Source: a virus (taxonomy: Duplodnaviria > Caudoviricetes). From it: a stretch of 61,904 nucleotides of DNA. The position numbers were made by a program, and so were the translations under genes. The stretch spans positions 1 through 61,904 of the IMG/VR virus record IMGVR_UViG_3300042556_002563. One strand, 5' to 3'. Positions 1 to 61,904 of the stretch are shown piece after piece; position 1 is the stretch's first letter, and each line of letters opens with the position of its first letter. A model generated the notes under the pieces. That model was given only the letters and a program-made list of their open reading frames with translations, was not told where the DNA came from and searched no databases.

Positions 1-101
1 CCGTCAATGTAGACAACGCACGGCATCACATTGTGAATGTCGTAACCGCGCTCTTCACAGCGCTCGACAAGGTGGGAAAACAAACAACGTACAATACTCA
101 T
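1..101 (-). CDS. Partial (runs off window edge) small Cys-containing phage protein, MSIVRCLFSHLVERCEERGYDIHNVMPCVVYIDG...
   Basis: ATG at 99-101 overlaps the TGA of the Cys-rich gene (ATGA coupling); frame is open to the edge; not in the ORF track. Confidence 0.6.
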   Translation of the reverse strand, partial: MSIVRCLFSHLVERCEERGYDIHNVMPCVVYID

Positions 102-3100
102 GGTAGTGGATTTGCCGTAAATGGCTGTGGGCAGCCGGTCATATTGTCATCGAACACTCTGCCGTCCGCGAGATTACCGCCGGGAAGTGCGCACGCCTTT
201 TGCCACGGATGCGTGATGTTGTCGTCAAGGCCGTAAGATCGTGTTACAGAAACAAGCCGGCAGCACTTTGCGGGAATCAAAAATCCGTTATTTCCGATTG
301 TATCTTGCAGTCCCGCGCCGTCATCAGCCCAGTCGACCGACTCTTTAGCGAAAGATATTGAATTGAACGCGTCCTGTATTGTAGTTTGAATGTTTTGGCC
401 GCTGGTCGGCGGCGGTACTATTGTTTGCGGACATGTGCAAATATCAGTTCGTGCTTGCGAGTACCACTGATAAATGTATCGCGCGCTGCCGGCTTCCGCG
501 TAGCCGCATGTCTCCGCCATTGGCGGAACTGCAACGCCGTTGCGCTGATCCGCTAGGATATCGTCAAGATGGCGACAACGCAGAAACGCCGAACATTTGT
601 TTTGTGGCCCGCAAAAGCTGTAGCGGCCGCCATATTTCCACCCGGTGCCAAACCCAAGCGGCGTTAAATCAACGTTCGGCTGCCCATCAAAATCACAGGG
701 GAAATTAATCGCAGCGCAGTCGCACGTCTCGATAATTAGGACTTCCGTACGACAACGCGTTTCAAATCTTTTCGATTCCTCATAGATACACGCGGGCACC
801 GGCAGCATGGTCATAATTTTGTCGGAAATGTCTACGAGTTTTTTTCCGCGACAAACATAAAAAGACACACGCGAATGCCCTGAAAATTTATAGGTGTCGT
901 AGCCAACTGGCGCTTCTTCCGCGCTGTTCGCCCAGTTGTACGCGCCAGAGCGGTGCGTTCTGAATACATAGATATTTTCGTTTTGAATTAGGTCTGGATA
1001 GCACTCGTTCCAGCTAAACGTCGGTACTTTTCTGGCAGGATCTGGCGCACACGGAGTTTCGTACGTCGGAGTATAATCCCAGCGATTGACGCTGCCGTTG
1101 CCCGGGCCAATGCCACTGTTAGGAATGTTAAATAAAAATTCCCCGCCCGGAAATGACAAATTGCCGGGCCCGCCGATTGCAGCGAGCCGCGAGAAACACC
1201 GGTCCTGCAAGACCGATTGGCCGGACGGCGGCTGGTTGTAATAGATCGAATAGGTGTTGTTTATCAAGTTTGCGGCTTCATTGGGCGAGCCGCACTGACA
1301 CGGCGCAAATACGTCGTCGTCACAGCACGGGACAAATACTTTTGGATTGTCTTGCGGACAATTGGGTGTTTCCGCGCAGTTTTCATTGCCAGCGCCGCAA
1401 CAGGCGACGCGCATACTGCACTCTGGCACAGCGCCGGGAGCAATTGAGTGCGCGCCAGTGTTTGGATCAACTACAGCGTCGTAGCACAGCCCCTCGCACT
1501 TCGTGCAGGGATCGCTCACGTCGACAGTCGCGCAGCCAAAAACACCGGGACACACTTCTTTGCAGCATTTTTTAGCCCGGCAGATAACAGTGGCGCACGT
1601 GTCCCACGGTTTCCACTCCAGCGTCTCGTTTGCGGCTAAAGTCGCCAGCGCAACAAGATACTGCGCATATGTACTGATTCCGGGCTGGCAAACGCTCGCC
1701 ACGATAGTTGTGCCATCAGTCCCGAGCGTGGTCTTACAGGCGACGCCGCATTTGATCGCGTTTTCGGGACATGTCGGCGCCCACCGTTTGCCGGGGCTGC
1801 ATTCATTTTGGCATACGTTAATTCCGCCCTGTATGCAGCAGGCTGCTTTTGTGGCGCAGGTCGCGGGCTGCGTCAGATCTTCGTTTCCGGCGGCATCGAC
1901 TGTGTAACAGCGCCCGTTACAGGGCTGTAGACATTGTGCCGGGGGTACAACATCAAGACACTTGATTGAGCCGTCGGGGCACGAGCCGCAACAACGCTCT
2001 ACAGTGCAGTCGCGGGCCGTGCCGAACGGAATCCATATGGCCGTATTACCGAGACCGCCGCCCGCGGTATTTAACGCTTCGCACGCTGCGCGGCCAATGT
2101 TTTCTTGTGGCGGGCCGGGCACAGGGCCGGCGCCAATGTTGTTAGTGATGCAGCACACGCCGCACTGCTCTGGATCAATACACGCTTGGGACCATGCGTG
2201 CGTTGACGCTGTGCCGCAGCCATCGCCGCACCGAATGTTGTTCGGTCCGCAGCAATCCGACTTTGTTTTGCACGTTTTTGATTCATACGGTCTGGCAACA
2301 GTGCTGAACTCTGTGCAAATGCCTTTGCAGTTTGTTTGATTTGGCGCTACTGGTTTACAAGCGGCATGCGAGTATATTTGTTCAACGGGCTGGCCGTTTA
2401 TGTTAATTATTTTTTTGCATCTGGCCTCAACGCACGCTTGTTTTGTGTCGCCGCATACCGCACACGTAGCAAACTCGTGCCACACGCCATAATTTGCGGC
2501 CGTGCAATCTGCTCGATTATTTTTCGTGTCGTCACAGCTAAAGCTAATCGCGCCGCCGGGACCAACGTTTCTTTTACAGCAGACTCCGCATAAGTCTGGA
2601 TCTGCGCAATAGTGATCGGGTATGTCCTGCCAATGATATGTCGGTACAGTCGGGCTGGAGTCAGGACAGAAACCCGGCACTGGAATGCACTGTTCGTTTG
2701 ACGGCCCGCAGCAGTCGAATTTTGTCGCGCAAAACGAGTCAGATATTTGATCCCCTGTGGCGTCAATAGCGTAACATTCGTCGCGGCAAAAATCTGGGCA
2801 AACGCCGTTTTGTTTATCTACAGCAATACAGATTGTTTGGCCGGGGCACTCTACATCGTTGCAGCACGCCCGCGGAATACAGACTGCCGAAGCGCACGTT
2901 TCAAACGCTTTCCAGCTGGCGTTTGGGCGCGCAATACACTCTTCGTAGGTTATATTGTCAAGACACTCGGAGCTAACAGCGACGTTGGCGGCGTTTAACG
3001 TAAGCTGACAACACACGCCGCATTTAAATCCGTTTTCAAAACAGCCGCTCCACTCAAATGCTGGGCCCGGGCCCGGCGCCGGACAACCGCGGCACAGCGC

Positions 3101-5011
3101 GCCATCTACGCCACAACAGTCTTGTTTGGTTTTGCACAGTTTTTCGCCGGTCGTTTTATTGGCGCAGCGACCCTTACACGGATCGCATTCCGCTTCGATA
3201 TTTATATCAATACAGCCGACATCTTGCGGACAAGTTTCGCCGCAACATTTTTTTGTCCGACAATTAAACCCCTCACACGACAGCGCGAAAGCGTGCCAGT
3301 CATAAACAGCTCTAAACGTCGGGCTAAGAAAATCTGCTTCGGCTTCAGTTAAAACGCACGTTTGCCGCGTAACGTTGTTGTCAAAACATTGATGCGAAAA
3401 GTAAGACTCGGATCCGTTCGTTTGATTTATGCTGAATAACGTGCGGCAGCAAACGCCACATTCGTACGGATTTGCGCAACCGACTGCCCAGCGATGCGTA
3501 GGCAGAAGCCCGCAACCACTAGTGCAGTTGATGTCGTCCGGGCCGCAGCATGTGAAACGAGTAGCGCAAAATTCATTGCCGGTTGCTATCTCGGTACACG
3601 TGCCGTTACAGACATCGCAATCTTCAGGCGCAACGTTTACGCAAGTTGTGCTTGTGGCGCCGCTGGAACACACAACTTCGCGACAACACGGGACTGACTT
3701 ACAGGCAGCACACGTACCAAATGGCGTCCAAAACCCATATGCGCGATTTACACCGCTGGGTAACGTTATAAAACGCTCGCATACGGCTTTTGTTTCCGTA
3801 GTTCTATCGCAGACGATGTCGAGGTAGTTATTAATCGGGCTGTTTGGCGCGCCGGTTGTATCGTCCCAAATATACCGACAGCATATTCCGCACTTGTCGC
3901 CGTCTGATGCGCAGACGGGTTCCCACCTGTATCTTGCTGTCTGCTCGCCACACTGCGGCGTGCATTTTTCATTACCGTCGCCGCAGCAACCCTGTTTTGT
4001 TTTGCACTCAGAAACAGGGCAGAGCGTGGTGCTGGTTTCGCGCTTGACGTCGGTACAGCGGCCAAGACATGGGTCGCACGTTCTTTCCGAAGTAGGCGCG
4101 CACTCAATTTCTTTTTTGTCGCCGTACGTTCTGTTTTGGCAGCACGACGGGTTGCAGATATTTAGATTATCAGTCCCGGGGTGCCAAACACCCACGGGCA
4201 GCGGCGCAGGGTTGGGGAAAAACACTACCGTCAGCGCTTCGCACTCTTCTTTTGTTAAAGCGCGGGTGCCGGTTTTACTTAATGATTGCCGAAATGTCGG
4301 ACTTGCCGGGTCAGAATCATAATTATGAACGCAGCACACTGCACAATTTGTACACGGCATGGAGTCCCATTGGTTCGCCGGCGGAATGTCTGCTCTAGCC
4401 GAACCGGGGCCCGTTGGGTTTTCAACACACGTATAGGCGCAAGTAGTGTTATCTTCGGCGCAGCACTGCGTTTTTGTTGCGCAGATCATCGTCCGATCAT
4501 CAAAAATCTCATTGCCGGCGGCGTCGTACGTTCTGATAACACAGCGGCCTCTGCACTTGTCGTCATCTGTCGGTTGATGCGTCGGATAACACCGCACCTG
4601 TTCGCAGTCTGGTACTTGCTTGCACACGCATTCGTCGCCGCAGCAACACTGCTCGGGTTCCGCGTTCGGTGATCGACTGAGCCGTACTTTATTGTTCGAG
4701 TCGACGTTTCTTACAAGCCGGCCGTTTGACACAACGAGCGCAAGCGGTGGCGGATTGCAGTCGCGGCAGCATTCTTGAATTTCACCATACGGTACGTTTA
4801 CCGCAGCGCCTACGGCTGTGTAATACGTTACCGTACCGGTGCATTCGCCCGCCGTGATTGTTTCATCCTGCCCGCCCTGATTATCACCAATCGGTGTGCA
4901 CGTTCTTGTACCGACAATTGGTCCGCCATGTTCATCGTACCTAAAAACGCAGCACACCTTCGGCTGATCAGGCAGCACGAGCTGGGGCGGAATTTGACTG
5001 CAGCTAACCAT
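98..5011 (-). CDS. Giant cysteine-rich repeat protein (1637 aa), probable virion or surface protein
   Basis: Eight copies of a C-x-T/M-K/R-x-x-CC motif spaced ~135-160 aa apart, most with CGVCC and W-x-x-F-x-x-C motifs; no obvious signal peptide. Confidence 0.8.
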   Translation of the reverse strand: MVSCSQIPPQLVLPDQPKVCCVFRYDEHGGPIVGTRTCTPIGDNQGGQDETITAGECTGTVTYYTAVGAAVNVPYGEIQECCRDCNPPPLALVVSNGRLVRNVDSNNKVRLSRSPNAEPEQCCCGDECVCKQVPDCEQVRCYPTHQPTDDDKCRGRCVIRTYDAAGNEIFDDRTMICATKTQCCAEDNTTCAYTCVENPTGPGSARADIPPANQWDSMPCTNCAVCCVHNYDSDPASPTFRQSLSKTGTRALTKEECEALTVVFFPNPAPLPVGVWHPGTDNLNICNPSCCQNRTYGDKKEIECAPTSERTCDPCLGRCTDVKRETSTTLCPVSECKTKQGCCGDGNEKCTPQCGEQTARYRWEPVCASDGDKCGICCRYIWDDTTGAPNSPINNYLDIVCDRTTETKAVCERFITLPSGVNRAYGFWTPFGTCAACKSVPCCREVVCSSGATSTTCVNVAPEDCDVCNGTCTEIATGNEFCATRFTCCGPDDINCTSGCGLLPTHRWAVGCANPYECGVCCRTLFSINQTNGSESYFSHQCFDNNVTRQTCVLTEAEADFLSPTFRAVYDWHAFALSCEGFNCRTKKCCGETCPQDVGCIDINIEAECDPCKGRCANKTTGEKLCKTKQDCCGVDGALCRGCPAPGPGPAFEWSGCFENGFKCGVCCQLTLNAANVAVSSECLDNITYEECIARPNASWKAFETCASAVCIPRACCNDVECPGQTICIAVDKQNGVCPDFCRDECYAIDATGDQISDSFCATKFDCCGPSNEQCIPVPGFCPDSSPTVPTYHWQDIPDHYCADPDLCGVCCKRNVGPGGAISFSCDDTKNNRADCTAANYGVWHEFATCAVCGDTKQACVEARCKKIININGQPVEQIYSHAACKPVAPNQTNCKGICTEFSTVARPYESKTCKTKSDCCGPNNIRCGDGCGTASTHAWSQACIDPEQCGVCCITNNIGAGPVPGPPQENIGRAACEALNTAGGGLGNTAIWIPFGTARDCTVERCCGSCPDGSIKCLDVVPPAQCLQPCNGRCYTVDAAGNEDLTQPATCATKAACCIQGGINVCQNECSPGKRWAPTCPENAIKCGVACKTTLGTDGTTIVASVCQPGISTYAQYLVALATLAANETLEWKPWDTCATVICRAKKCCKEVCPGVFGCATVDVSDPCTKCEGLCYDAVVDPNTGAHSIAPGAVPECSMRVACCGAGNENCAETPNCPQDNPKVFVPCCDDDVFAPCQCGSPNEAANLINNTYSIYYNQPPSGQSVLQDRCFSRLAAIGGPGNLSFPGGEFLFNIPNSGIGPGNGSVNRWDYTPTYETPCAPDPARKVPTFSWNECYPDLIQNENIYVFRTHRSGAYNWANSAEEAPVGYDTYKFSGHSRVSFYVCRGKKLVDISDKIMTMLPVPACIYEESKRFETRCRTEVLIIETCDCAAINFPCDFDGQPNVDLTPLGFGTGWKYGGRYSFCGPQNKCSAFLRCRHLDDILADQRNGVAVPPMAETCGYAEAGSARYIYQWYSQARTDICTCPQTIVPPPTSGQNIQTTIQDAFNSISFAKESVDWADDGAGLQDTIGNNGFLIPAKCCRLVSVTRSYGLDDNITHPWQKACALPGGNLADGRVFDDNMTGCPQPFTANPLP

Positions 5012-5019
5012 ATCAGCAC

Positions 5020-5412
5020 CTAGAACGGGCGCGGCAGCAGTTCTTGTAGTTTAAACGCGCCAACACCGTCGACAATAATATCAGAATCGCCAGTGCTGAA
5101 TTCTTGCATAAACTGCAGGCACGCGCCACACGGCATAAAGCTTTTTACGGGCATGTCGTGCGCATCAACTACGGCTATTGCTATTTTTACAAGCTGCCGG
5201 CAATTTTCGCTAGCAGCTTTACAAATAGCTACTCTTTCGGCGCAGATAGTTAAGCCAAAAGACGCGTTTTCGACGTTACAGCCTGTATAAATCTCGGCTG
5301 ATTCTGCAAAAAGCGCCGCGGCCCCAACCCGGAATTTAGAGTACGGCGAATAGGCCGCGAGAGCTGCTTTACGCGCTACGTCGACGAGAATGTCAGCGGC
5401 AATGTCGCGCAT
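5020..5412 (-). CDS. cdd: Cytidine deaminase (homotetrameric type)
   Basis: YSPYSKFRVGAA, GCNVENAS, CAE and PCGAC Zn-binding motifs. Confidence 0.95.
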   Translation of the reverse strand: MRDIAADILVDVARKAALAAYSPYSKFRVGAAALFAESAEIYTGCNVENASFGLTICAERVAICKAASENCRQLVKIAIAVVDAHDMPVKSFMPCGACLQFMQEFSTGDSDIIVDGVGAFKLQELLPRPF

Positions 5413-5418
5413 AATACA

Positions 5419-5694
5419 TTACAAATTCTCTGGCGCTCCCAGCGGCATAAAGGCGCCTTCCGGGGCGTTAATATCTTCCCGGAAAACATACCCAATACCA
5501 GCGTAATTTACACGGTAAGGAGTGCCGCCATGCCTGTGCGCACCGTTCTGGGTGTTATAGCTCGTACGACGGCATTTCTGCCCGCGGAACTCGCCGTAGT
5601 GTTGTTCCCAGTCAATGCCGCCTTCGCCCTCGTCCTTGCCGACGATGACTTCTGTGACAATGTTGTTCTCGTCCAAAAATGCGTAGTGCGCCAT
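5419..5694 (-). CDS. Small fibre-associated protein (MAHYAFLDENNIVTEVIV family)
   Basis: Start re-assigned to ATG 5694, just after the upstream stop; paralog of 13139..13501; both follow Gly-rich domain genes. Confidence 0.75.
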   Translation of the reverse strand: MAHYAFLDENNIVTEVIVGKDEGEGGIDWEQHYGEFRGQKCRRTSYNTQNGAHRHGGTPYRVNYAGIGYVFREDINAPEGAFMPLGAPENL

Positions 5695-5696
5695 GG

Positions 5697-6578
5697 TTAG
5701 CTCCAAGTAACGGTGCCGGTGCCTGCGGTGATGGTCAGCACCGCGTCTGTGCCAACTGTGGTGCGCGTGGCAGTCAATCCAGCTGAGAGCTTGGCGACTG
5801 CCTGCGAGGCGTTCCATCGCAGGATGACTATGCCCGAGCCTCCGTTGCCACCTGTGCTGCTCGCCGTGCCGTTGCTCGCGCCGCCACCGCCACCGCCGCC
5901 AGTGCCTGCTGTACCTGCTGTGCCTGCTGTCGCAACAGCGGACGACCCTGCGCCGCCGCCGGTTAGCCCGCCAGAGCCAGCCGTTGACGTGCCGACATAC
6001 GCCCCGCCGCCTCCGCCGCCACCGTAGAAAATAGTCACGCCCGTGATTGCGGACGCTCTGCCGATTCCGCCGTTGCCAGCCACCGACGCTGTGGCGTCTG
6101 AACCAGCGGCACCGGCACCGCCGCCGCCACCGGGAGACGTTGCGTTGTTAACGCCCTGACCTCCGGTGTTGCCTTGGAGCGATATGAGGGATGCCATACG
6201 AGTCAGAAACGCATTACCGGCACCAGAGGCACCTGTGGCCCCGATGCTGCCTCCAGTATTGCTCGCGCTGCCGCCGAGCGCGACGATTGAGCCGAACACA
6301 GATATGACTCCGTTTGTCGATGACGAACCCCCTGCGCCACCAGCACCGATCTGTACAGAATAGTTCGTCCCAAGCGTGACACCGATGTTTTGCTCAACGA
6401 CGCCCCCGCCTCCACCACCGCCGGGGGCGCGGTCATTGCGGAGGCCAGCCGCCCCACCACCACCGGCAATAATCAATGCTTGCACTGCGAGCAACTTCCG
6501 CGCGTCTGCCACGCCGCTAAACGGCCCTTGCACGGGCGTGACAATCTGCCCGCCTAATCCATAGATGCCGGGGTTCAT
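5697..6578 (-). CDS. Glycine-rich domain virion/fibre protein
   Basis: LIIAGGGG...GGGGGGG...YGGGGGGG...GGSGIVIL pattern; same domain as the C-terminus of 13504..16095. Confidence 0.75.
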   Translation of the reverse strand: MNPGIYGLGGQIVTPVQGPFSGVADARKLLAVQALIIAGGGGAAGLRNDRAPGGGGGGGVVEQNIGVTLGTNYSVQIGAGGAGGSSSTNGVISVFGSIVALGGSASNTGGSIGATGASGAGNAFLTRMASLISLQGNTGGQGVNNATSPGGGGGAGAAGSDATASVAGNGGIGRASAITGVTIFYGGGGGGGAYVGTSTAGSGGLTGGGAGSSAVATAGTAGTAGTGGGGGGGASNGTASSTGGNGGSGIVILRWNASQAVAKLSAGLTATRTTVGTDAVLTITAGTGTVTWS

Positions 6579-6961
6579 TACAGGTCAGCCCCCAAGGCAG
6601 TCACATGCGTGGCCTGCGAGACTGACGTTGTGACTCGCACCGACCAAGCGGCAGACGGCAGAATCAGGTTGTTGTAGGTGTTTGATACGCGAGTCTGCTG
6701 CACAGTCGCCGAGCCAGTTGCGGCAGCCACGGTGATCTCATCAAAGTGCCAGTGCGTGCTGCCGTCATAAAGAAAAATACGCACAATAGCCGCAGCACTT
6801 GTTGCGGCGCACTTTACGACGATTTCAGCAATACGTGTGCCAGTAGCGGCGCCAGTGATTAAAGTGCCCGCGCTAGTTGGCGCCGTATAGCTACCGTCAG
6901 CTGTAGCAATAGAAACAGCGCCAATTCTGGGGGTTACTGCAAATTGCGGGGCTGTTGCCAT
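6578..6961 (-). CDS. Small beta-rich virion protein (127 aa)
   Basis: ATG start, coupled to the downstream gene; Ala/Thr-rich beta-strand pattern. Confidence 0.65.
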   Translation of the reverse strand: MATAPQFAVTPRIGAVSIATADGSYTAPTSAGTLITGAATGTRIAEIVVKCAATSAAAIVRIFLYDGSTHWHFDEITVAAATGSATVQQTRVSNTYNNLILPSAAWSVRVTTSVSQATHVTALGADL

Positions 6962-6970
6962 GATTGTTCC

Positions 6971-7261
6971 TTAACGAAAATTGGCCCAGAGATAAAGATT
7001 CATAGCAGCTTGTGCGTTGCCAGATAACCGCGCGTCAGCCACAGTGCCGCTAATGATATCTTCTCCCGCATGAGTATGCGAGCTAGCTGCGGCTCCAATA
7101 TCGCTGGCTGTAAGCGCGTCTACACCGCCAGTAGCGTGCGTCGAGGCGTGCGCCGCTACGCCGCTGGAAAAATCCCACGTTGTACCAGACCATGTATACA
7201 CACGCCCGTTTTGAGTGCTTTGCTGCCCTGTCGTTGGGCTGGACGGGAATGAAAGTGGCAT
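6971..7261 (-). CDS. Short fibre/adaptor protein with MPxSFP..GQ..TxNGR N-terminal module
   Basis: N-terminal module shared with 10216, 10404 and 12240 genes; HASTHATGGxD motif. Confidence 0.7.
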   Translation of the reverse strand: MPLSFPSSPTTGQQSTQNGRVYTWSGTTWDFSSGVAAHASTHATGGVDALTASDIGAAASSHTHAGEDIISGTVADARLSGNAQAAMNLYLWANFR

Positions 7262-7303
7262 AGTTATTTCTCTGTAACTTTAAAACGCATGCAAGTCATA
7301 CCA

Positions 7304-7729
7304 TTAAATTCCAGCCGCTTCAACAAACGCCTGATCGACCTGCGACTCATCTAGGCCGAGCGCGGCCGCAAGCGGCACCAGCATTGGGTGTGACCGCTCC
7401 ACATACGGAGCGTACTCCCACTCCACTCGCGCAGAGTCTCGCTGTAGTTCGTCCGGGATTGCGTCGATAGCAGCATCGACTGCCGCCATCGGCACGCCAT
7501 GACGAATCAGCCAGAGGCGTATCTGGCGTGCTGACACTGTCGCAGGCGTAGGCTCTGGTGGCACGATGTCATCCTCTGGCGTCCGCTCGGTGACGACGAA
7601 TCCTGAAGCAGCGAGGGCTTCTGAATCGTGCGCCCATTGCTCTGGGTTGGTGCGCGTGCTGCCGTCAGGCAGGCGAACACGCCACGGGAGTGGTTCTATG
7701 CGGCCGGTCAAAGTGTTGCGGTAGATCAA
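7304..7729 (-). CDS. Putative tail-fibre assembly chaperone-like protein
   Basis: TTG start; VSARQIRLWL...EWEYA...LGL..QVDQAF C-terminal pattern typical of phage fibre chaperone-like proteins. Confidence 0.55.
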   Translation of the reverse strand: MIYRNTLTGRIEPLPWRVRLPDGSTRTNPEQWAHDSEALAASGFVVTERTPEDDIVPPEPTPATVSARQIRLWLIRHGVPMAAVDAAIDAIPDELQRDSARVEWEYAPYVERSHPMLVPLAAALGLDESQVDQAFVEAAGI

Positions 7730-7732
7730 TCG

Positions 7733-8521
7733 TCACCCCGGAAAAGCGGTTGTTGGTGCTGTAAAGTTTGCGACGTAGCGCGCTGAACCGGAACCTTTTG
7801 TGATGCGCACATCGTCAATGTTTCCATTGACGCTCCACGCCGCGCCATCCTGCGAGGAGCCGCCGATATTCAGCGCACCCTGCGCGTAGTTGGTAGAGTT
7901 GCCGGTGACCGTTGAACCAATCTGAGTGCCATCGACAAATGCCCGAATTGATCCGCCGGACCGCGTGACGGCAAGGTGATACCACACGTTGGCAGACGGT
8001 GCCCACGATGCCGTGAGTTGATTTGACGAGCGATTGCTCAGAACGAGAGTATTGGCAGGTGTGCCAAAAAACGAGCCGGAAGAACCATTGATGTAAAGCG
8101 AGAATCCACCGCTTGCCGCGACATTAATAAACGTATGCTGCACGGTCGGCGCAGATGCAAAACGCACAAACATCTCAACCGTAAAATCGCCGGTGCCCAT
8201 TGACCACGCAGCGTCAGACGCGGCATCAATTCTGTCAGCGTTTCCGTCCAGCAAAAGCGATCCAGAGCCAAATTTTGTCTGTAGCGTGCTTGTCTGAGCG
8301 TTGCCAATGGCCGTAAATGCTTTTGGGGCGCTGCTGCTGTCGTTGAGATTTCCGTCTAGGTGGAGCAGCAAAACCACACTGCTAAAAAGCGAATCCATTC
8401 CGGGCCATGTGCCCGCGCGCCTTGCAGACTCCACTTCGCCCAGTTGCCACACGCCCGGCGCGGCGAGCGTTGTTGGCACAACTCGCTTGCCAATTACTCC
8501 TCCTGTTCTGCTCGCGGGCAT
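7733..8521 (-). CDS. LamG/concanavalin-A-like lectin domain fibre protein
   Basis: VVLLLHLDG, KFGSGSL, DFTVEMF, WYHLAVTR, GNIDDVRITKG motifs; ATG 8521 overlaps the upstream TAA. Confidence 0.85.
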   Translation of the reverse strand: MPASRTGGVIGKRVVPTTLAAPGVWQLGEVESARRAGTWPGMDSLFSSVVLLLHLDGNLNDSSSAPKAFTAIGNAQTSTLQTKFGSGSLLLDGNADRIDAASDAAWSMGTGDFTVEMFVRFASAPTVQHTFINVAASGGFSLYINGSSGSFFGTPANTLVLSNRSSNQLTASWAPSANVWYHLAVTRSGGSIRAFVDGTQIGSTVTGNSTNYAQGALNIGGSSQDGAAWSVNGNIDDVRITKGSGSARYVANFTAPTTAFPG

Positions 8522-8892
8522 TACGCGACCTCCTCGTAGGAGCAGAACACGGTGAGGTCGTTTGCTGCCGATGCCTGCACGGTAATGCGACGGTCCTCCT
8601 CCAGCCACAGCGACGAGTCGCGGCCCAAGACAACGATGGCAGCGCCTGCGGGTACGGTCATGGTGCGGGCGATCTGAAACGCTGTGCCTGCACTGGCTGC
8701 GTTGTAAAGTCGCACAGTTGCGTCAACAGTGTTTGTGCCGTTGACGTTGGACAACAGGAGTGCCGTGAGCCGCAGCGCCCGGTTGCTGCTGGCGGCATTG
8801 GTCAACAGCGCGGTTTCGCTTGTGTTGGCGGGCGTGACATACACCGTCCTGCCGGTGATGCTTGTCGGTGCGGCGAGATTGGGTGCGGCCAT
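8521..8892 (-). CDS. Small beta-rich virion protein (MAAPNL...CSYEEVA)
   Basis: Clean ATG, translationally coupled; beta-sandwich-like pattern. Confidence 0.7.
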   Translation of the reverse strand: MAAPNLAAPTSITGRTVYVTPANTSETALLTNAASSNRALRLTALLLSNVNGTNTVDATVRLYNAASAGTAFQIARTMTVPAGAAIVVLGRDSSLWLEEDRRITVQASAANDLTVFCSYEEVA

Positions 8893-8898
8893 TATTTG

Positions 8899-9753
<855 letters not shown>

Positions 9754-9782
9754 TACAAACTCGAAAAATCAATTGCCAGTGT

Positions 9783-9965
9783 TTACGTTACTTCTCCGCC
9801 GTCAGCAATCGAGTAGTCGAGCAAATTTACAACGGTATTTTCATCCGTTTTTACAAAAACGTTGCCGTCCGTAGTGTTGATTGCAATTTCGCCCACGACA
9901 AGTTGCGCCGGGGTTGGAGCCGCGCCCTGTGTGGTGTTTTTTTTCTGCAAAATGATATTGTACAT
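9783..9965 (-). CDS. Mini fibre-adaptor protein (~60 aa), ends IADGGEVT
   Basis: KK.TT.GAAP...L..GEIA.N..DG motif shared with 9993, 16101 and 16364 genes. Confidence 0.65.
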   Translation of the reverse strand: MYNIILQKKNTTQGAAPTPAQLVVGEIAINTTDGNVFVKTDENTVVNLLDYSIADGGEVT

Positions 9966-9992
9966 GCTCGTTATCATCCGCAAAGTAATAAA

Positions 9993-10211
9993 TTACGGCA
10001 CTACTATTTCGCCACCGTCGGCCACCCGCGGCTGCCGTATTGATATGATAACCTGATTTTCCGTAGCTGTGCCGGCTGTTGGGTCATCCAAACTTTTCAG
10101 AAATACGTCGCCGTCTGCGCCGTTTACAGCAAATTCTCCAAACTGCAGCGCCGTTACCGTAGGCGCTGCGCCAGATGTTTCGTTGCGCCTGTGCACAATT
10201 TGTACAGCCAT
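9993..10211 (-). CDS. Mini fibre-adaptor protein (72 aa), ends VADGGEIVVP
   Basis: Paralog of 9783 and 16101 genes. Confidence 0.7.
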   Translation of the reverse strand: MAVQIVHRRNETSGAAPTVTALQFGEFAVNGADGDVFLKSLDDPTAGTATENQVIISIRQPRVADGGEIVVP

Positions 10212-10215
10212 AATT

Positions 10216-10398
10216 TCACCAGAGTGTTATGCACACACGCTCAATACAACAGCGCATCGCGGCCTGCCCAGCCCGTGCCGCTACCACGCCAGCGGCGACG
10301 AGTTCCCAGACGTTGTTGCCTGCGTAAGCGTACTGCCTGCCGTTTTGCGTGGAGGTCTGGCCGACAGTGAGGTTAATTGTGGGAAAGCTGAATGGCAT
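10216..10398 (-). pseudogene. Truncated/frameshifted fibre gene remnant
   Basis: First ~35 aa match the 12240 gene (MPFSFP...TQNGRxYxYAGNNxWELVAA), then similarity is lost; adding one G restores a GGGSG linker that still stops soon after. Confidence 0.6.
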
Positions 10399-10403
10399 GC
10401 GTG

Positions 10404-11591
10404 TTACTCCGTGGGTGGCGTGAACGTGGTGCCGTCTGGGTAGCGGCAGGCGTTGGTGACGCGGAAGTCATCGATGTAGCCGTCAAACCACCTGCCGCCG
10501 CCAAAGCCGCCGACATACATTACGTTATCAACGGACGCAGCTATCTGTGACCTCGGCCCATACGGCAAGCTGTTGTGCGCCTCAACGCCGTCTACATAGA
10601 TGCGGTGCGTTGTGCCCTGCTTCACAAAAGCGATGTGATGCCACTCAGACCGCGACGGCATCGGAAAACTCAGGTTTGTACCATCGCTCACGGACATCGT
10701 AGGTGGATTCGAGCCTCCTTCAAGAATCATAAACTGACCTCCACCGGCTATTTCTGTCCTCCACAGGCACGAATCTGGCTTGATTAGAAATCCATAACAG
10801 CCAGACGTGCATGGGTTGAAATACGCCCAGCATTCGACGGTAAAGTCGCTGGAAAAGTTCGGCACGCCGTTGGCGATTGCGATGCCGCCGTAAGAAAAGT
10901 TTGTCGCACTGCCGGTGCCGTACTTTTTCACGCTTGTTGTGACGGCAGTTGCATTGAGCGTCGTGATGGTCTTGGGGCTTTGCGACGAGTCAGTGAACGT
11001 CTGCGAGCCGTTTGAGCCGTTCATTCGCAGATAGGCTACGACGCTGCTCGCAAAAGCGTCAGACACAGGCGTCGAGGTTGCGGTGCTGCTCCACGCACCT
11101 TGACCGACTCCGTTTACCGCTGCCACGCGAAACACATACGCCGTGCCGTTGTTCAAGGAAGTGACAGTCGCGCTTGTGGTCGCAGAAGTCTCATCACTGA
11201 ATGTCGTCCACGTCGACCCTGAGTCCGACGAATACTGGACGATGTAATCTGTGACCGGGGCTTGTGCAATCATGCCGGTCGGCGCTGTCCACGACACGGC
11301 AGCCTGCGCGTTGCCAGCCGTCGCTGTTACGCCGGTTGGTGCGGATGGCACAAACAAGGCCCGCAGCACAGCGTCGGCCCCGCCAGTCGCGGACAAGACG
11401 CCGTCAGCGATTGACAGGCCCGAGCCGACCTTCACTCCGCCTAGCGTTGACTCCGAAGCAGTCGGCAACTGGAACGAGCCGCCACCACTCGCCGCGACGA
11501 GTTCCCACGCCGCGCCGCTCCATGACCAAGTGCGTCCGTTGGCAGTGTAGGTCTGGCCTACAGTTGGTGATGCTGGTGGTGTCAGTGGCAT
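10404..11591 (-). CDS. Fibre protein with FN3 and LamG domains
   Basis: APT.V..TAGNAQ..VSWTAP...Y.FRVAAVN (FN3); DFTVECW, WHHIAFV, GYIDDFRVT (LamG). Confidence 0.85.
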   Translation of the reverse strand: MPLTPPASPTVGQTYTANGRTWSWSGAAWELVAASGGGSFQLPTASESTLGGVKVGSGLSIADGVLSATGGADAVLRALFVPSAPTGVTATAGNAQAAVSWTAPTGMIAQAPVTDYIVQYSSDSGSTWTTFSDETSATTSATVTSLNNGTAYVFRVAAVNGVGQGAWSSTATSTPVSDAFASSVVAYLRMNGSNGSQTFTDSSQSPKTITTLNATAVTTSVKKYGTGSATNFSYGGIAIANGVPNFSSDFTVECWAYFNPCTSGCYGFLIKPDSCLWRTEIAGGGQFMILEGGSNPPTMSVSDGTNLSFPMPSRSEWHHIAFVKQGTTHRIYVDGVEAHNSLPYGPRSQIAASVDNVMYVGGFGGGRWFDGYIDDFRVTNACRYPDGTTFTPPTE

Positions 11592-11697
11592 GTGCTAACT
11601 CCTACGCGATTCTCAGTGTGGCAGTTACGCGGGTCGCTTGCTGTATATGAGGGCAGGGTGCCGATTGTGCCGCAGATTAGGAATTCGATTAAGTGTT

Positions 11698-12240
11698 TCA
11701 CGTCGCACTCCAAGCAGCCGGATCGACCATGAATCGCCAAGACCAGACGACTCGCCTGACGTTGCCATTGACTTGGGAAACGCCGTGAATCTGTTCCGAC
11801 AGAAGATAGGCCAGCGCGTCTCCTTCCCGCTGCTCTCGCTCCACGCCGTCAACGCTCACTACGCCGCCTGACGCTGGAGCGGAAAGCAATGTGTTCACGC
11901 CGACACACACCAGACCATCCTGCCGGAAATGATGATCAACGTGTTCTGCAAACTCGCCGCCGGGGAGTAGAACACCAACCGTCATGCCGTCTAGGAATCG
12001 CGGCAGCGAGACCCCCAGCATCGGGAACCGCTCCCTGATACGGCTCTGCACCTGATAGGCGACTTCGGGGAATCCGCCAGCCTCCACCACCGCGTTGCTG
12101 TTGGAGATTTGACGCAACAAATACGACTCGCCGTCCGCAGTTCTTGCGTCTCCGAGGCACGCCGCATTGGTGTCGCACCACGCCAGCAGTGAGGCTCGTT
12201 CGCTCTCGCTAACAAAATTGCTTAGAAGAATAACGCTCAT
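11698..12240 (-). CDS. 2OG-Fe(II) oxygenase, prolyl-4-hydroxylase-like
   Basis: HVD...GG...HGV.....R..W arrangement matching the HxD..H facial triad plus the 2OG-binding Arg. Confidence 0.75.
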   Translation of the reverse strand: MSVILLSNFVSESERASLLAWCDTNAACLGDARTADGESYLLRQISNSNAVVEAGGFPEVAYQVQSRIRERFPMLGVSLPRFLDGMTVGVLLPGGEFAEHVDHHFRQDGLVCVGVNTLLSAPASGGVVSVDGVEREQREGDALAYLLSEQIHGVSQVNGNVRRVVWSWRFMVDPAAWSAT

Positions 12241-13127
12241 TAGTTGCAGTCCTGTTGCAGAGTGAATGACGCAAACGGCCCCGTCCCAACGGCATTGACG
12301 GCAGCAACTTGGAACGAGCCGGTGGGCGCGTGGCTGCTGACGAACCCGCCGGTATAAGAGCCTGCTGGTCGAGAGCCGCTAGACGGAGCAACACTGGTCG
12401 TCGCGCCGCTGCCGATTCGCCAAACGTATCCGGTGATTTCCGAACCGCCGTTAGAAGCCGGCGCGTTCCACATAGTTGAGTTAGTCGAACATCCCCAGTA
12501 GTTGTCGGCATTTCGCAGTGAAGTCGGAGCATCAGGAACGCTCGCCGAATTCGGCGTAACGGCACTGCTCGCCGCCGAGTAGCTGCCCGTTCCGATGGCA
12601 TTCGTTGCTGAGACGCGGAAGACATACGGCGTGCCGTTGGTGAGCGAAGTCACAACCACACCACTCGTCGCGGTCGATGCCGCCCGAGTGAACGTTGTCC
12701 ACGTTGAGCCGCTGTTGGAACTGAACTGAACGGTGTAGTCCGTTATTGGAGTGACAGAAAGAACGTTTGGCGCAGTCCACGCGAGCGACACCTGCGCGTT
12801 GCCCGCTGTGGGCGTCACACTCGTCGGCGCAGCCGGGGTGAACAACGCCCGCAACTCAGTGTCGGTGCCGCCGCCACTCACACCCGCCTCGATGTAGGCA
12901 CCCTGCCAGATGTAGGCGCGAGCCGTGTCCGTAGCGAGGTACAGCGTGCCCGACGATCCGGTCGCGGGAAATCCTGCGACCGTCGCTGCGGTGACGATGC
13001 TGCCCGAGCCCCCGCCGCCGCTCGCCGCGACGAGTTCCCAAGTGTTGTTGCCTGCGTAGCGGTACTCGCGCCCGTTTTGTGTGGACGTTGCGTTGAGTGC
13101 TGGGGATGCTGGAAAGGAAAATGGCAT
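12240..13127 (-). CDS. Fibre protein with two FN3 domains
   Basis: Start MPFSFPASP (ATG 13127); FN3 motifs; shared N-terminal and FPATG modules. Confidence 0.8.
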   Translation of the reverse strand: MPFSFPASPALNATSTQNGREYRYAGNNTWELVAASGGGGSGSIVTAATVAGFPATGSSGTLYLATDTARAYIWQGAYIEAGVSGGGTDTELRALFTPAAPTSVTPTAGNAQVSLAWTAPNVLSVTPITDYTVQFSSNSGSTWTTFTRAASTATSGVVVTSLTNGTPYVFRVSATNAIGTGSYSAASSAVTPNSASVPDAPTSLRNADNYWGCSTNSTMWNAPASNGGSEITGYVWRIGSGATTSVAPSSGSRPAGSYTGGFVSSHAPTGSFQVAAVNAVGTGPFASFTLQQDCN

Positions 13128-13138
13128 GGCGTAGTTTC

Positions 13139-13501
13139 CTAGTTCTGCGGCGTTACTTCGGCCCACGCCAGCGTCGTCTCGTCCCAGCGATACAGTTTGC
13201 CATCAGTCGGCATCGGCGTTGGCGGTTGCCAGTCGTGATTCGCGTCGCGCGACCACGACGGAAAAGGCGACGGCGATACAAACACATCCGCCGGCGATTC
13301 GTAAACAAAACCAACGCCCGCGAACTGCTTGCGAATTTTGCCGCTGTAGCTCGTTTGAATCCAGCGACCGCCAAACAGCGCCTGACAGAAAGCGATCCCC
13401 TTGGCCTCGCTCTCTGTGCCGTTGTCGAGCAGTTCGTCGTTGTTGACAACGATTACTTGCGTGACGATGTTGTTTTCATCCAGTTGTGCAAAGTGTGCCA
13501 T
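13139..13501 (-). CDS. Small fibre-associated protein (MAHFAQLDENNIVTQVIVV family)
   Basis: W.QTSY...RK.FAG.G..Y, PFPSW..WQPPTPMP motifs; paralog of 5419 gene. Confidence 0.8.
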   Translation of the reverse strand: MAHFAQLDENNIVTQVIVVNNDELLDNGTESEAKGIAFCQALFGGRWIQTSYSGKIRKQFAGVGFVYESPADVFVSPSPFPSWSRDANHDWQPPTPMPTDGKLYRWDETTLAWAEVTPQN

Positions 13502-13503
13502 GA

Positions 13504-16095
13504 TTAAAACGTGATGCTCCCTGAACCCGTGAACGTGTAGATGACGCTGCCGCCGCTGTTGGTTACCACGGGGCTTCCAGTTGTCGCAGTTGCAGCGGAC
13601 TGCGACTTGATGATCACCACGCCGCTTCCGCCAGCAGCACCGGAGTCGCCGCCTGCGCCCTGCCCAGAGTTTGCCGTGCCAGCAGCCCCAGCCGAGTTAG
13701 CGCCGTTAACTGGCGTGACCTGATCCGCCCCCACCGAGATGCCAGCACCGCCGCCGGAAAAATACCGCGTGCCAGAGTAGAGGACGCCGACGCTAGCCGC
13801 TGCCGCGAGCGTGCTGTACGAGCCAACACCGTCGCCGCCAGCGCCAGCGGTGCCGCCGGATGCGTTTCCGCCAGCACTCGCCGCACCACCGCCGCCGCCA
13901 GAGCCACCAGAGCCGAACGGCCCCGTACCGTTGCCACCGCTAAATCCTTGACCGCTTGTTCCGCTGCCGCCATACGATCTCTGGTCCGTGGTAAATCCGC
14001 AGCCGCCGCCGCCGCAGCCTCCGTCTTTGCCTTGATAGTTACCGCCAAACGATCCGCCGCCACCACCGCCAACGGCAGCGGCCAGAAGGCTGGCGAACGA
14101 GGAGTTTGTGCCGCTTGTGCCGGGAGAGTTTGAGTCAACGCTCGCGCCACCGCCGCCCACGGTCACGGTGTACTGCACGCCGGTCGAGTAGGCCACAGCA
14201 GATGAGTAGACCACGCCGCCGCCTCCGCCAGCGCCACCGACAGACGTGCCAGAGCCGCCTCCGCCAGCCACGACGAGAACCTCCAGACCGCTAACAGGCA
14301 TGACGGAACTACTCGCCGCCGAATACGCCCCCGTGCCCACGCCATTCACCGCCGCCACGCGAAAGGTGTACGCGGTGCCGTTGGTCAGGCCGGTGACAGT
14401 GGCGGAGGTAGACGTTGAAGTACTATCCGAGAACGTAGTCCAAGTTGACCCAGAGTTGCTCGAATACTGCACAACGTAATCGGTGACGGGAGCCTGTGCG
14501 ATCACGCCAGTAGGGGCAGTCCATGACAACACTGCCTGTTCGTTGCCGGGGGTCGCTGAGACGTTGGTCGGCGCGGCTGGCACAAGCAGCGCACGCAGTC
14601 CCGTGTCCTCACCAGCGCCGGCCGCGCCTCCGCCCGATACGCCAAGCTCGATGTAAACGTCGGACGCATCCCACCGATATAAACGACTTACATTAGTAGC
14701 GATATACAACGCGCCACTTTCACCGGTGGCAGGAAAGTTCGCCGCTGTAGCGTATTCGTAAACAGCGGCGGATGAGCCGGTGATGGTGACGGGCAGAGTC
14801 TGCGGCGATGGCTGGAGAAGCGTCGTCGGCAGCGCGGCAGTCGGCGGCGTGTGATTCGCGGTGTAGCGAGCCGCTTTCGTGACGCGGAGTTCTGCAATGC
14901 GGCCGTTCCAGTAGTTGGCGTCAAGCTCCGTATATGTGCGGCCGACAACCACGCTGGACTGACCGTGCGAGCCGGTTGCAGAGACACTGCCGACAGAAGT
15001 GCCGTTGACGTAGTAATTCACTGTGCCGCTGAGACGAACGGCGGCTAGATGAACCCACTGTCCTGTTGGCAGGAGCGCCGACCCCTGAATGTTCGCGCCG
15101 CCGGGGTGCATCAAAAACGGGTAGCCGGTGTTCGTCACGCCTATCGACACGCCGTAAGAAGAGCCGTCGCTGACATATGTCGAAAAGTACGAACCGTAGG
15201 TGCCGTAGGCAGTCAGCCATACCCACGCTTCAGCCGTCCAGTCGCTCGTTCCCCACGAAAAGTCACTGCTTGACAACGACAGGTAGTCGCCCGTCCCATC
15301 CAACGCAATAGAGTTGGTGCCATACTTGCCCGCCGCGTTCGCCGCTGCGTTACCGTGGGCCGTCAGTGTGCGACCGTACTTGGACGCGTCCGTGAGGTTG
15401 CCGTCGCCGCGCAGCAGCAGCAGCACGTTGTCCCAATAGGGATCGGTGCCCGGGATCGTCACGCTGCCCGAGAGCGAGCCGGAGCCGCCGCCACCCGAGC
15501 CACCTCCGCCTGTAGCCGCTAATACGCCGTCAGTGATAGTCAAGCCGGAGCCAATTTTAATACCGCCAAGCACTGTATCACTTGCAACTGGCAACGTATA
15601 GCTCGGGCCGGTCGCGCCTGTAACGCCTGCCGTACCCTGCGGGCCCGTTGCCCCCGTTACGCCATCAACCCCAGTAGCGCCTGTAACGCCAGCAACTCCG
15701 GTAGCGCCTGTAACGCCATCAACCCCAGTAGCGCCTGTAACGCCATCAACCCCAGTAGCGCCTGTTACACCAGCAATACCAGTTGCGCCTGTAACGCCAT
15801 CAACCCCAGTAGCGCCTGTTACACCAGCAATACCAGTTGCGCCTGTAACGCCAGCAACTCCGGTAGCGCCTGTAACGCCAGCAGCCCCCGCCGCGCCAGC
15901 AACACCAGTAGCGCCTGTAACGCCCGCAACACCAGTAGCCCCGGTTACCCCCGTGGCGCCTGAACCAGCCGACAACGCCGCAATATCCGCGAGCGTGACT
16001 TTATTTGTGGCCGTGCCGGCCGCATTACTTACCGGAACAACACTTGTGCCGACGGCTGCAGCACTCGGCAGTTCAGATATCTTAATGTCGGCCAT
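13504..16095 (-). CDS. Multidomain fibre: KISELP N-terminus, collagen, LamG, FN3, Gly-rich domain
   Basis: All modules are directly recognisable in the translation. Confidence 0.85.
15603..15963 (-). repeat. 27-bp tandem repeat encoding GVTGATG(V/I)(A/D) collagen units
   Basis: Near-identical gcgcctgtaacgccatcaaccccagta-type units, roughly a dozen copies. Confidence 0.85.
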
Positions 16096-16100
16096 CGCGT

Positions 16101-16358
16101 TTACTCCACCGTAATGTATTCGCCAGTGTGCGTGACAATACTGTCGCCGGTATGCGTTTGTAGTTTAGCGCCCGGCGCAAGAATTTCACCGCCGTCGAGC
16201 ACTGTGATTTGGTTCAAACAGACAATTGCGCCGCTTGTTGTTTTTGTAAACCACTTCTTGTCGGCCAGATTAACGGCGATTTCACCTACCGTCAACTGCC
16301 CGGCCGAGGGTACTGCCCCCGGTACCGTGCTTTTTTTATGGACAAGCGTAATCGCCAT
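16101..16358 (-). CDS. Mini fibre-adaptor protein (85 aa)
   Basis: HKKS..PGAVP....L..GEIAVN..D and VLDGGEI motifs. Confidence 0.7.
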
Positions 16359-16363
16359 TGTTA

Positions 16364-17869
16364 TTAAAACACGCCGCCGTCGATGACTACGTTATCAATA
16401 GTGCCGCCGGTAATCGAGACGTTATTCGAGTTTTGAGTGGCAATCGTGCCGAGTCCAAGCGTTGTGCGGGCGTCAGACGCAGTGGCGTCGTCTACAAGGC
16501 TGCGGCCGAACGACGTAAAGGTTGCAAGATCAGCGGCGCCAGAGCCGGTGAAGTACGGCAGCCGGTCAGCCGCCGACGACAAACCAGCCAGCGCGGCTAA
16601 CTCGGTGTCATAAGCCTGCACATCGGTGCCGATGACCAACCCGAGGTTCGTGCGTGCCGCGGAAGCACTTGTCGCGCCCGTACCGCCGTAGGAAACGCCT
16701 ACAGCTGTGCCCTGCCACGTACCGCTGGAAATCGTGCCGACTGTAACAATGCTGTCGTCGCCGCTGTAGGTGCCCGCAGCAACAGCAGCCAGTGTGCTGT
16801 TGTACGCCTGCACGTCTGTGCCAATCGCCAAACCTAGGTTCGTGCGCGCGTCGCTTGCCGTTGTGGCGCCAGTACCGCCGTAGGACACACCCACGGCTGT
16901 GCCCTGCCATGTGCCGCTGGAGATCGTGCCAACGCTTGTCAGCGACGACGCTGTGACGCCGGAACCGAGCGTGTTGCTCGAAAGCACCTGCGTGCCGCCG
17001 ATATAGACACCGTTGACTTCGATGTCGCCCGCCGAGCCGCTAAACACCTCAGACGAGTTCGACGCGTCCGGGATAAACGCGAACCGGCCGGCACTGGCGT
17101 CATAACCAAAAAAGCCGATCTTGGCCGCGGTGCCATTGTGCCAGCGGAATTCGACGCCGCGGTCTTTGTTATCATTACTCGTCGGAACTGTGTCGCCGCC
17201 GAGCGTAATGATCGGATCATCGAGCGTCGTGACGGAACTGTTGACTGCCGTCGTGGTGCCGTTGACCGTGATGTTGCCGCTGACAGTAAGATTACCACCC
17301 ACCGTTACGTTGGCAGAGCTATCAACCGTGAAGTTGTTGCTGGCCGCGTTCAGGCTCGTTCCGACACTCGCGCTGCCCGTCGTCGTGATCGTAGCCGCAG
17401 CGATGGCGCCGGCGTTGCTATAAATCACAGCCTTGCTATTAACGACTGTGTCGGCCACCGCGCCGTCGAGCAGATTGATCTCGTCGTACGACGCCGTAAC
17501 GCCGTCGAGAATGTTCAGCTCAGCAGCAGACGATGTAACTGCTGCGCCGCCGATCTGAAACGTGCCAGCCGCGTTAAGCGTGCCGCTGAACGTGTTCGTG
17601 TAGCTAGCCTCAAATGTGTTGCTAGCCGCAAGCTTGGCGTACTGCGAAAGATTTGAGTTTGACAGCGCGTTGTCAACATAGGTGGTCGTGGCAAACGCGC
17701 CGGAGCCGCCGATCTGGATAATGGTCGAAGCCGAACCGTCACCGGTATCGCCTTTTCCATAGTAAAGAATATTATCAATTTCGTTGTATGCTAACTCGGC
17801 ATTCTTTAAACCCGAGGGGGCGCCAGCAGCACCTGTAATACGACGTTTAATGCGTACCGTATTGGCCAT
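16364..17869 (-). CDS. Tail-fibre protein with internal 44-aa duplication, ends VIDGGVF
   Basis: IKRR..GAP..L..AELAYN N-terminus; VGTISSGTWQGTAVGVSYGGTGAT.AS.ARTNLGL.IGTDVQAY occurs twice. Confidence 0.8.
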   Translation of the reverse strand: MANTVRIKRRITGAAGAPSGLKNAELAYNEIDNILYYGKGDTGDGSASTIIQIGGSGAFATTTYVDNALSNSNLSQYAKLAASNTFEASYTNTFSGTLNAAGTFQIGGAAVTSSAAELNILDGVTASYDEINLLDGAVADTVVNSKAVIYSNAGAIAAATITTTGSASVGTSLNAASNNFTVDSSANVTVGGNLTVSGNITVNGTTTAVNSSVTTLDDPIITLGGDTVPTSNDNKDRGVEFRWHNGTAAKIGFFGYDASAGRFAFIPDASNSSEVFSGSAGDIEVNGVYIGGTQVLSSNTLGSGVTASSLTSVGTISSGTWQGTAVGVSYGGTGATTASDARTNLGLAIGTDVQAYNSTLAAVAAGTYSGDDSIVTVGTISSGTWQGTAVGVSYGGTGATSASAARTNLGLVIGTDVQAYDTELAALAGLSSAADRLPYFTGSGAADLATFTSFGRSLVDDATASDARTTLGLGTIATQNSNNVSITGGTIDNVVIDGGVF

Positions 17870-17886
17870 GTGAGCACCTCAAAAGT

Positions 17887-18144
17887 TTAAAAATTACCGC
17901 CGTCTAAAACGTACTCAAGCCACGTGGTGAGATCGGCCGACAGCACCCATTCTTGTTTCGTTTCAAGCACCAATACTACCATGCCCGCGCGACGCCGAGC
18001 AACTGGAATAGCGTTTAAATCGGTCATGTTACTTACTGCCCGATAACCCCCGCTGCCGTATTTATCGATATGGGTGGGGAACTGGTCTTCCTCTGCGCCG
18101 GGAACAATAGGGGCGCCGACATTTGTGCCGCGAATAAATGTCAT
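17887..18144 (-). CDS. Small virion protein (85 aa), ends VLDGGNF
   Basis: ATG 18144 coupled to the upstream TAA; GGY..V.....L.AIP..RR..GM.V.V motif. Confidence 0.7.
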   Translation of the reverse strand: MTFIRGTNVGAPIVPGAEEDQFPTHIDKYGSGGYRAVSNMTDLNAIPVARRRAGMVVLVLETKQEWVLSADLTTWLEYVLDGGNF

Positions 18145-21100
18145 TATGCCACCTCTATAGCGATATTTGCGCCGTTTTGCTGATATTCGCTGCGGTAGAT
18201 GTGGTACGTTGCCGAGCCGCCGGACGCGTTTACAAAATCTCGTGTCGTCAGCAGCCACGCAGAACTGATAAGGCCATTAAACTTGAAACTGGTCGGAGTT
18301 CCAAACGCTGCCGGCCACGCAAAATAAATATACTGGTTTGCCGGGTTAAACAGCCGCGACTGCGTAAAATTAGTGGCAAACTCAGCCGCTAGCGAAATGA
18401 TATCCGCGTCTGTGGGCGTGTCTGTTGCTAATACGCCCCAGTACCGTTTGCGGCTGAAAGTTATGTTTGTGGTTGTTGCCCCCACGATCGTGCCTGTGAA
18501 TCCAAGGTATGTCAGCTCGTACGAAAGCGTATACGTTTTTGAACTTGTAATACTAAGCCCCGAAAGCGCGTAGCTGCGCAAGTTTGTCGAAAGCGCACCA
18601 ATATCAGTGAGCGACTGCGCCAATACAGTGCCGTGCGACAAACTCCAATTGAGCGTTACGTCAGTGATAGTTGCGCCCGCCTCAGCTTGTCCGACGTTGT
18701 TTGACAATGTTACGCGCGGCGGTGACGTGGGCGGCTGGCTTGTAGCGTTGTCAAGCAGCGCCCGCACGGCTTCGTCAATGTTTGTATAGTTGAGCGCCGT
18801 GTAGTTAAACACAACCCCCGTAGCGCTAATCGACCCAGAGAAATTTCCACCGCCACCGCCGCCACTTCCAGCCGGGCCAGTCGCGCCGGTGGCTCCAGTA
18901 ACACCTGTAGCGCCCCGTAGGCCTGTCGCGCCAGTCGTGCCAACGCCAGTCGCACCTGCTGGCCCTGCCGGACCAGTGGCGCCAATACCGCCGCCCGAAC
19001 CAGAAGAGAAATACGGCAGCGAATTCCACGCGCGAACGCCGTCGCCGATTTTGAACTTGCCTGTGTCGTATTCAAACCCCGGCTCGCCAATGACCAGCAA
19101 TGGATTTGCGGCCGTTAAATTTTCTGCCGTGCCGCGCTTAAACTGAATGACTGTTTTTGTCTGCGCGGCGAATGTTCCGGTCGAGAATGTGCCGCCATTA
19201 ATTGAATCGCCGTCTGCGTAGCCAGCGCCTGTGGCGCCGGTTTGACCGCGCGGGCCTGTTGCGCCTTGCGCTGCTGTAACAGCTACGCCACCGATTAAAA
19301 TAACACTGGGATTATTTGTTCCAACAACAGTCGGCGCCGGGCCAGTCGCGCCACTAATTCCTGTTGCGCCGGTGGCGCCGCGCGGGCCGATATCACCTGT
19401 CTCGCCGGTTAAACCAGTCGCGCCCGATATACCAATTGGGCCAGTTTCTCCGATCGGACCGGCAACACCTGTCGCGCCTGTAACACCAACAACACCAGTG
19501 GCGCCACGACTACCAGTCGCACCCTGCAGACCAGCAAAACCAGTTGCGCCCACAGGTCCGGTCGCACCGCGGACGCCAGTTGCGCCTGTGACGCCGAACC
19601 CCGTAGCGCCGACAGCGCCAGTTGCGCCTGTAATACCAGTAACGCCAGTTTCGCCAGTAGCGCCCGTAGCGCCAACTGCGCCGTCTGCACCCGTAGCACC
19701 AGTTGCACCAGTTGCGCCTTGATCGCCAGTTGCGCCTGTAACGCCAGTAAAACCAGCGGGGCCAGTAGCGCCTGTCGGGCCGGTCAAGCCGGTATTACCG
19801 CGATCACCCGTTAAGCCTGTAGCCCCCTGAACACCTGTTGCGCCACGCGGCCCAACTAAGCCCGTTACACCAGTCGCGCCCGTTGCGCCGGTATCACCAT
19901 TAGCGCCATTAGCGCCAGCCACGCCCGTAGCGCCGCGAGGGCCGGTTTCACCAGCAGTACCGGCTACGCCCGTTTCACCAGTAATACCGGTAGCGCCTTG
20001 CGGACCAATAGCGCCAGTAGCGCCGGTAGCGCCTATATCGCCAGTGGCGCCAACGTCGCCGGTTACGCCAGTAGCGCCCTGAATACCCTGCGGGCCGGTT
20101 TCACCTACCGCGCCCGGAGCGCCATCAAGACCGGCTACGCCAGTTGCACCGGTTTCACCATTTACGCCAGTTGCGCCTGTGGCGCCGTCGACGCCAGTCG
20201 CTCCCTGTGGTCCCGTAGTGCCCTGAATGCCTGTTGCGCCTACCGGACCAGATACGCCAGTTGCGCCCCGCGACCCTATGGCGCCAGCCGCGCCTGTAGC
20301 TCCTATAGCGCCAGTGGCGCCTGTAAGACCCGTTACACCCGGAACGCCAGTCGCCCCTACAACGCCAGTAGCGCCATGAGGACCTGTAGCGCCCGTTACG
20401 CCCGCATCACCCGCGACACCGGTTGCGCCAGTAGCGCCGGCGGCTCCAGCGGCGCCTGTTGCGCCACCGACGCCAGTTGCACCTTGCGCGCCTGTGGCGC
20501 CTGTAATACCGGTGGACCCAGTAGCGCCGGCGATGCCGGCCACGCCAGTAGCGCCACGAGGACCCGTAGTACCCTGTACGCCTGTGGAGCCCATCGCGCC
20601 GCGTAAACCAGTGGCTCCATCTGCGCCCGTGGCGCCTACAGCGCCCGTGGCGCCTACAGCGCCAGCGACGCCCGTAGAACCCTGAATACCAGTAGCGCCT
20701 GTGGCGCCCGATGCGCCGACCGCTCCGGCAGGACCTGTCGCGCCTTGAAGTCCGGTTGCGCCGGTGACGCCGCCTTCGGGTTCGCGGTTATTCATAAACC
20801 GCGCGAGAATGTCAGCCGCGAAGTACGCCGGGAACGCACCCGCTAAAGCATCCGGCAGCGGGTGCAGAATAGGCCAGCCGTTTTTGACCTCGAACAGTAT
20901 CCCTTCGCCGTCCGGGATTCCGCCGTCACCGCTTGTTGTCTCGTCAAGCAGCGTGTTTTCGCGATTTTCGTCTTCAACTACGCAATTAATTACGTTAACA
21001 GTTTGCGAAGTAATAGCGACAATCTTGAGAACACGACCCTGTCCGGCCGTCGCAATGTAATCACCGACGGCGACATCAAGGCCGGTGTAATAATACGGCG

Positions 21101-21257
21101 TCGGCGTATCGGGCGAGCCGTGTGCCTGCGAAACAACCGCTAGCGTTGTATGCCACTGATACGGGTAGCCCGGCCACGCATCATTTTGCGGCCCATACGC
21201 ATATGGCACGGTCTGTGCCATAGTGAACCGCAGTATTTTTGTCGGTTGAAAGGACAT
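18144..21257 (-). CDS. Long collagen-like fibre protein (1037 aa)
   Basis: ~480 aa of almost uninterrupted G-X-Y, strongly G-X-T; Mtd-N-like module and Ig-like C-terminus. Confidence 0.85.
19335..20770 (-). repeat. Collagen G-X-Y coding repeat with 9-bp periodicity
   Basis: GAT/GVT/GET/GPT triplets throughout. Confidence 0.9.
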
Positions 21258-21278
21258 AGCACGACTTTACGGCGGTAA

Positions 21279-21965
21279 TTAGAAAAAGCATACGATTCGC
21301 GCGACGCCGCCCGAGTCACACCCGACCACGTTATTAGAGATGCGAATAGTGAATGCCGTAGTTTTTGTGCTACCAGCCAACGTAAGTTCGTTTGAAGATG
21401 TTGGATAGCGCGCCCGCCACGTGGCAGCACTTGCCGTAAAACCCCAATACGTTATGTTATTTAATTCCCTACCGACTGTATGCGTAATCGTGACGTCATT
21501 CGCCGCAATCGTATACGACCAACCGGTTGGTAAATTGTAAACGCTGGTGGGTGAAGCGCCCGTGTAACTTACATTAAAGGCGTATATGGCGTCAGACGCT
21601 GACGACCCCGGCGGTCCTGCCACGCCGGTAGCGCCTTGCGAGCCAGTGACGCCAGTAGCGCCACGAGGACCTGTAGCGCCCTGAACACCGGTGGCGCCAA
21701 GAGCGCCTGTTGCGCCGGTAACGCCAGAAGCACCCGTGACTCCGGCACCAGTTGGGCCGGTAGAGCCCGCAGGACCGGTTGCGCCTGTTAAACCGTTCGG
21801 CCCGGTGGCGCCGGTATTCGCCGCGTCAGCAATCAGCGAGGCTAACGCGGCCGCGGTCACCCGCTTAGACGTGTACGGGCTTGTTGCTGTGTCAACAATA
21901 GGCAGAAGGTCATTTGCGGAAGGCGTCGTTTTTGCCGGCAATTCAGAGATTTTTTTGTTCGCCAT
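21279..21965 (-). CDS. Short collagen-like fibre protein with KISELP N-terminus
   Basis: [10 protein letters not shown]... shared with the 13504 gene; G-X-T run. Confidence 0.8.
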
Positions 21966-21979
21966 AGTCCGCGCAGCCC

Positions 21980-22288
21980 CTAGTAATTATTGTCGTCGTC
22001 TTCGTCTTCGTAGTGCCGCTGCTTGTGCCCGGGTTTTTTATTCGCTTTCGGCCCTTCGAGTTCGTCGGCCGCTTTGTTAAGCCACTTAGCCAGTTTCCGG
22101 GCGTCAGCGGGTGTTAACAGTGGCGCCTGCGAGCCATAAACATCAACGACTACGCCTGATTCGGAATGCCCTCCGGCGTCCCAGCTACCAGCCTGAACAA
22201 CCACAGTTGGTGATTCTTTCGGATCCGCGCCCGCAAGAATGTTCTTAAATTCTATTAGATCGGGCGTATTTGCGACAACGGTAGCCAC
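21980..22288 (-). CDS. Hypothetical protein
   Basis: GTG-start ORF that fits the gene tiling. Confidence 0.55.
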
Positions 22289-22294
22289 GCGACG

Positions 22295-22561
22295 TTAATC
22301 CTTTTCTGTATCGTCCACAATTACCGGTGCTAGCGCGCCCCCGCAGCCGCTAACAAAACGCCCGGTGTAGTATTCCTTGGCGTCTTCTTCGGATAAACCG
22401 TCCGCCAGTAGTTTTTCGTACAGTTTTGTTTTGCTGTACACCGCTACCGGGTCCGCATTGCCAACGTACCCGAGTCCAATTAACGCACTGTCCATATTGT
22501 CAAACAAAAAGGCGTCTGGATTCAAATCGCTTAATTGCGCTAAAACGTGATGTGGTGACAT
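22295..22561 (-). CDS. Hypothetical phage protein (D.ALIG...VAVYS...G.S.E.A.EY family)
   Basis: Coupled ATG; motif common in small phage proteins. Confidence 0.65.
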   Translation of the reverse strand: MSPHHVLAQLSDLNPDAFLFDNMDSALIGLGYVGNADPVAVYSKTKLYEKLLADGLSEEDAKEYYTGRFVSGCGGALAPVIVDDTEKD

Positions 22562-23064
22562 TACGCAACTCCATTCTGGATATCTTCAAGAAACAAAATA
22601 GCCACGTCACTCGCGCGGCGGTAACCCTCTCGCACACCGTTTTGATAGTCTGCGTTGCCCGGCGGCGTATTTTTACCCGTGAAATCAGCTATTGTTGCCA
22701 ACGCTGCAATTGCTTTGTTGCGCAAATTACGGTAATCCGGCGAACTCAAAACAGCAGCATTGTCCGTAGACGCCGCAGCTGCGTTTATTTTTGCGGCCAG
22801 TGGTACCGTCACGCCCAACTGCTTCATCGCGTTTGTAATTTGGAGCAATGCGTCAAAATCAGAAAAAGCCTGCGGCGTATTCGGCACATATTTCTGCGCC
22901 AGTGTGTGTAACGAAATACACAAACTAGTCAGTTCTAACGACTTGCTTCTGCCAGTAGTTAGTACGGTTGATGTAATTGCGGCGCTATTTTTCGCCCCGC
23001 AAACAAACCGCTCGCGCAACAATTGTTGCGGATGCACATGAGTATCCATCACCAATGCCATCAT
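22561..23064 (-). CDS. Hypothetical protein
   Basis: ORF coupled on both sides; start uncertain. Confidence 0.55.
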   Translation of the reverse strand: MMALVMDTHVHPQQLLRERFVCGAKNSAAITSTVLTTGRSKSLELTSLCISLHTLAQKYVPNTPQAFSDFDALLQITNAMKQLGVTVPLAAKINAAAASTDNAAVLSSPDYRNLRNKAIAALATIADFTGKNTPPGNADYQNGVREGYRRASDVAILFLEDIQNGVA

Positions 23065-23711
23065 AAATCCTTTAGAAATTGGGCTTTGTTATCAAAATAC
23101 TGCTGCCACAAACTATACACATGACCATGTGTTTCTTCTGGCGTCGCTGCGTTTGCCGAGATACAATGCACTTTACAGGCGACATCCGGTACGGTTGCCG
23201 CATAGCGCGCGTACGCGTCGCACATGCGGGTCTGGTCAGCTAAGCATCTGCGCTCATACCGATCACGTGGTTCGCCGATGCGCGCGCGACTTTCTTCCGG
23301 GCTGATATCTAAAAGAAAGCAGAGATCCGGGGAAACCCGCGACGTTTCCCTGAAAATCTGCAAAATCAAATCCGTAGAGATGCGGTTGATTTCGCCCTGA
23401 TACACCAGCGTCGACAGCAGCCATCGGTCACAAATAATCGTGACGCCGTCTTTAAGCTGCGCGCTGATATACGCGGCCAATTCCGCACGCGCAGCAGAGA
23501 ATAGCAGCATTTGTGCTGCCGGCGCGATTGGCGCCTCATTGTCGAGCAAAATTTCTCTGATGGCCTTACCGACACGCGTTGTGCCCGGGTCTGCCACAAG
23601 CTCAACAGGGATGTTTTGCGCCTGTAACCGCGCGTACAGCATCCGGGCTTGCGTACTTTTCCCGGCGCCGTCAATCCCCTCAAAACAAATAAACACTGGA
23701 ATCCTTTCCAA
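23061..23711 (-). CDS. tmk: Thymidylate kinase
   Basis: FEGIDGAGKSTQ P-loop, LLFSAAR, ICDRW..S..YQ motifs. Confidence 0.93.
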   Translation of the reverse strand: MERIPVFICFEGIDGAGKSTQARMLYARLQAQNIPVELVADPGTTRVGKAIREILLDNEAPIAPAAQMLLFSAARAELAAYISAQLKDGVTIICDRWLLSTLVYQGEINRISTDLILQIFRETSRVSPDLCFLLDISPEESRARIGEPRDRYERRCLADQTRMCDAYARYAATVPDVACKVHCISANAATPEETHGHVYSLWQQYFDNKAQFLKDL

Positions 23712-23721
23712 GTTCAGCCGC

Positions 23722-24042
23722 TTAGCGGCCAGTAATATGCACGCTGGCAGAATCTCCGAGTACAGGCTTTACAATTTTGGTGCCAGCGTTTCCAGTGATA
23801 TTGACAGCCGGCGCGACAGTTTGGTCACCAACATCCTTGGGCGCTTCAAATAACAATAATTCCTCCCCGTCGGCGAACCGTAACGCCATTCCCGATTGCG
23901 CGAGCCCAAGACCAACGACGCCACGAGACGACAACCACTGCGCCGCGTAACCGCAAAACGACTGAAGTTCGGGCGTTAAGCGCGCTGCATCTTCATGCGC
24001 ATAGTCGTCAAGAATCTTGTTTAGAACTTCGCTTCTTTGCAT
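23722..24042 (-). CDS. Hypothetical protein
   Basis: Start re-assigned to MQRSEV (ATG 24042). Confidence 0.55.
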   Translation of the reverse strand: MQRSEVLNKILDDYAHEDAARLTPELQSFCGYAAQWLSSRGVVGLGLAQSGMALRFADGEELLLFEAPKDVGDQTVAPAVNITGNAGTKIVKPVLGDSASVHITGR

Positions 24043-24772
24043 AACGCACCTTTCGCTTTTTAGGTTCCGCCGCTGCTTTTTCTTTTTCTGCTGCCGCAAC
24101 ACGTTCCCGAAGCGCCTTTGTATTTTGTGCCACGCATTTGTCAAGCTTTGCTTTTTGCCGGCAGCTTTTTATCGTCTGGCTCACGTCAGATAGCATGTTC
24201 CGCGCTGCATGCACGTACAACCGCAAGACATAGAACCGGCTGGCAGCGTGAATCGCCAGAAGATCGCCGTCTAGCTGCGTGAGCACCTTTTTTGTTTTCG
24301 GAACAGCTGGCATTCCCGCAGAATTCAGCAATTTCAACGCAGCTTTAGCGGTACAAATAATGTCAGCCACAACGACAATTTGCGCGCCAACAGGACTCTG
24401 ACTCAGTCGGCCACGAAACTCCATGTCGCGCTTTGTCTCGACCAGCCTAAAGTCACGGCTAATGTCCGCCACCATCGCAGCAATCTGGACCGTAGTGGTC
24501 TCTGCGATATTTTCGAACGCGCAGGCGCTGACATTGAGTACATCATGCAGCAAAGCTGTCTGCACAATCGCGCTAATGCTGTCTTTGGTATCGTCGGGCA
24601 TAAAATCAGCCCGCACGTCCTGATACAACTTCTGCGCAATTGTCTCTGCCATATACGCTACGGCCACACAATGGTCGACGAGTGTTTCGCCGAATAATGC
24701 CTGCCGTGAGCCGTACTGCTGTTTTGCAAAAGTAAGCGTTCTTTGAACTGGTGTGTCTGCTGCTTTTTTCAT
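24008..24772 (-). CDS. HD-domain protein, RelA/SpoT hydrolase (Mesh1)-like, degenerate
   Basis: R....GE....H..VA, ALLHDV, VA.I and VADI motifs; GGAGG SD upstream of ATG 24772. Confidence 0.7.
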   Translation of the reverse strand: MKKAADTPVQRTLTFAKQQYGSRQALFGETLVDHCVAVAYMAETIAQKLYQDVRADFMPDDTKDSISAIVQTALLHDVLNVSACAFENIAETTTVQIAAMVADISRDFRLVETKRDMEFRGRLSQSPVGAQIVVVADIICTAKAALKLLNSAGMPAVPKTKKVLTQLDGDLLAIHAASRFYVLRLYVHAARNMLSDVSQTIKSCRQKAKLDKCVAQNTKALRERVAAAEKEKAAAEPKKRKVRYAKKRSSKQDS

Positions 24773-24789
24773 GGCACCTCCGTGTGCCG

Positions 24790-25833
24790 TCAGACGAGCC
24801 GCAATATTGTCTGCCATCCAAGATCAAATGCCTTGCGCCTCGCCGCTAAGTTGTAATTGATGCGTTTATTGAGATCGTCAATGTGCCACGGCTCGGCAAT
24901 GAGTGTCTGTAGCGCGGTTATCAGACCCTCGTAGTCTGGCGCCGCGTGCGGAACCCCATTGTCGTCGTAGTCTATCTGTGTTTTTACCAGTATTCCGTTT
25001 GTGTTCGGGTAGATGTAGTCGTTTTGTGGCGACAGATTGAACGCCAAAATTGGTGTACCGCAACTAATCGACGTTAAACCACAAATACCGTAGTTGTCAC
25101 ATTCTGCCGGGAAAATAGTTAGGTCGTGCTCGGTATATAGCGCCGGCCGGTTTTTAAGCGCCACATTCCGCAAAAGTTTAACGCGGCCATCCGTTTTTTG
25201 CCCGAGTTTCTGAAAAAATTTGGCTATGCCCGGGGCAAATCGGCAAGAAGTGATCGCGACGGTCAGCTGCGCGTCCGGCATTTTGGGCAGCAAATACCCC
25301 AGCAAACTGAGAAACTGACTATTCGCGCACCGGGCATTCCTGTCAAACCACGGTAAAAATATCTTAACCTGCCGCTCGTTTACCGCTTTGGTTTTTTTAA
25401 TTACCGGCATACCGGCATCAAACGGGATAAGCGTTACGTTTTTGAACTTGTAAACCGTGCTAAACAGCTCGCGGCACTCTGTAGTGAGCGCAATAACGTG
25501 ATCAACATTTTTCAGCACTTTTCGAAATGGCCGCGTAAGATCCTGCCACATTGGAACAACGACGGTAGCCGCGCCATAGCGTTTCGCATAATTCAGCTGT
25601 TCAATCTTCGGCGGCTGTGTCCAAATAATAGTAGAACAGCGCTGCGCCCAGTGCGTGTACTTACAAACACGTTTGTGCACAACGCTGTTGTCTTGCGCGG
25701 CAGATAATTTTGCCGGCGGACTATCCGAGTAAATTGTGTACTCGACGCCCTGTTTGCGTAGAAAATCCGCAAGGCGTAACGCGAGATAAGCCGCATCGCA
25801 ATGCGCGTAGTGGGTGTAGATGCCAATGCGCAT
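24790..25833 (-). CDS. Glycosyltransferase, GT-B (GT4-like) fold
   Basis: MRIGI N-terminus; DLTIFP...DNYGI....SISCGTPIL...NGILV C-terminal GT1/GT4 pattern. Confidence 0.75.
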   Translation of the reverse strand: MRIGIYTHYAHCDAAYLALRLADFLRKQGVEYTIYSDSPPAKLSAAQDNSVVHKRVCKYTHWAQRCSTIIWTQPPKIEQLNYAKRYGAATVVVPMWQDLTRPFRKVLKNVDHVIALTTECRELFSTVYKFKNVTLIPFDAGMPVIKKTKAVNERQVKIFLPWFDRNARCANSQFLSLLGYLLPKMPDAQLTVAITSCRFAPGIAKFFQKLGQKTDGRVKLLRNVALKNRPALYTEHDLTIFPAECDNYGICGLTSISCGTPILAFNLSPQNDYIYPNTNGILVKTQIDYDDNGVPHAAPDYEGLITALQTLIAEPWHIDDLNKRINYNLAARRKAFDLGWQTILRLV

Positions 25834-25835
25834 AT

Positions 25836-27791
25836 TTATTGTCCGGCTGGCGCTCCGCCTTGTCCGCCGCCAAATTGCTGCTGCATCAGCATCTGCCCGC
25901 CCTGCGACCGCGCCTGCTGTCGAATATCATCAATCATACTTGTAACAAGCGCGTGCATCGTCGGATCAGCATTCTTGAGCTTTGTAAGTTCAGCGTCTTT
26001 TTGCTGCTCGGGCATCGACAACAGCTGGTTCGCGATAAGTTGCGCCTGTGACTGGAGATCTTCTGGCGTGCGCGGAACATTCGGCGCGTTCTGCCGCTGC
26101 GACAGAAACTGATCAACCGGACTAGGCGGCGGCCCCATAGGCGCGCCCGGCTGCGGCTGCCCGCCACCGCCCTGACTCGGATCGCCGCCGCCTTGTGGCG
26201 GCATACCAGTGGCACTCGCGCCAGTGTCGCCGGCGCCCATCATCATCTGCGGCGACTGACTCATAGCCTGCATTTGCTGCGACTGCTGCATCTCTTCTTG
26301 CATACGCGCCTGTTCTTCGGCGTAGATGCGCTGCTCTTCCAGCATCCGCTTTGTTTCTTCCTCGTAATCCAAACCCACGCTCTTGAGGCCCGTGCTCTTG
26401 CTGATCTGCTGCCCCTGCATGAGTTGCAGCTTCGCCATCTGCCGGTTGAGGTCATCAGCGTGGGTGACGCGAACTAGTTTGGCGCTGACAGGTTCCCACG
26501 ACATAACGCGCGCGATATTGTTAACTAAATCCGACAAGAACACATTCAGGTTGTGAGGTAAATGGCTCCAGTTCGCCTCAAACAGGCGCAAAGCCGCCGG
26601 GGCGGCTTGGAACGTCAGAGTACCGTTAAACAGCTCTACGGGCATGCCAATACACTTCAGCAGCGTTTCCTGCCCTTGGTCTAAAAGCTCGCGCGGAGCC
26701 AGCTGTGTCGCGTCGCCGCCAAGCGCTTGGTAGTTCACTGGAAACGGCAATACGTTCCATCGCGCTGGGTCGGCTCTGCGGGCGCGGATCATAGACGATA
26801 CGCGCGCCGAAAAGCTGGATAAATTAATCGAGTGCACAGGGTCGCCGGACGACGGGTCGCCACCGCGCGGCGCCGGCGTAATGACGCGGAACGGAATAAC
26901 GTAATCTAGCGCTACAGCTTCGTTGTACCGCTGCAGAATCTGGACATACCACGCTTGGCGGAAGTTAGTGAGCACACGGGAAATACCCCAGCCGCGATTA
27001 CGCATGCCGGCCAGCGCGTCTTCCTTCAGATGGAAAATCACGCCCTTGTCGAACATTAAGTTCTTACCGTCTTTGACAGCCTGAATGATTTCCCAGCTAG
27101 CGCGCGAAATATGGTGAAGATGCCCCTGCCGAATCAAGTTGCGGTAGTCTTCAGGGATTTTCCAGACGTACGTGCATTCGCCGGTGTACGGGTCCCAAAG
27201 CAACTCAATCTCGTGCGGACTCCAGCGCTTTACCACCATCTGCGCGTTGTCGCCGCCGCGGCGATCGATGTGCTTCCACTTCCCAACGAACTTGCAATTA
27301 GGGCATGTGGCGTGGAACTGAAAATTCTGCCACGTAAAAGCACACTGCTCAGAGTTATATACGCGCTCCAGCGGCATTTCGAGGCCGCAATGTGGGCACG
27401 ATAAGTAGCGCCGAAACGGCACAATCAGGCTGGTGAACGAATTCCCGTAAGTCAAATAGTCGAGCGCTACGCTGTGCAGCACATTTTTAATACCCAGCGT
27501 CTCTTCCAAAAAGACACGAAACTTTTCCTTCTCTTCGCGCCCAACTGTACTCTCACCAATGTCTTTAACTTCAACATCTGTAATGAAGTAAGACACGACG
27601 CGGTCAATCGCCTGCCTGTACGGGCCGTTAGCGTTCAGGATGTACTCGCACCAACGCAATGCCGTCTGGATGCTCTCGGGCATCGACAAGCTAGCGACGT
27701 CGCAGAACGGGTCTGGAAACCGCTCGTCGGCTTGTACTCCGCGACCGAGCGAGTTATAGCCCATGCCCGATGATGGTTGTAATGCCGACAC
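25836..27791 (-). CDS. Portal-like protein with Zn-ribbon insert and Gln/Pro-rich tail
   Basis: RWCEY...P...AI, DYLTYGNSF, IFHLK...GWG.S pattern; CPHC/CPNC insert; Q-rich C-terminus. Confidence 0.65.
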   Translation of the reverse strand: MSALQPSSGMGYNSLGRGVQADERFPDPFCDVASLSMPESIQTALRWCEYILNANGPYRQAIDRVVSYFITDVEVKDIGESTVGREEKEKFRVFLEETLGIKNVLHSVALDYLTYGNSFTSLIVPFRRYLSCPHCGLEMPLERVYNSEQCAFTWQNFQFHATCPNCKFVGKWKHIDRRGGDNAQMVVKRWSPHEIELLWDPYTGECTYVWKIPEDYRNLIRQGHLHHISRASWEIIQAVKDGKNLMFDKGVIFHLKEDALAGMRNRGWGISRVLTNFRQAWYVQILQRYNEAVALDYVIPFRVITPAPRGGDPSSGDPVHSINLSSFSARVSSMIRARRADPARWNVLPFPVNYQALGGDATQLAPRELLDQGQETLLKCIGMPVELFNGTLTFQAAPAALRLFEANWSHLPHNLNVFLSDLVNNIARVMSWEPVSAKLVRVTHADDLNRQMAKLQLMQGQQISKSTGLKSVGLDYEEETKRMLEEQRIYAEEQARMQEEMQQSQQMQAMSQSPQMMMGAGDTGASATGMPPQGGGDPSQGGGGQPQPGAPMGPPPSPVDQFLSQRQNAPNVPRTPEDLQSQAQLIANQLLSMPEQQKDAELTKLKNADPTMHALVTSMIDDIRQQARSQGGQMLMQQQFGGGQGGAPAGQ

Positions 27792-27808
27792 AATTGCGCC
27801 TCTTGCGC

Positions 27809-27973
27809 CTAGTTAGTGGCTGTACGCGCTGCTTCAGCTGCGCGCTTGCGAAAGTCATTATCCAGCACAGCCACCGCGGGTGTTTGTGCCGGCACGTGCT
27901 GCGATTCTTTCGTATGCTCGGGCGGATCTTCGGACGGGGTTACACCCGGCGCAATAACGCCACGCTTTTCCAT
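27809..27973 (-). CDS. Small hypothetical protein (MEKRGV...)
   Basis: ATG immediately after the upstream stop. Confidence 0.5.
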   Translation of the reverse strand: MEKRGVIAPGVTPSEDPPEHTKESQHVPAQTPAVAVLDNDFRKRAAEAARTATN

Positions 27974-27974
27974 G

Positions 27975-28922
27975 TCATTCCTCGGCATATTGGGCCCGGA
28001 CTGCCCGCTCAACCATTAAAACGCAGTACTCGCGGTTATCATAAACATACTGAAATCCGGTCGTATGAACAAGGTATAACCGCGTATCATCGCTGATTTT
28101 GACAGCCCACGGGCGCTGATACGGGTCATTCGAGGGTGGAAACCAGCGTGCCGCATTCTGATCAAAGCGCAAGTCGTAGACAAGAACAATAAACCCGTTC
28201 TCTTCGGGGCTATCAGGTTCCGCGCGACCTACCGCCACAATTACGTCGTGAAAAAAGGCCGGGACAGTGCCAATGCCTTCTTTCTCAAAATACGTAAGTT
28301 TTTGTGGCGGGCCGATATGCGCAGTTTTTGTAATTACAGGCTGATGCGACGTTGTAATAGGCATTGGTGACTTTTTTAGCCCAAAAGCAGCCATGGGGCT
28401 GTAACCGCGATCAATTTTTTCTACGGGCACTGCCGCTGACCAGCCAGCACTATTTACAGCCTCAAGTGCTTTTGATTCTGCCGCCAGTTCCGCTAATACC
28501 ACTTCTTCTTCCACTACTGCTGGCGGCACAGGTGGCGGCTTTACAACCACGACGGCTTTTTTCACAGGCACGCGCTCCACGCCAGATTTTGCTAGCTTCG
28601 CCAGTTCTTCAAATGCCACAGCTGCGCGCTCCCGGATTGAATTGATATCATTACCGACAACCTGACTTTTGGCTACAGCCATTGCCTGTGCAACTCGCGA
28701 CGAAGTCATCTGATCTAGCGTAACGGCCTGACTATTTGGCCCGTCTGGTTCAATATTAATCTGTATGCTGCCGCGAGCATGCGGATCAAAGTTAATAGGT
28801 ACGCCGCCGGGAGTCGACGGCGCCACAATTACCCCGCGCAGACCTTTTACGCCGCCGCGCATTAATTCTGCCATTGAGCGCCCGTTGTTTAATCGCTCTG
28901 CTGCCGGATCACCGTACTGCAT
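27975..28922 (-). CDS. Hypothetical protein
   Basis: Long ORF downstream of a terminator. Confidence 0.65.
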   Translation of the reverse strand: MQYGDPAAERLNNGRSMAELMRGGVKGLRGVIVAPSTPGGVPINFDPHARGSIQINIEPDGPNSQAVTLDQMTSSRVAQAMAVAKSQVVGNDINSIRERAAVAFEELAKLAKSGVERVPVKKAVVVVKPPPVPPAVVEEEVVLAELAAESKALEAVNSAGWSAAVPVEKIDRGYSPMAAFGLKKSPMPITTSHQPVITKTAHIGPPQKLTYFEKEGIGTVPAFFHDVIVAVGRAEPDSPEENGFIVLVYDLRFDQNAARWFPPSNDPYQRPWAVKISDDTRLYLVHTTGFQYVYDNREYCVLMVERAVRAQYAEE

Positions 28923-28939
28923 TAAAAGCTCCAATAGCT

Positions 28940-28975
28940 AAAAAAAGGGGGGAGCAGCCTACGCTGCTTCCCCCC
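28940..28975 (-). terminator. Rho-independent terminator
   Basis: Minus strand GGGGGGAAGCAGC-GTAG-GCTGCTCCCCCC-TTTTTTT. Confidence 0.85.
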
Positions 28976-29249
28976 TGAACGATTCTGGACTCAGATCGGG
29001 GCACACGTTGTATAACCGATCCCGTGGGATTTGGAAATACAACCTACCCAAGGGAAGCCCACCGCCGCATGCCAAAGGCACTTGTTCTGGCGCGGGTAAC
29101 ACTTCTGCTATCACCGTGCCAGAAATCAAATGCGCTACCACCAAACCTAAACATGCGTCTTTCGAGAAGAACGGCAGCGTGCTCGGCTTAGCGTCTATTT
29201 CTAGAAGCCAAGTGAGCACATCTGTTTCAGGTTTGATGAAGTACCGCAT
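28959..29249 (-). CDS. Hypothetical protein
   Basis: Coupled ORF whose stop lies in the terminator loop. Confidence 0.6.
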   Translation of the reverse strand: MRYFIKPETDVLTWLLEIDAKPSTLPFFSKDACLGLVVAHLISGTVIAEVLPAPEQVPLACGGGLPLGRLYFQIPRDRLYNVCPDLSPESFRGEAA

Positions 29250-30442
29250 CAGGTTTCCATTTCCTCTTGCGCTGCCCGGTGCGCCGGCACCCAGTTCACA
29301 GGAGACAGAAAATCACCGGCGTACCATTCCGGCATCGACTCCTGCCACGCATCAGTCGTGTTGACCTGCGTCCGGCTAAGGCGATTCAACAACACAGGCT
29401 GCCCCGGGCTCAACGCTGCCGCCAACAACTCTTGGTCGGTGGCTTCGCGTTGGGCTCTGGCACTTGCCACACCACGCAGCTGTTCCGCCGCCGCTGTCGG
29501 CATGTGAAACAACGCGGTTTTAATATCAACAACTACAGTCGCCGGCGAGCCCGTATTAAGAAAAGCGTCACACACATTCTCTTCCGACAGCTCATACTCT
29601 GCCAACGCTGCACGAAACTCGGCTGTGATCTCGTCGAAAACAACCTGCGACACACGCTCAGCGTCCTCGATTCCGTGCCGCGCCAGAATCTTTGCGGCAG
29701 GATTTGGAACGCTGATCTCTATGTCCGAAACTTTACTCAGGTCCAATGGCCGATCTACTGCCCCAAGAACAGGGCTGTAGTCTTCGCGAGCCAGATTGTT
29801 ACTGATGCCGTCTGACAAAATCTCGTCGGGCAACACTTCAGCCGCAACCCAGACTGTCTTCCCGACCACCCGCACAAACTGCTGGTACAGCATGTTACGA
29901 TACTGCTCCGCCAACTCTGCCGGCGCCTTTGCTGCGGCCAGCGCCGCGAGCTTCTTGTTATCCACAACTTCTTGACCGGGCTGAAACGGCATTACCAGTT
30001 TCGGCCACACTGGCTCAGCCATGTGCGGCGTTTCGCCGCGCAAGACTGCATACCCGATGTCTGTAATCTTCCGCAGAATGTTGCAGCCAACTTTGCAGTT
30101 CATTCTGTGTTTCGGCCGGTCGAGATTCAGCTGACTACCACGGCCTCCCGAAATAATCGGCGCGTGAAAGTCAATTTTACCGCGAGTCTGGAACACCAAG
30201 CGACCACTCTTCGGATGCGACGACGCCCACGATAGCGTTAGCCCACCGTGCTGCGTCACTTCAAGATTTAACGCCATCGGGCGCGTACCGTCGCCCGGGG
30301 CCCGCATGGTCGTATTAAACGTCCGCATGGCTCCGGGAAGCCAGTCGGTGCCGAGCAGCCCAACGCAGATATCTGACACGCGGTTGAAATTACGCACGGT
30401 GTCAGCGTGAAAAGAACCCAGATCTGAAGATTTCTGCAACAT
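29249..30442 (-). CDS. Hypothetical protein (397 aa)
   Basis: Long ORF with an AGGA SD. Confidence 0.7.
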   Translation of the reverse strand: MLQKSSDLGSFHADTVRNFNRVSDICVGLLGTDWLPGAMRTFNTTMRAPGDGTRPMALNLEVTQHGGLTLSWASSHPKSGRLVFQTRGKIDFHAPIISGGRGSQLNLDRPKHRMNCKVGCNILRKITDIGYAVLRGETPHMAEPVWPKLVMPFQPGQEVVDNKKLAALAAAKAPAELAEQYRNMLYQQFVRVVGKTVWVAAEVLPDEILSDGISNNLAREDYSPVLGAVDRPLDLSKVSDIEISVPNPAAKILARHGIEDAERVSQVVFDEITAEFRAALAEYELSEENVCDAFLNTGSPATVVVDIKTALFHMPTAAAEQLRGVASARAQREATDQELLAAALSPGQPVLLNRLSRTQVNTTDAWQESMPEWYAGDFLSPVNWVPAHRAAQEEMET

Positions 30443-30710
30443 GACCTATTCCTACACAGGAGGTTGTATTCTTTACGACATCGCGACGTTGCGTGTCGTT
30501 TGTAAATTCTTGTTTTTGCGAATAACGCCGCCAGTCATCTTTAGTGACCACGAGGCGTTTATTCTTTTCTTGGTCGTTGCCGTCTTTTTCATATAAGACG
30601 ACCATCATGTGTTCGGCGTCCATTTCGTACTGGCGCCGAACGGGCTTACCCTTGTATGTCTGAAACTTGCCCACGCATCGTTCCTCCTTTGCAGCACTAC
30701 GGCTGCGCAT
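30402..30710 (-). CDS. Hypothetical protein
   Basis: ORF fits the tiling; start uncertain. Confidence 0.5.
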   Translation of the reverse strand: MRSRSAAKEERCVGKFQTYKGKPVRRQYEMDAEHMMVVLYEKDGNDQEKNKRLVVTKDDWRRYSQKQEFTNDTQRRDVVKNTTSCVGIGHVAEIFRSGFFSR

Positions 30711-30774
30711 ATAAATTACGCCGACTGACACCATGACAGTCAGGCAATAAATATGCCCGGATACGACCGCTTAT

Positions 30775-31206
30775 TTAGCTATCAGGGTCGGGCAGTGCGT
30801 TGTCAAATACGTTCAACACGTTATCGTCGTCATCCTGAAAAAATTCGTCCGATTGCGCATTTCCTTTCGGGGATTGCGCCGCTTTTATTTCGGGCGGACC
30901 TTCTAGATGAATGGGGTCTAAGCCAAGATAGCCAGTCTCGTCTGGTTCCAGATTCTCTGCTGGCGGAGCAAACAAAGGCTGCGGACCCCAAGGCGTAAGC
31001 AAATGCCGAAACGGCGGTTTTGATATTTGTAGCCGTGTGCCCGCGAAACTAAACACTGACACGTCGTGATCAATGAGCGCTGTTACGCGGGCGACCAGTT
31101 GCGCCAGCTCAATAAATTCTTCTACGGTGTACGTGCCGTCTGCGTGCAGGATAGCCGCGTAAAATTTAATTTCATTGAGCTGCGGCTTTTGATCGTCGAT
31201 TGGCAT
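30775..31206 (-). CDS. Hypothetical protein with acidic C-terminus
   Basis: Coupled ORF. Confidence 0.6.
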   Translation of the reverse strand: MPIDDQKPQLNEIKFYAAILHADGTYTVEEFIELAQLVARVTALIDHDVSVFSFAGTRLQISKPPFRHLLTPWGPQPLFAPPAENLEPDETGYLGLDPIHLEGPPEIKAAQSPKGNAQSDEFFQDDDDNVLNVFDNALPDPDS

Positions 31207-31850
31207 CAGTCATCTCGCATAGTAAGTGGATCTTCTCCAGTAAACCCGCTGCGCAAACCGGCGAGCAAGATATCTTTGGGGATTTCACGCTGCACTGGCA
31301 AGTGTATTTTTCGCACAACTGGCGGAATCGTTGCGTCTGCCATAAATACGGTGTAAGCGTTCGTCATCACGCCAAACACTGTGACAGACAATACAGATGC
31401 TAAACCCGAAGATGTGGGGTCGGCTATCGTTACTTCTTGCGAAAACGTCTGCGCGAATACGCCCGTTGTGGGGTTAGAAAACGCAATACCGCCCAGAAAC
31501 GAAAAGCACTCTTCGGCGCGGGATTGGTCAATACAGTACAACCGCTTGTCCCAATTTAACGGGCGTGTGGTTCCGGGCAGCGGCTTAACACCCATGCCGT
31601 GAAAAAAGAACTCGCTATCTTTGAAGAGTTCGACGCAAAATGGTCGCATGTCTGCGGTAGGCGCCGGAAACCGCGCATCGAATTCAATAACAGGATCTTT
31701 GTCAAAATCGCTGTGCGTGAACATAAGCGCTGGAGTGAACAACGCTACAGGTTTCTTACGCCGCCGAAGCGCATCAGATAGCGACAGCGTCTGGACCGCA
31801 TCGGCACCAGTGACCGCCTCAATTTCACGAAACGCGTCTGGCCGTTGCAT
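31206..31850 (-). CDS. Hypothetical protein
   Basis: Coupled ORF. Confidence 0.6.
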   Translation of the reverse strand: MQRPDAFREIEAVTGADAVQTLSLSDALRRRKKPVALFTPALMFTHSDFDKDPVIEFDARFPAPTADMRPFCVELFKDSEFFFHGMGVKPLPGTTRPLNWDKRLYCIDQSRAEECFSFLGGIAFSNPTTGVFAQTFSQEVTIADPTSSGLASVLSVTVFGVMTNAYTVFMADATIPPVVRKIHLPVQREIPKDILLAGLRSGFTGEDPLTMRDD

Positions 31851-31855
31851 GATCG

Positions 31856-32488
31856 CTACTTCGCTTTCGGCAACCCCTGATCAACAGTCTGAATTAGCAA
31901 CAATAAAACAAATGCCGCGTCTACGACGTTATCGACGCCGGTAGATTTGTACTTATCCGCGTTAAACGCTGTACCCAGTTTATTTGCCGCCGCAATCATA
32001 TCTTCTTTACTGGCTTTGCCGTTGCCAGTAGCGTACTTTTTAATCGTACTGATAGCAAAACCTTGCGCCAGCAAATTCTCTTCCTCGGCCCATGTCGCTA
32101 CCGTGACCTTCATGCCGCCAAGCACTTCAGACGCGGTGGCGACACGCGACAATACCGCCGGAATGCCGAATTTCTTGTTCACGAAGAATTCGCGCGGTGG
32201 CGTGTATTTAACGTCTTCGTAACCAATGACGTCAGGCTGCACCGTGTTCAAGAAAGCGCGTAAGCGTACGAACCGGGCGGCGCCAGACTCAAGACCTTGC
32301 GTGGAAAGATCCCACTGAAATAACTGCAACTTTTCTTGCAGCAGTTTTTTGCCTTTTACAAAGTCGTAAACGGCTACGCCACAATTGCTGCCAAGATCAA
32401 GTCCGAGAAATCGAAGAGCGTCCGCGGGCTTCTTGTCCAATTTTGTCCCGAATTGATTCGGGTCTTTGTACATCCTGTACTTCGGCAT
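31856..32488 (-). CDS. ruvC: RuvC-like Holliday junction resolvase
   Basis: LGLDLG, YED, IKKYATGNGKASKEDM, DNVVDA: full acidic tetrad present. Confidence 0.88.
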   Translation of the reverse strand: MPKYRMYKDPNQFGTKLDKKPADALRFLGLDLGSNCGVAVYDFVKGKKLLQEKLQLFQWDLSTQGLESGAARFVRLRAFLNTVQPDVIGYEDVKYTPPREFFVNKKFGIPAVLSRVATASEVLGGMKVTVATWAEEENLLAQGFAISTIKKYATGNGKASKEDMIAAANKLGTAFNADKYKSTGVDNVVDAAFVLLLLIQTVDQGLPKAK

Positions 32489-32498
32489 TATGTGCTTT

Positions 32499-33152
32499 CT
32501 AGCAGCTAGGCATAAATACTTCTCGGATCCGGTGCCAGAGCGGTTTTACTTGCGCATCTTTAACTACCGGCGATAGCGCCGCTGCAAGTTTTTCACGCGT
32601 GGCTTCAAGTTCTTTGTATAACGCATTTAGCCTTGTCTGCAATACGTCGTTGCGCATGCGCAAATGATCCGCGGCAAAATCCGCGTCGTATTTCGGCGCG
32701 CCGTGCCGCGCTGCAAACTCTTTTACAGTCGACGTAAACCGCGCCATATTTGTCTGCGCCGGCGACTCCTCGCCTACCACTGAGACTTCACGCACAGCCA
32801 AGAACCAAGCGGCACAGCATACCTCGCCGATCGCCGCGAACAATACCTGCCGCAACGGATAGCTGAATTCTACAAAGTTCCGGCGCGCCAAAGCCTGCTC
32901 AAAACTAGCCACAGGGTCTGACGCGTTTACAAAATCGCGCTGGGCTGTCGCAAGCGCTTCGGCAATTTTGTTTACGTCGTCATCTGTGATGTTGTTTTTG
33001 GCGTACCAGTCTAGGGCTTCTGCCGAAAGGGCGCCAATGTCCATATTCTCAATTGCCCGCGTCATCAACGTAGGCGTGATGTAAGCATAATCACGTTCGG
33101 GATTATACAGCGGACCGCTGTCACCTTTTTGACGATAACCAATACTGCCCAT
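32499..33152 (-). CDS. Hypothetical protein with C-terminal coiled coil
   Basis: ORF with an AGGA SD. Confidence 0.6.
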   Translation of the reverse strand: MGSIGYRQKGDSGPLYNPERDYAYITPTLMTRAIENMDIGALSAEALDWYAKNNITDDDVNKIAEALATAQRDFVNASDPVASFEQALARRNFVEFSYPLRQVLFAAIGEVCCAAWFLAVREVSVVGEESPAQTNMARFTSTVKEFAARHGAPKYDADFAADHLRMRNDVLQTRLNALYKELEATREKLAAALSPVVKDAQVKPLWHRIREVFMPSC

Positions 33153-33161
33153 AAAAATCCT

Positions 33162-34022
33162 TTACATGTCGGCGTTGCCGGCGCATTCTACGTGATTTTT
33201 AAGATACCGGCAACGTACGCACACGTCGCCATTGTCTACAGGATCGAAAAAACCTTCTGCGTTACACGCAGAACAATCTCGGGTTTCGTACGTTCTCGGA
33301 TGCGTCGCAAACTCGCACTGGTCGTAACCTAGCCAACAAAAAGCACAGCCGTGCTCGAATTGATCCGGGCATGGTTTTGCCCGACAACGAACTTCAATTA
33401 ACTTGCGGTTCACTTTCAGCATACTGCTGCTCGCGCTAACCGTCACAAACGAAGGAAACTCTCGGCTGCGGGCCGCCTCGATATGCGCAAAAAACAACAG
33501 GTTTACAAAATGCGCTGCCGTCGAATAAGGGTACGCGCCCCACGGCGCCGAAAAGCCGAGTGTGCGAGAAATAGCAGAACAACTGCTGCGCGAGAAAAAC
33601 TGCGTAAACACCATAGGGCACGGCGATCCCGCCAACGCCCGACAACTAAATATGAAACCCGGCGTGGTTTTTCGTTTAAACGGGCGCACGCTTTCAATAA
33701 CTACCGGCACAATCTCGTCGTCTAATTGACGCGTCCATTTCAAAACGGGCTGGCCGTCAATCAGTTTGTCCACGTTGCCCGCTAATCGCCACGCCAGATC
33801 CGCCGCGGCAGACTGCGTTAGTTTTGTTCCGGCCAAAACGCGCACAGAATCATAGACGGCAGTTTCCGCGACGGTTGCCGGCATTTCGGCCATGATATCT
33901 TTACAGATGTCATAGACTGTCTCGCCAACAACACTGACGTCGATATACGGCCGCAAAGCGCGCGAGCAGATCTTATCTCGGCGATCGCGCACCCTTGAAT
34001 AACTAAACGGGGTTTGCGTCAT
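33162..34022 (-). CDS. Hypothetical protein with C-terminal Zn-finger-like Cys cluster
   Basis: C..H.C..C....C and CSAC...CVRC. Confidence 0.65.
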   Translation of the reverse strand: MTQTPFSYSRVRDRRDKICSRALRPYIDVSVVGETVYDICKDIMAEMPATVAETAVYDSVRVLAGTKLTQSAAADLAWRLAGNVDKLIDGQPVLKWTRQLDDEIVPVVIESVRPFKRKTTPGFIFSCRALAGSPCPMVFTQFFSRSSCSAISRTLGFSAPWGAYPYSTAAHFVNLLFFAHIEAARSREFPSFVTVSASSSMLKVNRKLIEVRCRAKPCPDQFEHGCAFCWLGYDQCEFATHPRTYETRDCSACNAEGFFDPVDNGDVCVRCRYLKNHVECAGNADM

Positions 34023-34626
34023 TGTTTTGCGCCGCCTCGGTTTGATCCGCTAGTGACACCTCGCCGGCATTGTTTAATGCCGTCGCGCCGACCGTCGTAA
34101 ATTTTCGGTCTGGATTGTTTTTCTCCCACGCGGCTCGCGCCTTACCGCTCGTTTCTTCCGTAAGCGTCGCGATATTCTTGACCCCGGCAGCTTCTTGTTC
34201 AAGCTGCACAATAAGCGAACCTAGTTCGCCTGACAAAAGACTAGCAATGTCCCCGACGCAAACCACGTTTTTAACGATTGCTGTTGTCAGCTCACCTACA
34301 TTGCCGTCCTTTGCAATACGAAACGTAAATACAATCTCGGAGAGTTGTACCGTTTCAGGCAGCGGATCAGAAATTGGTTTGCCGTTTAACTCATTGGCAA
34401 TAAGCTTCAACGCGTCAAAACGCTTGTAAATCTCTTCAATCTTAATCGCCGAATTTTTGATGAGTTCGCCGGCGTTTACGCGCGCGGTCGTTTGGTCGTT
34501 GGCGGCCTGCAGCGCTTTTGCTAACGCTGAAGCGTCGAGGCGCAATGGCACATTAACCATTTGTTGCGCATTCGGGTTTTCTGTTTTAATCGCGTCCACA
34601 ACTGTCTGTTTTGCTGGCCGAGCCAT
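34003..34626 (-). CDS. Hypothetical protein
   Basis: ORF with an AGGAG SD. Confidence 0.65.
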   Translation of the reverse strand: MARPAKQTVVDAIKTENPNAQQMVNVPLRLDASALAKALQAANDQTTARVNAGELIKNSAIKIEEIYKRFDALKLIANELNGKPISDPLPETVQLSEIVFTFRIAKDGNVGELTTAIVKNVVCVGDIASLLSGELGSLIVQLEQEAAGVKNIATLTEETSGKARAAWEKNNPDRKFTTVGATALNNAGEVSLADQTEAAQNNDANPV

Positions 34627-34641
34627 AATTACTCCTTTAAG

Positions 34642-35046
34642 TTACGCGGTTACTACTGCAAAACCAAACCAATACCGTAACCCAGTATTGATATCTGTAT
34701 CTGAATCGTACAAAAGCTCTACGGGCGTTCCCGTCACGACATAAAAGTCGGTTACCGATTTGGGCAAATGCCCGGCGCAAGATAGCCCAATCTGCAGCAT
34801 AAATGCAAGAGCTAAGTCGGCTGCCGGGTTCAAAGTGTACTGAAACAACGGAATACGCACGTAATCGTCGCTTTCGGCGTACGCCCACTCCGGCTCGTTA
34901 CCCGGCTCAAGCGGGGCGGAAAGAACGCACCAGCGCCCTTTATCCAGCTTTGATTTCGACTTGATTAGCGCCGGCGCAAACGGTTGCCCTGCCGGCCACC
35001 GAGCACGCGTTGTAGCCAGATCAATCTGATCGACAATAAGTTTCAC
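34642..35046 (-). CDS. Hypothetical protein
   Basis: GTGA coupling with the upstream gene. Confidence 0.55.
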   Translation of the reverse strand: MKLIVDQIDLATTRARWPAGQPFAPALIKSKSKLDKGRWCVLSAPLEPGNEPEWAYAESDDYVRIPLFQYTLNPAADLALAFMLQIGLSCAGHLPKSVTDFYVVTGTPVELLYDSDTDINTGLRYWFGFAVVTA

Positions 35047-35783
35047 GGTTGATACTCAAATCCAATAGGTGCTTCTTGCAGCCCACGCTTGGAGCCAGCA
35101 AACTCTAAACCTGCGTCGTTCGCGTTGATCCACACGCCGTCGCGAAAATGACATATAGCCAAATCGTGTTGTCGGCAAAGTTCGCCAAACATGGTGTCTA
35201 CGCCACGGTGTTTAAAACTCTGCGGCGGCCAGTCGAACCGCTGGAGCACAGCAGACTGCGCCGCCCACCAGCTACACAGCGGGTGCTGTACGTACGCTTG
35301 CGGCTCTTTGCCGTTATACCACGGCTGGGCTTTTATCCAGTCAGCTTGCTTACCTGTTAAACGTGTCCGGTAAATAGACCCCAGCATCGCATGCGATTCT
35401 AATTGTTTTTTGACGCGTGGCAACCACTTTGTCGGATCGGTATCGGGGGCGAAACACGAGTCGTCGTCGAACCAAATCGTAATCGGCGCCCGTATCGGCC
35501 TAGACGCAAACAACCGCCGCATCATCGGATATTTGTGCGTGTTTACCGCAGAATCAACAAGCACGGCATGCGGGAAGAACGCGCTTATCTGGTCCCGTAC
35601 AAACGCGCGCGTAGCCGCGCTTACGGCGTTGCACCCAAAACGGAACTCGACGTTCTCCCGCGCTAACTGCCGCATGGGTTCGTTTAGCACCCGCTGCGCC
35701 AGCTTAAAGCAGGCCTCGTCAGCCCCGTAGAAAAGTACGCACACACAGGCGTCAGCGGATCCTTCCGCCATCGTCGGCTCCAT
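35043..35783 (-). CDS. Glycosyltransferase, GT-A (GT2-like) fold
   Basis: N-terminal beta strand, N..KYP.MR, IWFDDDS (DxD), later H.G.D motif. Confidence 0.65.
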   Translation of the reverse strand: MEPTMAEGSADACVCVLFYGADEACFKLAQRVLNEPMRQLARENVEFRFGCNAVSAATRAFVRDQISAFFPHAVLVDSAVNTHKYPMMRRLFASRPIRAPITIWFDDDSCFAPDTDPTKWLPRVKKQLESHAMLGSIYRTRLTGKQADWIKAQPWYNGKEPQAYVQHPLCSWWAAQSAVLQRFDWPPQSFKHRGVDTMFGELCRQHDLAICHFRDGVWINANDAGLEFAGSKRGLQEAPIGFEYQP

Positions 35784-35806
35784 CCGGCATGTAGTTTAAT
35801 CGCCAA

Positions 35807-36352
35807 TCACAAAGCTACGTTTTTAAGCGACAGCTTGTCGACAGCCACCGGTAATACTACCGGCGCAACGCGTGACCGGCCGAGCAACGTTAAAGCACGA
35901 ACAACATCAGTATTGTCTAACGTGTCCTTAGCTTTAACCTGCCGCACCAATTTATCCGTCAGCGCCAAAAATTGGGCACGATCTTTCGTGGAGCTGAAAT
36001 TAAACCGTACAGAAAACTGAGTTACAGTTTTACCTGCGTGCTCTTCAGCTACGTCATTTCGTTCCCACGCTTTTTCTTTGGCGCTGCGTGTATACACAAT
36101 CGACAGTCTACCTCGCATGTCATAAATGACAAGTACGGTTGACTTGGTTAAATCAGGCAAAATCGAGAAGACATGCGGAAACTGCGTGCATGGCACAAAC
36201 GGCAACTGCGCCGCAATTGTATCTTCAAGATTAACGCGCCCTAGCTGTACCGGAAATTCTCTGTTGCCGGTGTCGCCAACAGATGTAAATTCCGCTTCAA
36301 GCGCTCCGACACCCGGCTCGATTACAACCGGCACATTACGAACTGAAAACAT
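35807..36352 (-). CDS. Hypothetical protein
   Basis: ORF with an AGGA SD. Confidence 0.6.
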   Translation of the reverse strand: MFSVRNVPVVIEPGVGALEAEFTSVGDTGNREFPVQLGRVNLEDTIAAQLPFVPCTQFPHVFSILPDLTKSTVLVIYDMRGRLSIVYTRSAKEKAWERNDVAEEHAGKTVTQFSVRFNFSSTKDRAQFLALTDKLVRQVKAKDTLDNTDVVRALTLLGRSRVAPVVLPVAVDKLSLKNVAL

Positions 36353-36361
36353 AAAAACTTC

Positions 36362-37258
36362 CTATCGTGTGATGTCGGACCGAGTTTTACGGGCCGGCTT
36401 ACGCTCCGCCACGGTGTCGTCCGCCTCTTCTTCGTCTTCACGGCTTTCCAGCTCCTGTCGCACCTTGGCGCACATAGCCTCGTGGTCCGACACGATATCT
36501 GAAAGCTTCTGAAAGTTTTCCATAACTTCAGTCAAGTAACCGCGCACTGTCGCATCTAGCTTTGTGGGCGACGCATTGACAATATCGTCATAGATGTTGT
36601 CTTTGTTTTCCGTCAACCACAGACTTTCCGAGCGCCCAATAAAGCGGCGTTGGTGCTGCAACAGATCGTAGACCTGCTGCTTCAGCCCCTTCGGCGCACT
36701 GTGCGTGCGGCCGCTATTCTTCTGCTTGCCGCGAATTTCTTGCAGTTCTGTTGCCAGTGTTCTCGCGGTATACGCCTCCTCAGCGCATTTCTCTTCTAAC
36801 ACGGCGCGCTGATTATCATCCGGCACCTGTGCCAACAGCTGCACATGCGATGTCGTCAGGCGCCATCGTGGGCGATCTGGACAACGCATACCAAGCAATC
36901 GCGTAATCTCGCCCTCGCTTGGATACTTCTCGAAGAAATTTACAGCACCGCGCAACTGCTCGACCGTATAGACAGGCGCAAAAATTGACATGAGCAGCGA
37001 CGCGCCATCAACATGCGACGCCTGTTGCTCCGCTGTCAAATAGCGCTCTGGGTCGTCGCGGACCTCGGTGATCAACCGCCCAACACGCCAGAATGCCGTC
37101 ATACTGGCGACCTGCACGTCACCAAACAAATTATCAATCTCTGACACAACATCTTGCAGTGCCGGCGTCAGATTGTTTTGCGCCGTTAATAGCGGCGAAT
37201 TACGCGAATCGACAAGTTCAGCCTGTATAGCCAACTCTGTTTTTGACTTCCGCCCCAT
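36362..37258 (-). CDS. DUF1016/YhcG N-terminal-like DNA-binding protein
   Basis: FWRVGRLI...LTTSHVQLL.....R.......YTARTL...L resembles YWxIG...LSWSHY..L..R..WSVR.L; no PD-(D/E)XK C-terminal domain. Confidence 0.55.
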   Translation of the reverse strand: MGRKSKTELAIQAELVDSRNSPLLTAQNNLTPALQDVVSEIDNLFGDVQVASMTAFWRVGRLITEVRDDPERYLTAEQQASHVDGASLLMSIFAPVYTVEQLRGAVNFFEKYPSEGEITRLLGMRCPDRPRWRLTTSHVQLLAQVPDDNQRAVLEEKCAEEAYTARTLATELQEIRGKQKNSGRTHSAPKGLKQQVYDLLQHQRRFIGRSESLWLTENKDNIYDDIVNASPTKLDATVRGYLTEVMENFQKLSDIVSDHEAMCAKVRQELESREDEEEADDTVAERKPARKTRSDITR

Positions 37259-37284
37259 AGTTCCTCCTGAATAAATAACAAACC

Positions 37285-38481
37285 CTATTTGCGTTTCTGC
37301 TTTTTACTATCTGGTAACAATAACTGCATCGCGGCCGCTTGCAGCACATCCCGTTGCACGTGATACTGATTTTTAGCGTACCGCAAAATCGAACAAAACA
37401 AGTCGTACACAGTGCGCGCCCGCAGCGCTTCTTTTGTATACGCCTCTAACGCGACACGCGGCTCTAGATCCGCGCCGACCATAGAGGCGTTTTTAATCAC
37501 GCTCCGCGCGTCATCTCGGGCTACCTTGAAACGGGACAAATGCAGCATAAGCGCGTTTGTGGCCGCGTCAAGAGTCGCTTTGTCATCTGATAAGTTGAGC
37601 GACACACGGCTCATAGCGGCGACTTGTCGCGCTACAAGATCCATATCAATTTTCTTTTCAACCGTTCGCGACACTAGCAGTTGCGTGCGGCCGGCCAAAT
37701 CTGCGCCGGTATGCTTCACACGCGCGTTACTGCCGGCGGGCGTAACCGCTACACCAAATTTTGTGTATAAGCACGTTGATGCGCGAACAGCCAACCCGGT
37801 GTCTTCGCGATTAGAAAAATACCAGCCCGCTGCAAACGTGTGCCGCGGGTTGGTATAAATATCATTACGCCGAGAGGTCGGGTCGATGAAATACAACCGC
37901 AGCTCGCGTCCAATGATTTCCGCCCTAGAAAACTGAGCCGCTGGTTGTTTGTCCTGCAATTCGTTACAGATGATGTCCAAGAAAGCACTGTTGTCGAGCA
38001 GTCTATGGTCGAGCCCAAGGAACCCGTCAATTGTCTGTTCCCTGTGGTTCACCAATAAATTACGCTCACGTAATGCTTCAAACCGCACGCGCAGCACCAT
38101 GTTATAAATGCTGACCGCCGTCGCTACGTCACACTCGGCCACGCCTGCCGCCACCACTCGTTTATTTTCCCCGGACAACTCGTTAAACAACGGGTTTAAA
38201 CCGTGGGCCAAAGACGTGGCGAGAGCGCTAAAACCAAGCGAATTATACCTGTAGCCGCTTTCTGCCAGCCGACCATCAGCGTTCATAACCAGTTGCGCTT
38301 CGTCGACAACCGGCACGCACTCTGTATTAGCCGTGCGGGCAGCTAAAAAATTACGGCACTCGTCAAACTGCGCAGCTGAAAATGAAAACGCCGCAACTGG
38401 AGCAAAAATGCTCTTTGTGCCGGTATTGCTGGAAACAAATGCCACCACGCCACCCCGTGCTCGGTGTGTTATGCCGCCCAT
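37285..38481 (-). CDS. DUF932-like phage protein
   Basis: LLDN..F, G.YFSN.ED.G.AV, KHTG and late TVYDL pattern resemble DUF932; true start may be a GTG near 38448. Confidence 0.5.
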   Translation of the reverse strand: MGGITHRARGGVVAFVSSNTGTKSIFAPVAAFSFSAAQFDECRNFLAARTANTECVPVVDEAQLVMNADGRLAESGYRYNSLGFSALATSLAHGLNPLFNELSGENKRVVAAGVAECDVATAVSIYNMVLRVRFEALRERNLLVNHREQTIDGFLGLDHRLLDNSAFLDIICNELQDKQPAAQFSRAEIIGRELRLYFIDPTSRRNDIYTNPRHTFAAGWYFSNREDTGLAVRASTCLYTKFGVAVTPAGSNARVKHTGADLAGRTQLLVSRTVEKKIDMDLVARQVAAMSRVSLNLSDDKATLDAATNALMLHLSRFKVARDDARSVIKNASMVGADLEPRVALEAYTKEALRARTVYDLFCSILRYAKNQYHVQRDVLQAAAMQLLLPDSKKQKRK

Positions 38482-39014
38482 TCCGCGCCGACGGCCTGAA
38501 ACACCGTCGCCGTTGTTTCAACCGTCATGGGCATTTTTTCAAACTGCAAGTTCCACGTGATTCGCGTTAAACCACTCGCATCTACGCTGAGATTGTGCGC
38601 GCAAAACATGGTGCGTACCACAGGAAAAACGAAAATAAAACTGCGCGTCGAATCCACTTCCTGCCGGTAAAGGTTTTTTGATATTGCCTGACACAACCTG
38701 TTTTTACCTGTAACCGGACTCTTAAATAGATCTTGAAGTGTAAGCTCATGCAGTTTCGGAATTCGCCGCCCGCACAACACCGCGGGAAAATCTGTATACG
38801 TGCTGTTGAACCAGCTGAAATTCAACTTGTCATGCCCCGTCATATCGCGGCACTCGTTCGCCAGCTTACCCCACCCCAGCCGTTTAATACCGCACTCGTT
38901 GAAAACGCGCTTGATAATGCGCTCTTCAAACGCCAGCTGCCGTTGAAGCCGGACAGCGTCGGCGTTCTCGCTGTTCTCGTTAAACAACTCGCCAAAAAAC
39001 TGATCGCGGTCCAT
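38469..39014 (-). CDS. Hypothetical protein
   Basis: ORF fits the tiling. Confidence 0.6.
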   Translation of the reverse strand: MDRDQFFGELFNENSENADAVRLQRQLAFEERIIKRVFNECGIKRLGWGKLANECRDMTGHDKLNFSWFNSTYTDFPAVLCGRRIPKLHELTLQDLFKSPVTGKNRLCQAISKNLYRQEVDSTRSFIFVFPVVRTMFCAHNLSVDASGLTRITWNLQFEKMPMTVETTATVFQAVGAEWAA

Positions 39015-39017
39015 GTG

Positions 39018-39233
39018 TTACTCAAGCGTAATGCCGTGCGAGTTACGAATCATGTCACGTATTTCTTGCAGGTGACGGTCGATCTCCGCTGGCAGATCAC
39101 CGTGCTTAATCAACCCGCGGCAATGCTGATCGATTTCCCAAATCAACATTTTCGCGGCCTGACCTTCGACCGCCGCAGTAAATTCAGACTGCTCTTCGGG
39201 CAACGTAAATGACAACGTGGCTTTAGGCATCAA
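39018..39233 (-). CDS. Small phage protein (MKATL.F.LPEE family)
   Basis: KATLSFTLPEEQ...R..IKH motif common in phages. Confidence 0.65.
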   Translation of the reverse strand: MMPKATLSFTLPEEQSEFTAAVEGQAAKMLIWEIDQHCRGLIKHGDLPAEIDRHLQEIRDMIRNSHGITLE

Positions 39234-40603
39234 TCTACCTGCCCCAGCGGGTCAAAGTCGGTCGGGATAATCTCGCTGACAGCGCTCGACGCAGCCATCA
39301 GCTCAGGAATGTCCGTCATTTCCTTGTTCTTCAGCTCGGCCATGACCTGCTCCCGGAACTTGCGGGCCGGATCACAGACGGGGTAGTCATTCACGCCCAG
39401 AATGCCGTGCAGAAGCCCCATGACCTTCTTGTTGCTCTCCAGCGCCATCGACGCCTCAACCTCTGACAGCGCGTCCTGCTTGGAGATACCCAGCGCATTG
39501 GAAAACACCAACGGCACGTCAGAGTTCTTGGTGCCGTGCTTGTATTCCAAATCGCACACCTGCCTGAGCAGCGCCGGCAGCTTGGGATCCGTGCCCGGCT
39601 GCGGTTTCTTGTCCGCGGCCTGCAAATCCATCAGCAACCGAATCGTGGCCGTGTGCCAATCCCAGTAGTGGTACTGCTTGTTGCTGTACGTCTCTTCGCC
39701 GTTGGCATCCCGGCCGGCAACAATGTCGTTGTACCACATGAGGTTAACAACGATCTTACGACCCGGAGCGCCAAGATTGTTCTTGGTCGCGGCAATCCGC
39801 ACAGACTGGCCCTCATACCGCCCGCCAGTGATGTTCTTAGCCGAAGCCTTGGACATATCCAGAATCAACGTCGGGTAATAGTCCAGCGAAGCGCCACCCG
39901 GAGCGTACTTCTTGGGCGGACCGAATCCCATGGAGTTGATTTCCTCCTTGAGATGATTCGTGGCTACCAACGCGATTGGATAGTGCCGCAGCGTGGGCAC
40001 CAGCGCCGTCCGCATGAAGTCAGACAGATTCCGCGCCAGATAAGGATGCCCAGCAGCCGCGTGCCCCTCGTCAGCCACCTTCTCGACGCGCCGGTCAACC
40101 TCGACCGCCGAGATCGAGTCCACGCCAATACAAATAGGAATAACCCTGTCAGGGGCATTCTCGGCGTCAATCTGCTTGTGAATAGCTTGGCAGAAGCCCA
40201 TGTACTTCTTCTGCCACTCTTCCACACTCGCCGCCGTCGTGACCTTGGTGCGGGCCATGTATTGCGGGTTGTGCCCAAAAATACCCGACATCATCGTCGG
40301 GCTGCCCTTGTTCTCTGTGTCAATCATGATCGCGCCGCCGCCATACAGGTGGAACCAGCGCATGATCTCAATCAAGAACGCAGACTTGCCGGCGCTGAAC
40401 TCGCCGCGAAGCTGCGTAAACCGGCTCAGCGGAAAGATATTCGCCTGCAACAGATATCGTGCAGCCAATGACGGCAGCGGCAGGCCGATCAGCGGATCAT
40501 TATCCTCCGCTGTGGCCTTGAGCACTTCCGTAAACATCGGGTGCTCGCCGTTGCGGGCTTGGATATCAACTGATTCGTTTGCTTCCTTACGTTTCCTGCC
40601 CAT
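39230..40603 (-). CDS. recA: RecA/UvsX-like recombinase
   Basis: Walker A GEFSAGKS, IDTE, Walker B IGVDS, ATNH, PGG..L.YY, KN. Confidence 0.85.
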   Translation of the reverse strand: MGRKRKEANESVDIQARNGEHPMFTEVLKATAEDNDPLIGLPLPSLAARYLLQANIFPLSRFTQLRGEFSAGKSAFLIEIMRWFHLYGGGAIMIDTENKGSPTMMSGIFGHNPQYMARTKVTTAASVEEWQKKYMGFCQAIHKQIDAENAPDRVIPICIGVDSISAVEVDRRVEKVADEGHAAAGHPYLARNLSDFMRTALVPTLRHYPIALVATNHLKEEINSMGFGPPKKYAPGGASLDYYPTLILDMSKASAKNITGGRYEGQSVRIAATKNNLGAPGRKIVVNLMWYNDIVAGRDANGEETYSNKQYHYWDWHTATIRLLMDLQAADKKPQPGTDPKLPALLRQVCDLEYKHGTKNSDVPLVFSNALGISKQDALSEVEASMALESNKKVMGLLHGILGVNDYPVCDPARKFREQVMAELKNKEMTDIPELMAASSAVSEIIPTDFDPLGQVD

Positions 40604-40637
40604 TTCAATCTTTCTTGTTTTGATATTAATTCATGCC

Positions 40638-40673
40638 ACCCCGGGCGGTAGCGACATTGCCACCGCCCGGGGT
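40638..40673 (-). other. 15-bp GC-rich intergenic hairpin without U-tract
   Basis: ACCCCGGGCGGTGGC-AATGTC-GCTACCGCCCGGGGT; the G.U pair favours minus-strand RNA. Confidence 0.7.
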
Positions 40674-40688
40674 AAACACTATTTACCG

Positions 40689-41978
40689 TTACCGCGTACG
40701 CAGCGACCGCGCATTGTCTGTGATATGCGACGGGAAGAACCCAGAAGTGCTCTCTGGGATCACCCAGATATGCGCAAGATCCGGGGCCAGATCGGCGAGC
40801 TTGTTGTGATAGAACTCAACACGATCCCGCTTGAACGAAGGCATTTTCTTCTCGTGCCAGATTTCGAGCATCGCTTTCAACTGCGTACCGCCAGCCGCCT
40901 TGTCCCGCGTCATAGTCTTGACGCGGTTGATGTACGTCGTCAGGAACGTCGTGCACAACGACAAGTGCCTGAAATACTGTGACACGTCAGAAGTTACCGT
41001 GACGTGAAGCATCTTCTCCACAGTCTGCGCGGTGTTCTTCGTGTTAAGCAAGATGTTCGGCGTGCAGTCATTGAACATCTGCTCGACAACAGTCGAGTTC
41101 ACAAAACCAGCGGCCTCAAACTTGTCGATAAACATGGCCAACCCGCGCAGCATGTCGCCGCCAAGGCTTTCGGCGCACCGCCAATGTGCAGAAGTTTGCG
41201 ATACAAGAAACAGCACCCGCTCCAGCACGCCCTTGCCGTACTTGTCGTAAATCTCCTCAAGCGCATACGGAACCTTGATGTTCGGATAAGCAGCTCGGCC
41301 GCGGCTGTCCGTAGACATCTCAAGCCCAACGGCCCGAACACTCTCCAAAATCTCGTCGATCTTCGGGTCGTTTGACGCCTTACGGGCCTTGTAAATATCT
41401 AACTGCGCGTGCGGCCGCGTTCTGTAATTGCACGTCGAGTAGATCGTGGCTTCTTCTTCCACAACCTCAACAATCGTAACCTCGCACAATACAGCCGCTT
41501 CGCCGTTTTCAATCGACGCCAAAACACGGTGTGCGCCGTCAGCCACGCGCGCAAAAACCGCAGTCACGACACCCTGCGCGTTGACTACTTTACGAATCGT
41601 AATCAGCGGCATGCGCCGCGCCTTTCGGACAGGAAAACAAACCATTTCCGCAACGTGTGGGTAATCGCAACGCTTGTTGCGGCACCACTCCTCGTCCAAC
41701 GTCATAGCGGTCGTCGGCACCGCCATAACTGCCCTGCCGTCGGGCGCGATGTTTTCCCGGCGGCAATAGTCATCTGTCGTGGCGATATTGATCTCGGCCT
41801 GCTGATAAAGCGCCAGCATCTGCTCCAACGACAACGATGCCGTCTGCAGAATTTCATCGTTCGCCGTACGCGGCAGATTCTTGAACGTGTACTCGACCTC
41901 CTTATTAAACTTGCAACGAACGGTGAACGGCTTTTCAGCCTTCGGCATTGCCGGCACAACCGCATTCGAATTGACCAT
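40689..41978 (-). CDS. ParB/Srx-like N-terminal domain protein
   Basis: P.ITI.....VADGAHR..A....EEA..Y...N pattern. Confidence 0.6.
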   Translation of the reverse strand: MVNSNAVVPAMPKAEKPFTVRCKFNKEVEYTFKNLPRTANDEILQTASLSLEQMLALYQQAEINIATTDDYCRRENIAPDGRAVMAVPTTAMTLDEEWCRNKRCDYPHVAEMVCFPVRKARRMPLITIRKVVNAQGVVTAVFARVADGAHRVLASIENGEAAVLCEVTIVEVVEEEATIYSTCNYRTRPHAQLDIYKARKASNDPKIDEILESVRAVGLEMSTDSRGRAAYPNIKVPYALEEIYDKYGKGVLERVLFLVSQTSAHWRCAESLGGDMLRGLAMFIDKFEAAGFVNSTVVEQMFNDCTPNILLNTKNTAQTVEKMLHVTVTSDVSQYFRHLSLCTTFLTTYINRVKTMTRDKAAGGTQLKAMLEIWHEKKMPSFKRDRVEFYHNKLADLAPDLAHIWVIPESTSGFFPSHITDNARSLRTR

Positions 41979-42008
41979 AACTTTCGCTGTCCTTACGTGT
42001 GGGGGTAC

Positions 42009-42095
42009 AAAAAGAATGAAAAAAGAAGAGACCTCGCCGCGGGGCCCTCATAACTGCTTGCGACAGTTATGCAGGAAGTGGGCCCCGCGACGAGG
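42009..42095 (-). terminator. Long bulged hairpin followed by U-tract (terminator or structured RNA)
   Basis: CCTCGTCGCGGGGCCC-[ACTTCCTG]-CATAACTG-loop-CAGTTATG-A-GGGCCCCGCGGCGAGG then TCTCTTCTTTTTT. Confidence 0.7.
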
Positions 42096-42102
42096 AGATC
42101 AA

Positions 42103-43497
42103 CTACTTCTTGCCAGCAGCGCGAGCGCGCGCCTTGGCGAGAATGTCCGCAGAATCCCGCTTAACAGCGGGCGCAGCTTGCGGAGCGACAACAGGCGGAG
42201 GGATGTCCGCAACGTCAGAAAACATGTTAGCAACCCCGGCCTCTTCCTCTGCCGAGATTTCAGCCGCCGGCGGATCCCACGGCGCAGGCGGGTCCATGCT
42301 GGCCGGAGCCCGCACAGACGCCGGCTTTACAACCGGGGCCGGCTGCCGTGTTACCGTCGACTTGTAGTGAGTCTCATCCAACTCCTCTACAGCAACGCTA
42401 GCCCCAGAGAACGTCGCCGTACCCTTGGGCAGCGCGCGCATGTACTCCGGGTACTCACGCCACGCGAAGTCCAATGCTTCCCGCGGGAACACCGGCGCCA
42501 GCATTTCAGCTTGCTCTTCGTACGTCGGCAGGCGCAGATAATCGTCCCACGAGCCAGTCTCCGCCACAATGCGGTCGGCATACGGCTCAAGGGAGATTTC
42601 CTGCCCGTTAAACGTGTCGTGAAGAATACCGAAATGCGTGTATTCACTACGCGAATTCGGGTACCCCACGACATATTTGGCCGCCGCAGGACCACGGGCA
42701 AACTTCGGGCACTGAAACGCAGCTACGCCTTCCGGGCCAGTCGCCGCCAGATTCGGGCTGCCGCTCTTAAACGACTCAGGAAGAATCGTAAACAGCTTTG
42801 CCGCCCCGAAAGACAACATGTCACCGCTCAGGTGTTCGCCAGTGCTTTCGTCGCGCACCTTGAGTGCCGACAGCATGGCTTCACCCGCGCTGGTCTTCAA
42901 GCCGATGATACGGGCGTTCCGCTTATTATCGTCCGAGAACGCACCCAGCGTGATCTTTCCGTGCTCATCAACGAACACGACACTTGCCGAAACGAGCAAC
43001 GTCTTCTCGGGTTTCTTGAGCGAACCAATGTGAGAGTTCCGAACAAACTCCCGCGACAAAAGCTCGCTGAACAGCCTGCCAAGCGTCGGATGCGGGTTGT
43101 CCTTGGAATTGTCGTAAGCCACCTTACGCAGAACATGCAGCGGGCTTTCGTACAGATTCAGGTCTGGGTTGCCATCGTGGACGATGAAACAGATACCCGG
43201 ATTACCGACCCAGTGCGCACAAGTCACAAGCCGCTGCCAGTCGCCGTACGCAACGTTGTCACGACCTTCACGGAAATTGGCAAACTGCCGATCTCCGCCG
43301 TTGCTCTCTTCGTACATGGGAAGAAGCCGCAGGCAAAGACCGTTTGCCATCAGCTCGCCGCCAGATGCAATCAGAATGTTATTCTGCTTGCCGTACGCGT
43401 AGCGGGATTTGTTATTTGAACCGCCCGTGCCAATGTTGTTGGCTTTGCGGTAATCAGGATCCAGCGCAGCCAAATTTGCCGCGTTATAGCGAGGCAT
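42103..43497 (-). CDS. Putative gp32-like single-stranded DNA-binding protein
   Basis: LRLLP motif, Pro/Ala/acidic tail ending DILAKARARA, position between the polymerase and RecA. Confidence 0.5.
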   Translation of the reverse strand: MPRYNAANLAALDPDYRKANNIGTGGSNNKSRYAYGKQNNILIASGGELMANGLCLRLLPMYEESNGGDRQFANFREGRDNVAYGDWQRLVTCAHWVGNPGICFIVHDGNPDLNLYESPLHVLRKVAYDNSKDNPHPTLGRLFSELLSREFVRNSHIGSLKKPEKTLLVSASVVFVDEHGKITLGAFSDDNKRNARIIGLKTSAGEAMLSALKVRDESTGEHLSGDMLSFGAAKLFTILPESFKSGSPNLAATGPEGVAAFQCPKFARGPAAAKYVVGYPNSRSEYTHFGILHDTFNGQEISLEPYADRIVAETGSWDDYLRLPTYEEQAEMLAPVFPREALDFAWREYPEYMRALPKGTATFSGASVAVEELDETHYKSTVTRQPAPVVKPASVRAPASMDPPAPWDPPAAEISAEEEAGVANMFSDVADIPPPVVAPQAAPAVKRDSADILAKARARAAGKK

Positions 43498-43554
43498 ATC
43501 AACCTTCTCTTTCTTTGTAATTGAGGGCCCTATTGCCCTGTGTTATCTGACCGC

Positions 43555-43582
43555 AGTGTAGCAGTCAGAAATGGAAAGTCCA
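43555..43582 (-). promoter_or_regulatory. Candidate sigma70-type promoter
   Basis: TGGACT-16 nt-TACACT with an extended TGn; the -10 element sits in the loop of a TCTGAC/GTCAGA inverted repeat. Confidence 0.4.
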
Positions 43583-43585
43583 GAC

Positions 43586-46500
43586 CTACTCAGAAAAAAT
43601 CCACTCCATGCCCAAAGCCTTTGCGGCATCAGGCTTTAGCTTCTCCCCCCAATGCACAAAAACGTCTCTGTCCATGCCAAAGTGGTACGGACCAGCGCCC
43701 TTGATCAGAGTGCCGTCCAACCTCCGCGGCCAGAATTCAACGTCGTCAACCATGCACTTGGGAATTACGGATTTATAAACACGTTCAGCGTGCTCAAAAG
43801 GCACTATCAGCACAATGGCGTCGTGAATCTGCAGCGCGATCTTGTAATCAATGTCCGGGTTATCATTCCGGTACTGACAAAAATTCGCTAAAGCGATAGA
43901 CACAGCATCGGCTACCCCGCCTTGAATCGGGAAGTTCTGTGCCTGCCGTTCTTGTTCACCGCGGACAGACCGCTCACTAGACGACACGAACCGCCGAAAC
44001 CGCCCGTACGGGCCGACAATCCAGCCGGGGTCCTGCGACCGCGATCGGCACTCAGCCAGAAACTCTTTCGTGCCGGGGTAGGCTTTGAAGTAGGCGTCGA
44101 TCATGCGCTGGCAGTCATCAGCAGTAACGTCAACGCCCTCTTCTTTGCACTGCCGGGCGATGGCTTCCGGGCCGCGGCCATACGGAATACCAAAGTTCAC
44201 GTTTTTGGCCGCAATACGTAGGCCCTTCTTGCCCGCCGCAACCAGCCCGCTTTTTGTAGGTTCAACGCCTTGGAGATTGAACGTCTTAACCGCCTGCTGA
44301 CTGTGGATGTCGTAGTGGTCGGGATGGTTCTCCGGCAGAAGATTTCGCCGGACGTGCTCAATCATATCTTTATCCTGCGACAGCCACGCCAGCACCGCCA
44401 GCTCAGCGCCAGTCAAGTCCGTCTCAATTCCGACATGACCCTCGGGCACACGAAGAATCGACCGTACAGGATGTTTGTAGTGTTCCTTGCCAATTATTCT
44501 TTTGTAGTCGTCTTCTCGGCGGCTACTGAGATTTTGCAAAGGCGGACGGGAACTAGAGGCGCGGCCGGTTTCTTTCGTCTGGAATAAATGTGTGCGAACC
44601 TTGCCGTCGGAATGAACGCACCCAACGAGCCCTTTTTCATAAGCGAAATTTCCGTTTTCGTCTGTTTCAAAATCACCGTCCTCGTTTTCAGACGGTTTGC
44701 GTAATACCGACTGTAGCACCTGACTCGCGAACTTATAATCGCGAATCTTTGCTGCTGTCGCGTTGTCGTGGCCCAGAATACCGAGACTTTCCTTGTCTGT
44801 GCTGGGCGTTGCCGTATCTTGGTTAATTCCGCGCCAGCCCATCTCGTTCCACAACACAGGCCGTTTACCTGTTGTCTTAATCGGCCGAAGATTGAGCAGC
44901 CGCGCGTCTTCAGGGACAACCGGAGCATTGGTGTACCGATTAGCAAACGTGCGCCCAAACAACGCAATAGAAAGCTGTGGCTGCGACTTGGGGTTAAACG
45001 CCGGCCAGTTCAGCTCTGCCCGAATCTCAGCTAACAACCGGTCCTGCGTGTGCATAAACAGCGTTGTTAGCTCGTCGGCCCTATTTCTATCAATAACCAT
45101 GCCGGTCATTTCCATCTCTAGAAACGCCAGCGATGCGTTATGCGCTGTCCAATACGGCATCCAGCAATCGTGCCCGTACATGTCGTGACGCAACAAACCA
45201 TCTGCCCCGTTAGTGCCATAAAACTTCATGGCGATTCTGCGAGTCACGTCAGCGTCATAAGACGCGTACGGATGAAGCACGTGGGCCGGACATTCGCCGT
45301 AACCGCCGACTTCCCCGGCTTTAAGCTTATTTTCCGCCCGGTACTTCTTTTTCCACTTATCCAGCGGCTCCCAATATGTGGGCGCTGTCGTGAACTTCAT
45401 AGAACATTCGTCAAGGCCATAGCGGGCACACTCGTTAACCGCATGGTACATCAAGCTCGTGTCCCAGCCGCCGTGAAGTCTGTCATCTGGGTCATTTGCC
45501 GGCGCATATTCATCTCGGCAATCTACGCCAAATGCAATTAACCACGGAAGGTCAGCCCGGAGAAAGTGCCCGCCAACCCGCACATGGCGTTCTGGCGTGC
45601 TCTTGAGCAACCGCAGTAGCTCGCGCTGAACAACCTCAAGCCCCGGCTTAAATGCAATCGCGCCGCCCTGATGCCGTAAGACAATGGTCCGAGCCCATTT
45701 GTCCTTGTTCGACACCTGCACAGTCCGCAGATACGCGCCGGCCTCTGTCGGATACTCGCCGTGCCACTCACAGTCCACCGCGATAATATTTGCGTTTGGA
45801 TCTGGATCAGCCAGCATATCGTCAACCAGCTCGACCAGCGCGGCTTCAGTGTAAATATCGGCGTGGTCGACCTGTTCTTCTGTGTAAATCTGGTCGTCCA
45901 GCATCGCCTTGAACCGACCGATTTGCCCATTAAAGTCACCGGTCGCTTCTGGTTTGCGAACCACATAAGCCGGATGCATAACCGACATGACTTTGATTTC
46001 GCGTTTATTGCCGTCGGCGTCAAAAGCAGCCAGCGGTAATACACGACCAGCCAGTCCCGTTACGTTGCCTGCCGTACGCATAACCGCTTTGGCCGCGTCG
46101 TTACCAAGGCACAAAATGTAGTCAGGTTCAACGAGTCGAATTTCCTGCTCAAGCAAAATAGCGCAATCTTTAATCCACGCCGCCGGAACAGCTGTAATCT
46201 CTTCTGTGCCCGCTGAGAACTTACACGCCGAAGTTACATACCAATCGCGATAAGTTTCGTGCGGGACGCCTGCTTCGCGCAGTGTTTCCGCGAGCAGCAG
46301 CATGCCAGTACTGCCGACGTAATTTTGATTATTAAACTCAAACGTGCCCGGGATCTTGCCAATCACCATCACTTTGGCTTTTCGACGCGGGCCAAAGCGC
46401 GAAATCGGCTCTAAAAAATCTTCCGTCGTGTCACCCCATATGTGCCCCGGAAGAAACTGCGCTTCCACCTGCTTTGTCTTGAGCATCACGGGCATAGGAA

Positions 46501-46756
46501 ACAGCGGATGGTAGAGCGCGTCCCTATAAAGCTTGATTAACTGTTCCCCTACCGGAATGACTTTTTTCTTTTTAACCTCATTGACGTCAATTGCGTCGCC
46601 CATGTCGTTGGCGTGCGCAATAAAATCAGCGCCCGCTGGGGGCATGCCGGGTGCCGTCAGATCGACAAACCGAAACATTTCTTCCGTCAGCGCATCCCCC
46701 GTCTCGTCGTAGAGCGCCCGGGTCAGCCGGTGCGTCAACGCTACCTCAGACGACAT
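43586..46756 (-). CDS. polA: Family A DNA polymerase with N-terminal UDG-like domain (SPO1-type) and 3'-5' exonuclease
   Basis: UDG4-like GxxPG/YVG.TG/HPAY; exonuclease DCE, D, YASYD; polymerase TGR.SS..P.LQN, DLTGAE, R..AK..NFG..YG, QIHD. Confidence 0.93.
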   Translation of the reverse strand: MSSEVALTHRLTRALYDETGDALTEEMFRFVDLTAPGMPPAGADFIAHANDMGDAIDVNEVKKKKVIPVGEQLIKLYRDALYHPLFPMPVMLKTKQVEAQFLPGHIWGDTTEDFLEPISRFGPRRKAKVMVIGKIPGTFEFNNQNYVGSTGMLLLAETLREAGVPHETYRDWYVTSACKFSAGTEEITAVPAAWIKDCAILLEQEIRLVEPDYILCLGNDAAKAVMRTAGNVTGLAGRVLPLAAFDADGNKREIKVMSVMHPAYVVRKPEATGDFNGQIGRFKAMLDDQIYTEEQVDHADIYTEAALVELVDDMLADPDPNANIIAVDCEWHGEYPTEAGAYLRTVQVSNKDKWARTIVLRHQGGAIAFKPGLEVVQRELLRLLKSTPERHVRVGGHFLRADLPWLIAFGVDCRDEYAPANDPDDRLHGGWDTSLMYHAVNECARYGLDECSMKFTTAPTYWEPLDKWKKKYRAENKLKAGEVGGYGECPAHVLHPYASYDADVTRRIAMKFYGTNGADGLLRHDMYGHDCWMPYWTAHNASLAFLEMEMTGMVIDRNRADELTTLFMHTQDRLLAEIRAELNWPAFNPKSQPQLSIALFGRTFANRYTNAPVVPEDARLLNLRPIKTTGKRPVLWNEMGWRGINQDTATPSTDKESLGILGHDNATAAKIRDYKFASQVLQSVLRKPSENEDGDFETDENGNFAYEKGLVGCVHSDGKVRTHLFQTKETGRASSSRPPLQNLSSRREDDYKRIIGKEHYKHPVRSILRVPEGHVGIETDLTGAELAVLAWLSQDKDMIEHVRRNLLPENHPDHYDIHSQQAVKTFNLQGVEPTKSGLVAAGKKGLRIAAKNVNFGIPYGRGPEAIARQCKEEGVDVTADDCQRMIDAYFKAYPGTKEFLAECRSRSQDPGWIVGPYGRFRRFVSSSERSVRGEQERQAQNFPIQGGVADAVSIALANFCQYRNDNPDIDYKIALQIHDAIVLIVPFEHAERVYKSVIPKCMVDDVEFWPRRLDGTLIKGAGPYHFGMDRDVFVHWGEKLKPDAAKALGMEWIFSE

Positions 46757-46762
46757 ACGACC

Positions 46763-47833
46763 TCACTGTAAAAAGGACAAATCAGCTGCCACATCCACCG
46801 CGGCAGCCGCGGCTGATAACAGCGCAAACAATTCTGGGCGTGTATAATCCGCCGGATCACGCGCATCCGGCAGAATCACCGGCACAACGTTCATATTCCG
46901 GGCGCAGAGCTTTTGAGTAGTTTTCTCCAGCTCTTCCTGTGCGTCATTGTCGAGCACGATGAACACAGGCTTGTCTGCCCACGTTGTAGCCAATGCCGTC
47001 TCCTGCCACAAGGATAAAGATTTCCCAAAGCAGCAGACAGCCGCCGGCCACATCCGCCACACGCTCGGCGCGCCCTCGACCAGAATCACGACGGGCTGCT
47101 CACGCGCCACGTCATAGTTGTAGAGCATCTGGCTTTTCCGGCCCTGCGTGTAGTATTTAACCGCCACCGTGCGATTTCCGACGATGCGGCCCTGCCACGC
47201 CACAAGCTTGTTGTCCATGCGAGCTGGAATATAAATCCGCCCCTTCATAAGCCCGTAAGACGAGTACGAAGGATTTACGCACACGCCGATGTCAAACCGC
47301 TCGGCCAGCTCTTTGATATCGAAGTTGCGCGATACCAGATACTCAACCGCCGGATGGTAGTCGGGCAGCGTGTCAATGCGGACGATTTCGCCCGGCGGCT
47401 CAACGTCTTTGATAACATAATCAGTCGTGGGCGGTCGGATCGCAGCGCTCGTCTGCAGCTGCCGGCCGCCGCCAAAAATCAAGTCAGACAGCTGCTCTAG
47501 CCGCCCCTCTTGTTTCAGGCACCCGTCGTTGTAGCAAACGGCCAAGTGCGTATCCATGCGGCGCCCGTCAATGAAGTCCGCCCCGTACGTGTGGTTAATC
47601 CACAGCCGGTGGCGATCTTCCTTGCAAAACGGGCAACACACGCGGTAATACTCGCCCCAGCTCTGCGCCCGCTTAATGAACTTGCCGGGGCGCAGCGGAT
47701 CGTTGAAGCGCTGCACTTGCGCCGACGCTCCTGCATTTGCAATCAGCACGGAACCAAACCTGTGCTCAAGCAAAGAATACAGGAGCGGATTCATCGGATT
47801 AATTGTTGGTGCCTCGGGCGCAGCCATCGTCAT
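46763..47833 (-). CDS. DnaG-like primase
   Basis: CPFC Zn finger, GRIYIP, WQGR, KY, Toprim VEG and LDND, DP.D. Confidence 0.88.
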   Translation of the reverse strand: MTMAAPEAPTINPMNPLLYSLLEHRFGSVLIANAGASAQVQRFNDPLRPGKFIKRAQSWGEYYRVCCPFCKEDRHRLWINHTYGADFIDGRRMDTHLAVCYNDGCLKQEGRLEQLSDLIFGGGRQLQTSAAIRPPTTDYVIKDVEPPGEIVRIDTLPDYHPAVEYLVSRNFDIKELAERFDIGVCVNPSYSSYGLMKGRIYIPARMDNKLVAWQGRIVGNRTVAVKYYTQGRKSQMLYNYDVAREQPVVILVEGAPSVWRMWPAAVCCFGKSLSLWQETALATTWADKPVFIVLDNDAQEELEKTTQKLCARNMNVVPVILPDARDPADYTRPELFALLSAAAAAVDVAADLSFLQ

Positions 47834-47844
47834 ACAAACTCCTT

Positions 47845-49503
47845 TCAGGCAAGACCGTTGTCTTCAGCAAATCGATCTACCGGCATAATACGCCGGCGGG
47901 GCTCTCTCGCTGCTGTGGGAGCCACGGGCGCAATATCACCGCGCCGCAGAATCTTTCTGGCTGTTTCAGACGCTGTGTATTCTTCATTCACCAGATGCAC
48001 GTCTACGATGTTGTCGTCCATGCGGACAAGTCCGCGGCGGCTGACAGGCACGTAAGCCCGAATCTTAGAGTAGTGAATCGTTGAAACTTTTGTTTCCTGA
48101 TCGCGCGTATTGATGCACAGACACGCGTGAACATTCTCAGCAAACGACTTTGAACCGGCCGCGTCAAGATGCCCGGTGTACTTGTACGCCGGCTTGCTCT
48201 TAATATCCGCGCCGGCCAACTGATGGGCTAGCATAACAGTAGCGCCGTACGGCACCGCTATCTGAGTCCGCAGATCGTCGGGCACGTTCTTGATTGGCCG
48301 TGCGAGGTTCTCTACATACCGCCCGCGCTTATCGTTTGCCAACTCGCGCTCTACCAAAATGCTCGCATGGTCAACAAACACAGCGCCAATATCCATGTTG
48401 CGCGTTTCTGCCACCTTCTCGATCACAGCGGCAATCTCGGGGACACCGCCGTCACCGTGGTTACCAGTCTCGATGTTCTTAGAAAAGTCCAGAAACAAGA
48501 AATGCTGATTGAACCACTCCAGCATGGCGTTCCACCGATCCCGCTCACACAGCATGATCTCGCCGTTACGGTTCTCGGGCAATTCGCGCTCGTACGGCTT
48601 CAGCGTGTCACGCGTAGAAAAATGCTCCCAAAACCGGGCATTCTGCGTGAACAGATTCCGGTCGATATGCGACGCTGCAGACCAGAATAAACCGTTCATC
48701 TTCTCTGCGCCGTCTTCGTAGCAGATATACACAGAGAGTTTGTTTTCTCCGCGAACGAAAAACTGCTGGGCCATTCGCACCGCCGCAGATGCCATCATTG
48801 TCGTCTTGCCGCCCTCGAACGGACCCAAGATGCCAATCAGGTCGCCTTTGCGAAATCCGCCAAGATACTGGTCAATCCACGGAATCGTGGTCGGTTCGGG
48901 CGGCGGCGCCAGTGCGATTTCGGCGCCAAACTCGGGCGCGTGGGCGGCATTGACAATCTCGCGACCCAAATACTGGATCGACTTAGCTTTCTTTGCGAAG
49001 TCCTGCAGCCGGGCTTCGAAATCAACGACAACCGTATCTCTGGCCGAATTAACTGTGTGCTGCAGCTCGTGCTTCAGGATGCGGACATTTACAAAACGCC
49101 GCAGAATTGTTTCCTGATATTGCCGCTCCGCTCGTTTTGCTGCATTCTCAAGCGCTGGCGCCGCAAAAGAGTCTGCGATAAACGCAACCAGCTCTTCCAG
49201 CTCCTCAGCGCGCATCGTCGGAATCGCGTCATTCGCGTACCATGCCCGTAACTGCGTCACGAGCGCTATTTCATTTACTGCGCCATGCCGCTGGTACAGC
49301 CCGACAGCCGCGGCATACAAATAGATAAACGGCGATTCTTTGCCGCCGCCTAAAAAATGCGTTGGCGCCACACCAACGTTTTGGGCATCTTTCAGCAATC
49401 CGGGATTACACAGGAATCCGCGAACCATCTCTTTGATTTCGGCATAAGTCAGAACATCATCATGATGATTTTGTGTTTCGCGCGCTCCGTCGCCACTAGC
49501 CAT
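47845..49503 (-). CDS. DnaB-like (SF4) replicative helicase
   Basis: GGFRKGDL...GPFEGGKTT, YE, FVDH, AHQL, K.R arginine finger. Confidence 0.85.
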   Translation of the reverse strand: MASGDGARETQNHHDDVLTYAEIKEMVRGFLCNPGLLKDAQNVGVAPTHFLGGGKESPFIYLYAAAVGLYQRHGAVNEIALVTQLRAWYANDAIPTMRAEELEELVAFIADSFAAPALENAAKRAERQYQETILRRFVNVRILKHELQHTVNSARDTVVVDFEARLQDFAKKAKSIQYLGREIVNAAHAPEFGAEIALAPPPEPTTIPWIDQYLGGFRKGDLIGILGPFEGGKTTMMASAAVRMAQQFFVRGENKLSVYICYEDGAEKMNGLFWSAASHIDRNLFTQNARFWEHFSTRDTLKPYERELPENRNGEIMLCERDRWNAMLEWFNQHFLFLDFSKNIETGNHGDGGVPEIAAVIEKVAETRNMDIGAVFVDHASILVERELANDKRGRYVENLARPIKNVPDDLRTQIAVPYGATVMLAHQLAGADIKSKPAYKYTGHLDAAGSKSFAENVHACLCINTRDQETKVSTIHYSKIRAYVPVSRRGLVRMDDNIVDVHLVNEEYTASETARKILRRGDIAPVAPTAAREPRRRIMPVDRFAEDNGLA

Positions 49504-50257
49504 TGTAAGTCCTCCAATGCTCACGAATTAGGCGGACAGCGGCGCGTAATTCATCTGTGACCCACCATGCTGTGTCCTCATCTTTAATAACTTGATCGTA
49601 TAGCGGCTGATTAGCCTCATAATCTAACGACGCGCGCCACAGATAGCGCTCAATCGCGCTGTCGCAGTTGGCGGCGGCGGCCCACGCGTGCCGAAAAAAC
49701 GGCGGCGCGGACACGTAGCTCTCGTCGCAGAGCACGTAGAGCGTCTGGTCCTCTTTCGAGAACTTGAACACGTTCGTGCTTTTGTACCGCGAATTGATCG
49801 TATGCCCGGCCACAGTTGCTTTATGAGCAATCGTTCGGGGCGCTTCCGCGCAGTACAGGTTGTATATTTTTTGCGATGAGCCGCCGTATAACATGGAAGG
49901 CCGCATCGTCGGCATTTTGTCGAGCCCGCCGGCAAGCGTGATTTCTGCTGCCGGAGAGAAGTGAGCGTACACCCACATTCCGGGATTTGCGCTCACCATC
50001 TCGACGGCTCTGGCTGCTTTGGCCCACACAGACGAATGCCGTACGCCAAAGTTATCTTTCCCGCCGTCCCACGCTGGCCGTCTTAACGTGTGCGCCCGGG
50101 CATCCCAATCAACCGCGGCCTCGTTTAAATAAATAAACTGATACCGCATGTACGCGGCAAGTTGTTCCGTATTCAGCTGGGTGTGCCAATCATGCGCTAG
50201 CAACGCATCATGTGGCTCCACCGCCTCCGCTATTGCGCCAACTGCGTTGTGCGTCAT
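49496..50257 (-). CDS. Hypothetical protein between two helicases
   Basis: ORF overlapping both neighbours; start re-assigned to ATG 50257. Confidence 0.6.
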   Translation of the reverse strand: MTHNAVGAIAEAVEPHDALLAHDWHTQLNTEQLAAYMRYQFIYLNEAAVDWDARAHTLRRPAWDGGKDNFGVRHSSVWAKAARAVEMVSANPGMWVYAHFSPAAEITLAGGLDKMPTMRPSMLYGGSSQKIYNLYCAEAPRTIAHKATVAGHTINSRYKSTNVFKFSKEDQTLYVLCDESYVSAPPFFRHAWAAAANCDSAIERYLWRASLDYEANQPLYDQVIKDEDTAWWVTDELRAAVRLIREHWRTYNG

Positions 50258-51746
50258 GCCAATTTTGTTCCCATCCAAGGAGTTTATAGCTGTTGCGCCG
50301 ACCCAAACTCTTGCGGTAAAAAGTCGGGTCGAATGTGTCCATGCAATCCAAAACTTCGCCAAACTCTTTACGTGTTCCGTCCGGCGCTGTGTAAATACGA
50401 CTCACGCGCCCCGGACCCTGCACGTCTACGATATCGCTATCTCGGTCATCAGCGCGAACCAGCACGCTTAACTGCTCAAAGTCCACGCCGGTTGCCCACA
50501 CGTCCGTAGCAATTACACGTTTTAATGTGCCGGCCTCAAACGCAGACCGCATATCATGTTTCTGAAACTCATTTAACGGCTTGTAGTCCTCCGGTAAGAG
50601 TTTCTTCTTTCTGTACGCCGAGCAGTCGTAAGGCGCCATGTTGCCGTATACAAGACTGAATTCAGGCAACAACGAGCCAAGGTGCACCGCGTGCTCAATC
50701 GTTTCTACAAGTATCAGAATCTGATGCGATTCAGGGTACTCGCGCACCGCGTCGGCTATGATGCCGTTTCGCTCACGGTTTGTCCAGATGCCGTATCGTT
50801 TTCTCGCGACACGGTTGCCGTAGCGCTCCGCTGGGTTCGAACGCAGCCGCATAGGCAGCCAATTCACCTTGACCGGCACGACCAGCCCAAGATCCACAGC
50901 GTTCTGGTAGGTCAGCTCAAACACCATTGGGCCAAACAGCGGCTCAAGCACGGCATGGGCGTTGTCCATACGCGCGTAGGGTGTGGCGCTCATGCCATAG
51001 TTCCTACTGTGCCTATACCGCGCAGCCAACGCTGTCGAAAAATTGACCGTGGCCAGCTGATGCACTTCGTCAGCAAACAGAAAGTCTGCGTCGCCATCGG
51101 AGTGCGCCAAACTGCCAGCGGTAATCACCGTGACGCGTTCCCACTGCTTCCATCCGTCGCCTACGCGACCGACCTTCGGCAGCAGCCGTTTAAGGCTGCG
51201 TACAATACGCTCGGCTACGTCTACGCTCTTTGTAACAACGTGGATTTTGGCTTCAGGAAACAAAAGCGCTGCTGCCCCAATCAAAGTCGTCTTACCGAAA
51301 CCGGTGACGGCTTTGATAATTCCGCACGGGGCGCGAGCAATCGTCTGTAAACATTCTTCCTGCCGCGGTCGAAATTCAATTCGGCCGGCAAGATTCTCCC
51401 ATTGCGGCACATAGCAGTTCGGCCGCTTGCGTTCGACTGTGTTTTCACGCAACGACGTTTGGCAACCAAGTTTGCGCAATCTGTTTACCATGCGTGCCAA
51501 GTAACCGCTCAGCACAATCACGTGACCATTTTCAACACGAAACAGTTTGTACTCTTTCGTCTGAAAAAACATGCGCTGGCCCGTGATCGGATCTCTACGC
51601 GCTTGCCCGTGCACCTGCTCGATATGCGAATAGCGCAAATCGTGTGTAAGCTTTTTAACCAGCTCGTCAGGTAAAGGTGCGTTAGCTGGCCCCGTCAGCG
51701 TTAATACATTGCCGGCACGATTAATTACTACAGGTTGCGGGGCCAT
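50208..51746 (-). CDS. SF2 DExH helicase (UvsW/XPB-like)
   Basis: RPRQ, TGFGKT, DEVH, SATP, TGVD, Q..GR..R. Confidence 0.9.
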   Translation of the reverse strand: MAPQPVVINRAGNVLTLTGPANAPLPDELVKKLTHDLRYSHIEQVHGQARRDPITGQRMFFQTKEYKLFRVENGHVIVLSGYLARMVNRLRKLGCQTSLRENTVERKRPNCYVPQWENLAGRIEFRPRQEECLQTIARAPCGIIKAVTGFGKTTLIGAAALLFPEAKIHVVTKSVDVAERIVRSLKRLLPKVGRVGDGWKQWERVTVITAGSLAHSDGDADFLFADEVHQLATVNFSTALAARYRHSRNYGMSATPYARMDNAHAVLEPLFGPMVFELTYQNAVDLGLVVPVKVNWLPMRLRSNPAERYGNRVARKRYGIWTNRERNGIIADAVREYPESHQILILVETIEHAVHLGSLLPEFSLVYGNMAPYDCSAYRKKKLLPEDYKPLNEFQKHDMRSAFEAGTLKRVIATDVWATGVDFEQLSVLVRADDRDSDIVDVQGPGRVSRIYTAPDGTRKEFGEVLDCMDTFDPTFYRKSLGRRNSYKLLGWEQNWHDAQRSWRNSGGGGAT

Positions 51747-51747
51747 G

Positions 51748-52242
51748 CTAGTTGTCGTCCCCGGGCCCGGCGACTGGTTCGACTGAAATGACTTCAAATG
51801 TCCCATACTTTTCCTGCGCGTTATTGAACGGGGAAAACCCGCGATACTTGCCAACGAGCGTCAGCAAGTGCACAAAGTCCGCTAATGGTATCTCATCCGG
51901 CAAGACAGCAGACAAGACCACCGTGTCGCCGGGCCGAAAAGCTTCGTGGAGCGCAAAATGACTACGCGTGTTTTCGCCCTGCGGCTGCACCACGGTCCGC
52001 CGCCAGTCATTGCGTGGCTCGCCGACTACTACCGGACACCAGTCAATTTTTTTGACTTCAGCGTGATGCTTATTCGCAATCTTTGCCGCGTACCGCATGC
52101 ACGACAGCCACGCTGAAGGCAAAAACATCACGCGCTGACTGGGGTCGCGATCAAAGCAGAAAATAACCTGTCCGTGTTTACGTTTTTTTGCCGCGCCCAT
52201 ACATACGCGGTTGAAACGCAGAGTAACCGTGATTTCTCGCAT
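51748..52242 (-). CDS. Stand-alone RAMP (Cas7-group-like) protein
   Basis: ITVTLRF....G; FDRD...VMFLPSAW...MR.AA; HEAF.PG; LL..VG.YRG.......YGTFEV (degenerate G-loop). Confidence 0.6.
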   Translation of the reverse strand: MREITVTLRFNRVCMGAAKKRKHGQVIFCFDRDPSQRVMFLPSAWLSCMRYAAKIANKHHAEVKKIDWCPVVVGEPRNDWRRTVVQPQGENTRSHFALHEAFRPGDTVVLSAVLPDEIPLADFVHLLTLVGKYRGFSPFNNAQEKYGTFEVISVEPVAGPGDDN

Positions 52243-52248
52243 ACTACA

Positions 52249-53184
52249 CTATTTTTTACTCATGTGCTCGTCGTACGCTGCGCATTCTGCCGGTGTTTTA
52301 AAAAACATGTTCGGTACAAATAGGCCGTCTTTTACACCAGCGCGTGTCTCCAACGCGGCCAGCCAGTTATACCGCAGATATCTTATAAACGCTTGCGACG
52401 CGCGCAAATCACCTTTGGCCCCGCCCCCAGCGGCGTTATACACACGATACAGAAAGTTCGCTGGCGCCTGCGCGTCCACGGCCTCTGGCAGTTGCGTTTT
52501 CCACGTAGACAACACCGTCTGACAACGAAACTCTCGGGCCTTTGTTACAAGACACGCCGGTTGCGACACACGCGCCTGTGTTTGCGGCGTAAGCCCCAGA
52601 TATAGCTCCAGTTTTGCCGCGCGATCAGGCGAACGGCGATCTACGTACCAGCGCGGATCAATTATCGTTGTTAGCAACTTGGCTGCGTCTGGCTCCGCCA
52701 CCGTAGGTATAAACAACAATGCTTTGCGCGCTGGGTGAATGTGAAAGTACGTTTCCGCGGCATCATCGAAAATGAACTGATTGCGCAACATTCGCGCCAG
52801 CATGGCGTACGTCGGATAATCGTGCAACGACAACGTGTGCCACCCGCCGGCTGCTGCCGCGATATCCACGCTGCGCATGCGTGACAGCACAATACTGGGC
52901 TCATGCAATTCAGCCGCTTCGTGCAGAATATTGGGCCCGGCAATTTCTACCGAGCGCAACTCCTTATTATTGCGCTTTAAATACAGCGCGCTAATAAGCT
53001 CTGCGTTTTGCGCCATACCGATAACGCGCACAACAGTGCCTGTGCCGTGAATTACTGGCGCCAGCAAAAACTCGTCAACCAACTGGTTAGAATTAACCGG
53101 CGGCCCAATACCAACCGAGTACCACACCCGTTTATCGGTGGCGGTATACAGTTTAATGATATTTTCATCGGGTGTGTTGACCAT
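52249..53184 (-). CDS. Degenerate IS110-transposase/Nop-fold (Tas-like) protein
   Basis: HP...L.FIP.V....AAKLL..I.DP.WY......KL..YLGL.P matches the IS110 Transposase_20 helix-hairpin-helix region; the N-terminus has RuvC-like strand order but no DEDD acids. Confidence 0.6.
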   Translation of the reverse strand: MVNTPDENIIKLYTATDKRVWYSVGIGPPVNSNQLVDEFLLAPVIHGTGTVVRVIGMAQNAELISALYLKRNNKELRSVEIAGPNILHEAAELHEPSIVLSRMRSVDIAAAAGGWHTLSLHDYPTYAMLARMLRNQFIFDDAAETYFHIHPARKALLFIPTVAEPDAAKLLTTIIDPRWYVDRRSPDRAAKLELYLGLTPQTQARVSQPACLVTKAREFRCQTVLSTWKTQLPEAVDAQAPANFLYRVYNAAGGGAKGDLRASQAFIRYLRYNWLAALETRAGVKDGLFVPNMFFKTPAECAAYDEHMSKK

Positions 53185-55321
53185 GTCGCAGCTCCGGCGC
53201 TTCAAGTTGTATGGTAGATTCGAACAAGTGCGACAAATTCGACGCGTGTGTGACTAACAAACACTGTAACCCCTTTGCGGTAGACAAGTCACGCAATTTC
53301 TCAAGGACTGGCGCTAACGCTTGAATACGCGGCTGATCCAAAGAAGCAGTCGGCTCGTCCAGCGCGAGCAATCCGATTTCTTCTGCAAACATGGCGTTGA
53401 CGGCGACGCGAAACGCAAGAGCCAAGACGGTCTTTTGCCCAATCGATAAACGCTGAGCGACTTGCCGTCGTCCGTCAAAGAATTCTGCGACGAACGTAGG
53501 TGTTCCATCCGTAGCCACCTTTACAACAAAATTTACGCAAAAAATCTGTAGCAACTCATTAATAGCTGACTCAAGCCGCTGAAGGTTTCGCTGCGCTACA
53601 AGCCGCGGGGCGTTTTTGAGCGCTTCCCTAGCTGACTCCGCAAGCCCGGTCCATTTACGCAGTTGTGCCGCCGTCTGCTCTTGCTGCTGTGCGAGATCAC
53701 GCTGCTCCTCGATACGCTTCATTTCAAACATCAGCTGCGTGCGCTGCTCTGACAACTCGTTCCGGTTCTTCAACAGCTGCTGCCGCGTCTGCAAGTTTGT
53801 CTGGGCTAAATGCGCGTCGGACTGGGTAACAACAGCAGTTTTGATACTTTCTTCCAGCTGCTCGCGCCGGTCTCGCAACCCGGACAGCACGCCCGCCAGT
53901 TTGGCTTTGTTCTCGCGGGCTTGTTGTGCCAGAGGCATGATTTCCTGCTTTACCTGCTGGAACTGCTCGTAGTCGCCCACGGCTTGTTGCAGCTCATCTT
54001 CAGACGCTGCCGGCGGCGCAACAACAGTCAAATCACGCTCAGAGTCATCCAACCGCTTTTCTTGGCCTGCCAGCTCTTCTTCTTTCTTCAACCACTGCGC
54101 ATGCGCCTGCTCGGCATCCTTCTTTTCCATCCAGCTCGCGTCCAGCAAGATGTGCTGCCCGCTGAGTTTTGTCAGAATATCGTGCTGTTCTTTAACCTGC
54201 GCTGTTAGCTGTGACGTTGGCGTATGACACGTCGGGCACTCGGCAATGCCTTCGGCTGTAAACAGCTTGACAAACTTCTCAGCTTCTTTGATCTGCCGCT
54301 CATTATTTTCTAGCTGCCGGTACAACTGCTCGGCTGTCTCGCCAGCCGGCTTTGGCGGTTCCGGGTTCTTCTCGCGCAACCCGGCAATATACGCCCGCTG
54401 CTCCTGAAGCTTTTCTTTCAGCTTGGCCACATGCTTGTAGCTTTCCCAGTGCCCTAGCGCCGTCCGGGCGGCAGCATACGCTTCTTCTTGCCCGTTAGCC
54501 GCTTCGGTTAACGCAACAAGATCCTCTTCATACTGCTTGCCGGCGGATACAGCCGCATCAAGCTGGGCCTGAGCGGCTGCTTCCTGCTGCGCAAGCTTCG
54601 CTAGCTCTTGCCCAGCCTTCTCGCGTTCCTCCCACTGCCGAATCGTCACTTGGTCGGCCTGCATGCTGGTAAGGAAGTCATCCAGCGTCGGGAGCTTGGC
54701 TATCTGCGCCGCTAGCTTCGCTGCGTCATGGTGCAGCTGCTCTAGCTGCGCCTGAAGCACACCCGGCGTCTGCACGACCTCCGGTATTGATATCTTTGCC
54801 AGCGCCTTGCCAATCACGTCCTGACACTTGTCCGCCTTGGCCGTGTTAAACAGCCGCTGGAAGAACTTGTCCGTGTCAGTCTGGTTGTCGTCGATAAACG
54901 AAAATATATCCGTCTGGCCAACGATGATAAACCGGCTGATAAACTTGGAGTCAACGCCCAAGAGTTTCTCAATGCCGGCCGTTACAGACTTGTCACCGCG
55001 GCCAACTTCTTTGCCGTCCACAGTCAGGATCGACTGCTCCTTCTCGGGGAGCAGATGGCGCGTCACGACAGCCATATGGCCGTTATGTTCAAACTCCAGC
55101 GTGGCGTACGACGGCTCACCCTCTTTGGCGTACTGGGACACATTGTCCGCTTTCACGCCGTAATTGGGATTCTCGCCCGTCAGCAACCATCGGATCGCGC
55201 CAAATAGACTGCTCTTCCCAGAACCGTTCTCACCCAGAATAGCAACGAGCCCGCGAGTAAACTCACATACTCGATACCTGTGGTGCACCCAGTTCTTCAC
55301 TTCCAGCCGCAAGAGCTGCAT
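53165..55321 (-). CDS. sbcC: SbcC/Rad50-like (gp46) ABC ATPase
   Basis: GENGSGKS, Q-loop, coiled coils with a CPTC zinc hook, LSIGQ signature, LDEPT, VTH. Confidence 0.92.
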   Translation of the reverse strand: MQLLRLEVKNWVHHRYRVCEFTRGLVAILGENGSGKSSLFGAIRWLLTGENPNYGVKADNVSQYAKEGEPSYATLEFEHNGHMAVVTRHLLPEKEQSILTVDGKEVGRGDKSVTAGIEKLLGVDSKFISRFIIVGQTDIFSFIDDNQTDTDKFFQRLFNTAKADKCQDVIGKALAKISIPEVVQTPGVLQAQLEQLHHDAAKLAAQIAKLPTLDDFLTSMQADQVTIRQWEEREKAGQELAKLAQQEAAAQAQLDAAVSAGKQYEEDLVALTEAANGQEEAYAAARTALGHWESYKHVAKLKEKLQEQRAYIAGLREKNPEPPKPAGETAEQLYRQLENNERQIKEAEKFVKLFTAEGIAECPTCHTPTSQLTAQVKEQHDILTKLSGQHILLDASWMEKKDAEQAHAQWLKKEEELAGQEKRLDDSERDLTVVAPPAASEDELQQAVGDYEQFQQVKQEIMPLAQQARENKAKLAGVLSGLRDRREQLEESIKTAVVTQSDAHLAQTNLQTRQQLLKNRNELSEQRTQLMFEMKRIEEQRDLAQQQEQTAAQLRKWTGLAESAREALKNAPRLVAQRNLQRLESAINELLQIFCVNFVVKVATDGTPTFVAEFFDGRRQVAQRLSIGQKTVLALAFRVAVNAMFAEEIGLLALDEPTASLDQPRIQALAPVLEKLRDLSTAKGLQCLLVTHASNLSHLFESTIQLEAPELRHGQHTR

Positions 55322-56435
55322 CTTCAAGTTCTCCCGTCATGTACTTAGAAAACTGTACATCAAGCTCTTTACCCGCATCCTCCGCGACCAACAAGGCCGC
55401 GGCTAGTTTGTACGCCTCTGAATTTTCACCGACTAGATCCGCCAGCGCGCCCAGCAAGTCGTTCTTGGCACTGTCGCGGGTCGCTGTTTTGGAGGTACTG
55501 TATTTCTCGTTAATTGCTTCACACGCAATATTCGCGAAATCGCCTACCGCTGTCATCAGCCGTAAATACGCGTCCGGCAGCTGCTTATCGAACTTGATTC
55601 GAACCAGCGGCTTGTTGATGTTCGCCGGCAGCGTATCGTCCAGCTGGTCATTGATATCTTTGAGCAGCTGGCCGGCACACAGGGAGTCTAGCGTGTCTTG
55701 GTCTTTGACAACGTAGTTCAGGAACCTGCGCGTCCTAAGCTGAATCGGCGTAAAGACAATCTCACCAGTCGTGGGGATACGGCCAATTACGAAGAAGAAC
55801 TTATCAGGGCTCTCGCTCATGTCTTGCATGCAGGTCGAGCCGGGAGACAGCATCGTAACTGTTTTTCCTTGCGCGTTGGCGCTGGTAACTGTTTTGGTGA
55901 CATGAAAATCACCATTGAGCACAGTCGTCACGTGGTAAACATCTGTAAGCTCACAGTCAGTGCGGCCGAGATTCCCCATGAAGTCTTTCCAGACCTGATG
56001 GGTGATCAAGATATCTGTATCCTGCGGTACGCGCGTAAACGCGTCTTGAATGTCGCCGCGGGGCAGCCAGTCAAAGCCAGCAACCTTGACGCCATTAATA
56101 TCAAAACTGGCTTCGTGCATGTAAATTGGCCAGTCATGCGCGCTCAACCACGGGGCGTTACGGTCGAACTCGTGGTTACCCTGAATGTAGTACACGGGCA
56201 CACCGGCATCCCGCATTCGGGACAAACCTTCGAAGAGCCGGGCAATCGGGCGCGCAGAGTTGCTTTTCTTCTCTAATACGTCGCCGCCAAGTATGAGCGG
56301 CAGACGGCACGCGATGCAGTAATCGACAATCTGCTCAAAGCTGTAGTACGCGTCGCCGTAGATCCCCGGACGACTCGACCACGCGCCGTCCTCAAGATGA
56401 AGGTCGGCGCAGAAAACAAACAAGGGGGTCGACAC
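55263..56435 (-). CDS. sbcD: SbcD/Mre11-like (gp47) metallophosphoesterase nuclease
   Basis: DLH, GD, GNHE, THQ, GDFH, PGS motifs. Confidence 0.9.
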   Translation of the reverse strand: MSTPLFVFCADLHLEDGAWSSRPGIYGDAYYSFEQIVDYCIACRLPLILGGDVLEKKSNSARPIARLFEGLSRMRDAGVPVYYIQGNHEFDRNAPWLSAHDWPIYMHEASFDINGVKVAGFDWLPRGDIQDAFTRVPQDTDILITHQVWKDFMGNLGRTDCELTDVYHVTTVLNGDFHVTKTVTSANAQGKTVTMLSPGSTCMQDMSESPDKFFFVIGRIPTTGEIVFTPIQLRTRRFLNYVVKDQDTLDSLCAGQLLKDINDQLDDTLPANINKPLVRIKFDKQLPDAYLRLMTAVGDFANIACEAINEKYSTSKTATRDSAKNDLLGALADLVGENSEAYKLAAALLVAEDAGKELDVQFSKYMTGELEDAALAAGSEELGAPQVSSM

Positions 56436-56444
56436 AAATAACTC

Positions 56445-57101
56445 CTAGTCCTCGTCATCGTCGGTATCGTTGCCGTAAAACCAATTTAAGAAATCATCCT
56501 CGTCTTCTTCGTCGTCGTACGCATTCAACTCGTCGTCATACTGCCCGTCTAGCGACTGCGTAAAATAATCGGCAAAATCTTCTTTGTCATTTGGCGGTTG
56601 CCAAAACTTGTTTTTGATATCAAGCGTTGTTTCGTTCGACAGCAGTTTTTTCAGAGACTGCAAATACGTCGATAACACGTCTGGCAGTGCGCCGTGATTG
56701 AGATTAAACGCGCTTTTTATTGTTTTGCCCCACGTCGCCGGTTCGCCGCTAAACCAGCCGTCGTCTTTTTTGATTTGGCCCGCGCCCGTTGTTTTGACGA
56801 TCTTGAAAAACGACAAGGTGAACAAATCGGCAAGATCGTCAAGATTTGGAATTGGCGGCAGTTGTTTTTCCCTGAATTTATGCTCCGCCGCTAGCGCGTG
56901 CAATGTGCTGTCAAATTCCGCATGCATTTCACGCAAACTGCGCGCCATTCTTGCAGCCGTGACAACTGATTTGACATTAGCTTCAGTTGGTGCCATCAAG
57001 TGAAAAATCGATTGCAGCATGTCGTAGTCGCGATGCATTGCGGCTACGTAAACGCGGATGAAATGCTTTTCAACCGTCGACATGTTGTGCGGATCAAGCA
57101 T
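56445..57101 (-). CDS. Hypothetical protein with highly acidic C-terminus
   Basis: D/E-rich last ~45 aa; start uncertain. Confidence 0.6.
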   Translation of the reverse strand: MLDPHNMSTVEKHFIRVYVAAMHRDYDMLQSIFHLMAPTEANVKSVVTAARMARSLREMHAEFDSTLHALAAEHKFREKQLPPIPNLDDLADLFTLSFFKIVKTTGAGQIKKDDGWFSGEPATWGKTIKSAFNLNHGALPDVLSTYLQSLKKLLSNETTLDIKNKFWQPPNDKEDFADYFTQSLDGQYDDELNAYDDEEDEDDFLNWFYGNDTDDDED

Positions 57102-57124
57102 GCGGCACCAACGCAAAAAGTTAC

Positions 57125-57331
57125 CTACAGTTTAGCAGCGTCACGACGATTAAACGCTGTTTCTGGCAGGGAAATAGTGTTTAACATTTCGTGATAACCT
57201 GCTTTTGCCCAGTCTACCCTGTAATGTGGTTTTTTGGCGCGCGCAACGCACTCAAGAATTGTAAGATGCAGCAACGGCCTGTCGCCAATTTGTAGCGTTA
57301 GCGTATCACCAACTTTATGCTTGTACATCAT
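57125..57331 (-). CDS. Small hypothetical protein (YK..VGD N-terminus)
   Basis: ORF fits the tiling. Confidence 0.5.
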   Translation of the reverse strand: MMYKHKVGDTLTLQIGDRPLLHLTILECVARAKKPHYRVDWAKAGYHEMLNTISLPETAFNRRDAAKL

Positions 57332-57671
57332 CCTTGTTTTTTGATCGGCGGTTGTGCGTTCTTACGCGGTGACAGTTAGAACAGACAAGATCACACTTTG
57401 CAATTTCTGCAAACAACACGGGGCGGCTACAGCTTCTGTTTAAAATATCAGCAACGTTTGCTGTTTTTTCGCCCCGCACGTGGTCGAAATCCATAACGTA
57501 ATACGGATACGCCACGCCGCAATCCACGCACGATTTGGATTCTTTATAGGCTCTGACCTCTAAACGCAATTTGGACGTTGAAACCTTCGAACGGTTAATC
57601 TGCTCCTCGCGGTGGCGTTCATACCACCGCCGATTCGCTTCCTTGCGTTTTTCTGGATCAGAGTAAGGCAT
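57315..57671 (-). CDS. HNH endonuclease
   Basis: CVDCG...DFDH...EIAKCDLVCSNCHR.RT. Confidence 0.88.
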   Translation of the reverse strand: MPYSDPEKRKEANRRWYERHREEQINRSKVSTSKLRLEVRAYKESKSCVDCGVAYPYYVMDFDHVRGEKTANVADILNRSCSRPVLFAEIAKCDLVCSNCHRVRTHNRRSKNKDDVQA

Positions 57672-57713
57672 CCTTGCCTCCACCGTTATTGCGTGATTAT
57701 CGCTGGCTATACG

Positions 57714-58085
57714 CTATCGTGTGATTTTTTTACGCCGCTTGGGCAACAGTGCAAGCTGGTTGTACCACCAACGCGAGGCGGCGTACATATAAAAATCAGT
57801 CAATTCAGCGTCAAGATTGCCATTAGATCCGAGCGCGTCGTACACGTAAAACCAGTCTGTAATTGCGTCTAATTTCCACGCCTTAATCGCTTTGAGGTCG
57901 TCAGCGATTTCCTTTTTGAGTACGCCAACTTCAGGCGCGTACTCAGTCATGATGCGACAAATATGTTTAATCAGATGGTTACGAAGCGGCGCTCCGATTA
58001 AACGCAGATCTTTTTTCTGCGTAGCCGTCAGATTTTTTTCCTTAGCCGCCCGATAGGTTTGATGCACTAAATTGCGTTTTTGCAT
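57714..58085 (-). CDS. Hypothetical protein
   Basis: ORF directly downstream of the tRNA. Confidence 0.55.
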   Translation of the reverse strand: MQKRNLVHQTYRAAKEKNLTATQKKDLRLIGAPLRNHLIKHICRIMTEYAPEVGVLKKEIADDLKAIKAWKLDAITDWFYVYDALGSNGNLDAELTDFYMYAASRWWYNQLALLPKRRKKITR

Positions 58086-58125
58086 ACAACTTTCCAAAAG
58101 TGAGATAAAACAAGTTAACGACCCA

Positions 58126-58196
58126 ATGCCCGACTAGGATTCGAACCTAGACAAAGAAAATCAAAATTTCTTGTGCTACCGTTACACCATCGGGCA
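58126..58196 (-). tRNA. tRNA-Gln(UUG), CCA not encoded
   Basis: TGCCCGA/TCGGGCA acceptor, D arm GGTGTAACGGTAGCAC, anticodon arm AGAAA-TTTTGAT-TTTCT, T arm CTAGG-TTCGAAT-CCTAG. Confidence 0.93.
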
Positions 58197-58224
58197 ACGC
58201 GCTGCATCCTTGCATATACGATTT

Positions 58225-58368
58225 CTGATACGCGGTTTAGGATCCGTCTTGAAACCCCTATCAGCTTCGCAGTTACAAACCCACTCGCGACTTGGGTGTC
58301 GGACCGCCGAATGATTGGCAGCGGCTTTTGGAGACCGGGAACAGGGGCGCCGACACGCCCGTCGTGAA
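58225..58368. ncRNA. Candidate structured non-coding RNA upstream of the tRNA
   Basis: Largest non-coding gap in the window; two stem-loops at 58225-58264 and 58284-58368. Confidence 0.4.
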
Positions 58369-58386
58369 CGAACTTTGACCTGTTGA

Positions 58387-58950
58387 CTACACCAGCGACA
58401 CAAATTTTTTGGCAAGCGCAATGGATGCAAGGTTATCGTTCTCAGCGTTGTGCGATACGCCAGTGTCGATATTGAATACCTTGCGTAAATTGTCGAGGTT
58501 GCAACCGCCCTGAAACTTGTTCGCGGCGGCAAACAACCGTGCAGATGCGCAGGTGTCCAGTGCTGGATTGGTGAAGTACTCACCCCATTTTTCTTCCGGC
58601 AGCAAGTAGTGCTGCAAGAATTTTACGTCAAAAGGCACATTGTGCCCCGCAGGTACAAGACGCCGATGGCCAGTGACCGTCAGCGCCTCTTTGATGAACA
58701 GCGTAAAAAGCTCAGCTGCTTCTTGAACTGAAAAGCCATTGGCGTCGTTATCCGACAAGTCAATCTGATTGACTTCCATGGCTTTTGGGTGGACCGTGTA
58801 ATTTGCGTGCTTTACCTTGACGTACATGCCCGGATCGAACTCGTGGATCCGAATGATATCAAAGTGCCTGTCGGTCAAAATTGCCGACACGGTGAGCAGA
58901 CTGTATTGCGGTGTTAGCCCACCCGTTTCAGTGTCAAAAAACAAATACAC
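58387..58950 (-). CDS. DEDDh 3'-5' exonuclease (DnaQ/RNase T-like)
   Basis: FFDTETGG, GHNVPFD, LDT, HNAEND. Confidence 0.9.
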   Translation of the reverse strand: MYLFFDTETGGLTPQYSLLTVSAILTDRHFDIIRIHEFDPGMYVKVKHANYTVHPKAMEVNQIDLSDNDANGFSVQEAAELFTLFIKEALTVTGHRRLVPAGHNVPFDVKFLQHYLLPEEKWGEYFTNPALDTCASARLFAAANKFQGGCNLDNLRKVFNIDTGVSHNAENDNLASIALAKKFVSLV

Positions 58951-58953
58951 GAT

Positions 58954-59217
58954 TTAGACATCCGTAGTTGTGTCGTGAAAGCTGACGAATTCTCCGCCGT
59001 CTTCGCTGAACAAGATCCCGGGTCTTCCGCCGTTCTCTTCCGTAGTCTCGTTTGCAATCTTTTCGAGCATGTCGTAGACCTTCCGGCCCTGTACTTTGCC
59101 CAGCTTCAGCTGGAGCAGCGCCTTGACCGACAAGTACTCCTCAAAACCATGCTCCGTCTCAAAGTCCGGGTTATCGTCGTCGATGAACCCACCAAAATCG
59201 AAATTGTTTGTGGCCAT
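58954..59217 (-). CDS. Small acidic hypothetical protein
   Basis: ORF fits the tiling; D/E-rich. Confidence 0.6.
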   Translation of the reverse strand: MATNNFDFGGFIDDDNPDFETEHGFEEYLSVKALLQLKLGKVQGRKVYDMLEKIANETTEENGGRPGILFSEDGGEFVSFHDTTTDV

Positions 59218-59220
59218 AAA

Positions 59221-60306
59221 TTAATACATCACAGTGAGCGCTACAGCGCAATGAGGCAGCGGGAAAAAGTACACGCCGCGTGCTGAAAAATATCGTGGGT
59301 GGTCCAACCGCATAAGTGTGGTTTCGCCGCGCATAAGCCGGGCGCCAACGTAGGGCCCGGTCTTGGACGGTAACGCATCCAATACAACCGTCATGTCTGT
59401 GTCTGGTACCGCAAAACGCACTGTTGCGCCAAGCGGGCCGGTCGTGTGCGCCGTAATATGCTCTTTGTCGCGAGCGTAGTCAAGCACTTGCGCAAGCGAT
59501 TTGACGTTTTCTTTATCCGCTCTGACATGATGCACAATTTGCGTATACACGCCCAGCGCGCCGCCCTGTGTAATTTGCTGCTCTAGCTCTTCAGCTAATA
59601 TGCCGGCCCATTTCAATTCTTCTGCTACACGCAATGTGTATAGCAACAGCGCCGGGCACACATTGGCGTAGTCGTCTGCGTCTTCTGTGACCTTGAGCGT
59701 AAATGCCGCGTCATTCTTGGGAATCGACACATACTCGCCAGTTTCGAGAATCGTGGACCATACGCTGATCCCGCTATCAAACGCTAAACCGCGCAACGCC
59801 GGCCCGGGCTCGCCAGAGGCCAGCGTGCCGCGAACCGTAACCAAACCAGCACCAAACGTGCTAGCTAGCTTGCTGGAAAACACAGCCGGCTTAAAAACTC
59901 GGCCAAGCATGCGTTCTGTGTAGATCTCAGGCGGTGCTGGTTTGGCCGCGACAGGCGCTTTACGCGACGCGACCTCGTCCAGAATACTATCGAGCAGCAC
60001 GTCAGAGGCGTGCGCCGGATCGCTCTCAACCAGCTCAGAAAATACCACCAAAGCTTCTAGCGCTACGTTTGGATCTTTGTACGCCAACAGCTTCTTGGTG
60101 AACGAAAAATCAACGTTTTGCCACTCGATATTCATAGCCGACTCGGCTATGTACTCCAACACGCTATACAGCATGTTGTCACCCAGCTGGCTGAATATGC
60201 GGAATGTCTCTAGTAGCGCAGCTGTTGCACGCAGTTTGTCTTTTGTCGTAGTTGTCTTGGGAAACTTATCAAGGAGTGTGGTCAAATCAACTTTGTTCGA
60301 TGTCAT
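59221..60306 (-). CDS. Hypothetical protein (361 aa)
   Basis: Long ORF. Confidence 0.65.
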   Translation of the reverse strand: MTSNKVDLTTLLDKFPKTTTTKDKLRATAALLETFRIFSQLGDNMLYSVLEYIAESAMNIEWQNVDFSFTKKLLAYKDPNVALEALVVFSELVESDPAHASDVLLDSILDEVASRKAPVAAKPAPPEIYTERMLGRVFKPAVFSSKLASTFGAGLVTVRGTLASGEPGPALRGLAFDSGISVWSTILETGEYVSIPKNDAAFTLKVTEDADDYANVCPALLLYTLRVAEELKWAGILAEELEQQITQGGALGVYTQIVHHVRADKENVKSLAQVLDYARDKEHITAHTTGPLGATVRFAVPDTDMTVVLDALPSKTGPYVGARLMRGETTLMRLDHPRYFSARGVYFFPLPHCAVALTVMY

Positions 60307-61507
60307 AAAATGTTTTTCCGCTAAATATTGCGTCGCATGCGTTGATTAAGTTGTAAACAGTGCCGCGGTACAGTCCGGGCAAAATATGCTTTTTAGCGCT
60401 AAGCAACCGCAAATCTTCGCATTCGTTGTCTGAATACTGCTGGGCCCGGGAATCAATCGAAACAAACGTGACGTCTGGTACCGACGCGTCGCCTGTTCCA
60501 GCATTAGCTGCTTGCCGCAGCAATACGCTACTGCGCCGAATAACGTCGCCAGTGGCTATGACTAACCCGCCACCCCGCGCACGCATAGTGTTCACGAGTT
60601 CGGTAAAAATAAGAAAATCAGCGTACGTTGCGGCGCCGACAGCCGCACCAATCTCTGCGCCACGGGCTACCGGGTGCAGATGATTCGGCAGCTCGCCGAT
60701 TTCGACATGCACCGTTGCCGGCACACCAAGCGAGTGCGCTGCGTAAAACAAACTACGGCCACGCTGGCTGTGTTTCGGGTCAAACCCCCAGCGCCCAACT
60801 GCTTCGCCGTACCCTATGCCTTGCTGCGCCGCTAACTGGGCAATTCGATTTAAATCAACCGTGGCAGCTGCCGCGGCAAAATCTTCAGCCAAACCACTGC
60901 CGGTTGTTGCTACAGCTTTGACGTACTTTTTTTGCAGCATTGTTCCAACAAGCAAACCCGCCCCAGCTGCAATGGCGTCCGGGCCAATAAAAAACAATAC
61001 CGGCATGTCGTGGCTACAGCAGCGATGAATAGCCGCTGCAACCTCCGTGTATTTATTTACAACACTGTCATTCTTTTTACGCGGCATTGTCAGCGGAATA
61101 AATTGCGCCACCTCAAACTCCTTTGCGGCGGGATGCGAGTGCATCGTATTAAATACAGGAAAAGCGCTGTGTATTTTATCTGGCAATACAAGCGTGCCCG
61201 GTTTTGGATCTGATGTGTCGCCGTAGTCGAGCATGGAGCCGTTGCCCCACAACAGCCAATCTGCGCGGACTGACGAGTTAGTCAGAATCTCCGCGACAAC
61301 TTTGACCGTGACTGTGGTGTCACCGTCAAAAATCTGACGCGCCCGTTTCAGGCGCAGATTGAACTGTTTCGCAAAACGACTAACGTCGCCGGCAAACAGA
61401 TGCTGACAAACAGCGTAAACTCTGAACCGCAATAGTTCGTCAGAGTACGTCAGAAACTGCCGGTAGTGCCGCAAGCGCTTTTTTGGCTTTTCTGGCTGCT
61501 TTGGCAT
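60287..61507 (-). CDS. XRE/cI-type HTH fused to a deoxyhypusine-synthase-like domain
   Basis: N-terminal ...V.ADWLLWG.G.M; C-terminal PV...G...I..G, VATTG.G..D, SLFYAA..LGVPATVHV.IG....H.HP...GA..G...Y.DFLIF. Confidence 0.6.
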   Translation of the reverse strand: MPKQPEKPKKRLRHYRQFLTYSDELLRFRVYAVCQHLFAGDVSRFAKQFNLRLKRARQIFDGDTTVTVKVVAEILTNSSVRADWLLWGNGSMLDYGDTSDPKPGTLVLPDKIHSAFPVFNTMHSHPAAKEFEVAQFIPLTMPRKKNDSVVNKYTEVAAAIHRCCSHDMPVLFFIGPDAIAAGAGLLVGTMLQKKYVKAVATTGSGLAEDFAAAAATVDLNRIAQLAAQQGIGYGEAVGRWGFDPKHSQRGRSLFYAAHSLGVPATVHVEIGELPNHLHPVARGAEIGAAVGAATYADFLIFTELVNTMRARGGGLVIATGDVIRRSSVLLRQAANAGTGDASVPDVTFVSIDSRAQQYSDNECEDLRLLSAKKHILPGLYRGTVYNLINACDAIFSGKTFYDIEQS

Positions 61508-61904
61508 CAGCGTCTTTCTTTTTGAAATACCCGCCCAACGACCGGCCAGTTTTGCGGCATAAACCTGTACCCGACAACAATCTCATATCATGACTTGCAT
61601 GTAAGTATGCCGCCACTAACTCTGTGTATCCAGTCAGCAATTCTTTTGGGTACTGGTTCATTGCCGCTAAAATAAAGAAAAATTCAGAGCTGGTTTCTGG
61701 CAATGCATAATCATCGCGCAGCCGGCTGCTTTTAAAGTACCGGACTTTTGCGCCAGAAATTCGCACCGCCGGAAGTTTCAAGTTGGGCTTGTGCAAAAAG
61801 AACTGCCGCGTTTCGATGTTCCAGCCGGTTTCTTGCGGAATAACAACCGTGCGGCACATAGAACCCACGGTATGCCGCTGCAACCTTTTAGTGCATTTGT
61901 TATA
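61440..61904 (-). CDS. Partial hypothetical protein (5' end beyond window)
   Basis: Frame is open to the right edge. Confidence 0.55.
   Translation of the reverse strand, partial: YNKCTKRLQRHTVGSMCRTVVIPQETGWNIETRQFFLHKPNLKLPAVRISGAKVRYFKSSRLRDDYALPETSSEFFFILAAMNQYPKELLTGYTELVAAYLHASHDMRLLSGTGLCRKTGRSLGGYFKKKDADAKAARKAKKALAALPAVSDVL

Follow-up and report, generated by a model that had tools for sequence, protein, structure and literature searches.

Predicted TasR/IS110-like and RAMP-like folds encoded between sbcC and an XPB-like helicase in lake phages

Gene order at the locus and in relatives

The window analysed here, that is the whole stretch of 61,904 nt, makes up ~30% of its genome (CheckV). 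In it we identified genes encoding SbcD, SbcC, two proteins that we call ORF-A and ORF-B, and an XPB-like SF2 helicase, all five co-oriented on the minus strand and tightly coupled (Table 1). The initial annotation had described five such genes joined by overlaps or by gaps of 6 nt or less, and the junctions read from the sequence confirm this. Taking the ATG at 55321 as the sbcC start, as we do here, sbcD and sbcC share ~59 nt (the upper end of sbcC may also be placed at 55327). The sbcC stop overlaps the ORF-A start by 20 nt, and 6 nt separate ORF-A from ORF-B. With the ATG at 51746 taken as the helicase start, a single nucleotide lies between ORF-B and the helicase gene; the longest reading frame of the helicase would extend 107 nt into ORF-B. 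For ORF-A we used the ATG at 53184, which is common to relatives (the longest ORF would begin at 53205).

Table 1. The five coupled genes, with their profile matches or predicted folds
Gene	Product	Position	Strand	Matches or predicted fold
sbcD	Mre11-like nuclease, 390 aa	55263..56435	-	Pfam Metallophos E 1.5e-7; phrog_100 'SbcD-like' E 3e-3
sbcC	Rad50-like SMC ATPase, ~718 aa	53165..55321	-	Pfam SMC_N E 2e-18, AAA_23; phrog_77 'SbcC-like' E 4.6e-37
ORF-A	311 aa, pI 8.9	52249..53184	-	TasR/IS110-like predicted fold
ORF-B	164 aa, pI 9.0	51748..52242	-	Minimal single-RRM Cas7/Csm3-like RAMP predicted fold
Helicase	XPB-like SF2 helicase, 512 aa from the ATG at 51746	50208..51746	-	Pfam ResIII, Helicase_C; phrog_16 E 5e-30

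The first two genes are those of an SbcCD/Mre11-Rad50 system, with a gene for a calcineurin-like phosphoesterase followed by one for an SMC-type ATPase with split Walker motifs, in which the SMC_N match covers residues 10-707 of the 720-aa protein. The position of sbcD upstream of sbcC is conserved in relatives. SbcD and SbcC are acidic (pI 4.7 and 5.7), whereas their neighbours ORF-A and ORF-B are basic. The nearest solved sequences to the helicase are archaeal XPBII (6p4f, 5tnu; E 1.5e-8), and its gene comes after ORF-B or ORF-A in every assessable locus. In five relatives the helicase gene carries an in-frame insertion of ~340 aa that is intein-like in appearance. The operon continues with genes encoding a DnaB-like helicase, a primase and PolA, and a RecA-like gene and a DEDDh exonuclease gene are found near it. 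Thus, ORF-A and ORF-B do lie, as first annotated, within a conserved replication/recombination operon that has neither cas genes nor an array.

The ORF-A family comprises 833 representative clusters at 50% identity and belongs to a large group of uncultured lake phages with genomes of ~150-225 kb. ORF-A is located right after sbcC in 69 of the 71 related viral contigs sampled (41 of 42 close-clade loci, the 42nd being cut at the contig end, and 20/20 and 8/9 further loci), and the sbcC stop and the ORF-A start usually overlap or abut. In the loci sampled, it was never seen in multiple copies or with non-coding ends. The gene order is not due to chance, because it recurs in 42/42 close-clade loci and in 28 of the 29 additional loci that ORF-A led to.

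ORF-B has a narrower distribution. Of the 28 loci that were reached through ORF-A and could be assessed, only 15 have it, and three genomes (92-100% complete) lack it while keeping sbcC, ORF-A and the helicase. Within the close clade, identity is 60-93% for ORF-B, 48-82% for ORF-A, 62-90% for PolA and 46-82% for sbcC. ORF-B appears to be a later insertion in one sub-lineage, between ORF-A and the helicase, and the stable partnership is that of sbcC with ORF-A. The two ORFs had been annotated as a pair, and the pair is indeed syntenic in all 42 close-clade loci, but roughly half of the more distant phages with ORF-A lack ORF-B; the co-occurrence of two scaffolds is therefore lineage-specific and not the core of the module.

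Predicted folds and catalytic sites

Neither ORF-A nor ORF-B was recognised by Pfam, NCBIfam, PHROGs or PADLOC profiles. Both fold assignments rest on predicted structures, compared with two aligners (Foldseek and VIA-align). The AF2 model of ORF-A (pLDDT 89, pTM 0.88) has a predicted RuvC-like N-terminal domain (residues ~1-115) and a predicted Nop-type helical domain (~120-311). With VIA-align, its full-length match is to TasR (9mty_B; Z 10.9, rmsd 5.2, 235 residues aligned over 8-309), ~4 Z units above matches to the RuvC-like part only. Residues 123-295 match TasH (21kl_A; Z 8.5), the IS110 recombinase ISCro4 (9t56_A) is matched with Z 7.0, and residues 1-112 match RuvX, RuvC and YqgF with Z 6-7 and many RNase H-like junction nucleases with Z 5-7. 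TasR, IS621 and ISCro4 fill the best 11 Foldseek rows (best E 9.7e-3, TM 0.43), rows 3-11 being IS621 and ISCro4; there was no Foldseek match at E<=1e-3. On the AF2 model, the suggestion of an IS110/Nop-type fold is thus supported, with TasR the closest, followed by TasH and the IS110 recombinase. A long coiled coil of the Tas type is not seen in the model: helices between residues 123 and 251 are of 4-13 residues, and the longest helix overall spans 255-278.

Profile comparisons link ORF-A to these families weakly. Pfam Nop (PF01798) matches none of 72 ORF-A family representatives, Transposase_20 matches two of them weakly (E 0.028 and weaker), and the ORF-A of the window has no match to the Nop or IS110 (PF01548, PF02371) profiles. 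By hhalign, ORF-A residues 139-204 are placed onto the IS110 motif region 177-235 of IS1000A (weak, E 0.013), and the motif L..I.DPRW..D..P.R..L..YLGL.P falls on the IS110 stretch that immediately precedes the catalytic serine. The family is best conserved in its C-terminal helices (LRASQ, W274, E300, A303). In the RuvC-like domain only column 6 is at least 70% acidic across the 72 representatives, and S207, at the position of the IS110 serine, is kept in 14 of them. With neither a conserved RuvC acidic set nor a conserved IS110 serine, ORF-A is predicted to be nuclease-dead. A feature search of the ESM-Atlas returned DUF4123 (score 0.93), for which none of the 72 members has a Pfam match at E<=10.

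The AF2 model of ORF-B (pLDDT 82, pTM 0.77) gave 62 Foldseek matches in the PDB at E<=1e-3 (best E 1.3e-5), and those listed are all chains of CRISPR effectors (Csm3, type VII Cas7, Cmr). The first 21 VIA-align rows are likewise all CRISPR RAMPs (Z 7.3-10.9; best non-RAMP Z 7.3), Csm3, Cmr4 and Cas7 being closest (Z 9.3-10.9), and one of the three matches in BFVD at E<=1e-3 is named a RAMP superfamily protein. With both aligners supporting the RAMP/Cas7 fold suggested initially, the model is that of a minimal single-RRM RAMP with a predicted thumb hairpin and G-rich loop. Invariant residues of the family include H99, E100, G131, Y133, G135, S137 and G147, and the motif G.Y.G.SP precedes the last strand. 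None of 57 ORF-B family members scanned matches any Pfam or NCBIfam profile, PF03787 and TIGR02582 included, and a TIGR02582 search of the contig found nothing. When the ORF-B family was compared by hhalign with an alignment of Thermus/Meiothermus Csm3 sequences, the probability was 0.2%.

ORF-B has D31 and D33 in F-D-R-D-P, which we matched by eye to D-L-D-N-P of TtCsm3, where D34 is presumably the catalytic Asp in the loop before helix 1 (a D34A mutant exists in the literature). The D33 position is not conserved: in 10 more distant family members it is occupied by D four times, by A twice, and by E, N, T and G once each. The proposal that catalytic residues have been lost from both proteins thus stands for ORF-A (RuvC acidics and IS110 serine), with the caveat for ORF-B that D33 is present although not family-conserved.

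Search for guide arrays and RNAs

The array scan suggested with the initial annotation revealed neither CRISPR nor TIGR nor GGYNN arrays in the window. Apart from collagen-like coding repeats, its 62 kb contain no array, tandem or interspersed; this repeat search was general and not TIGR-specific, and degenerate stem-loop units could escape it. In ORF-A and ORF-B there is no 15-codon window with a normalised synonymous entropy below 0.30 (means 0.82 and 0.77, respectively), and thus no sign of suppression at synonymous sites.

Guide RNAs of the VIPR system (vrRNAs) are described as tracts of 9-16 GGY/NN repeats, located intergenically on the flanks of the RAMP gene, with mention also of a 'related consensus' (bioRxiv 10.64898/2026.04.26.720920); variants of the latter kind could escape a GGYNN pattern. 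The window has no match to 8 GGYNN units with up to 3 mismatches, and its best periodic score (19/27) is below the shuffled mean (20.4). In relatives we searched for this one VIPR-type pattern (8 units, up to 2 mismatches) and found no tract in six complete genomes that carry ORF-B. The positive control was Citrobacter phage Mijalis, in which the pattern matched 26 times around the phrog_4652 gene versus 0 in shuffles. Real VIPR arrays were found in two relatives, each beside a RAMP gene different from ORF-B; the adjacent proteins belong to phrog_4652 (E 1e-42 and 3e-12), which, judging by locus architecture, is probably Vipr. The window lacks phrog_4652, ORF-B has no PHROG match, and hhalign of its family against one array-linked phrog_4652 protein gave a probability of 0.8%. 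The only conserved structured RNA near the genes does not track ORF-A or ORF-B across the wider group. With no candidate guide that tracks them, the idea that both proteins form one guide-RNA-binding RNP gained no support.

Possible roles and comparison with known systems

ORF-A, a member of the TasR/IS110 fold family, is best read as a core gene that is fixed in place, not mobile, and translationally coupled to rad50/sbcC. Because they are array-less and lie between a Mre11-Rad50-type nuclease and a helicase, the TasR/IS110- and RAMP-type folds were probably recruited for DNA recombination or replication. We see close to an even chance that ORF-A and ORF-B are exapted, array-less nucleic-acid-binding accessories of an SbcCD-helicase machine for recombination or replication restart, and not a means of programmable targeting. 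ORF-A would serve SbcCD by holding or bending a structure made of DNA or of RNA:DNA (a branched end or an R-loop), and ORF-B, where present, might grip single-stranded RNA or DNA and pass the strand to the helicase, presumably in physical contact with these partners. An RNA partner is the default expectation, since all characterised Tas, IS110, Nop5/Prp31 and Cas7/Vipr proteins bind structured or guide RNA according to the TIGR-Tas and VIPR literature (PMC12045711; bioRxiv 10.64898/2026.09.09.750476; 10.64898/2026.04.26.720920). This speaks against the accessory reading, as does the chance that a guide locus lies outside the window.

A true RNA-guided module, in which ORF-A, alone or together with the RAMP, would take up a single guide RNA or a few, is unlikely. 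Its guides could be encoded elsewhere in the ~200-kb genome or inside coding sequence, or be supplied by the host, and SbcCD and the helicase could be directed to phage origins or ends, host DNA or competing phages. The lack of an array or repeated unit in 62 kb and of a GGYNN array in the six complete genomes argues against this, as do the synonymous sites, the lack of a long coiled coil in the model, the structured RNA that does not follow the genes and a conservation pattern like that of a housekeeping gene. These points are set against the RNA-binding relatives of both folds, the conserved C-terminal helices of ORF-A, the limited share of the genome covered, and the VIPR arrays in two relatives, which indicate that this phage group uses RNA-guided systems. 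Furthermore, stem-loop tigRNAs can lie within coding regions at flexible positions, and the guide source of array-less TasRs is an open question for the authors of the TIGRFinder preprint (bioRxiv 10.64898/2026.09.09.750476). It is also rather unlikely that the fold kinship is overstated, with ORF-A a RuvC/YqgF-derived junction binder that has a helix-hairpin-helix-type tail and acts on DNA only, ORF-B a generic ferredoxin-like/RRM protein, and no RNA involved. The junction-nuclease matches of residues 1-112, the Foldseek E values, the weak profile links to Nop and Transposase_20, the hhalign result with Csm3 and the DUF4123 hit would fit such a reading; the margin of the full-length TasR match, the TasH match of the C-terminal domain alone, the weak alignment to IS1000A, the RAMP-only leading rows with thumb hairpin and G-rich loop in the ORF-B model and the absence of DUF4123 from the family speak against it.

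Two further readings connect the locus to phage conflicts. As a counter-defence decoy, the dead TasR-like protein and mini-RAMP would sequester crRNA, tigRNA or vrRNA of the host or a rival, or mimic effector subunits. Anti-defence genes are usually variable and accessory. Here, both genes keep their synteny and their translational coupling to sbcC and the helicase, they match PolA in conservation, and ORF-A has its many clusters and its fixed position, which makes the decoy very doubtful even though these are phage-encoded, catalytically inactive copies of defence-type folds in a group engaged in VIPR-type conflicts. A Lamassu-like defence or exclusion cassette, with ORF-A and ORF-B as sensors or effectors, is scarcely credible. 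It is suggested by a match of the SbcC-like protein to the PADLOC LmuB model (E 1e-35), which is generic Rad50/SMC similarity: the PHROG 'SbcC-like' profile scores equally well, the partner is a Mre11-type Metallophos protein, the cassette lies within the DnaB-primase-PolA operon in all assessable loci, and ORF-A, ORF-B and a 288-aa neighbour match no PADLOC model.

Beyond the accessory reading, we regard as decidedly unlikely an RNA-guided Mre11-Rad50 machine in which ORF-A, helped by the RAMP in some lineages, carries a guide RNA or scaffold RNA that another part of the genome encodes and brings SbcCD and the XPB-like helicase to defined DNA sites. Its purpose could be to start recombination-dependent replication or to destroy competitor DNA. 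If true, the Nop/IS110 guide scaffold would have a third use, and a RAMP would for the first time be at work outside CRISPR or VIPR.

Archaeal Mre11-Rad50-HerA-NurA and XPB-Bax1 are helicase-nuclease pairs. The likeness of the present locus to them lies only in operon logic, in which genes for Mre11 and Rad50 are followed by an RNase H-like-fold protein and a helicase; ORF-A lacks nuclease residues, and neither NurA nor Bax1 is among the best 50 fold matches listed per model. With the IS110 bridge-RNA recombinases IS621 and ISCro4, ORF-A shares a two-domain architecture in its predicted structure. Unlike them, it has no conserved DEDD acidics and no conserved serine after GL.P, and it is not mobile, occupying a single position without non-coding ends for a bridge RNA.

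The model of ORF-B shares with the class 1 CRISPR RAMPs (Csm3, Cmr4, Cas7 and type VII Cas7) a predicted RRM core, a thumb hairpin and, ahead of the last strand, a G-rich loop. In contrast to these, ORF-B has 164 aa and no second domain, and neither cas genes nor a CRISPR array accompany it. Vipr is described as a minimal RAMP, encoded by phages, that has a single RRM with thumb and G-loop; helicase or nuclease accessory genes accompany it in some VIPR types (bioRxiv 10.64898/2026.04.26.720920). ORF-B resembles Vipr in being phage-encoded and in these predicted features, a likeness drawn from the description, as Vipr structures are not among the matched chains; it differs in that a GGY/NN vrRNA tract and long intergenic regions on its flanks are both lacking.

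ORF-A is closest to TIGR-Tas, with which it shares the predicted RuvC-like N-terminal and Nop-type C-terminal domains (best match TaTasR, 9MTY), and the RuvC site is reported to be inactive in PateTasR and CsTasR too (PMC12045711; bioRxiv 10.64898/2026.09.09.750476). An array-less, divergent TasR branch in dense viral genomes without intergenic space has already been flagged (Xu et al. 2026, bioRxiv 10.64898/2026.09.09.750476), and ORF-A, which is viral and has neither array nor intergenic space, corresponds to it by description only. The main text of that preprint contains no occurrence of RAMP, Cas7, Csm3, SbcC, Rad50 or helicase. For Tas proteins it describes a long coiled coil that lets the dimer read a dual spacer. 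Unlike TIGR-Tas, ORF-A has no such coiled coil in its model, no TIGR array or tigRNA found and no Pfam Nop match, and its place behind sbcC in a replication/recombination operon is fixed, its neighbour often being a RAMP.

Predicted folds and residues of ORF-A and ORF-B

Neither ORF-A (311 aa; predicted TasR/IS110-like, with RuvC-like and Nop-type domains) nor ORF-B (164 aa; a predicted minimal Cas7/Csm3-like RAMP) was matched by Pfam, PHROGs, NCBIfam or PADLOC. AlphaFold2 models computed from 57-sequence alignments are confident for both proteins (pLDDT 89 and pTM 0.88 for ORF-A; pLDDT 82 and pTM 0.77 for ORF-B). For ORF-B, Foldseek returned 62 PDB matches at E<=1e-3, and those among the matches listed are all CRISPR effector chains, chiefly Csm3 and type VII Cas7. 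VIA-align, an aligner independent of Foldseek, ranks 21 CRISPR RAMPs first (Z 7.3-10.9), with Z 9.6 both to Csm3 (6ae2_B; rmsd 3.4, 133 aligned) and to type VII Cas7 (8yhd_A); the best non-RAMP row comes next, at Z 7.3. Foldseek matches of ORF-A are weak (best E 9.7e-3), but each of the first 11 rows is TasR, IS621 or ISCro4. VIA-align superposes ORF-A on TaTasR (9mty_B) over the whole protein length (Z 10.9, 235 residues aligned), residues 123-295 on TasH (Z 8.5), and ORF-A on an IS110 recombinase (Z 7.0). RuvX, RuvC, YqgF and the RuvC domains of Cas12/TnpB align to residues 1-112 only, at Z 5-7. The initial annotation had guessed an IS110/Nop-like and a RAMP-like protein, and it guessed correctly on both counts as judged by the predicted structures, from which both assignments derive entirely.

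Against the PDB, the sequence profile of ORF-A matched nothing, and that of ORF-B gave coatomer matches attributable to chance (E 0.27) and no others. By hhalign, ORF-A residues 139-204 align weakly (E 0.013) to the IS110 motif region of Thermus thermophilus IS1000A. The nearest ESM Atlas clusters are unnamed viral proteins for ORF-B and bacterial DUF4123 for ORF-A. Despite the score of the latter (0.91-0.93), we rejected a DUF4123 identity because Pfam DUF4123 matches no member of the family and the fold searches disagree.

Residues were surveyed in 72 ORF-A family representatives, all of them less than 50% identical to the window protein. A single column of the RuvC-like domain reaches 70% acidic residues or more, and 14 of the 72 retain the serine found after GL.P in IS110 enzymes. 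Since neither the acidic set nor this serine is conserved, ORF-A is predicted to have neither RuvC nuclease nor serine recombinase activity. The loss of catalytic residues proposed earlier for both proteins therefore stands for ORF-A; ORF-B of the window has D31 and D33, and the D33 column is not conserved. By eye, the loop carrying these two residues resembles the D-x-D-N-P loop of TtCsm3 that contains D34, and D34A reportedly appears in the literature. The D33-equivalent column is variable in ten more distant ORF-B homologues, and the invariant positions are H99-E100 and a terminal G.Y.G.SP...YG.F.V. We searched ORF-B by hhalign against a single Csm3, a single Cmr4 and a Csm3 alignment, with nothing usable. 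A Csm3-type catalytic Asp was set aside as a lead, since the motif match by eye does not extend to the whole family and hhalign gave no support. The predicted complex of ORF-A and ORF-B scored 0.00 in two runs, which we count neither for nor against pairing.

Operon context and history of the pair

The phage is uncultured and comes from lake-water metagenomes, and CheckV estimates that the 61.9-kb window covers ~30% of the genome. Nearly all genes lie on the minus strand, and a replication/recombination operon spans 43.5 to 57.1 kb. The five-gene run from sbcD to the SF2 helicase is as tightly coupled as the initial annotation claimed: read from the sequence, sbcD and sbcC overlap by ~59 nt and sbcC and ORF-A by 20 nt, and gaps of 6 nt and 1 nt separate ORF-A from ORF-B and ORF-B from the helicase. 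A longer helicase start (107-nt overlap with ORF-B) or a frameshift fusion was rejected, as ORF-B's own conservation explains the low synonymous entropy and an ATG lies 1 nt past the ORF-B stop. ORF-A and ORF-B are both basic, with conservation on par with core replication proteins. The 288-aa operon protein is recognisable in some distant relatives only.

Features of the window and of related loci (window coordinates unless a locus or record is named; entries from the 223-aa protein to PolA follow operon order)
Feature	Coordinates	Strand	Basis or remark
406-aa protein	60287-61507	-	weak deoxyhypusine synthase match, E 6e-3, under Pfam cut-off
DEDDh exonuclease	58387-58950	-	RNase_T, E 3e-8
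Conserved structured RNA, ~165 nt	58197-58363	-	immediately 5' of tRNA-Gln, in 190-nt gap
tRNA-Gln	58126-58196	-	
223-aa acidic protein	56445-57116	-	no family match; precedes sbcD; conserved operon member
sbcD			Metallophos
sbcC			SMC_N, phrog_77
ORF-A	52249-53184	-	predicted TasR/IS110-like
ORF-B	51748-52242	-	predicted minimal RAMP
SF2 helicase			
288-aa protein	49496-50362	-	no family match; 3' of helicase; conserved operon member
DnaB-like helicase			
Primase			
PolA			
RecA/UvsX-like recombinase	39230-40603	-	PF00154, E 3e-7
Extra genes between ORF-A and ORF-B	L027:9741-9992; L028:8258-9995; L029:8908-10013		three relatives
Helicase with in-frame insertion	about 10.4-13.05 kb of locus		L004, L013, L025, L026, L028
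ORF-A-like fragment	L115:6854-7210		HMM E 6e-13
GGYNN array, contig G016	L017:2323-2830		
phrog_4652 protein, contig G016	L017:3193-3897		adjoins array
GGYNN array, genome G002	G002:95808-96072 (L126-L135)		
phrog_4652 protein, genome G002	L126:1839-2507		adjoins array
Citrobacter phage Mijalis locus	KY654690.2, 28075-33647 (L136)		

Among INPHARED phages, the DNA of the 6.2-kb region was unmatched, as were ORF-A, ORF-B, the helicase (E<=1e-10) and a distant ORF-A in tblastn searches, and no cultured relative was found there. The phage was present in 24 lake or freshwater DNA sequencing runs, with no RNA run among those listed.

The ORF-A family comprises 833 clusters (50% identity) at E<=1e-3; tightening the threshold to E<=1e-30 leaves 362. 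Its distribution was sampled in three sets of viral contigs, whose counts include near-duplicate loci (L061/L063, L092-L094, L108/L109 and L112/L113). In set 1, found via ORF-B, all 42 loci show the gene order ORF-A, ORF-B, helicase, and sbcC lies upstream in 41, the remaining locus ending at a contig edge. Set 2 was found via a diverse ORF-A alignment (56 loci, 20 on new contigs), and set 3 has nine loci. The synteny across related phages expected by the initial annotation holds for ORF-A, which follows sbcC and precedes the helicase on 20/20 new contigs of set 2 and in eight loci of set 3. It holds only in part for ORF-B, which occurs in 10/20 and five of these eight, respectively. In three ORF-A-bearing genomes that are 92-100% complete, a whole-record search found no ORF-B homologue, and two positive-control genomes were matched. 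We conclude that sbcC and ORF-A, with an XPB-like helicase after them, form the stable unit, and that ORF-B is an add-on. The ninth locus of set 3, on a 10-kb viral contig, has a weak, truncated ORF-A-like fragment. The genes upstream of the fragment are a T7-type terminase and a holin, not sbcC, and this is the sole sampled locus with another context.

In a quick, midpoint-rooted tree of ORF-A with long branches, lineages without ORF-B are basal, except for two that are nested within an ORF-B-bearing clade. On this basis the tree suggests that ORF-B may have been inserted into an older sbcC/ORF-A/helicase cassette and lost later at least once, an order that is tentative. The pair tolerates separation, as 3/42 set 1 loci have small additional genes between ORF-A and ORF-B. 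One relative has an 83-aa hydrophobic protein at this place; of the other two, one has three ORFs (189, 270 and 120 aa) and one has two (147 and 119 aa). Five relatives have an in-frame insertion of ~340 aa in the helicase (ORF of 887-919 aa versus about 512-548 aa) that looks like a putative intein.

Searches for a guide RNA

The absence of an array claimed by the initial annotation was confirmed, as repeat and GGYNN scans of the 62-kb window revealed no tandem or interspersed array beyond collagen-type coding repeats. In codon alignments of 36-37 relatives, synonymous variation is close to saturation along the whole of ORF-A and ORF-B, and suppressed synonymous windows are confined to gene overlaps.

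An Rfam scan identified the tRNA-Gln only. The gap beside this tRNA holds a real structured RNA that fits no Rfam family. Across 17 relatives it has 41 pairs in 8 helices, 98.1% paired (slid controls, 34-48%), with compensatory changes in 19 pairs versus 9.9 in shuffles, and 0/500 shuffles reach 19. One of the helices pairs the first hairpin loop with a segment further downstream, as a pseudoknot. When a single sequence was folded, z was 0.26. A covariance model detected one copy in 5/5 close-clade genomes and, at E<=0.01, none in 4/5 distant genomes, two of which carry ORF-A and ORF-B. This RNA was rejected as a guide, since it occurs as a single copy, lacks a variable segment and was not detected in those distant genomes. 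No link between it and ORF-A or ORF-B was found.

VIPR systems are RNA-guided phage systems in which, according to the preprint (bioRxiv 10.64898/2026.04.26.720920), minimal phage RAMPs polymerise on vrRNAs of GGY/NN repeats. Scanning for VIPR-type arrays (GGYNN x8) gave 0 in the window and 0 in six complete ORF-B-bearing genomes. Among the relatives scanned, real arrays are present in two only: contig G016, where six GGYNN units, each terminated by a T-run, directly follow a tRNA-Gln, and the complete genome G002, which does not encode ORF-B. Both adjoin a phrog_4652 protein, a gene that we did not find in the window's 62 kb and that has homologues in 130 phage records, mostly Ounavirinae. 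One of these homologues is the 'hypothetical protein' CPT_Mijalis044 of Citrobacter phage Mijalis, which has five GGYNN tracts around it, two on the upstream side and three on the downstream side; the locus has 26 pattern matches versus 0 in shuffles. It has the published VIPR architecture and served as the positive control for the GGYNN search. Because the arrays of the relatives adjoin phrog_4652 and G002 lacks ORF-B, ORF-B was rejected as their partner, and given that the window lacks phrog_4652, ORF-B is a different mini-RAMP, with no array found for it. This phage group sporadically also carries canonical VIPR systems, whose arrays, judging by locus architecture, belong to a RAMP family other than that of ORF-B.

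Possible roles and relation to TIGR-Tas systems

We tentatively propose that ORF-A and ORF-B serve the SbcCD-helicase machine as exapted accessories that bind nucleic acid and have no array, with RNA or RNA:DNA hybrids as plausible substrates. That the two form a programmable RNP seems unlikely; we retain this explanation since RNA binding is common to every characterised relative of the two folds, and since the array searches covered one incomplete genome and pattern scans of relatives. The Nop/IS110/Tas and RAMP/Cas7/Vipr folds are two of the main guide-RNA-holding scaffolds, and both belong here to the core of a phage operon for DNA-end processing, as fixed, array-less and apparently non-catalytic genes. 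If the accessories we propose work without programmable guides, they would show how guide-RNA scaffolds are recruited into housekeeping DNA metabolism, or possibly the form that these scaffolds had prior to programmability. If RNA is used, Mre11-Rad50 and a helicase would be directed in a new way. What the operon binds is a tractable question, given its size of about 6 kb.

A full-text literature search on standalone bacteriophage RAMP/Cas7 returned nothing relevant. TIGR-Tas systems combine TasR, TasA or TasH with tigRNA arrays. Faure et al. 2025 (PMC12045711) define TasA, TasH and TasR and connect Tas with IS110 and with box C/D Nop proteins, and Xu et al. 2026 (bioRxiv 10.64898/2026.09.09.750476) demonstrate RNA-guided repression by dead TasR and TasA. 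The latter leave open what the array-less TasR of dense viral genomes do, and their main text contains none of the terms RAMP, Cas7, Csm3, SbcC, Rad50 or helicase. ORF-A fits their description of array-less TasR and is a candidate member of this group, for which it provides a concrete context: downstream of sbcC, upstream of an XPB-like helicase and, in many cases, next to a mini-RAMP.

Follow-up and report, generated by a model that had tools for sequence, protein, structure and literature searches.

In the papers cited here, the Tas, IS110 and Nop5 proteins are all described as working with a guide or scaffold RNA. TasR (TaTasR, PDB 9MTY; Faure et al. 2025, PMC12045711) contains a coiled-coil hairpin, is encoded at stand-alone loci with a TIGR array and, in its active form, carries four conserved acidic RuvC residues. 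According to Xu et al. (bioRxiv 10.64898/2026.09.09.750476), the coiled coil sets the two-spacer geometry of TasR and, in TaTasR, has the limits K109-D138 and A142-H168. The same source describes dead TasRs that bind DNA, such as PateTasR and CsTasR, and reports that dead TasR and TasA are RNA-guided repressors. TasH reportedly relies on a Tyr/His dyad within the Nop domain to process tigRNA (bioRxiv 10.64898/2026.09.09.750476; PMC13421893). Xu et al. also describe a divergent tas clade that lacks the coiled coil and the array and occurs in densely packed viral genomes, and for this array-less clade an "alternative guide RNA source" is left open; their description of the clade includes neither its gene context nor a partner or function.

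The IS110 bridge-RNA recombinases (IS621, PDB 8WT6/8WT9; ISCro4, 9T56) carry a DEDD set plus a serine, are mobile, and have a non-coding region for the bridge RNA. Nop5, Nop56 and Nop58 of the box C/D RNPs, as described by Faure et al. (PMC12045711), combine an inactive RuvC-like N-domain with a Nop domain and have a scaffold role. The VIPR system (bioRxiv 10.64898/2026.04.26.720920) consists of the minimal RAMP protein Vipr, Vap and vrRNA, with YNNGG repeat tracts and long intergenic flanks; some of its Vap proteins are helicases or nucleases.

In this study, we examine P0001, a protein encoded in a stretch of viral DNA of 61,904 nt, the whole of which we call the window. TasR, and especially the inactive PateTasR and CsTasR, is the closest known system, and P0001 resembles TasR more closely than it does IS110. 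With moderate confidence, we favor the reading that P0001 is a nuclease-dead, array-less TasR-like core protein of a phage replication and recombination operon, with a putative role in nucleic acid binding. All four quoted traits of the divergent tas clade fit P0001, and the P0001 family is probably this array-less clade of Xu et al. 2026, to which we here add the setting of the gene, a possible partner and negative results from whole genomes. No paper in the literature searched mentions both TasR and SbcCD.

Results and Discussion

P0001 is a single-copy gene at a fixed site

The gene and its neighbors are as follows.

52249..53184, minus strand: target gene P0001, a TasR/IS110-like protein of 311 aa (ORF, stop codon counted in)
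53165..55327, minus strand: SbcC/Rad50-like ATPase, its 3' end overlapping the P0001 start by 20 nt (Pfam SMC_N 2.2e-18; phrog_77 4.6e-37)
55263..56435, minus strand: SbcD/Mre11-like phosphoesterase (Pfam Metallophos 1.5e-07; phrog_100)
51748..52242, minus strand: orf164, a minimal Cas7/Csm3-like RAMP protein, the usual downstream neighbor
50208..51854, minus strand: SF2 (ResIII/DEAD, XPB/UvsW-like) helicase (Pfam ResIII 1.9e-08; phrog_16 5e-30; NCBIfam XPB 2e-04)

P0001 starts with the ATG at 53184, to which the N-termini of its homologues align and which is preceded by GGAG 7 nt upstream, and ends with the stop codon at 52249-52251. The sbcC-like ORF ends at 53165, inside the start of P0001, and orf164 begins at 52242 after a gap of 6 nt, such that the ORF map leaves a non-coding end on neither side. 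The sequence-only reading had noted this overlap with sbcC and the lack of a non-coding end that could hold a bridge RNA, and both observations hold. The start codon of the helicase is uncertain, its ORF overlapping that of orf164.

We retrieved 318 homologues of P0001 at E <= 0.001 and 726 homologue cluster representatives. Compared with its closest relative, P0001 has a dN/dS of 0.06, and it is under strong purifying selection. A search for P0001 fused into a longer protein, which was weak by its own account, returned none among proteins of 546-2000 aa, and no viral structure in BFVD matched at E <= 0.001.

The position of the gene is conserved as well. The order SbcD-SbcC-X-orf164-helicase-...-PolA, with P0001 at X, was found in 42 of 42 loci retrieved through P0001 itself, including three at 29-35% identity; in one locus at 29% identity (L068) the order is the same with orf164 missing. 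When loci were retrieved through the neighboring helicase, 36 of 36 contained a P0001 homologue and none was an empty site, contradicting a recent insertion with intact ends. P0001 is present in single copy, with one match per record in five of five related records. These data support the assignment of P0001 as a non-mobile core gene; it is not an insertion sequence, being single copy, under purifying selection and fixed in order across both sets of loci. The sequence-only reading had proposed an exapted core gene rather than an insertion sequence: the core gene part of this proposal is borne out, the insertion-sequence ancestry that it implies is unsupported, and an origin within the Tas lineage is no less probable than exaptation from an insertion sequence. 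We give a vanishingly small probability to the idea that P0001 is an IS110-family element, whether decayed or active, which landed behind sbcC. Only the domain order and a motif speak for such an element, whereas P0001 has no non-coding ends, occurs once per genome, lies at the same site down to 29% identity in loci free of empty sites, shows a dN/dS of 0.06, and lacks the DEDD set and the serine, as detailed below.

The predicted fold resembles that of TasR, apparently without its coiled coil

The predicted model of P0001 divides into the following regions.

52831..53184, minus strand: RuvC/RNase H-like N-domain, residues 1-118, without a conserved acidic tetrad
52738..52830, minus strand: two short helices (123-134 and 141-148) within residues 119-149, at the position of the Tas coiled-coil dimerization hairpin (secondary structure of the predicted model)
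52252..52737, minus strand: helical Nop/IS110-Tnp-type C-domain, residues 150-311
52555..52773, minus strand: IS110/Tas-like motif HP..FIP..AA.LL..DPRWY..YLGL.P, residues 138-210 (hhalign pairing with the TasH family)

A Foldseek search with this model ranked TasR 9mty first (probability 1.00, E 6e-3), followed by IS621 8wt9/8wt6. The top VIA-align matches span the two domains without a change of order, and every one is a member of the Tas/IS110 family; no Nop5 chain is among the best 50 matches in either VIA-align search. The model carries a predicted N-terminal RuvC fold and a predicted Nop-type C-terminal fold, as TasR does. The strands IIKLYT (residues 9-14), VRVIG (51-55) and VEIAGP (78-82), which had been picked out from the letters alone as RuvC-like, are the core strands of the model N-domain. 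From the secondary structure of the model, the published TaTasR limits, and the approximately 62 of 294 residues of 9mty_B that remain unaligned to P0001, the Tas coiled coil of about 60 residues appears to be missing and replaced by the two short helices. Its apparent absence also distinguishes P0001 from Nop5, Nop56 and Nop58, which share with it an inactive RuvC-like N-domain joined to a Nop-type domain but carry a coiled coil and a fibrillarin-binding N-domain, and whose family PF01798 is unmatched in P0001 and in five complete relatives.

At the sequence level, the links to known families are faint. The motif HP..L.FIP....AA.LL..I.DPRWY......L..YLGL.P, at residues 150-200, is nearly invariant across the P0001 family. 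The earlier assignment of this region to the IS110 C-terminal motif is thus upheld as regards the presence of the motif, but similarity to IS110/Tas by profile was never significant. Searches of P0001 against Pfam, PHROGs, NCBIfam and PADLOC gave no match, with neither PF01548 (IS110 RuvC-like, DEDD) nor PF02371 (Tnp) above the Pfam cut-off, and phmmer plus a family profile against PDB sequences returned only chance rows (E 0.1-0.9). PF02371 matched one of 105 family members (E 0.028); among the relatives listed, it is carried by 39 of 120 for TasH versus 0 of 120 for P0001. Comparison with IS621 and TasR is two-sided: the structural ranking places both at the top, but the Pfam and profile searches are not significant, and between TasR and P0001 no sequence similarity is detectable. 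The only pairing that hhalign found between the P0001 and TasH families (residues 138-210 with SpTasH 123-190; probability 2.4%, E 0.019) is likewise not significant, yet it is co-linear with the fold match and falls on the family hallmark motif.

These data leave some room for the view that the likeness to TasR and IS110 is convergent or generic and that P0001 is an unrelated phage replication accessory factor. Besides the lack of significant sequence or profile similarity, the Foldseek E-values are only 6e-3 to 4e-2 with a TM of 0.42, the full-length fold match has a high rmsd (5.3 A, with a predicted model as query), and RNase H-like N-domains are very common. On the other hand, the top matches keep to one domain order and one family, the hhalign pairing is co-linear, and the C-domain alone matches TasH with an rmsd of 3.3-3.5 over 142-148 residues. 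We consider convergence very unlikely. A feature search of the ESM Atlas led instead to clusters of DUF4123 (0.91-0.93). The score of 0.93 is within the range sometimes reached by shuffled proteins, and PF13503 matched none of the 105 family members at E <= 1; DUF4123 was rejected as an identity.

P0001 lacks the known catalytic residues

Conservation was assessed in 105 representatives of the P0001 family at 28-61% identity. No acidic column of the N-domain is kept in more than 76% of them, and the DEDD set is absent. S207, which follows GLxP, is kept in 21 of the 105 and is not followed by the SG pair. Since there is neither a DEDD set nor a conserved serine among these relatives, the reading of P0001 as catalytically dead is supported, as far as residue conservation can speak to it; the first reading had reached the same view from the apparent loss of the DEDD acids and of the SG after GL.P, and alignment of the family agrees with it on each point. 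The four acidic RuvC residues of active TasR are thus wanting in P0001, as they are in the dead TasRs, and because of this shared loss the inactive TasR subgroup is compatible with P0001.

Other positions are strongly conserved. The basic residues K11, R53, R104, R178, R188, K191, R220, R247, R261 and R271 are conserved in the 105 relatives, and the polar residues H116, D122, Y126, H150, D176, R178 and E300 are near-invariant (91-98%). The latter set could constitute a new active site, making P0001 an enzyme such as a metal-independent RNase or a structure-specific nuclease that removes primers or R-loops. Retention of these residues across such divergent relatives, the reported processing of tigRNA by the TasH dyad (bioRxiv 10.64898/2026.09.09.750476; PMC13421893), and the lack of Pfam RuvC or EndoVII matches in five complete relatives would fit an enzyme of this kind. 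However, the Y289/H296 dyad of TasH lacks a conserved equivalent (among the 105 relatives, the Y304 position holds Y in 61 and F in 38, and the H307 position holds H in 77), and near-invariant motifs might just as well serve structure or binding. We assign a new active site little probability.

No dedicated guide RNA is found in the window or in two complete relatives

The TIGR array of TasR loci has no counterpart here: neither a dual-repeat nor a stem-loop array was found adjacent to P0001, elsewhere in the window, or across two whole relatives (G002 and G003). TRF detected in the window no tandem repeats other than coding ones (period 3-27) and no non-coding array in the whole of G002 and G003, and Rfam returned one tRNA for the window and only a tmRNA and 10 tRNAs for the whole of G002. 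Both relatives are 97% ORF-covered with gaps of at most 357 nt, and the non-coding pieces conserved between them and the window consist of tRNAs, tmRNA and terminator-like hairpins. G003 also carries a 23-nt x 3.5 repeat. A scan of positions 49000-58500 for promoters and terminators was at chance level (8 vs 6.5 and 13 vs 13.0, respectively).

Nor do the YNNGG tracts described for VIPR appear in the window or the complete relatives, and its long intergenic flanks are likewise missing. For vrRNA-type repeats, YNNGG x5 with at most one mismatch and YNNGG x4 exact each occurred 0 times in the window (0.24 expected for the former), YNNGG x5 gave two matches in five complete relatives versus four in the reversed control, and GG at period 5 over at least six units occurred 0 times in the window, twice in G002 and once in G003, with shuffled means of 0.4-3.7. 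There is no room for a tigRNA within the gene, the variable loops of P0001 being only 6-8 residues long.

These negatives bear directly on the idea that P0001 is a working RNA-guided Tas effector that draws its guide from elsewhere than an adjacent array and represses or marks matching DNA, possibly together with the Cas7-like protein. Such a guide might be a phage transcript or a primer, a fragment of a tRNA or tmRNA, an RNA of the host, or some class of guide that escapes repeat finders. The idea draws on the Tas-type fold, on the two guide-RNA-binding folds that P0001 and orf164 place side by side, on the tRNAs and tmRNA that the phages encode, and, from Xu et al. (bioRxiv 10.64898/2026.09.09.750476), on the RNA-guided repression by dead TasR and TasA and the alternative guide source left open for the array-less clade. 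It must nevertheless contend with the failure to find an array or conserved structured RNA in the window or the two complete relatives, vrRNA-type repeats at or below control levels, loops too short for an intragenic tigRNA, the apparent loss of the dimerizing coiled coil, and a strictly conserved site in a replication operon that is unlike a conflict system. We judge such an effector to be unlikely, though deserving of appreciable weight.

Operon partners and a putative role in replication or break processing

Whereas TasR loci stand alone, P0001 is fixed within an operon for replication and recombination, where SbcCD invariably precedes it and a minimal Cas7-like protein usually adjoins it. 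The RAMP gene is absent beside the P0001 homologue in L041 and L068, and none was found elsewhere in those two incomplete records. The orf164 protein resembles Vipr, as described in the VIPR report, in being a small phage RAMP that adjoins DNA-acting genes. A predicted complex of P0001 with orf164 scored 0.39 (runs 0.00, 0.60 and 0.39) against 0.00 for the best control, which is a weak signal: of 80 solved complexes, 58 attained the pass mark, as did 2 of 110 mismatched pairs, and only 7 of those 80 complexes, together with both passing mismatches, did so at scores of up to 0.60. Agreement between the runs was at least 0% of contacts, and the pLDDT of the partner was at least 78. No SSB, RuvC, Endonuclease_7 or Nop Pfam family was found in the five complete relatives; a gp32 Pfam search of the same genomes, without a match, was uninformative, as its control matched nowhere.

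In the reading that we favor, P0001 would be a RuvC/RNase H-fold N-domain joined to a Nop/IS110-Tnp-type helical C-domain, without a coiled coil and not a transposase, and would most likely act as a non-catalytic nucleic-acid-binding subunit. An intermediate that is branched, single-stranded or an RNA-DNA hybrid may be held on the conserved basic surface of the C-domain; the proposed partners are SbcCD and the SF2 helicase, joined in most relatives by the neighboring Cas7-like RAMP. Its role would then lie in recombination-dependent replication or break processing, independent of a dedicated guide-RNA array. A more specific and quite unlikely proposal is that P0001 and the RAMP form a ribonucleoprotein which, guided by phage transcripts or primer RNAs, opens or stabilizes R-loops at origins or broken ends before handing over to SbcCD and the UvsW/XPB-like helicase. 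If true, it would mean RNA-guided initiation of replication or recombination by two scaffolds otherwise known only in defense and transposition.

The family matters in either case, being a variant without array, nuclease or dimerizing coil that hundreds of large freshwater phages nevertheless keep as a core gene. If P0001 still uses RNA, guides would be supplied by a new route and RNA guidance would be tied to the replication or repair of DNA; otherwise, an RNA-guided scaffold would have been taken over for housekeeping, and structural studies and engineering would gain a minimal Tas core of natural origin.

P0001 is probably inherited vertically, as a single-copy core gene translationally coupled to sbcC, in an uncultured lineage of lake-water phages of about 200 kb. 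A tblastn search with P0001 and with a distant homologue from L043 found no match in 50,697 phage records, and the PolA of the P0001 phage is at most 27% identical to that of any cultured phage, so that this collection holds no cultured relative. All 24 sequencing runs that contain positions 49000-58500 of the window are DNA from lake or fresh water.

Gene context and conservation

The gene for P0001 is surrounded by recombination and replication genes, including SbcCD, two helicases (one SF2, one DnaB-like), a DnaG-like primase, PolA fused to UDG, and a RecA-like protein. The features of the window concerned are:

58126-58196, minus strand: tRNA-Gln (Rfam), upstream of the operon
53165-55327: SbcC-like gene
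52249-53184, minus strand: P0001, ORF of 311 aa
51748-52242: orf164, 164 aa
50208-51854: SF2 helicase, 548 aa
49496-50362: orf288
43589-46756, minus strand: family A DNA polymerase; N-terminal UDG-superfamily domain (Pfam UDG, 3.2e-13), then exonuclease and polymerase domains
40692-41978, minus strand: ORF next to the RecA-like gene; sub-threshold DUF6551 match (24.2 bits vs a cut-off of 26.8)

P0001 starts 20 nt before the end of the SbcC-like gene, at an ATG with GGAG upstream, and its stop codon is 6 nt from orf164, which bears out the sequence-only reading of an sbcC overlap and no non-coding end. Homologues numbered 318 at E <= 0.001; the 120 listed were 311-324 aa long, 57-100% identical and on contigs of up to ~213 kb, and none had a precomputed Pfam domain. 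Searched exhaustively, 1.84 billion representatives gave 726 clusters at E <= 0.001, 179 of them at <= 1e-30. Against the closest relative (locus L002), dN/dS was 0.06 (dN 0.106, dS 1.76); for more distant pairs dS was saturated or not computable.

The order SbcD-SbcC-X-(orf164)-SF2 helicase-orf288-DnaB-like-primase-PolA, where X is P0001, was kept in 42/42 viral loci retrieved via P0001, three of them only 29-35% identical to it; locus L068 (29%) also keeps the order. To avoid the circularity of that set, loci were also retrieved via the helicase, and in all 36 (many on the same contigs) the order was SbcC > X > orf164 > helicase; an empty SbcC-helicase site occurred in none. The family profile found exactly one copy in each of five records, three of them complete. 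The gene is a core gene and not an insertion sequence, as had been proposed together with a check for empty-site alleles. A decayed insertion sequence, despite the IS110-like motif described below, is contradicted and deserves almost no credence.

The apparent overlaps of orf164 with the helicase (~107 nt) and of the helicase with orf288 (~155 nt) recur in relatives, and translation may really begin at codons further downstream. In several relatives the helicase is a single ORF of 887-919 aa (L039:11335-13998, L028:12940-15699) into which ~340-370 aa have been inserted in frame; the insert has motifs of LAGLIDADG homing endonucleases (Pfam 7.9e-10) and is probably an intein. The window helicase has no such insert.

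Fold and relation to Tas proteins

P0001 had no match in Pfam, PHROGs, NCBIfam or PADLOC, and neither P0001 nor its 105-member family profile found a relevant match among PDB sequences. Its AF2 model (47 sequences; mean pLDDT 87.8, pTM 0.86) had TasR (9mty) as the top Foldseek match in the PDB (E 6e-3, probability 1.00, TM 0.42-0.45), with IS621 (8wt9/8wt6) also on top (probability 0.84-0.93), and no match at E <= 0.001. Faure et al. (PMC12045711) describe TasR as a RuvC-fold N-domain with a Nop/IS110-Tnp-type C-domain and relate it to IS110 and Nop5; by its matches to TasR and IS621, the P0001 model has the same architecture. The strings quoted in the sequence-only reading as RuvC-like strands match model strands 9-14, 51-55 and 78-82, and its IS110-like middle motif (HP..FIP..AA.LL..DPRWY..YLGL.P, residues 150-200) hardly varies across the family. 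Its description of the protein was accurate.

For comparison at the sequence level we used SpTasH of Salicola phage CGphi29, its accession taken from PMC13421893; SLPG_00018 is this protein (E 1.4e-212 to 21kl) and is related to TasR 9mty (E 2e-17). PF02371 is carried by 39 of the 120 SpTasH relatives listed versus 0 of the 120 P0001 relatives listed, and matched one of the 105 P0001 family members (E 0.028). When the 105-member alignment was compared by hhalign with an alignment of 40 SpTasH family members, a single pairing was obtained, P0001 138-210 with SpTasH 123-190 (probability 2.4%, E 0.019); it covers the IS110-like motif and runs co-linear with the alignment of the folds. Fold match and suggestive, non-significant motif pairing together support homology to Tas, though not by sequence statistics. 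Convergence on the TasR/IS110 fold would accommodate those statistics, less readily the co-linear motif, and we think it improbable. The family is a variant of the Tas/IS110/Nop superfamily, and was probably already glimpsed, without gene context or function, in the preprint of Xu et al. (bioRxiv 10.64898/2026.09.09.750476).

Catalytic residues and coiled coil

No acidic set is conserved in the N-domain among 105 representatives (28-61% identical to P0001), in line with the proposed loss of the DEDD acids: D6 is acidic in 76%, 65% have E and 24% have Q at position 80, and the positions where strands 1 and 4 end carry H/T/Y, D/A and G/T. The SG after GLxP, said not to be evident, is indeed absent (S207 is kept in 21/105), and the TasH Y/H processing dyad has no conserved counterpart in the family. 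From this conservation pattern we infer that P0001 is catalytically dead. Conservation falls instead on basic residues (K11, R53, R104, R178, R188, K191, R220, R247, R261, R271) and on polar or aromatic motifs (GGWH 113-116, D122, Y126, HP 150-151, DPRW 176-179, E300); that residues of the latter build the active site of a cryptic new enzyme has a low probability.

Between its domains, the P0001 model has only helices 123-134 and 141-148, versus K109-D138 and A142-H168 (27-30 residues each) in TaTasR, according to Xu et al., and ~62 TasR residues are unaligned in the structural match. The dimerising coiled coil, which sets the two-spacer geometry of TasR (Faure et al.), would thus be absent or vestigial in P0001.

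The RAMP neighbour and the search for a guide RNA

The orf164 protein is better conserved than P0001 (60-93% identity in the closer loci). Its model (pLDDT 88.6) has a Cas7/Csm3/Cmr4-type RAMP fold, with 96 Foldseek matches at E <= 0.001, those listed being CRISPR RAMP/Cas7-type effector complexes. Its conserved C-terminal glycine-rich stretch and D-x-P loop may resemble the G-loop of RAMP proteins and the catalytic loop of Csm3. The RAMP gene neighbours P0001 in 41/42 and 36/36 loci of the two sets. In L026-L028, 0.26-1.7 kb of extra ORFs separate the two; in L041 and L068 the RAMP gene is absent beside P0001 and was not found elsewhere in these two incomplete records:

L028:10911-12648: extra ORFs of 189, 270 and 120 aa, without Pfam match
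L041:10903-12977: three paralogous ORFs of 110-118 aa and a metallophosphoesterase in place of the RAMP gene
L068:8918-8951: junction, helicase directly after P0001

Complex prediction for P0001 with orf164 gave weak support: a score of 0.39 (runs 0.00, 0.60, 0.39) versus 0.00 for the best control, with contact agreement of at least 0% and partner pLDDT of at least 78. The pass mark was reached by 58/80 solved complexes and 2/110 mismatched pairs; passes at 0.60 or under came from just 7 of the 80 complexes and from both of the mismatched pairs that passed.

Phage VIPR systems are described as comprising minimal RAMPs with YNNGG-repeat vrRNAs (10.64898/2026.04.26.720920). No such repeats were found in the window or in complete relatives. 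The window holds no repeat array beyond coding repeats of period 3-27, its only Rfam match is the tRNA-Gln, and its non-ORF gaps are <=289 nt, listed gaps of 272 and 394 nt being orf288 and orf164 dropped by the greedy gene model. The genomes of two complete relatives, G002 (204,621 bp) and G003 (203,910 bp), both bounded by terminal repeats, have 97% ORF coverage each, no gap >357 nt and, by TRF on the whole genomes, no non-coding array. Rfam found a tmRNA and 10 tRNAs in G002, and non-coding conservation across both genomes and the window was confined to tRNAs, tmRNA and hairpins resembling terminators. In P0001, the variable loops modelled with low confidence (208-215, 282-287) are too short for an intragenic tigRNA. 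At G003:18528-18607 a 23-nt unit is repeated in tandem (3.5 copies, 89% matches), with a period not divisible by three.

The absence of an array fits the array-less branch of Tas that Xu et al. leave as an open question. That P0001 is an effector guided by RNA from an unconventional source, as the RAMP neighbour might suggest and these searches do not, is unlikely, if less so than a new enzyme or convergence.

Proposed role

By a modest balance of probability, we favour P0001 as a TasR-like protein that lacks nuclease activity, array and coiled coil and has been retained as a putative non-catalytic nucleic-acid-binding subunit of the phage recombination and replication machinery. Pfam detected no SSB, RuvC or EndoVII in five complete relatives, where divergent versions may escape, and housekeeping roles for unassigned folds are thus plausible in these phages. 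Our literature searches found no paper naming both TasR and SbcCD, and, on TIGR-Tas, "arrayless" in Xu et al. only.

Source record and phage lineage

The IMG/VR virus record has 61,904 bases (completeness estimate 30%), with closely packed long ORFs essentially all on the minus strand. No cultured phage is near this lineage, its PolA sharing at most 27% identity with any entry among 50,697 phage records, and metagenome runs containing the DNA were lake-water and freshwater only. Complete relatives have 5-10 tRNAs and a tmRNA (L051:13484-13838 in G002; G003:23302-23661). Coding repeats with periods of 9, 18 and 27, a collagen-like periodicity, form long tracts in two large minus-strand ORFs of the window, 13504-16095 and 18144-21257, which presumably encode structural or fibre proteins.
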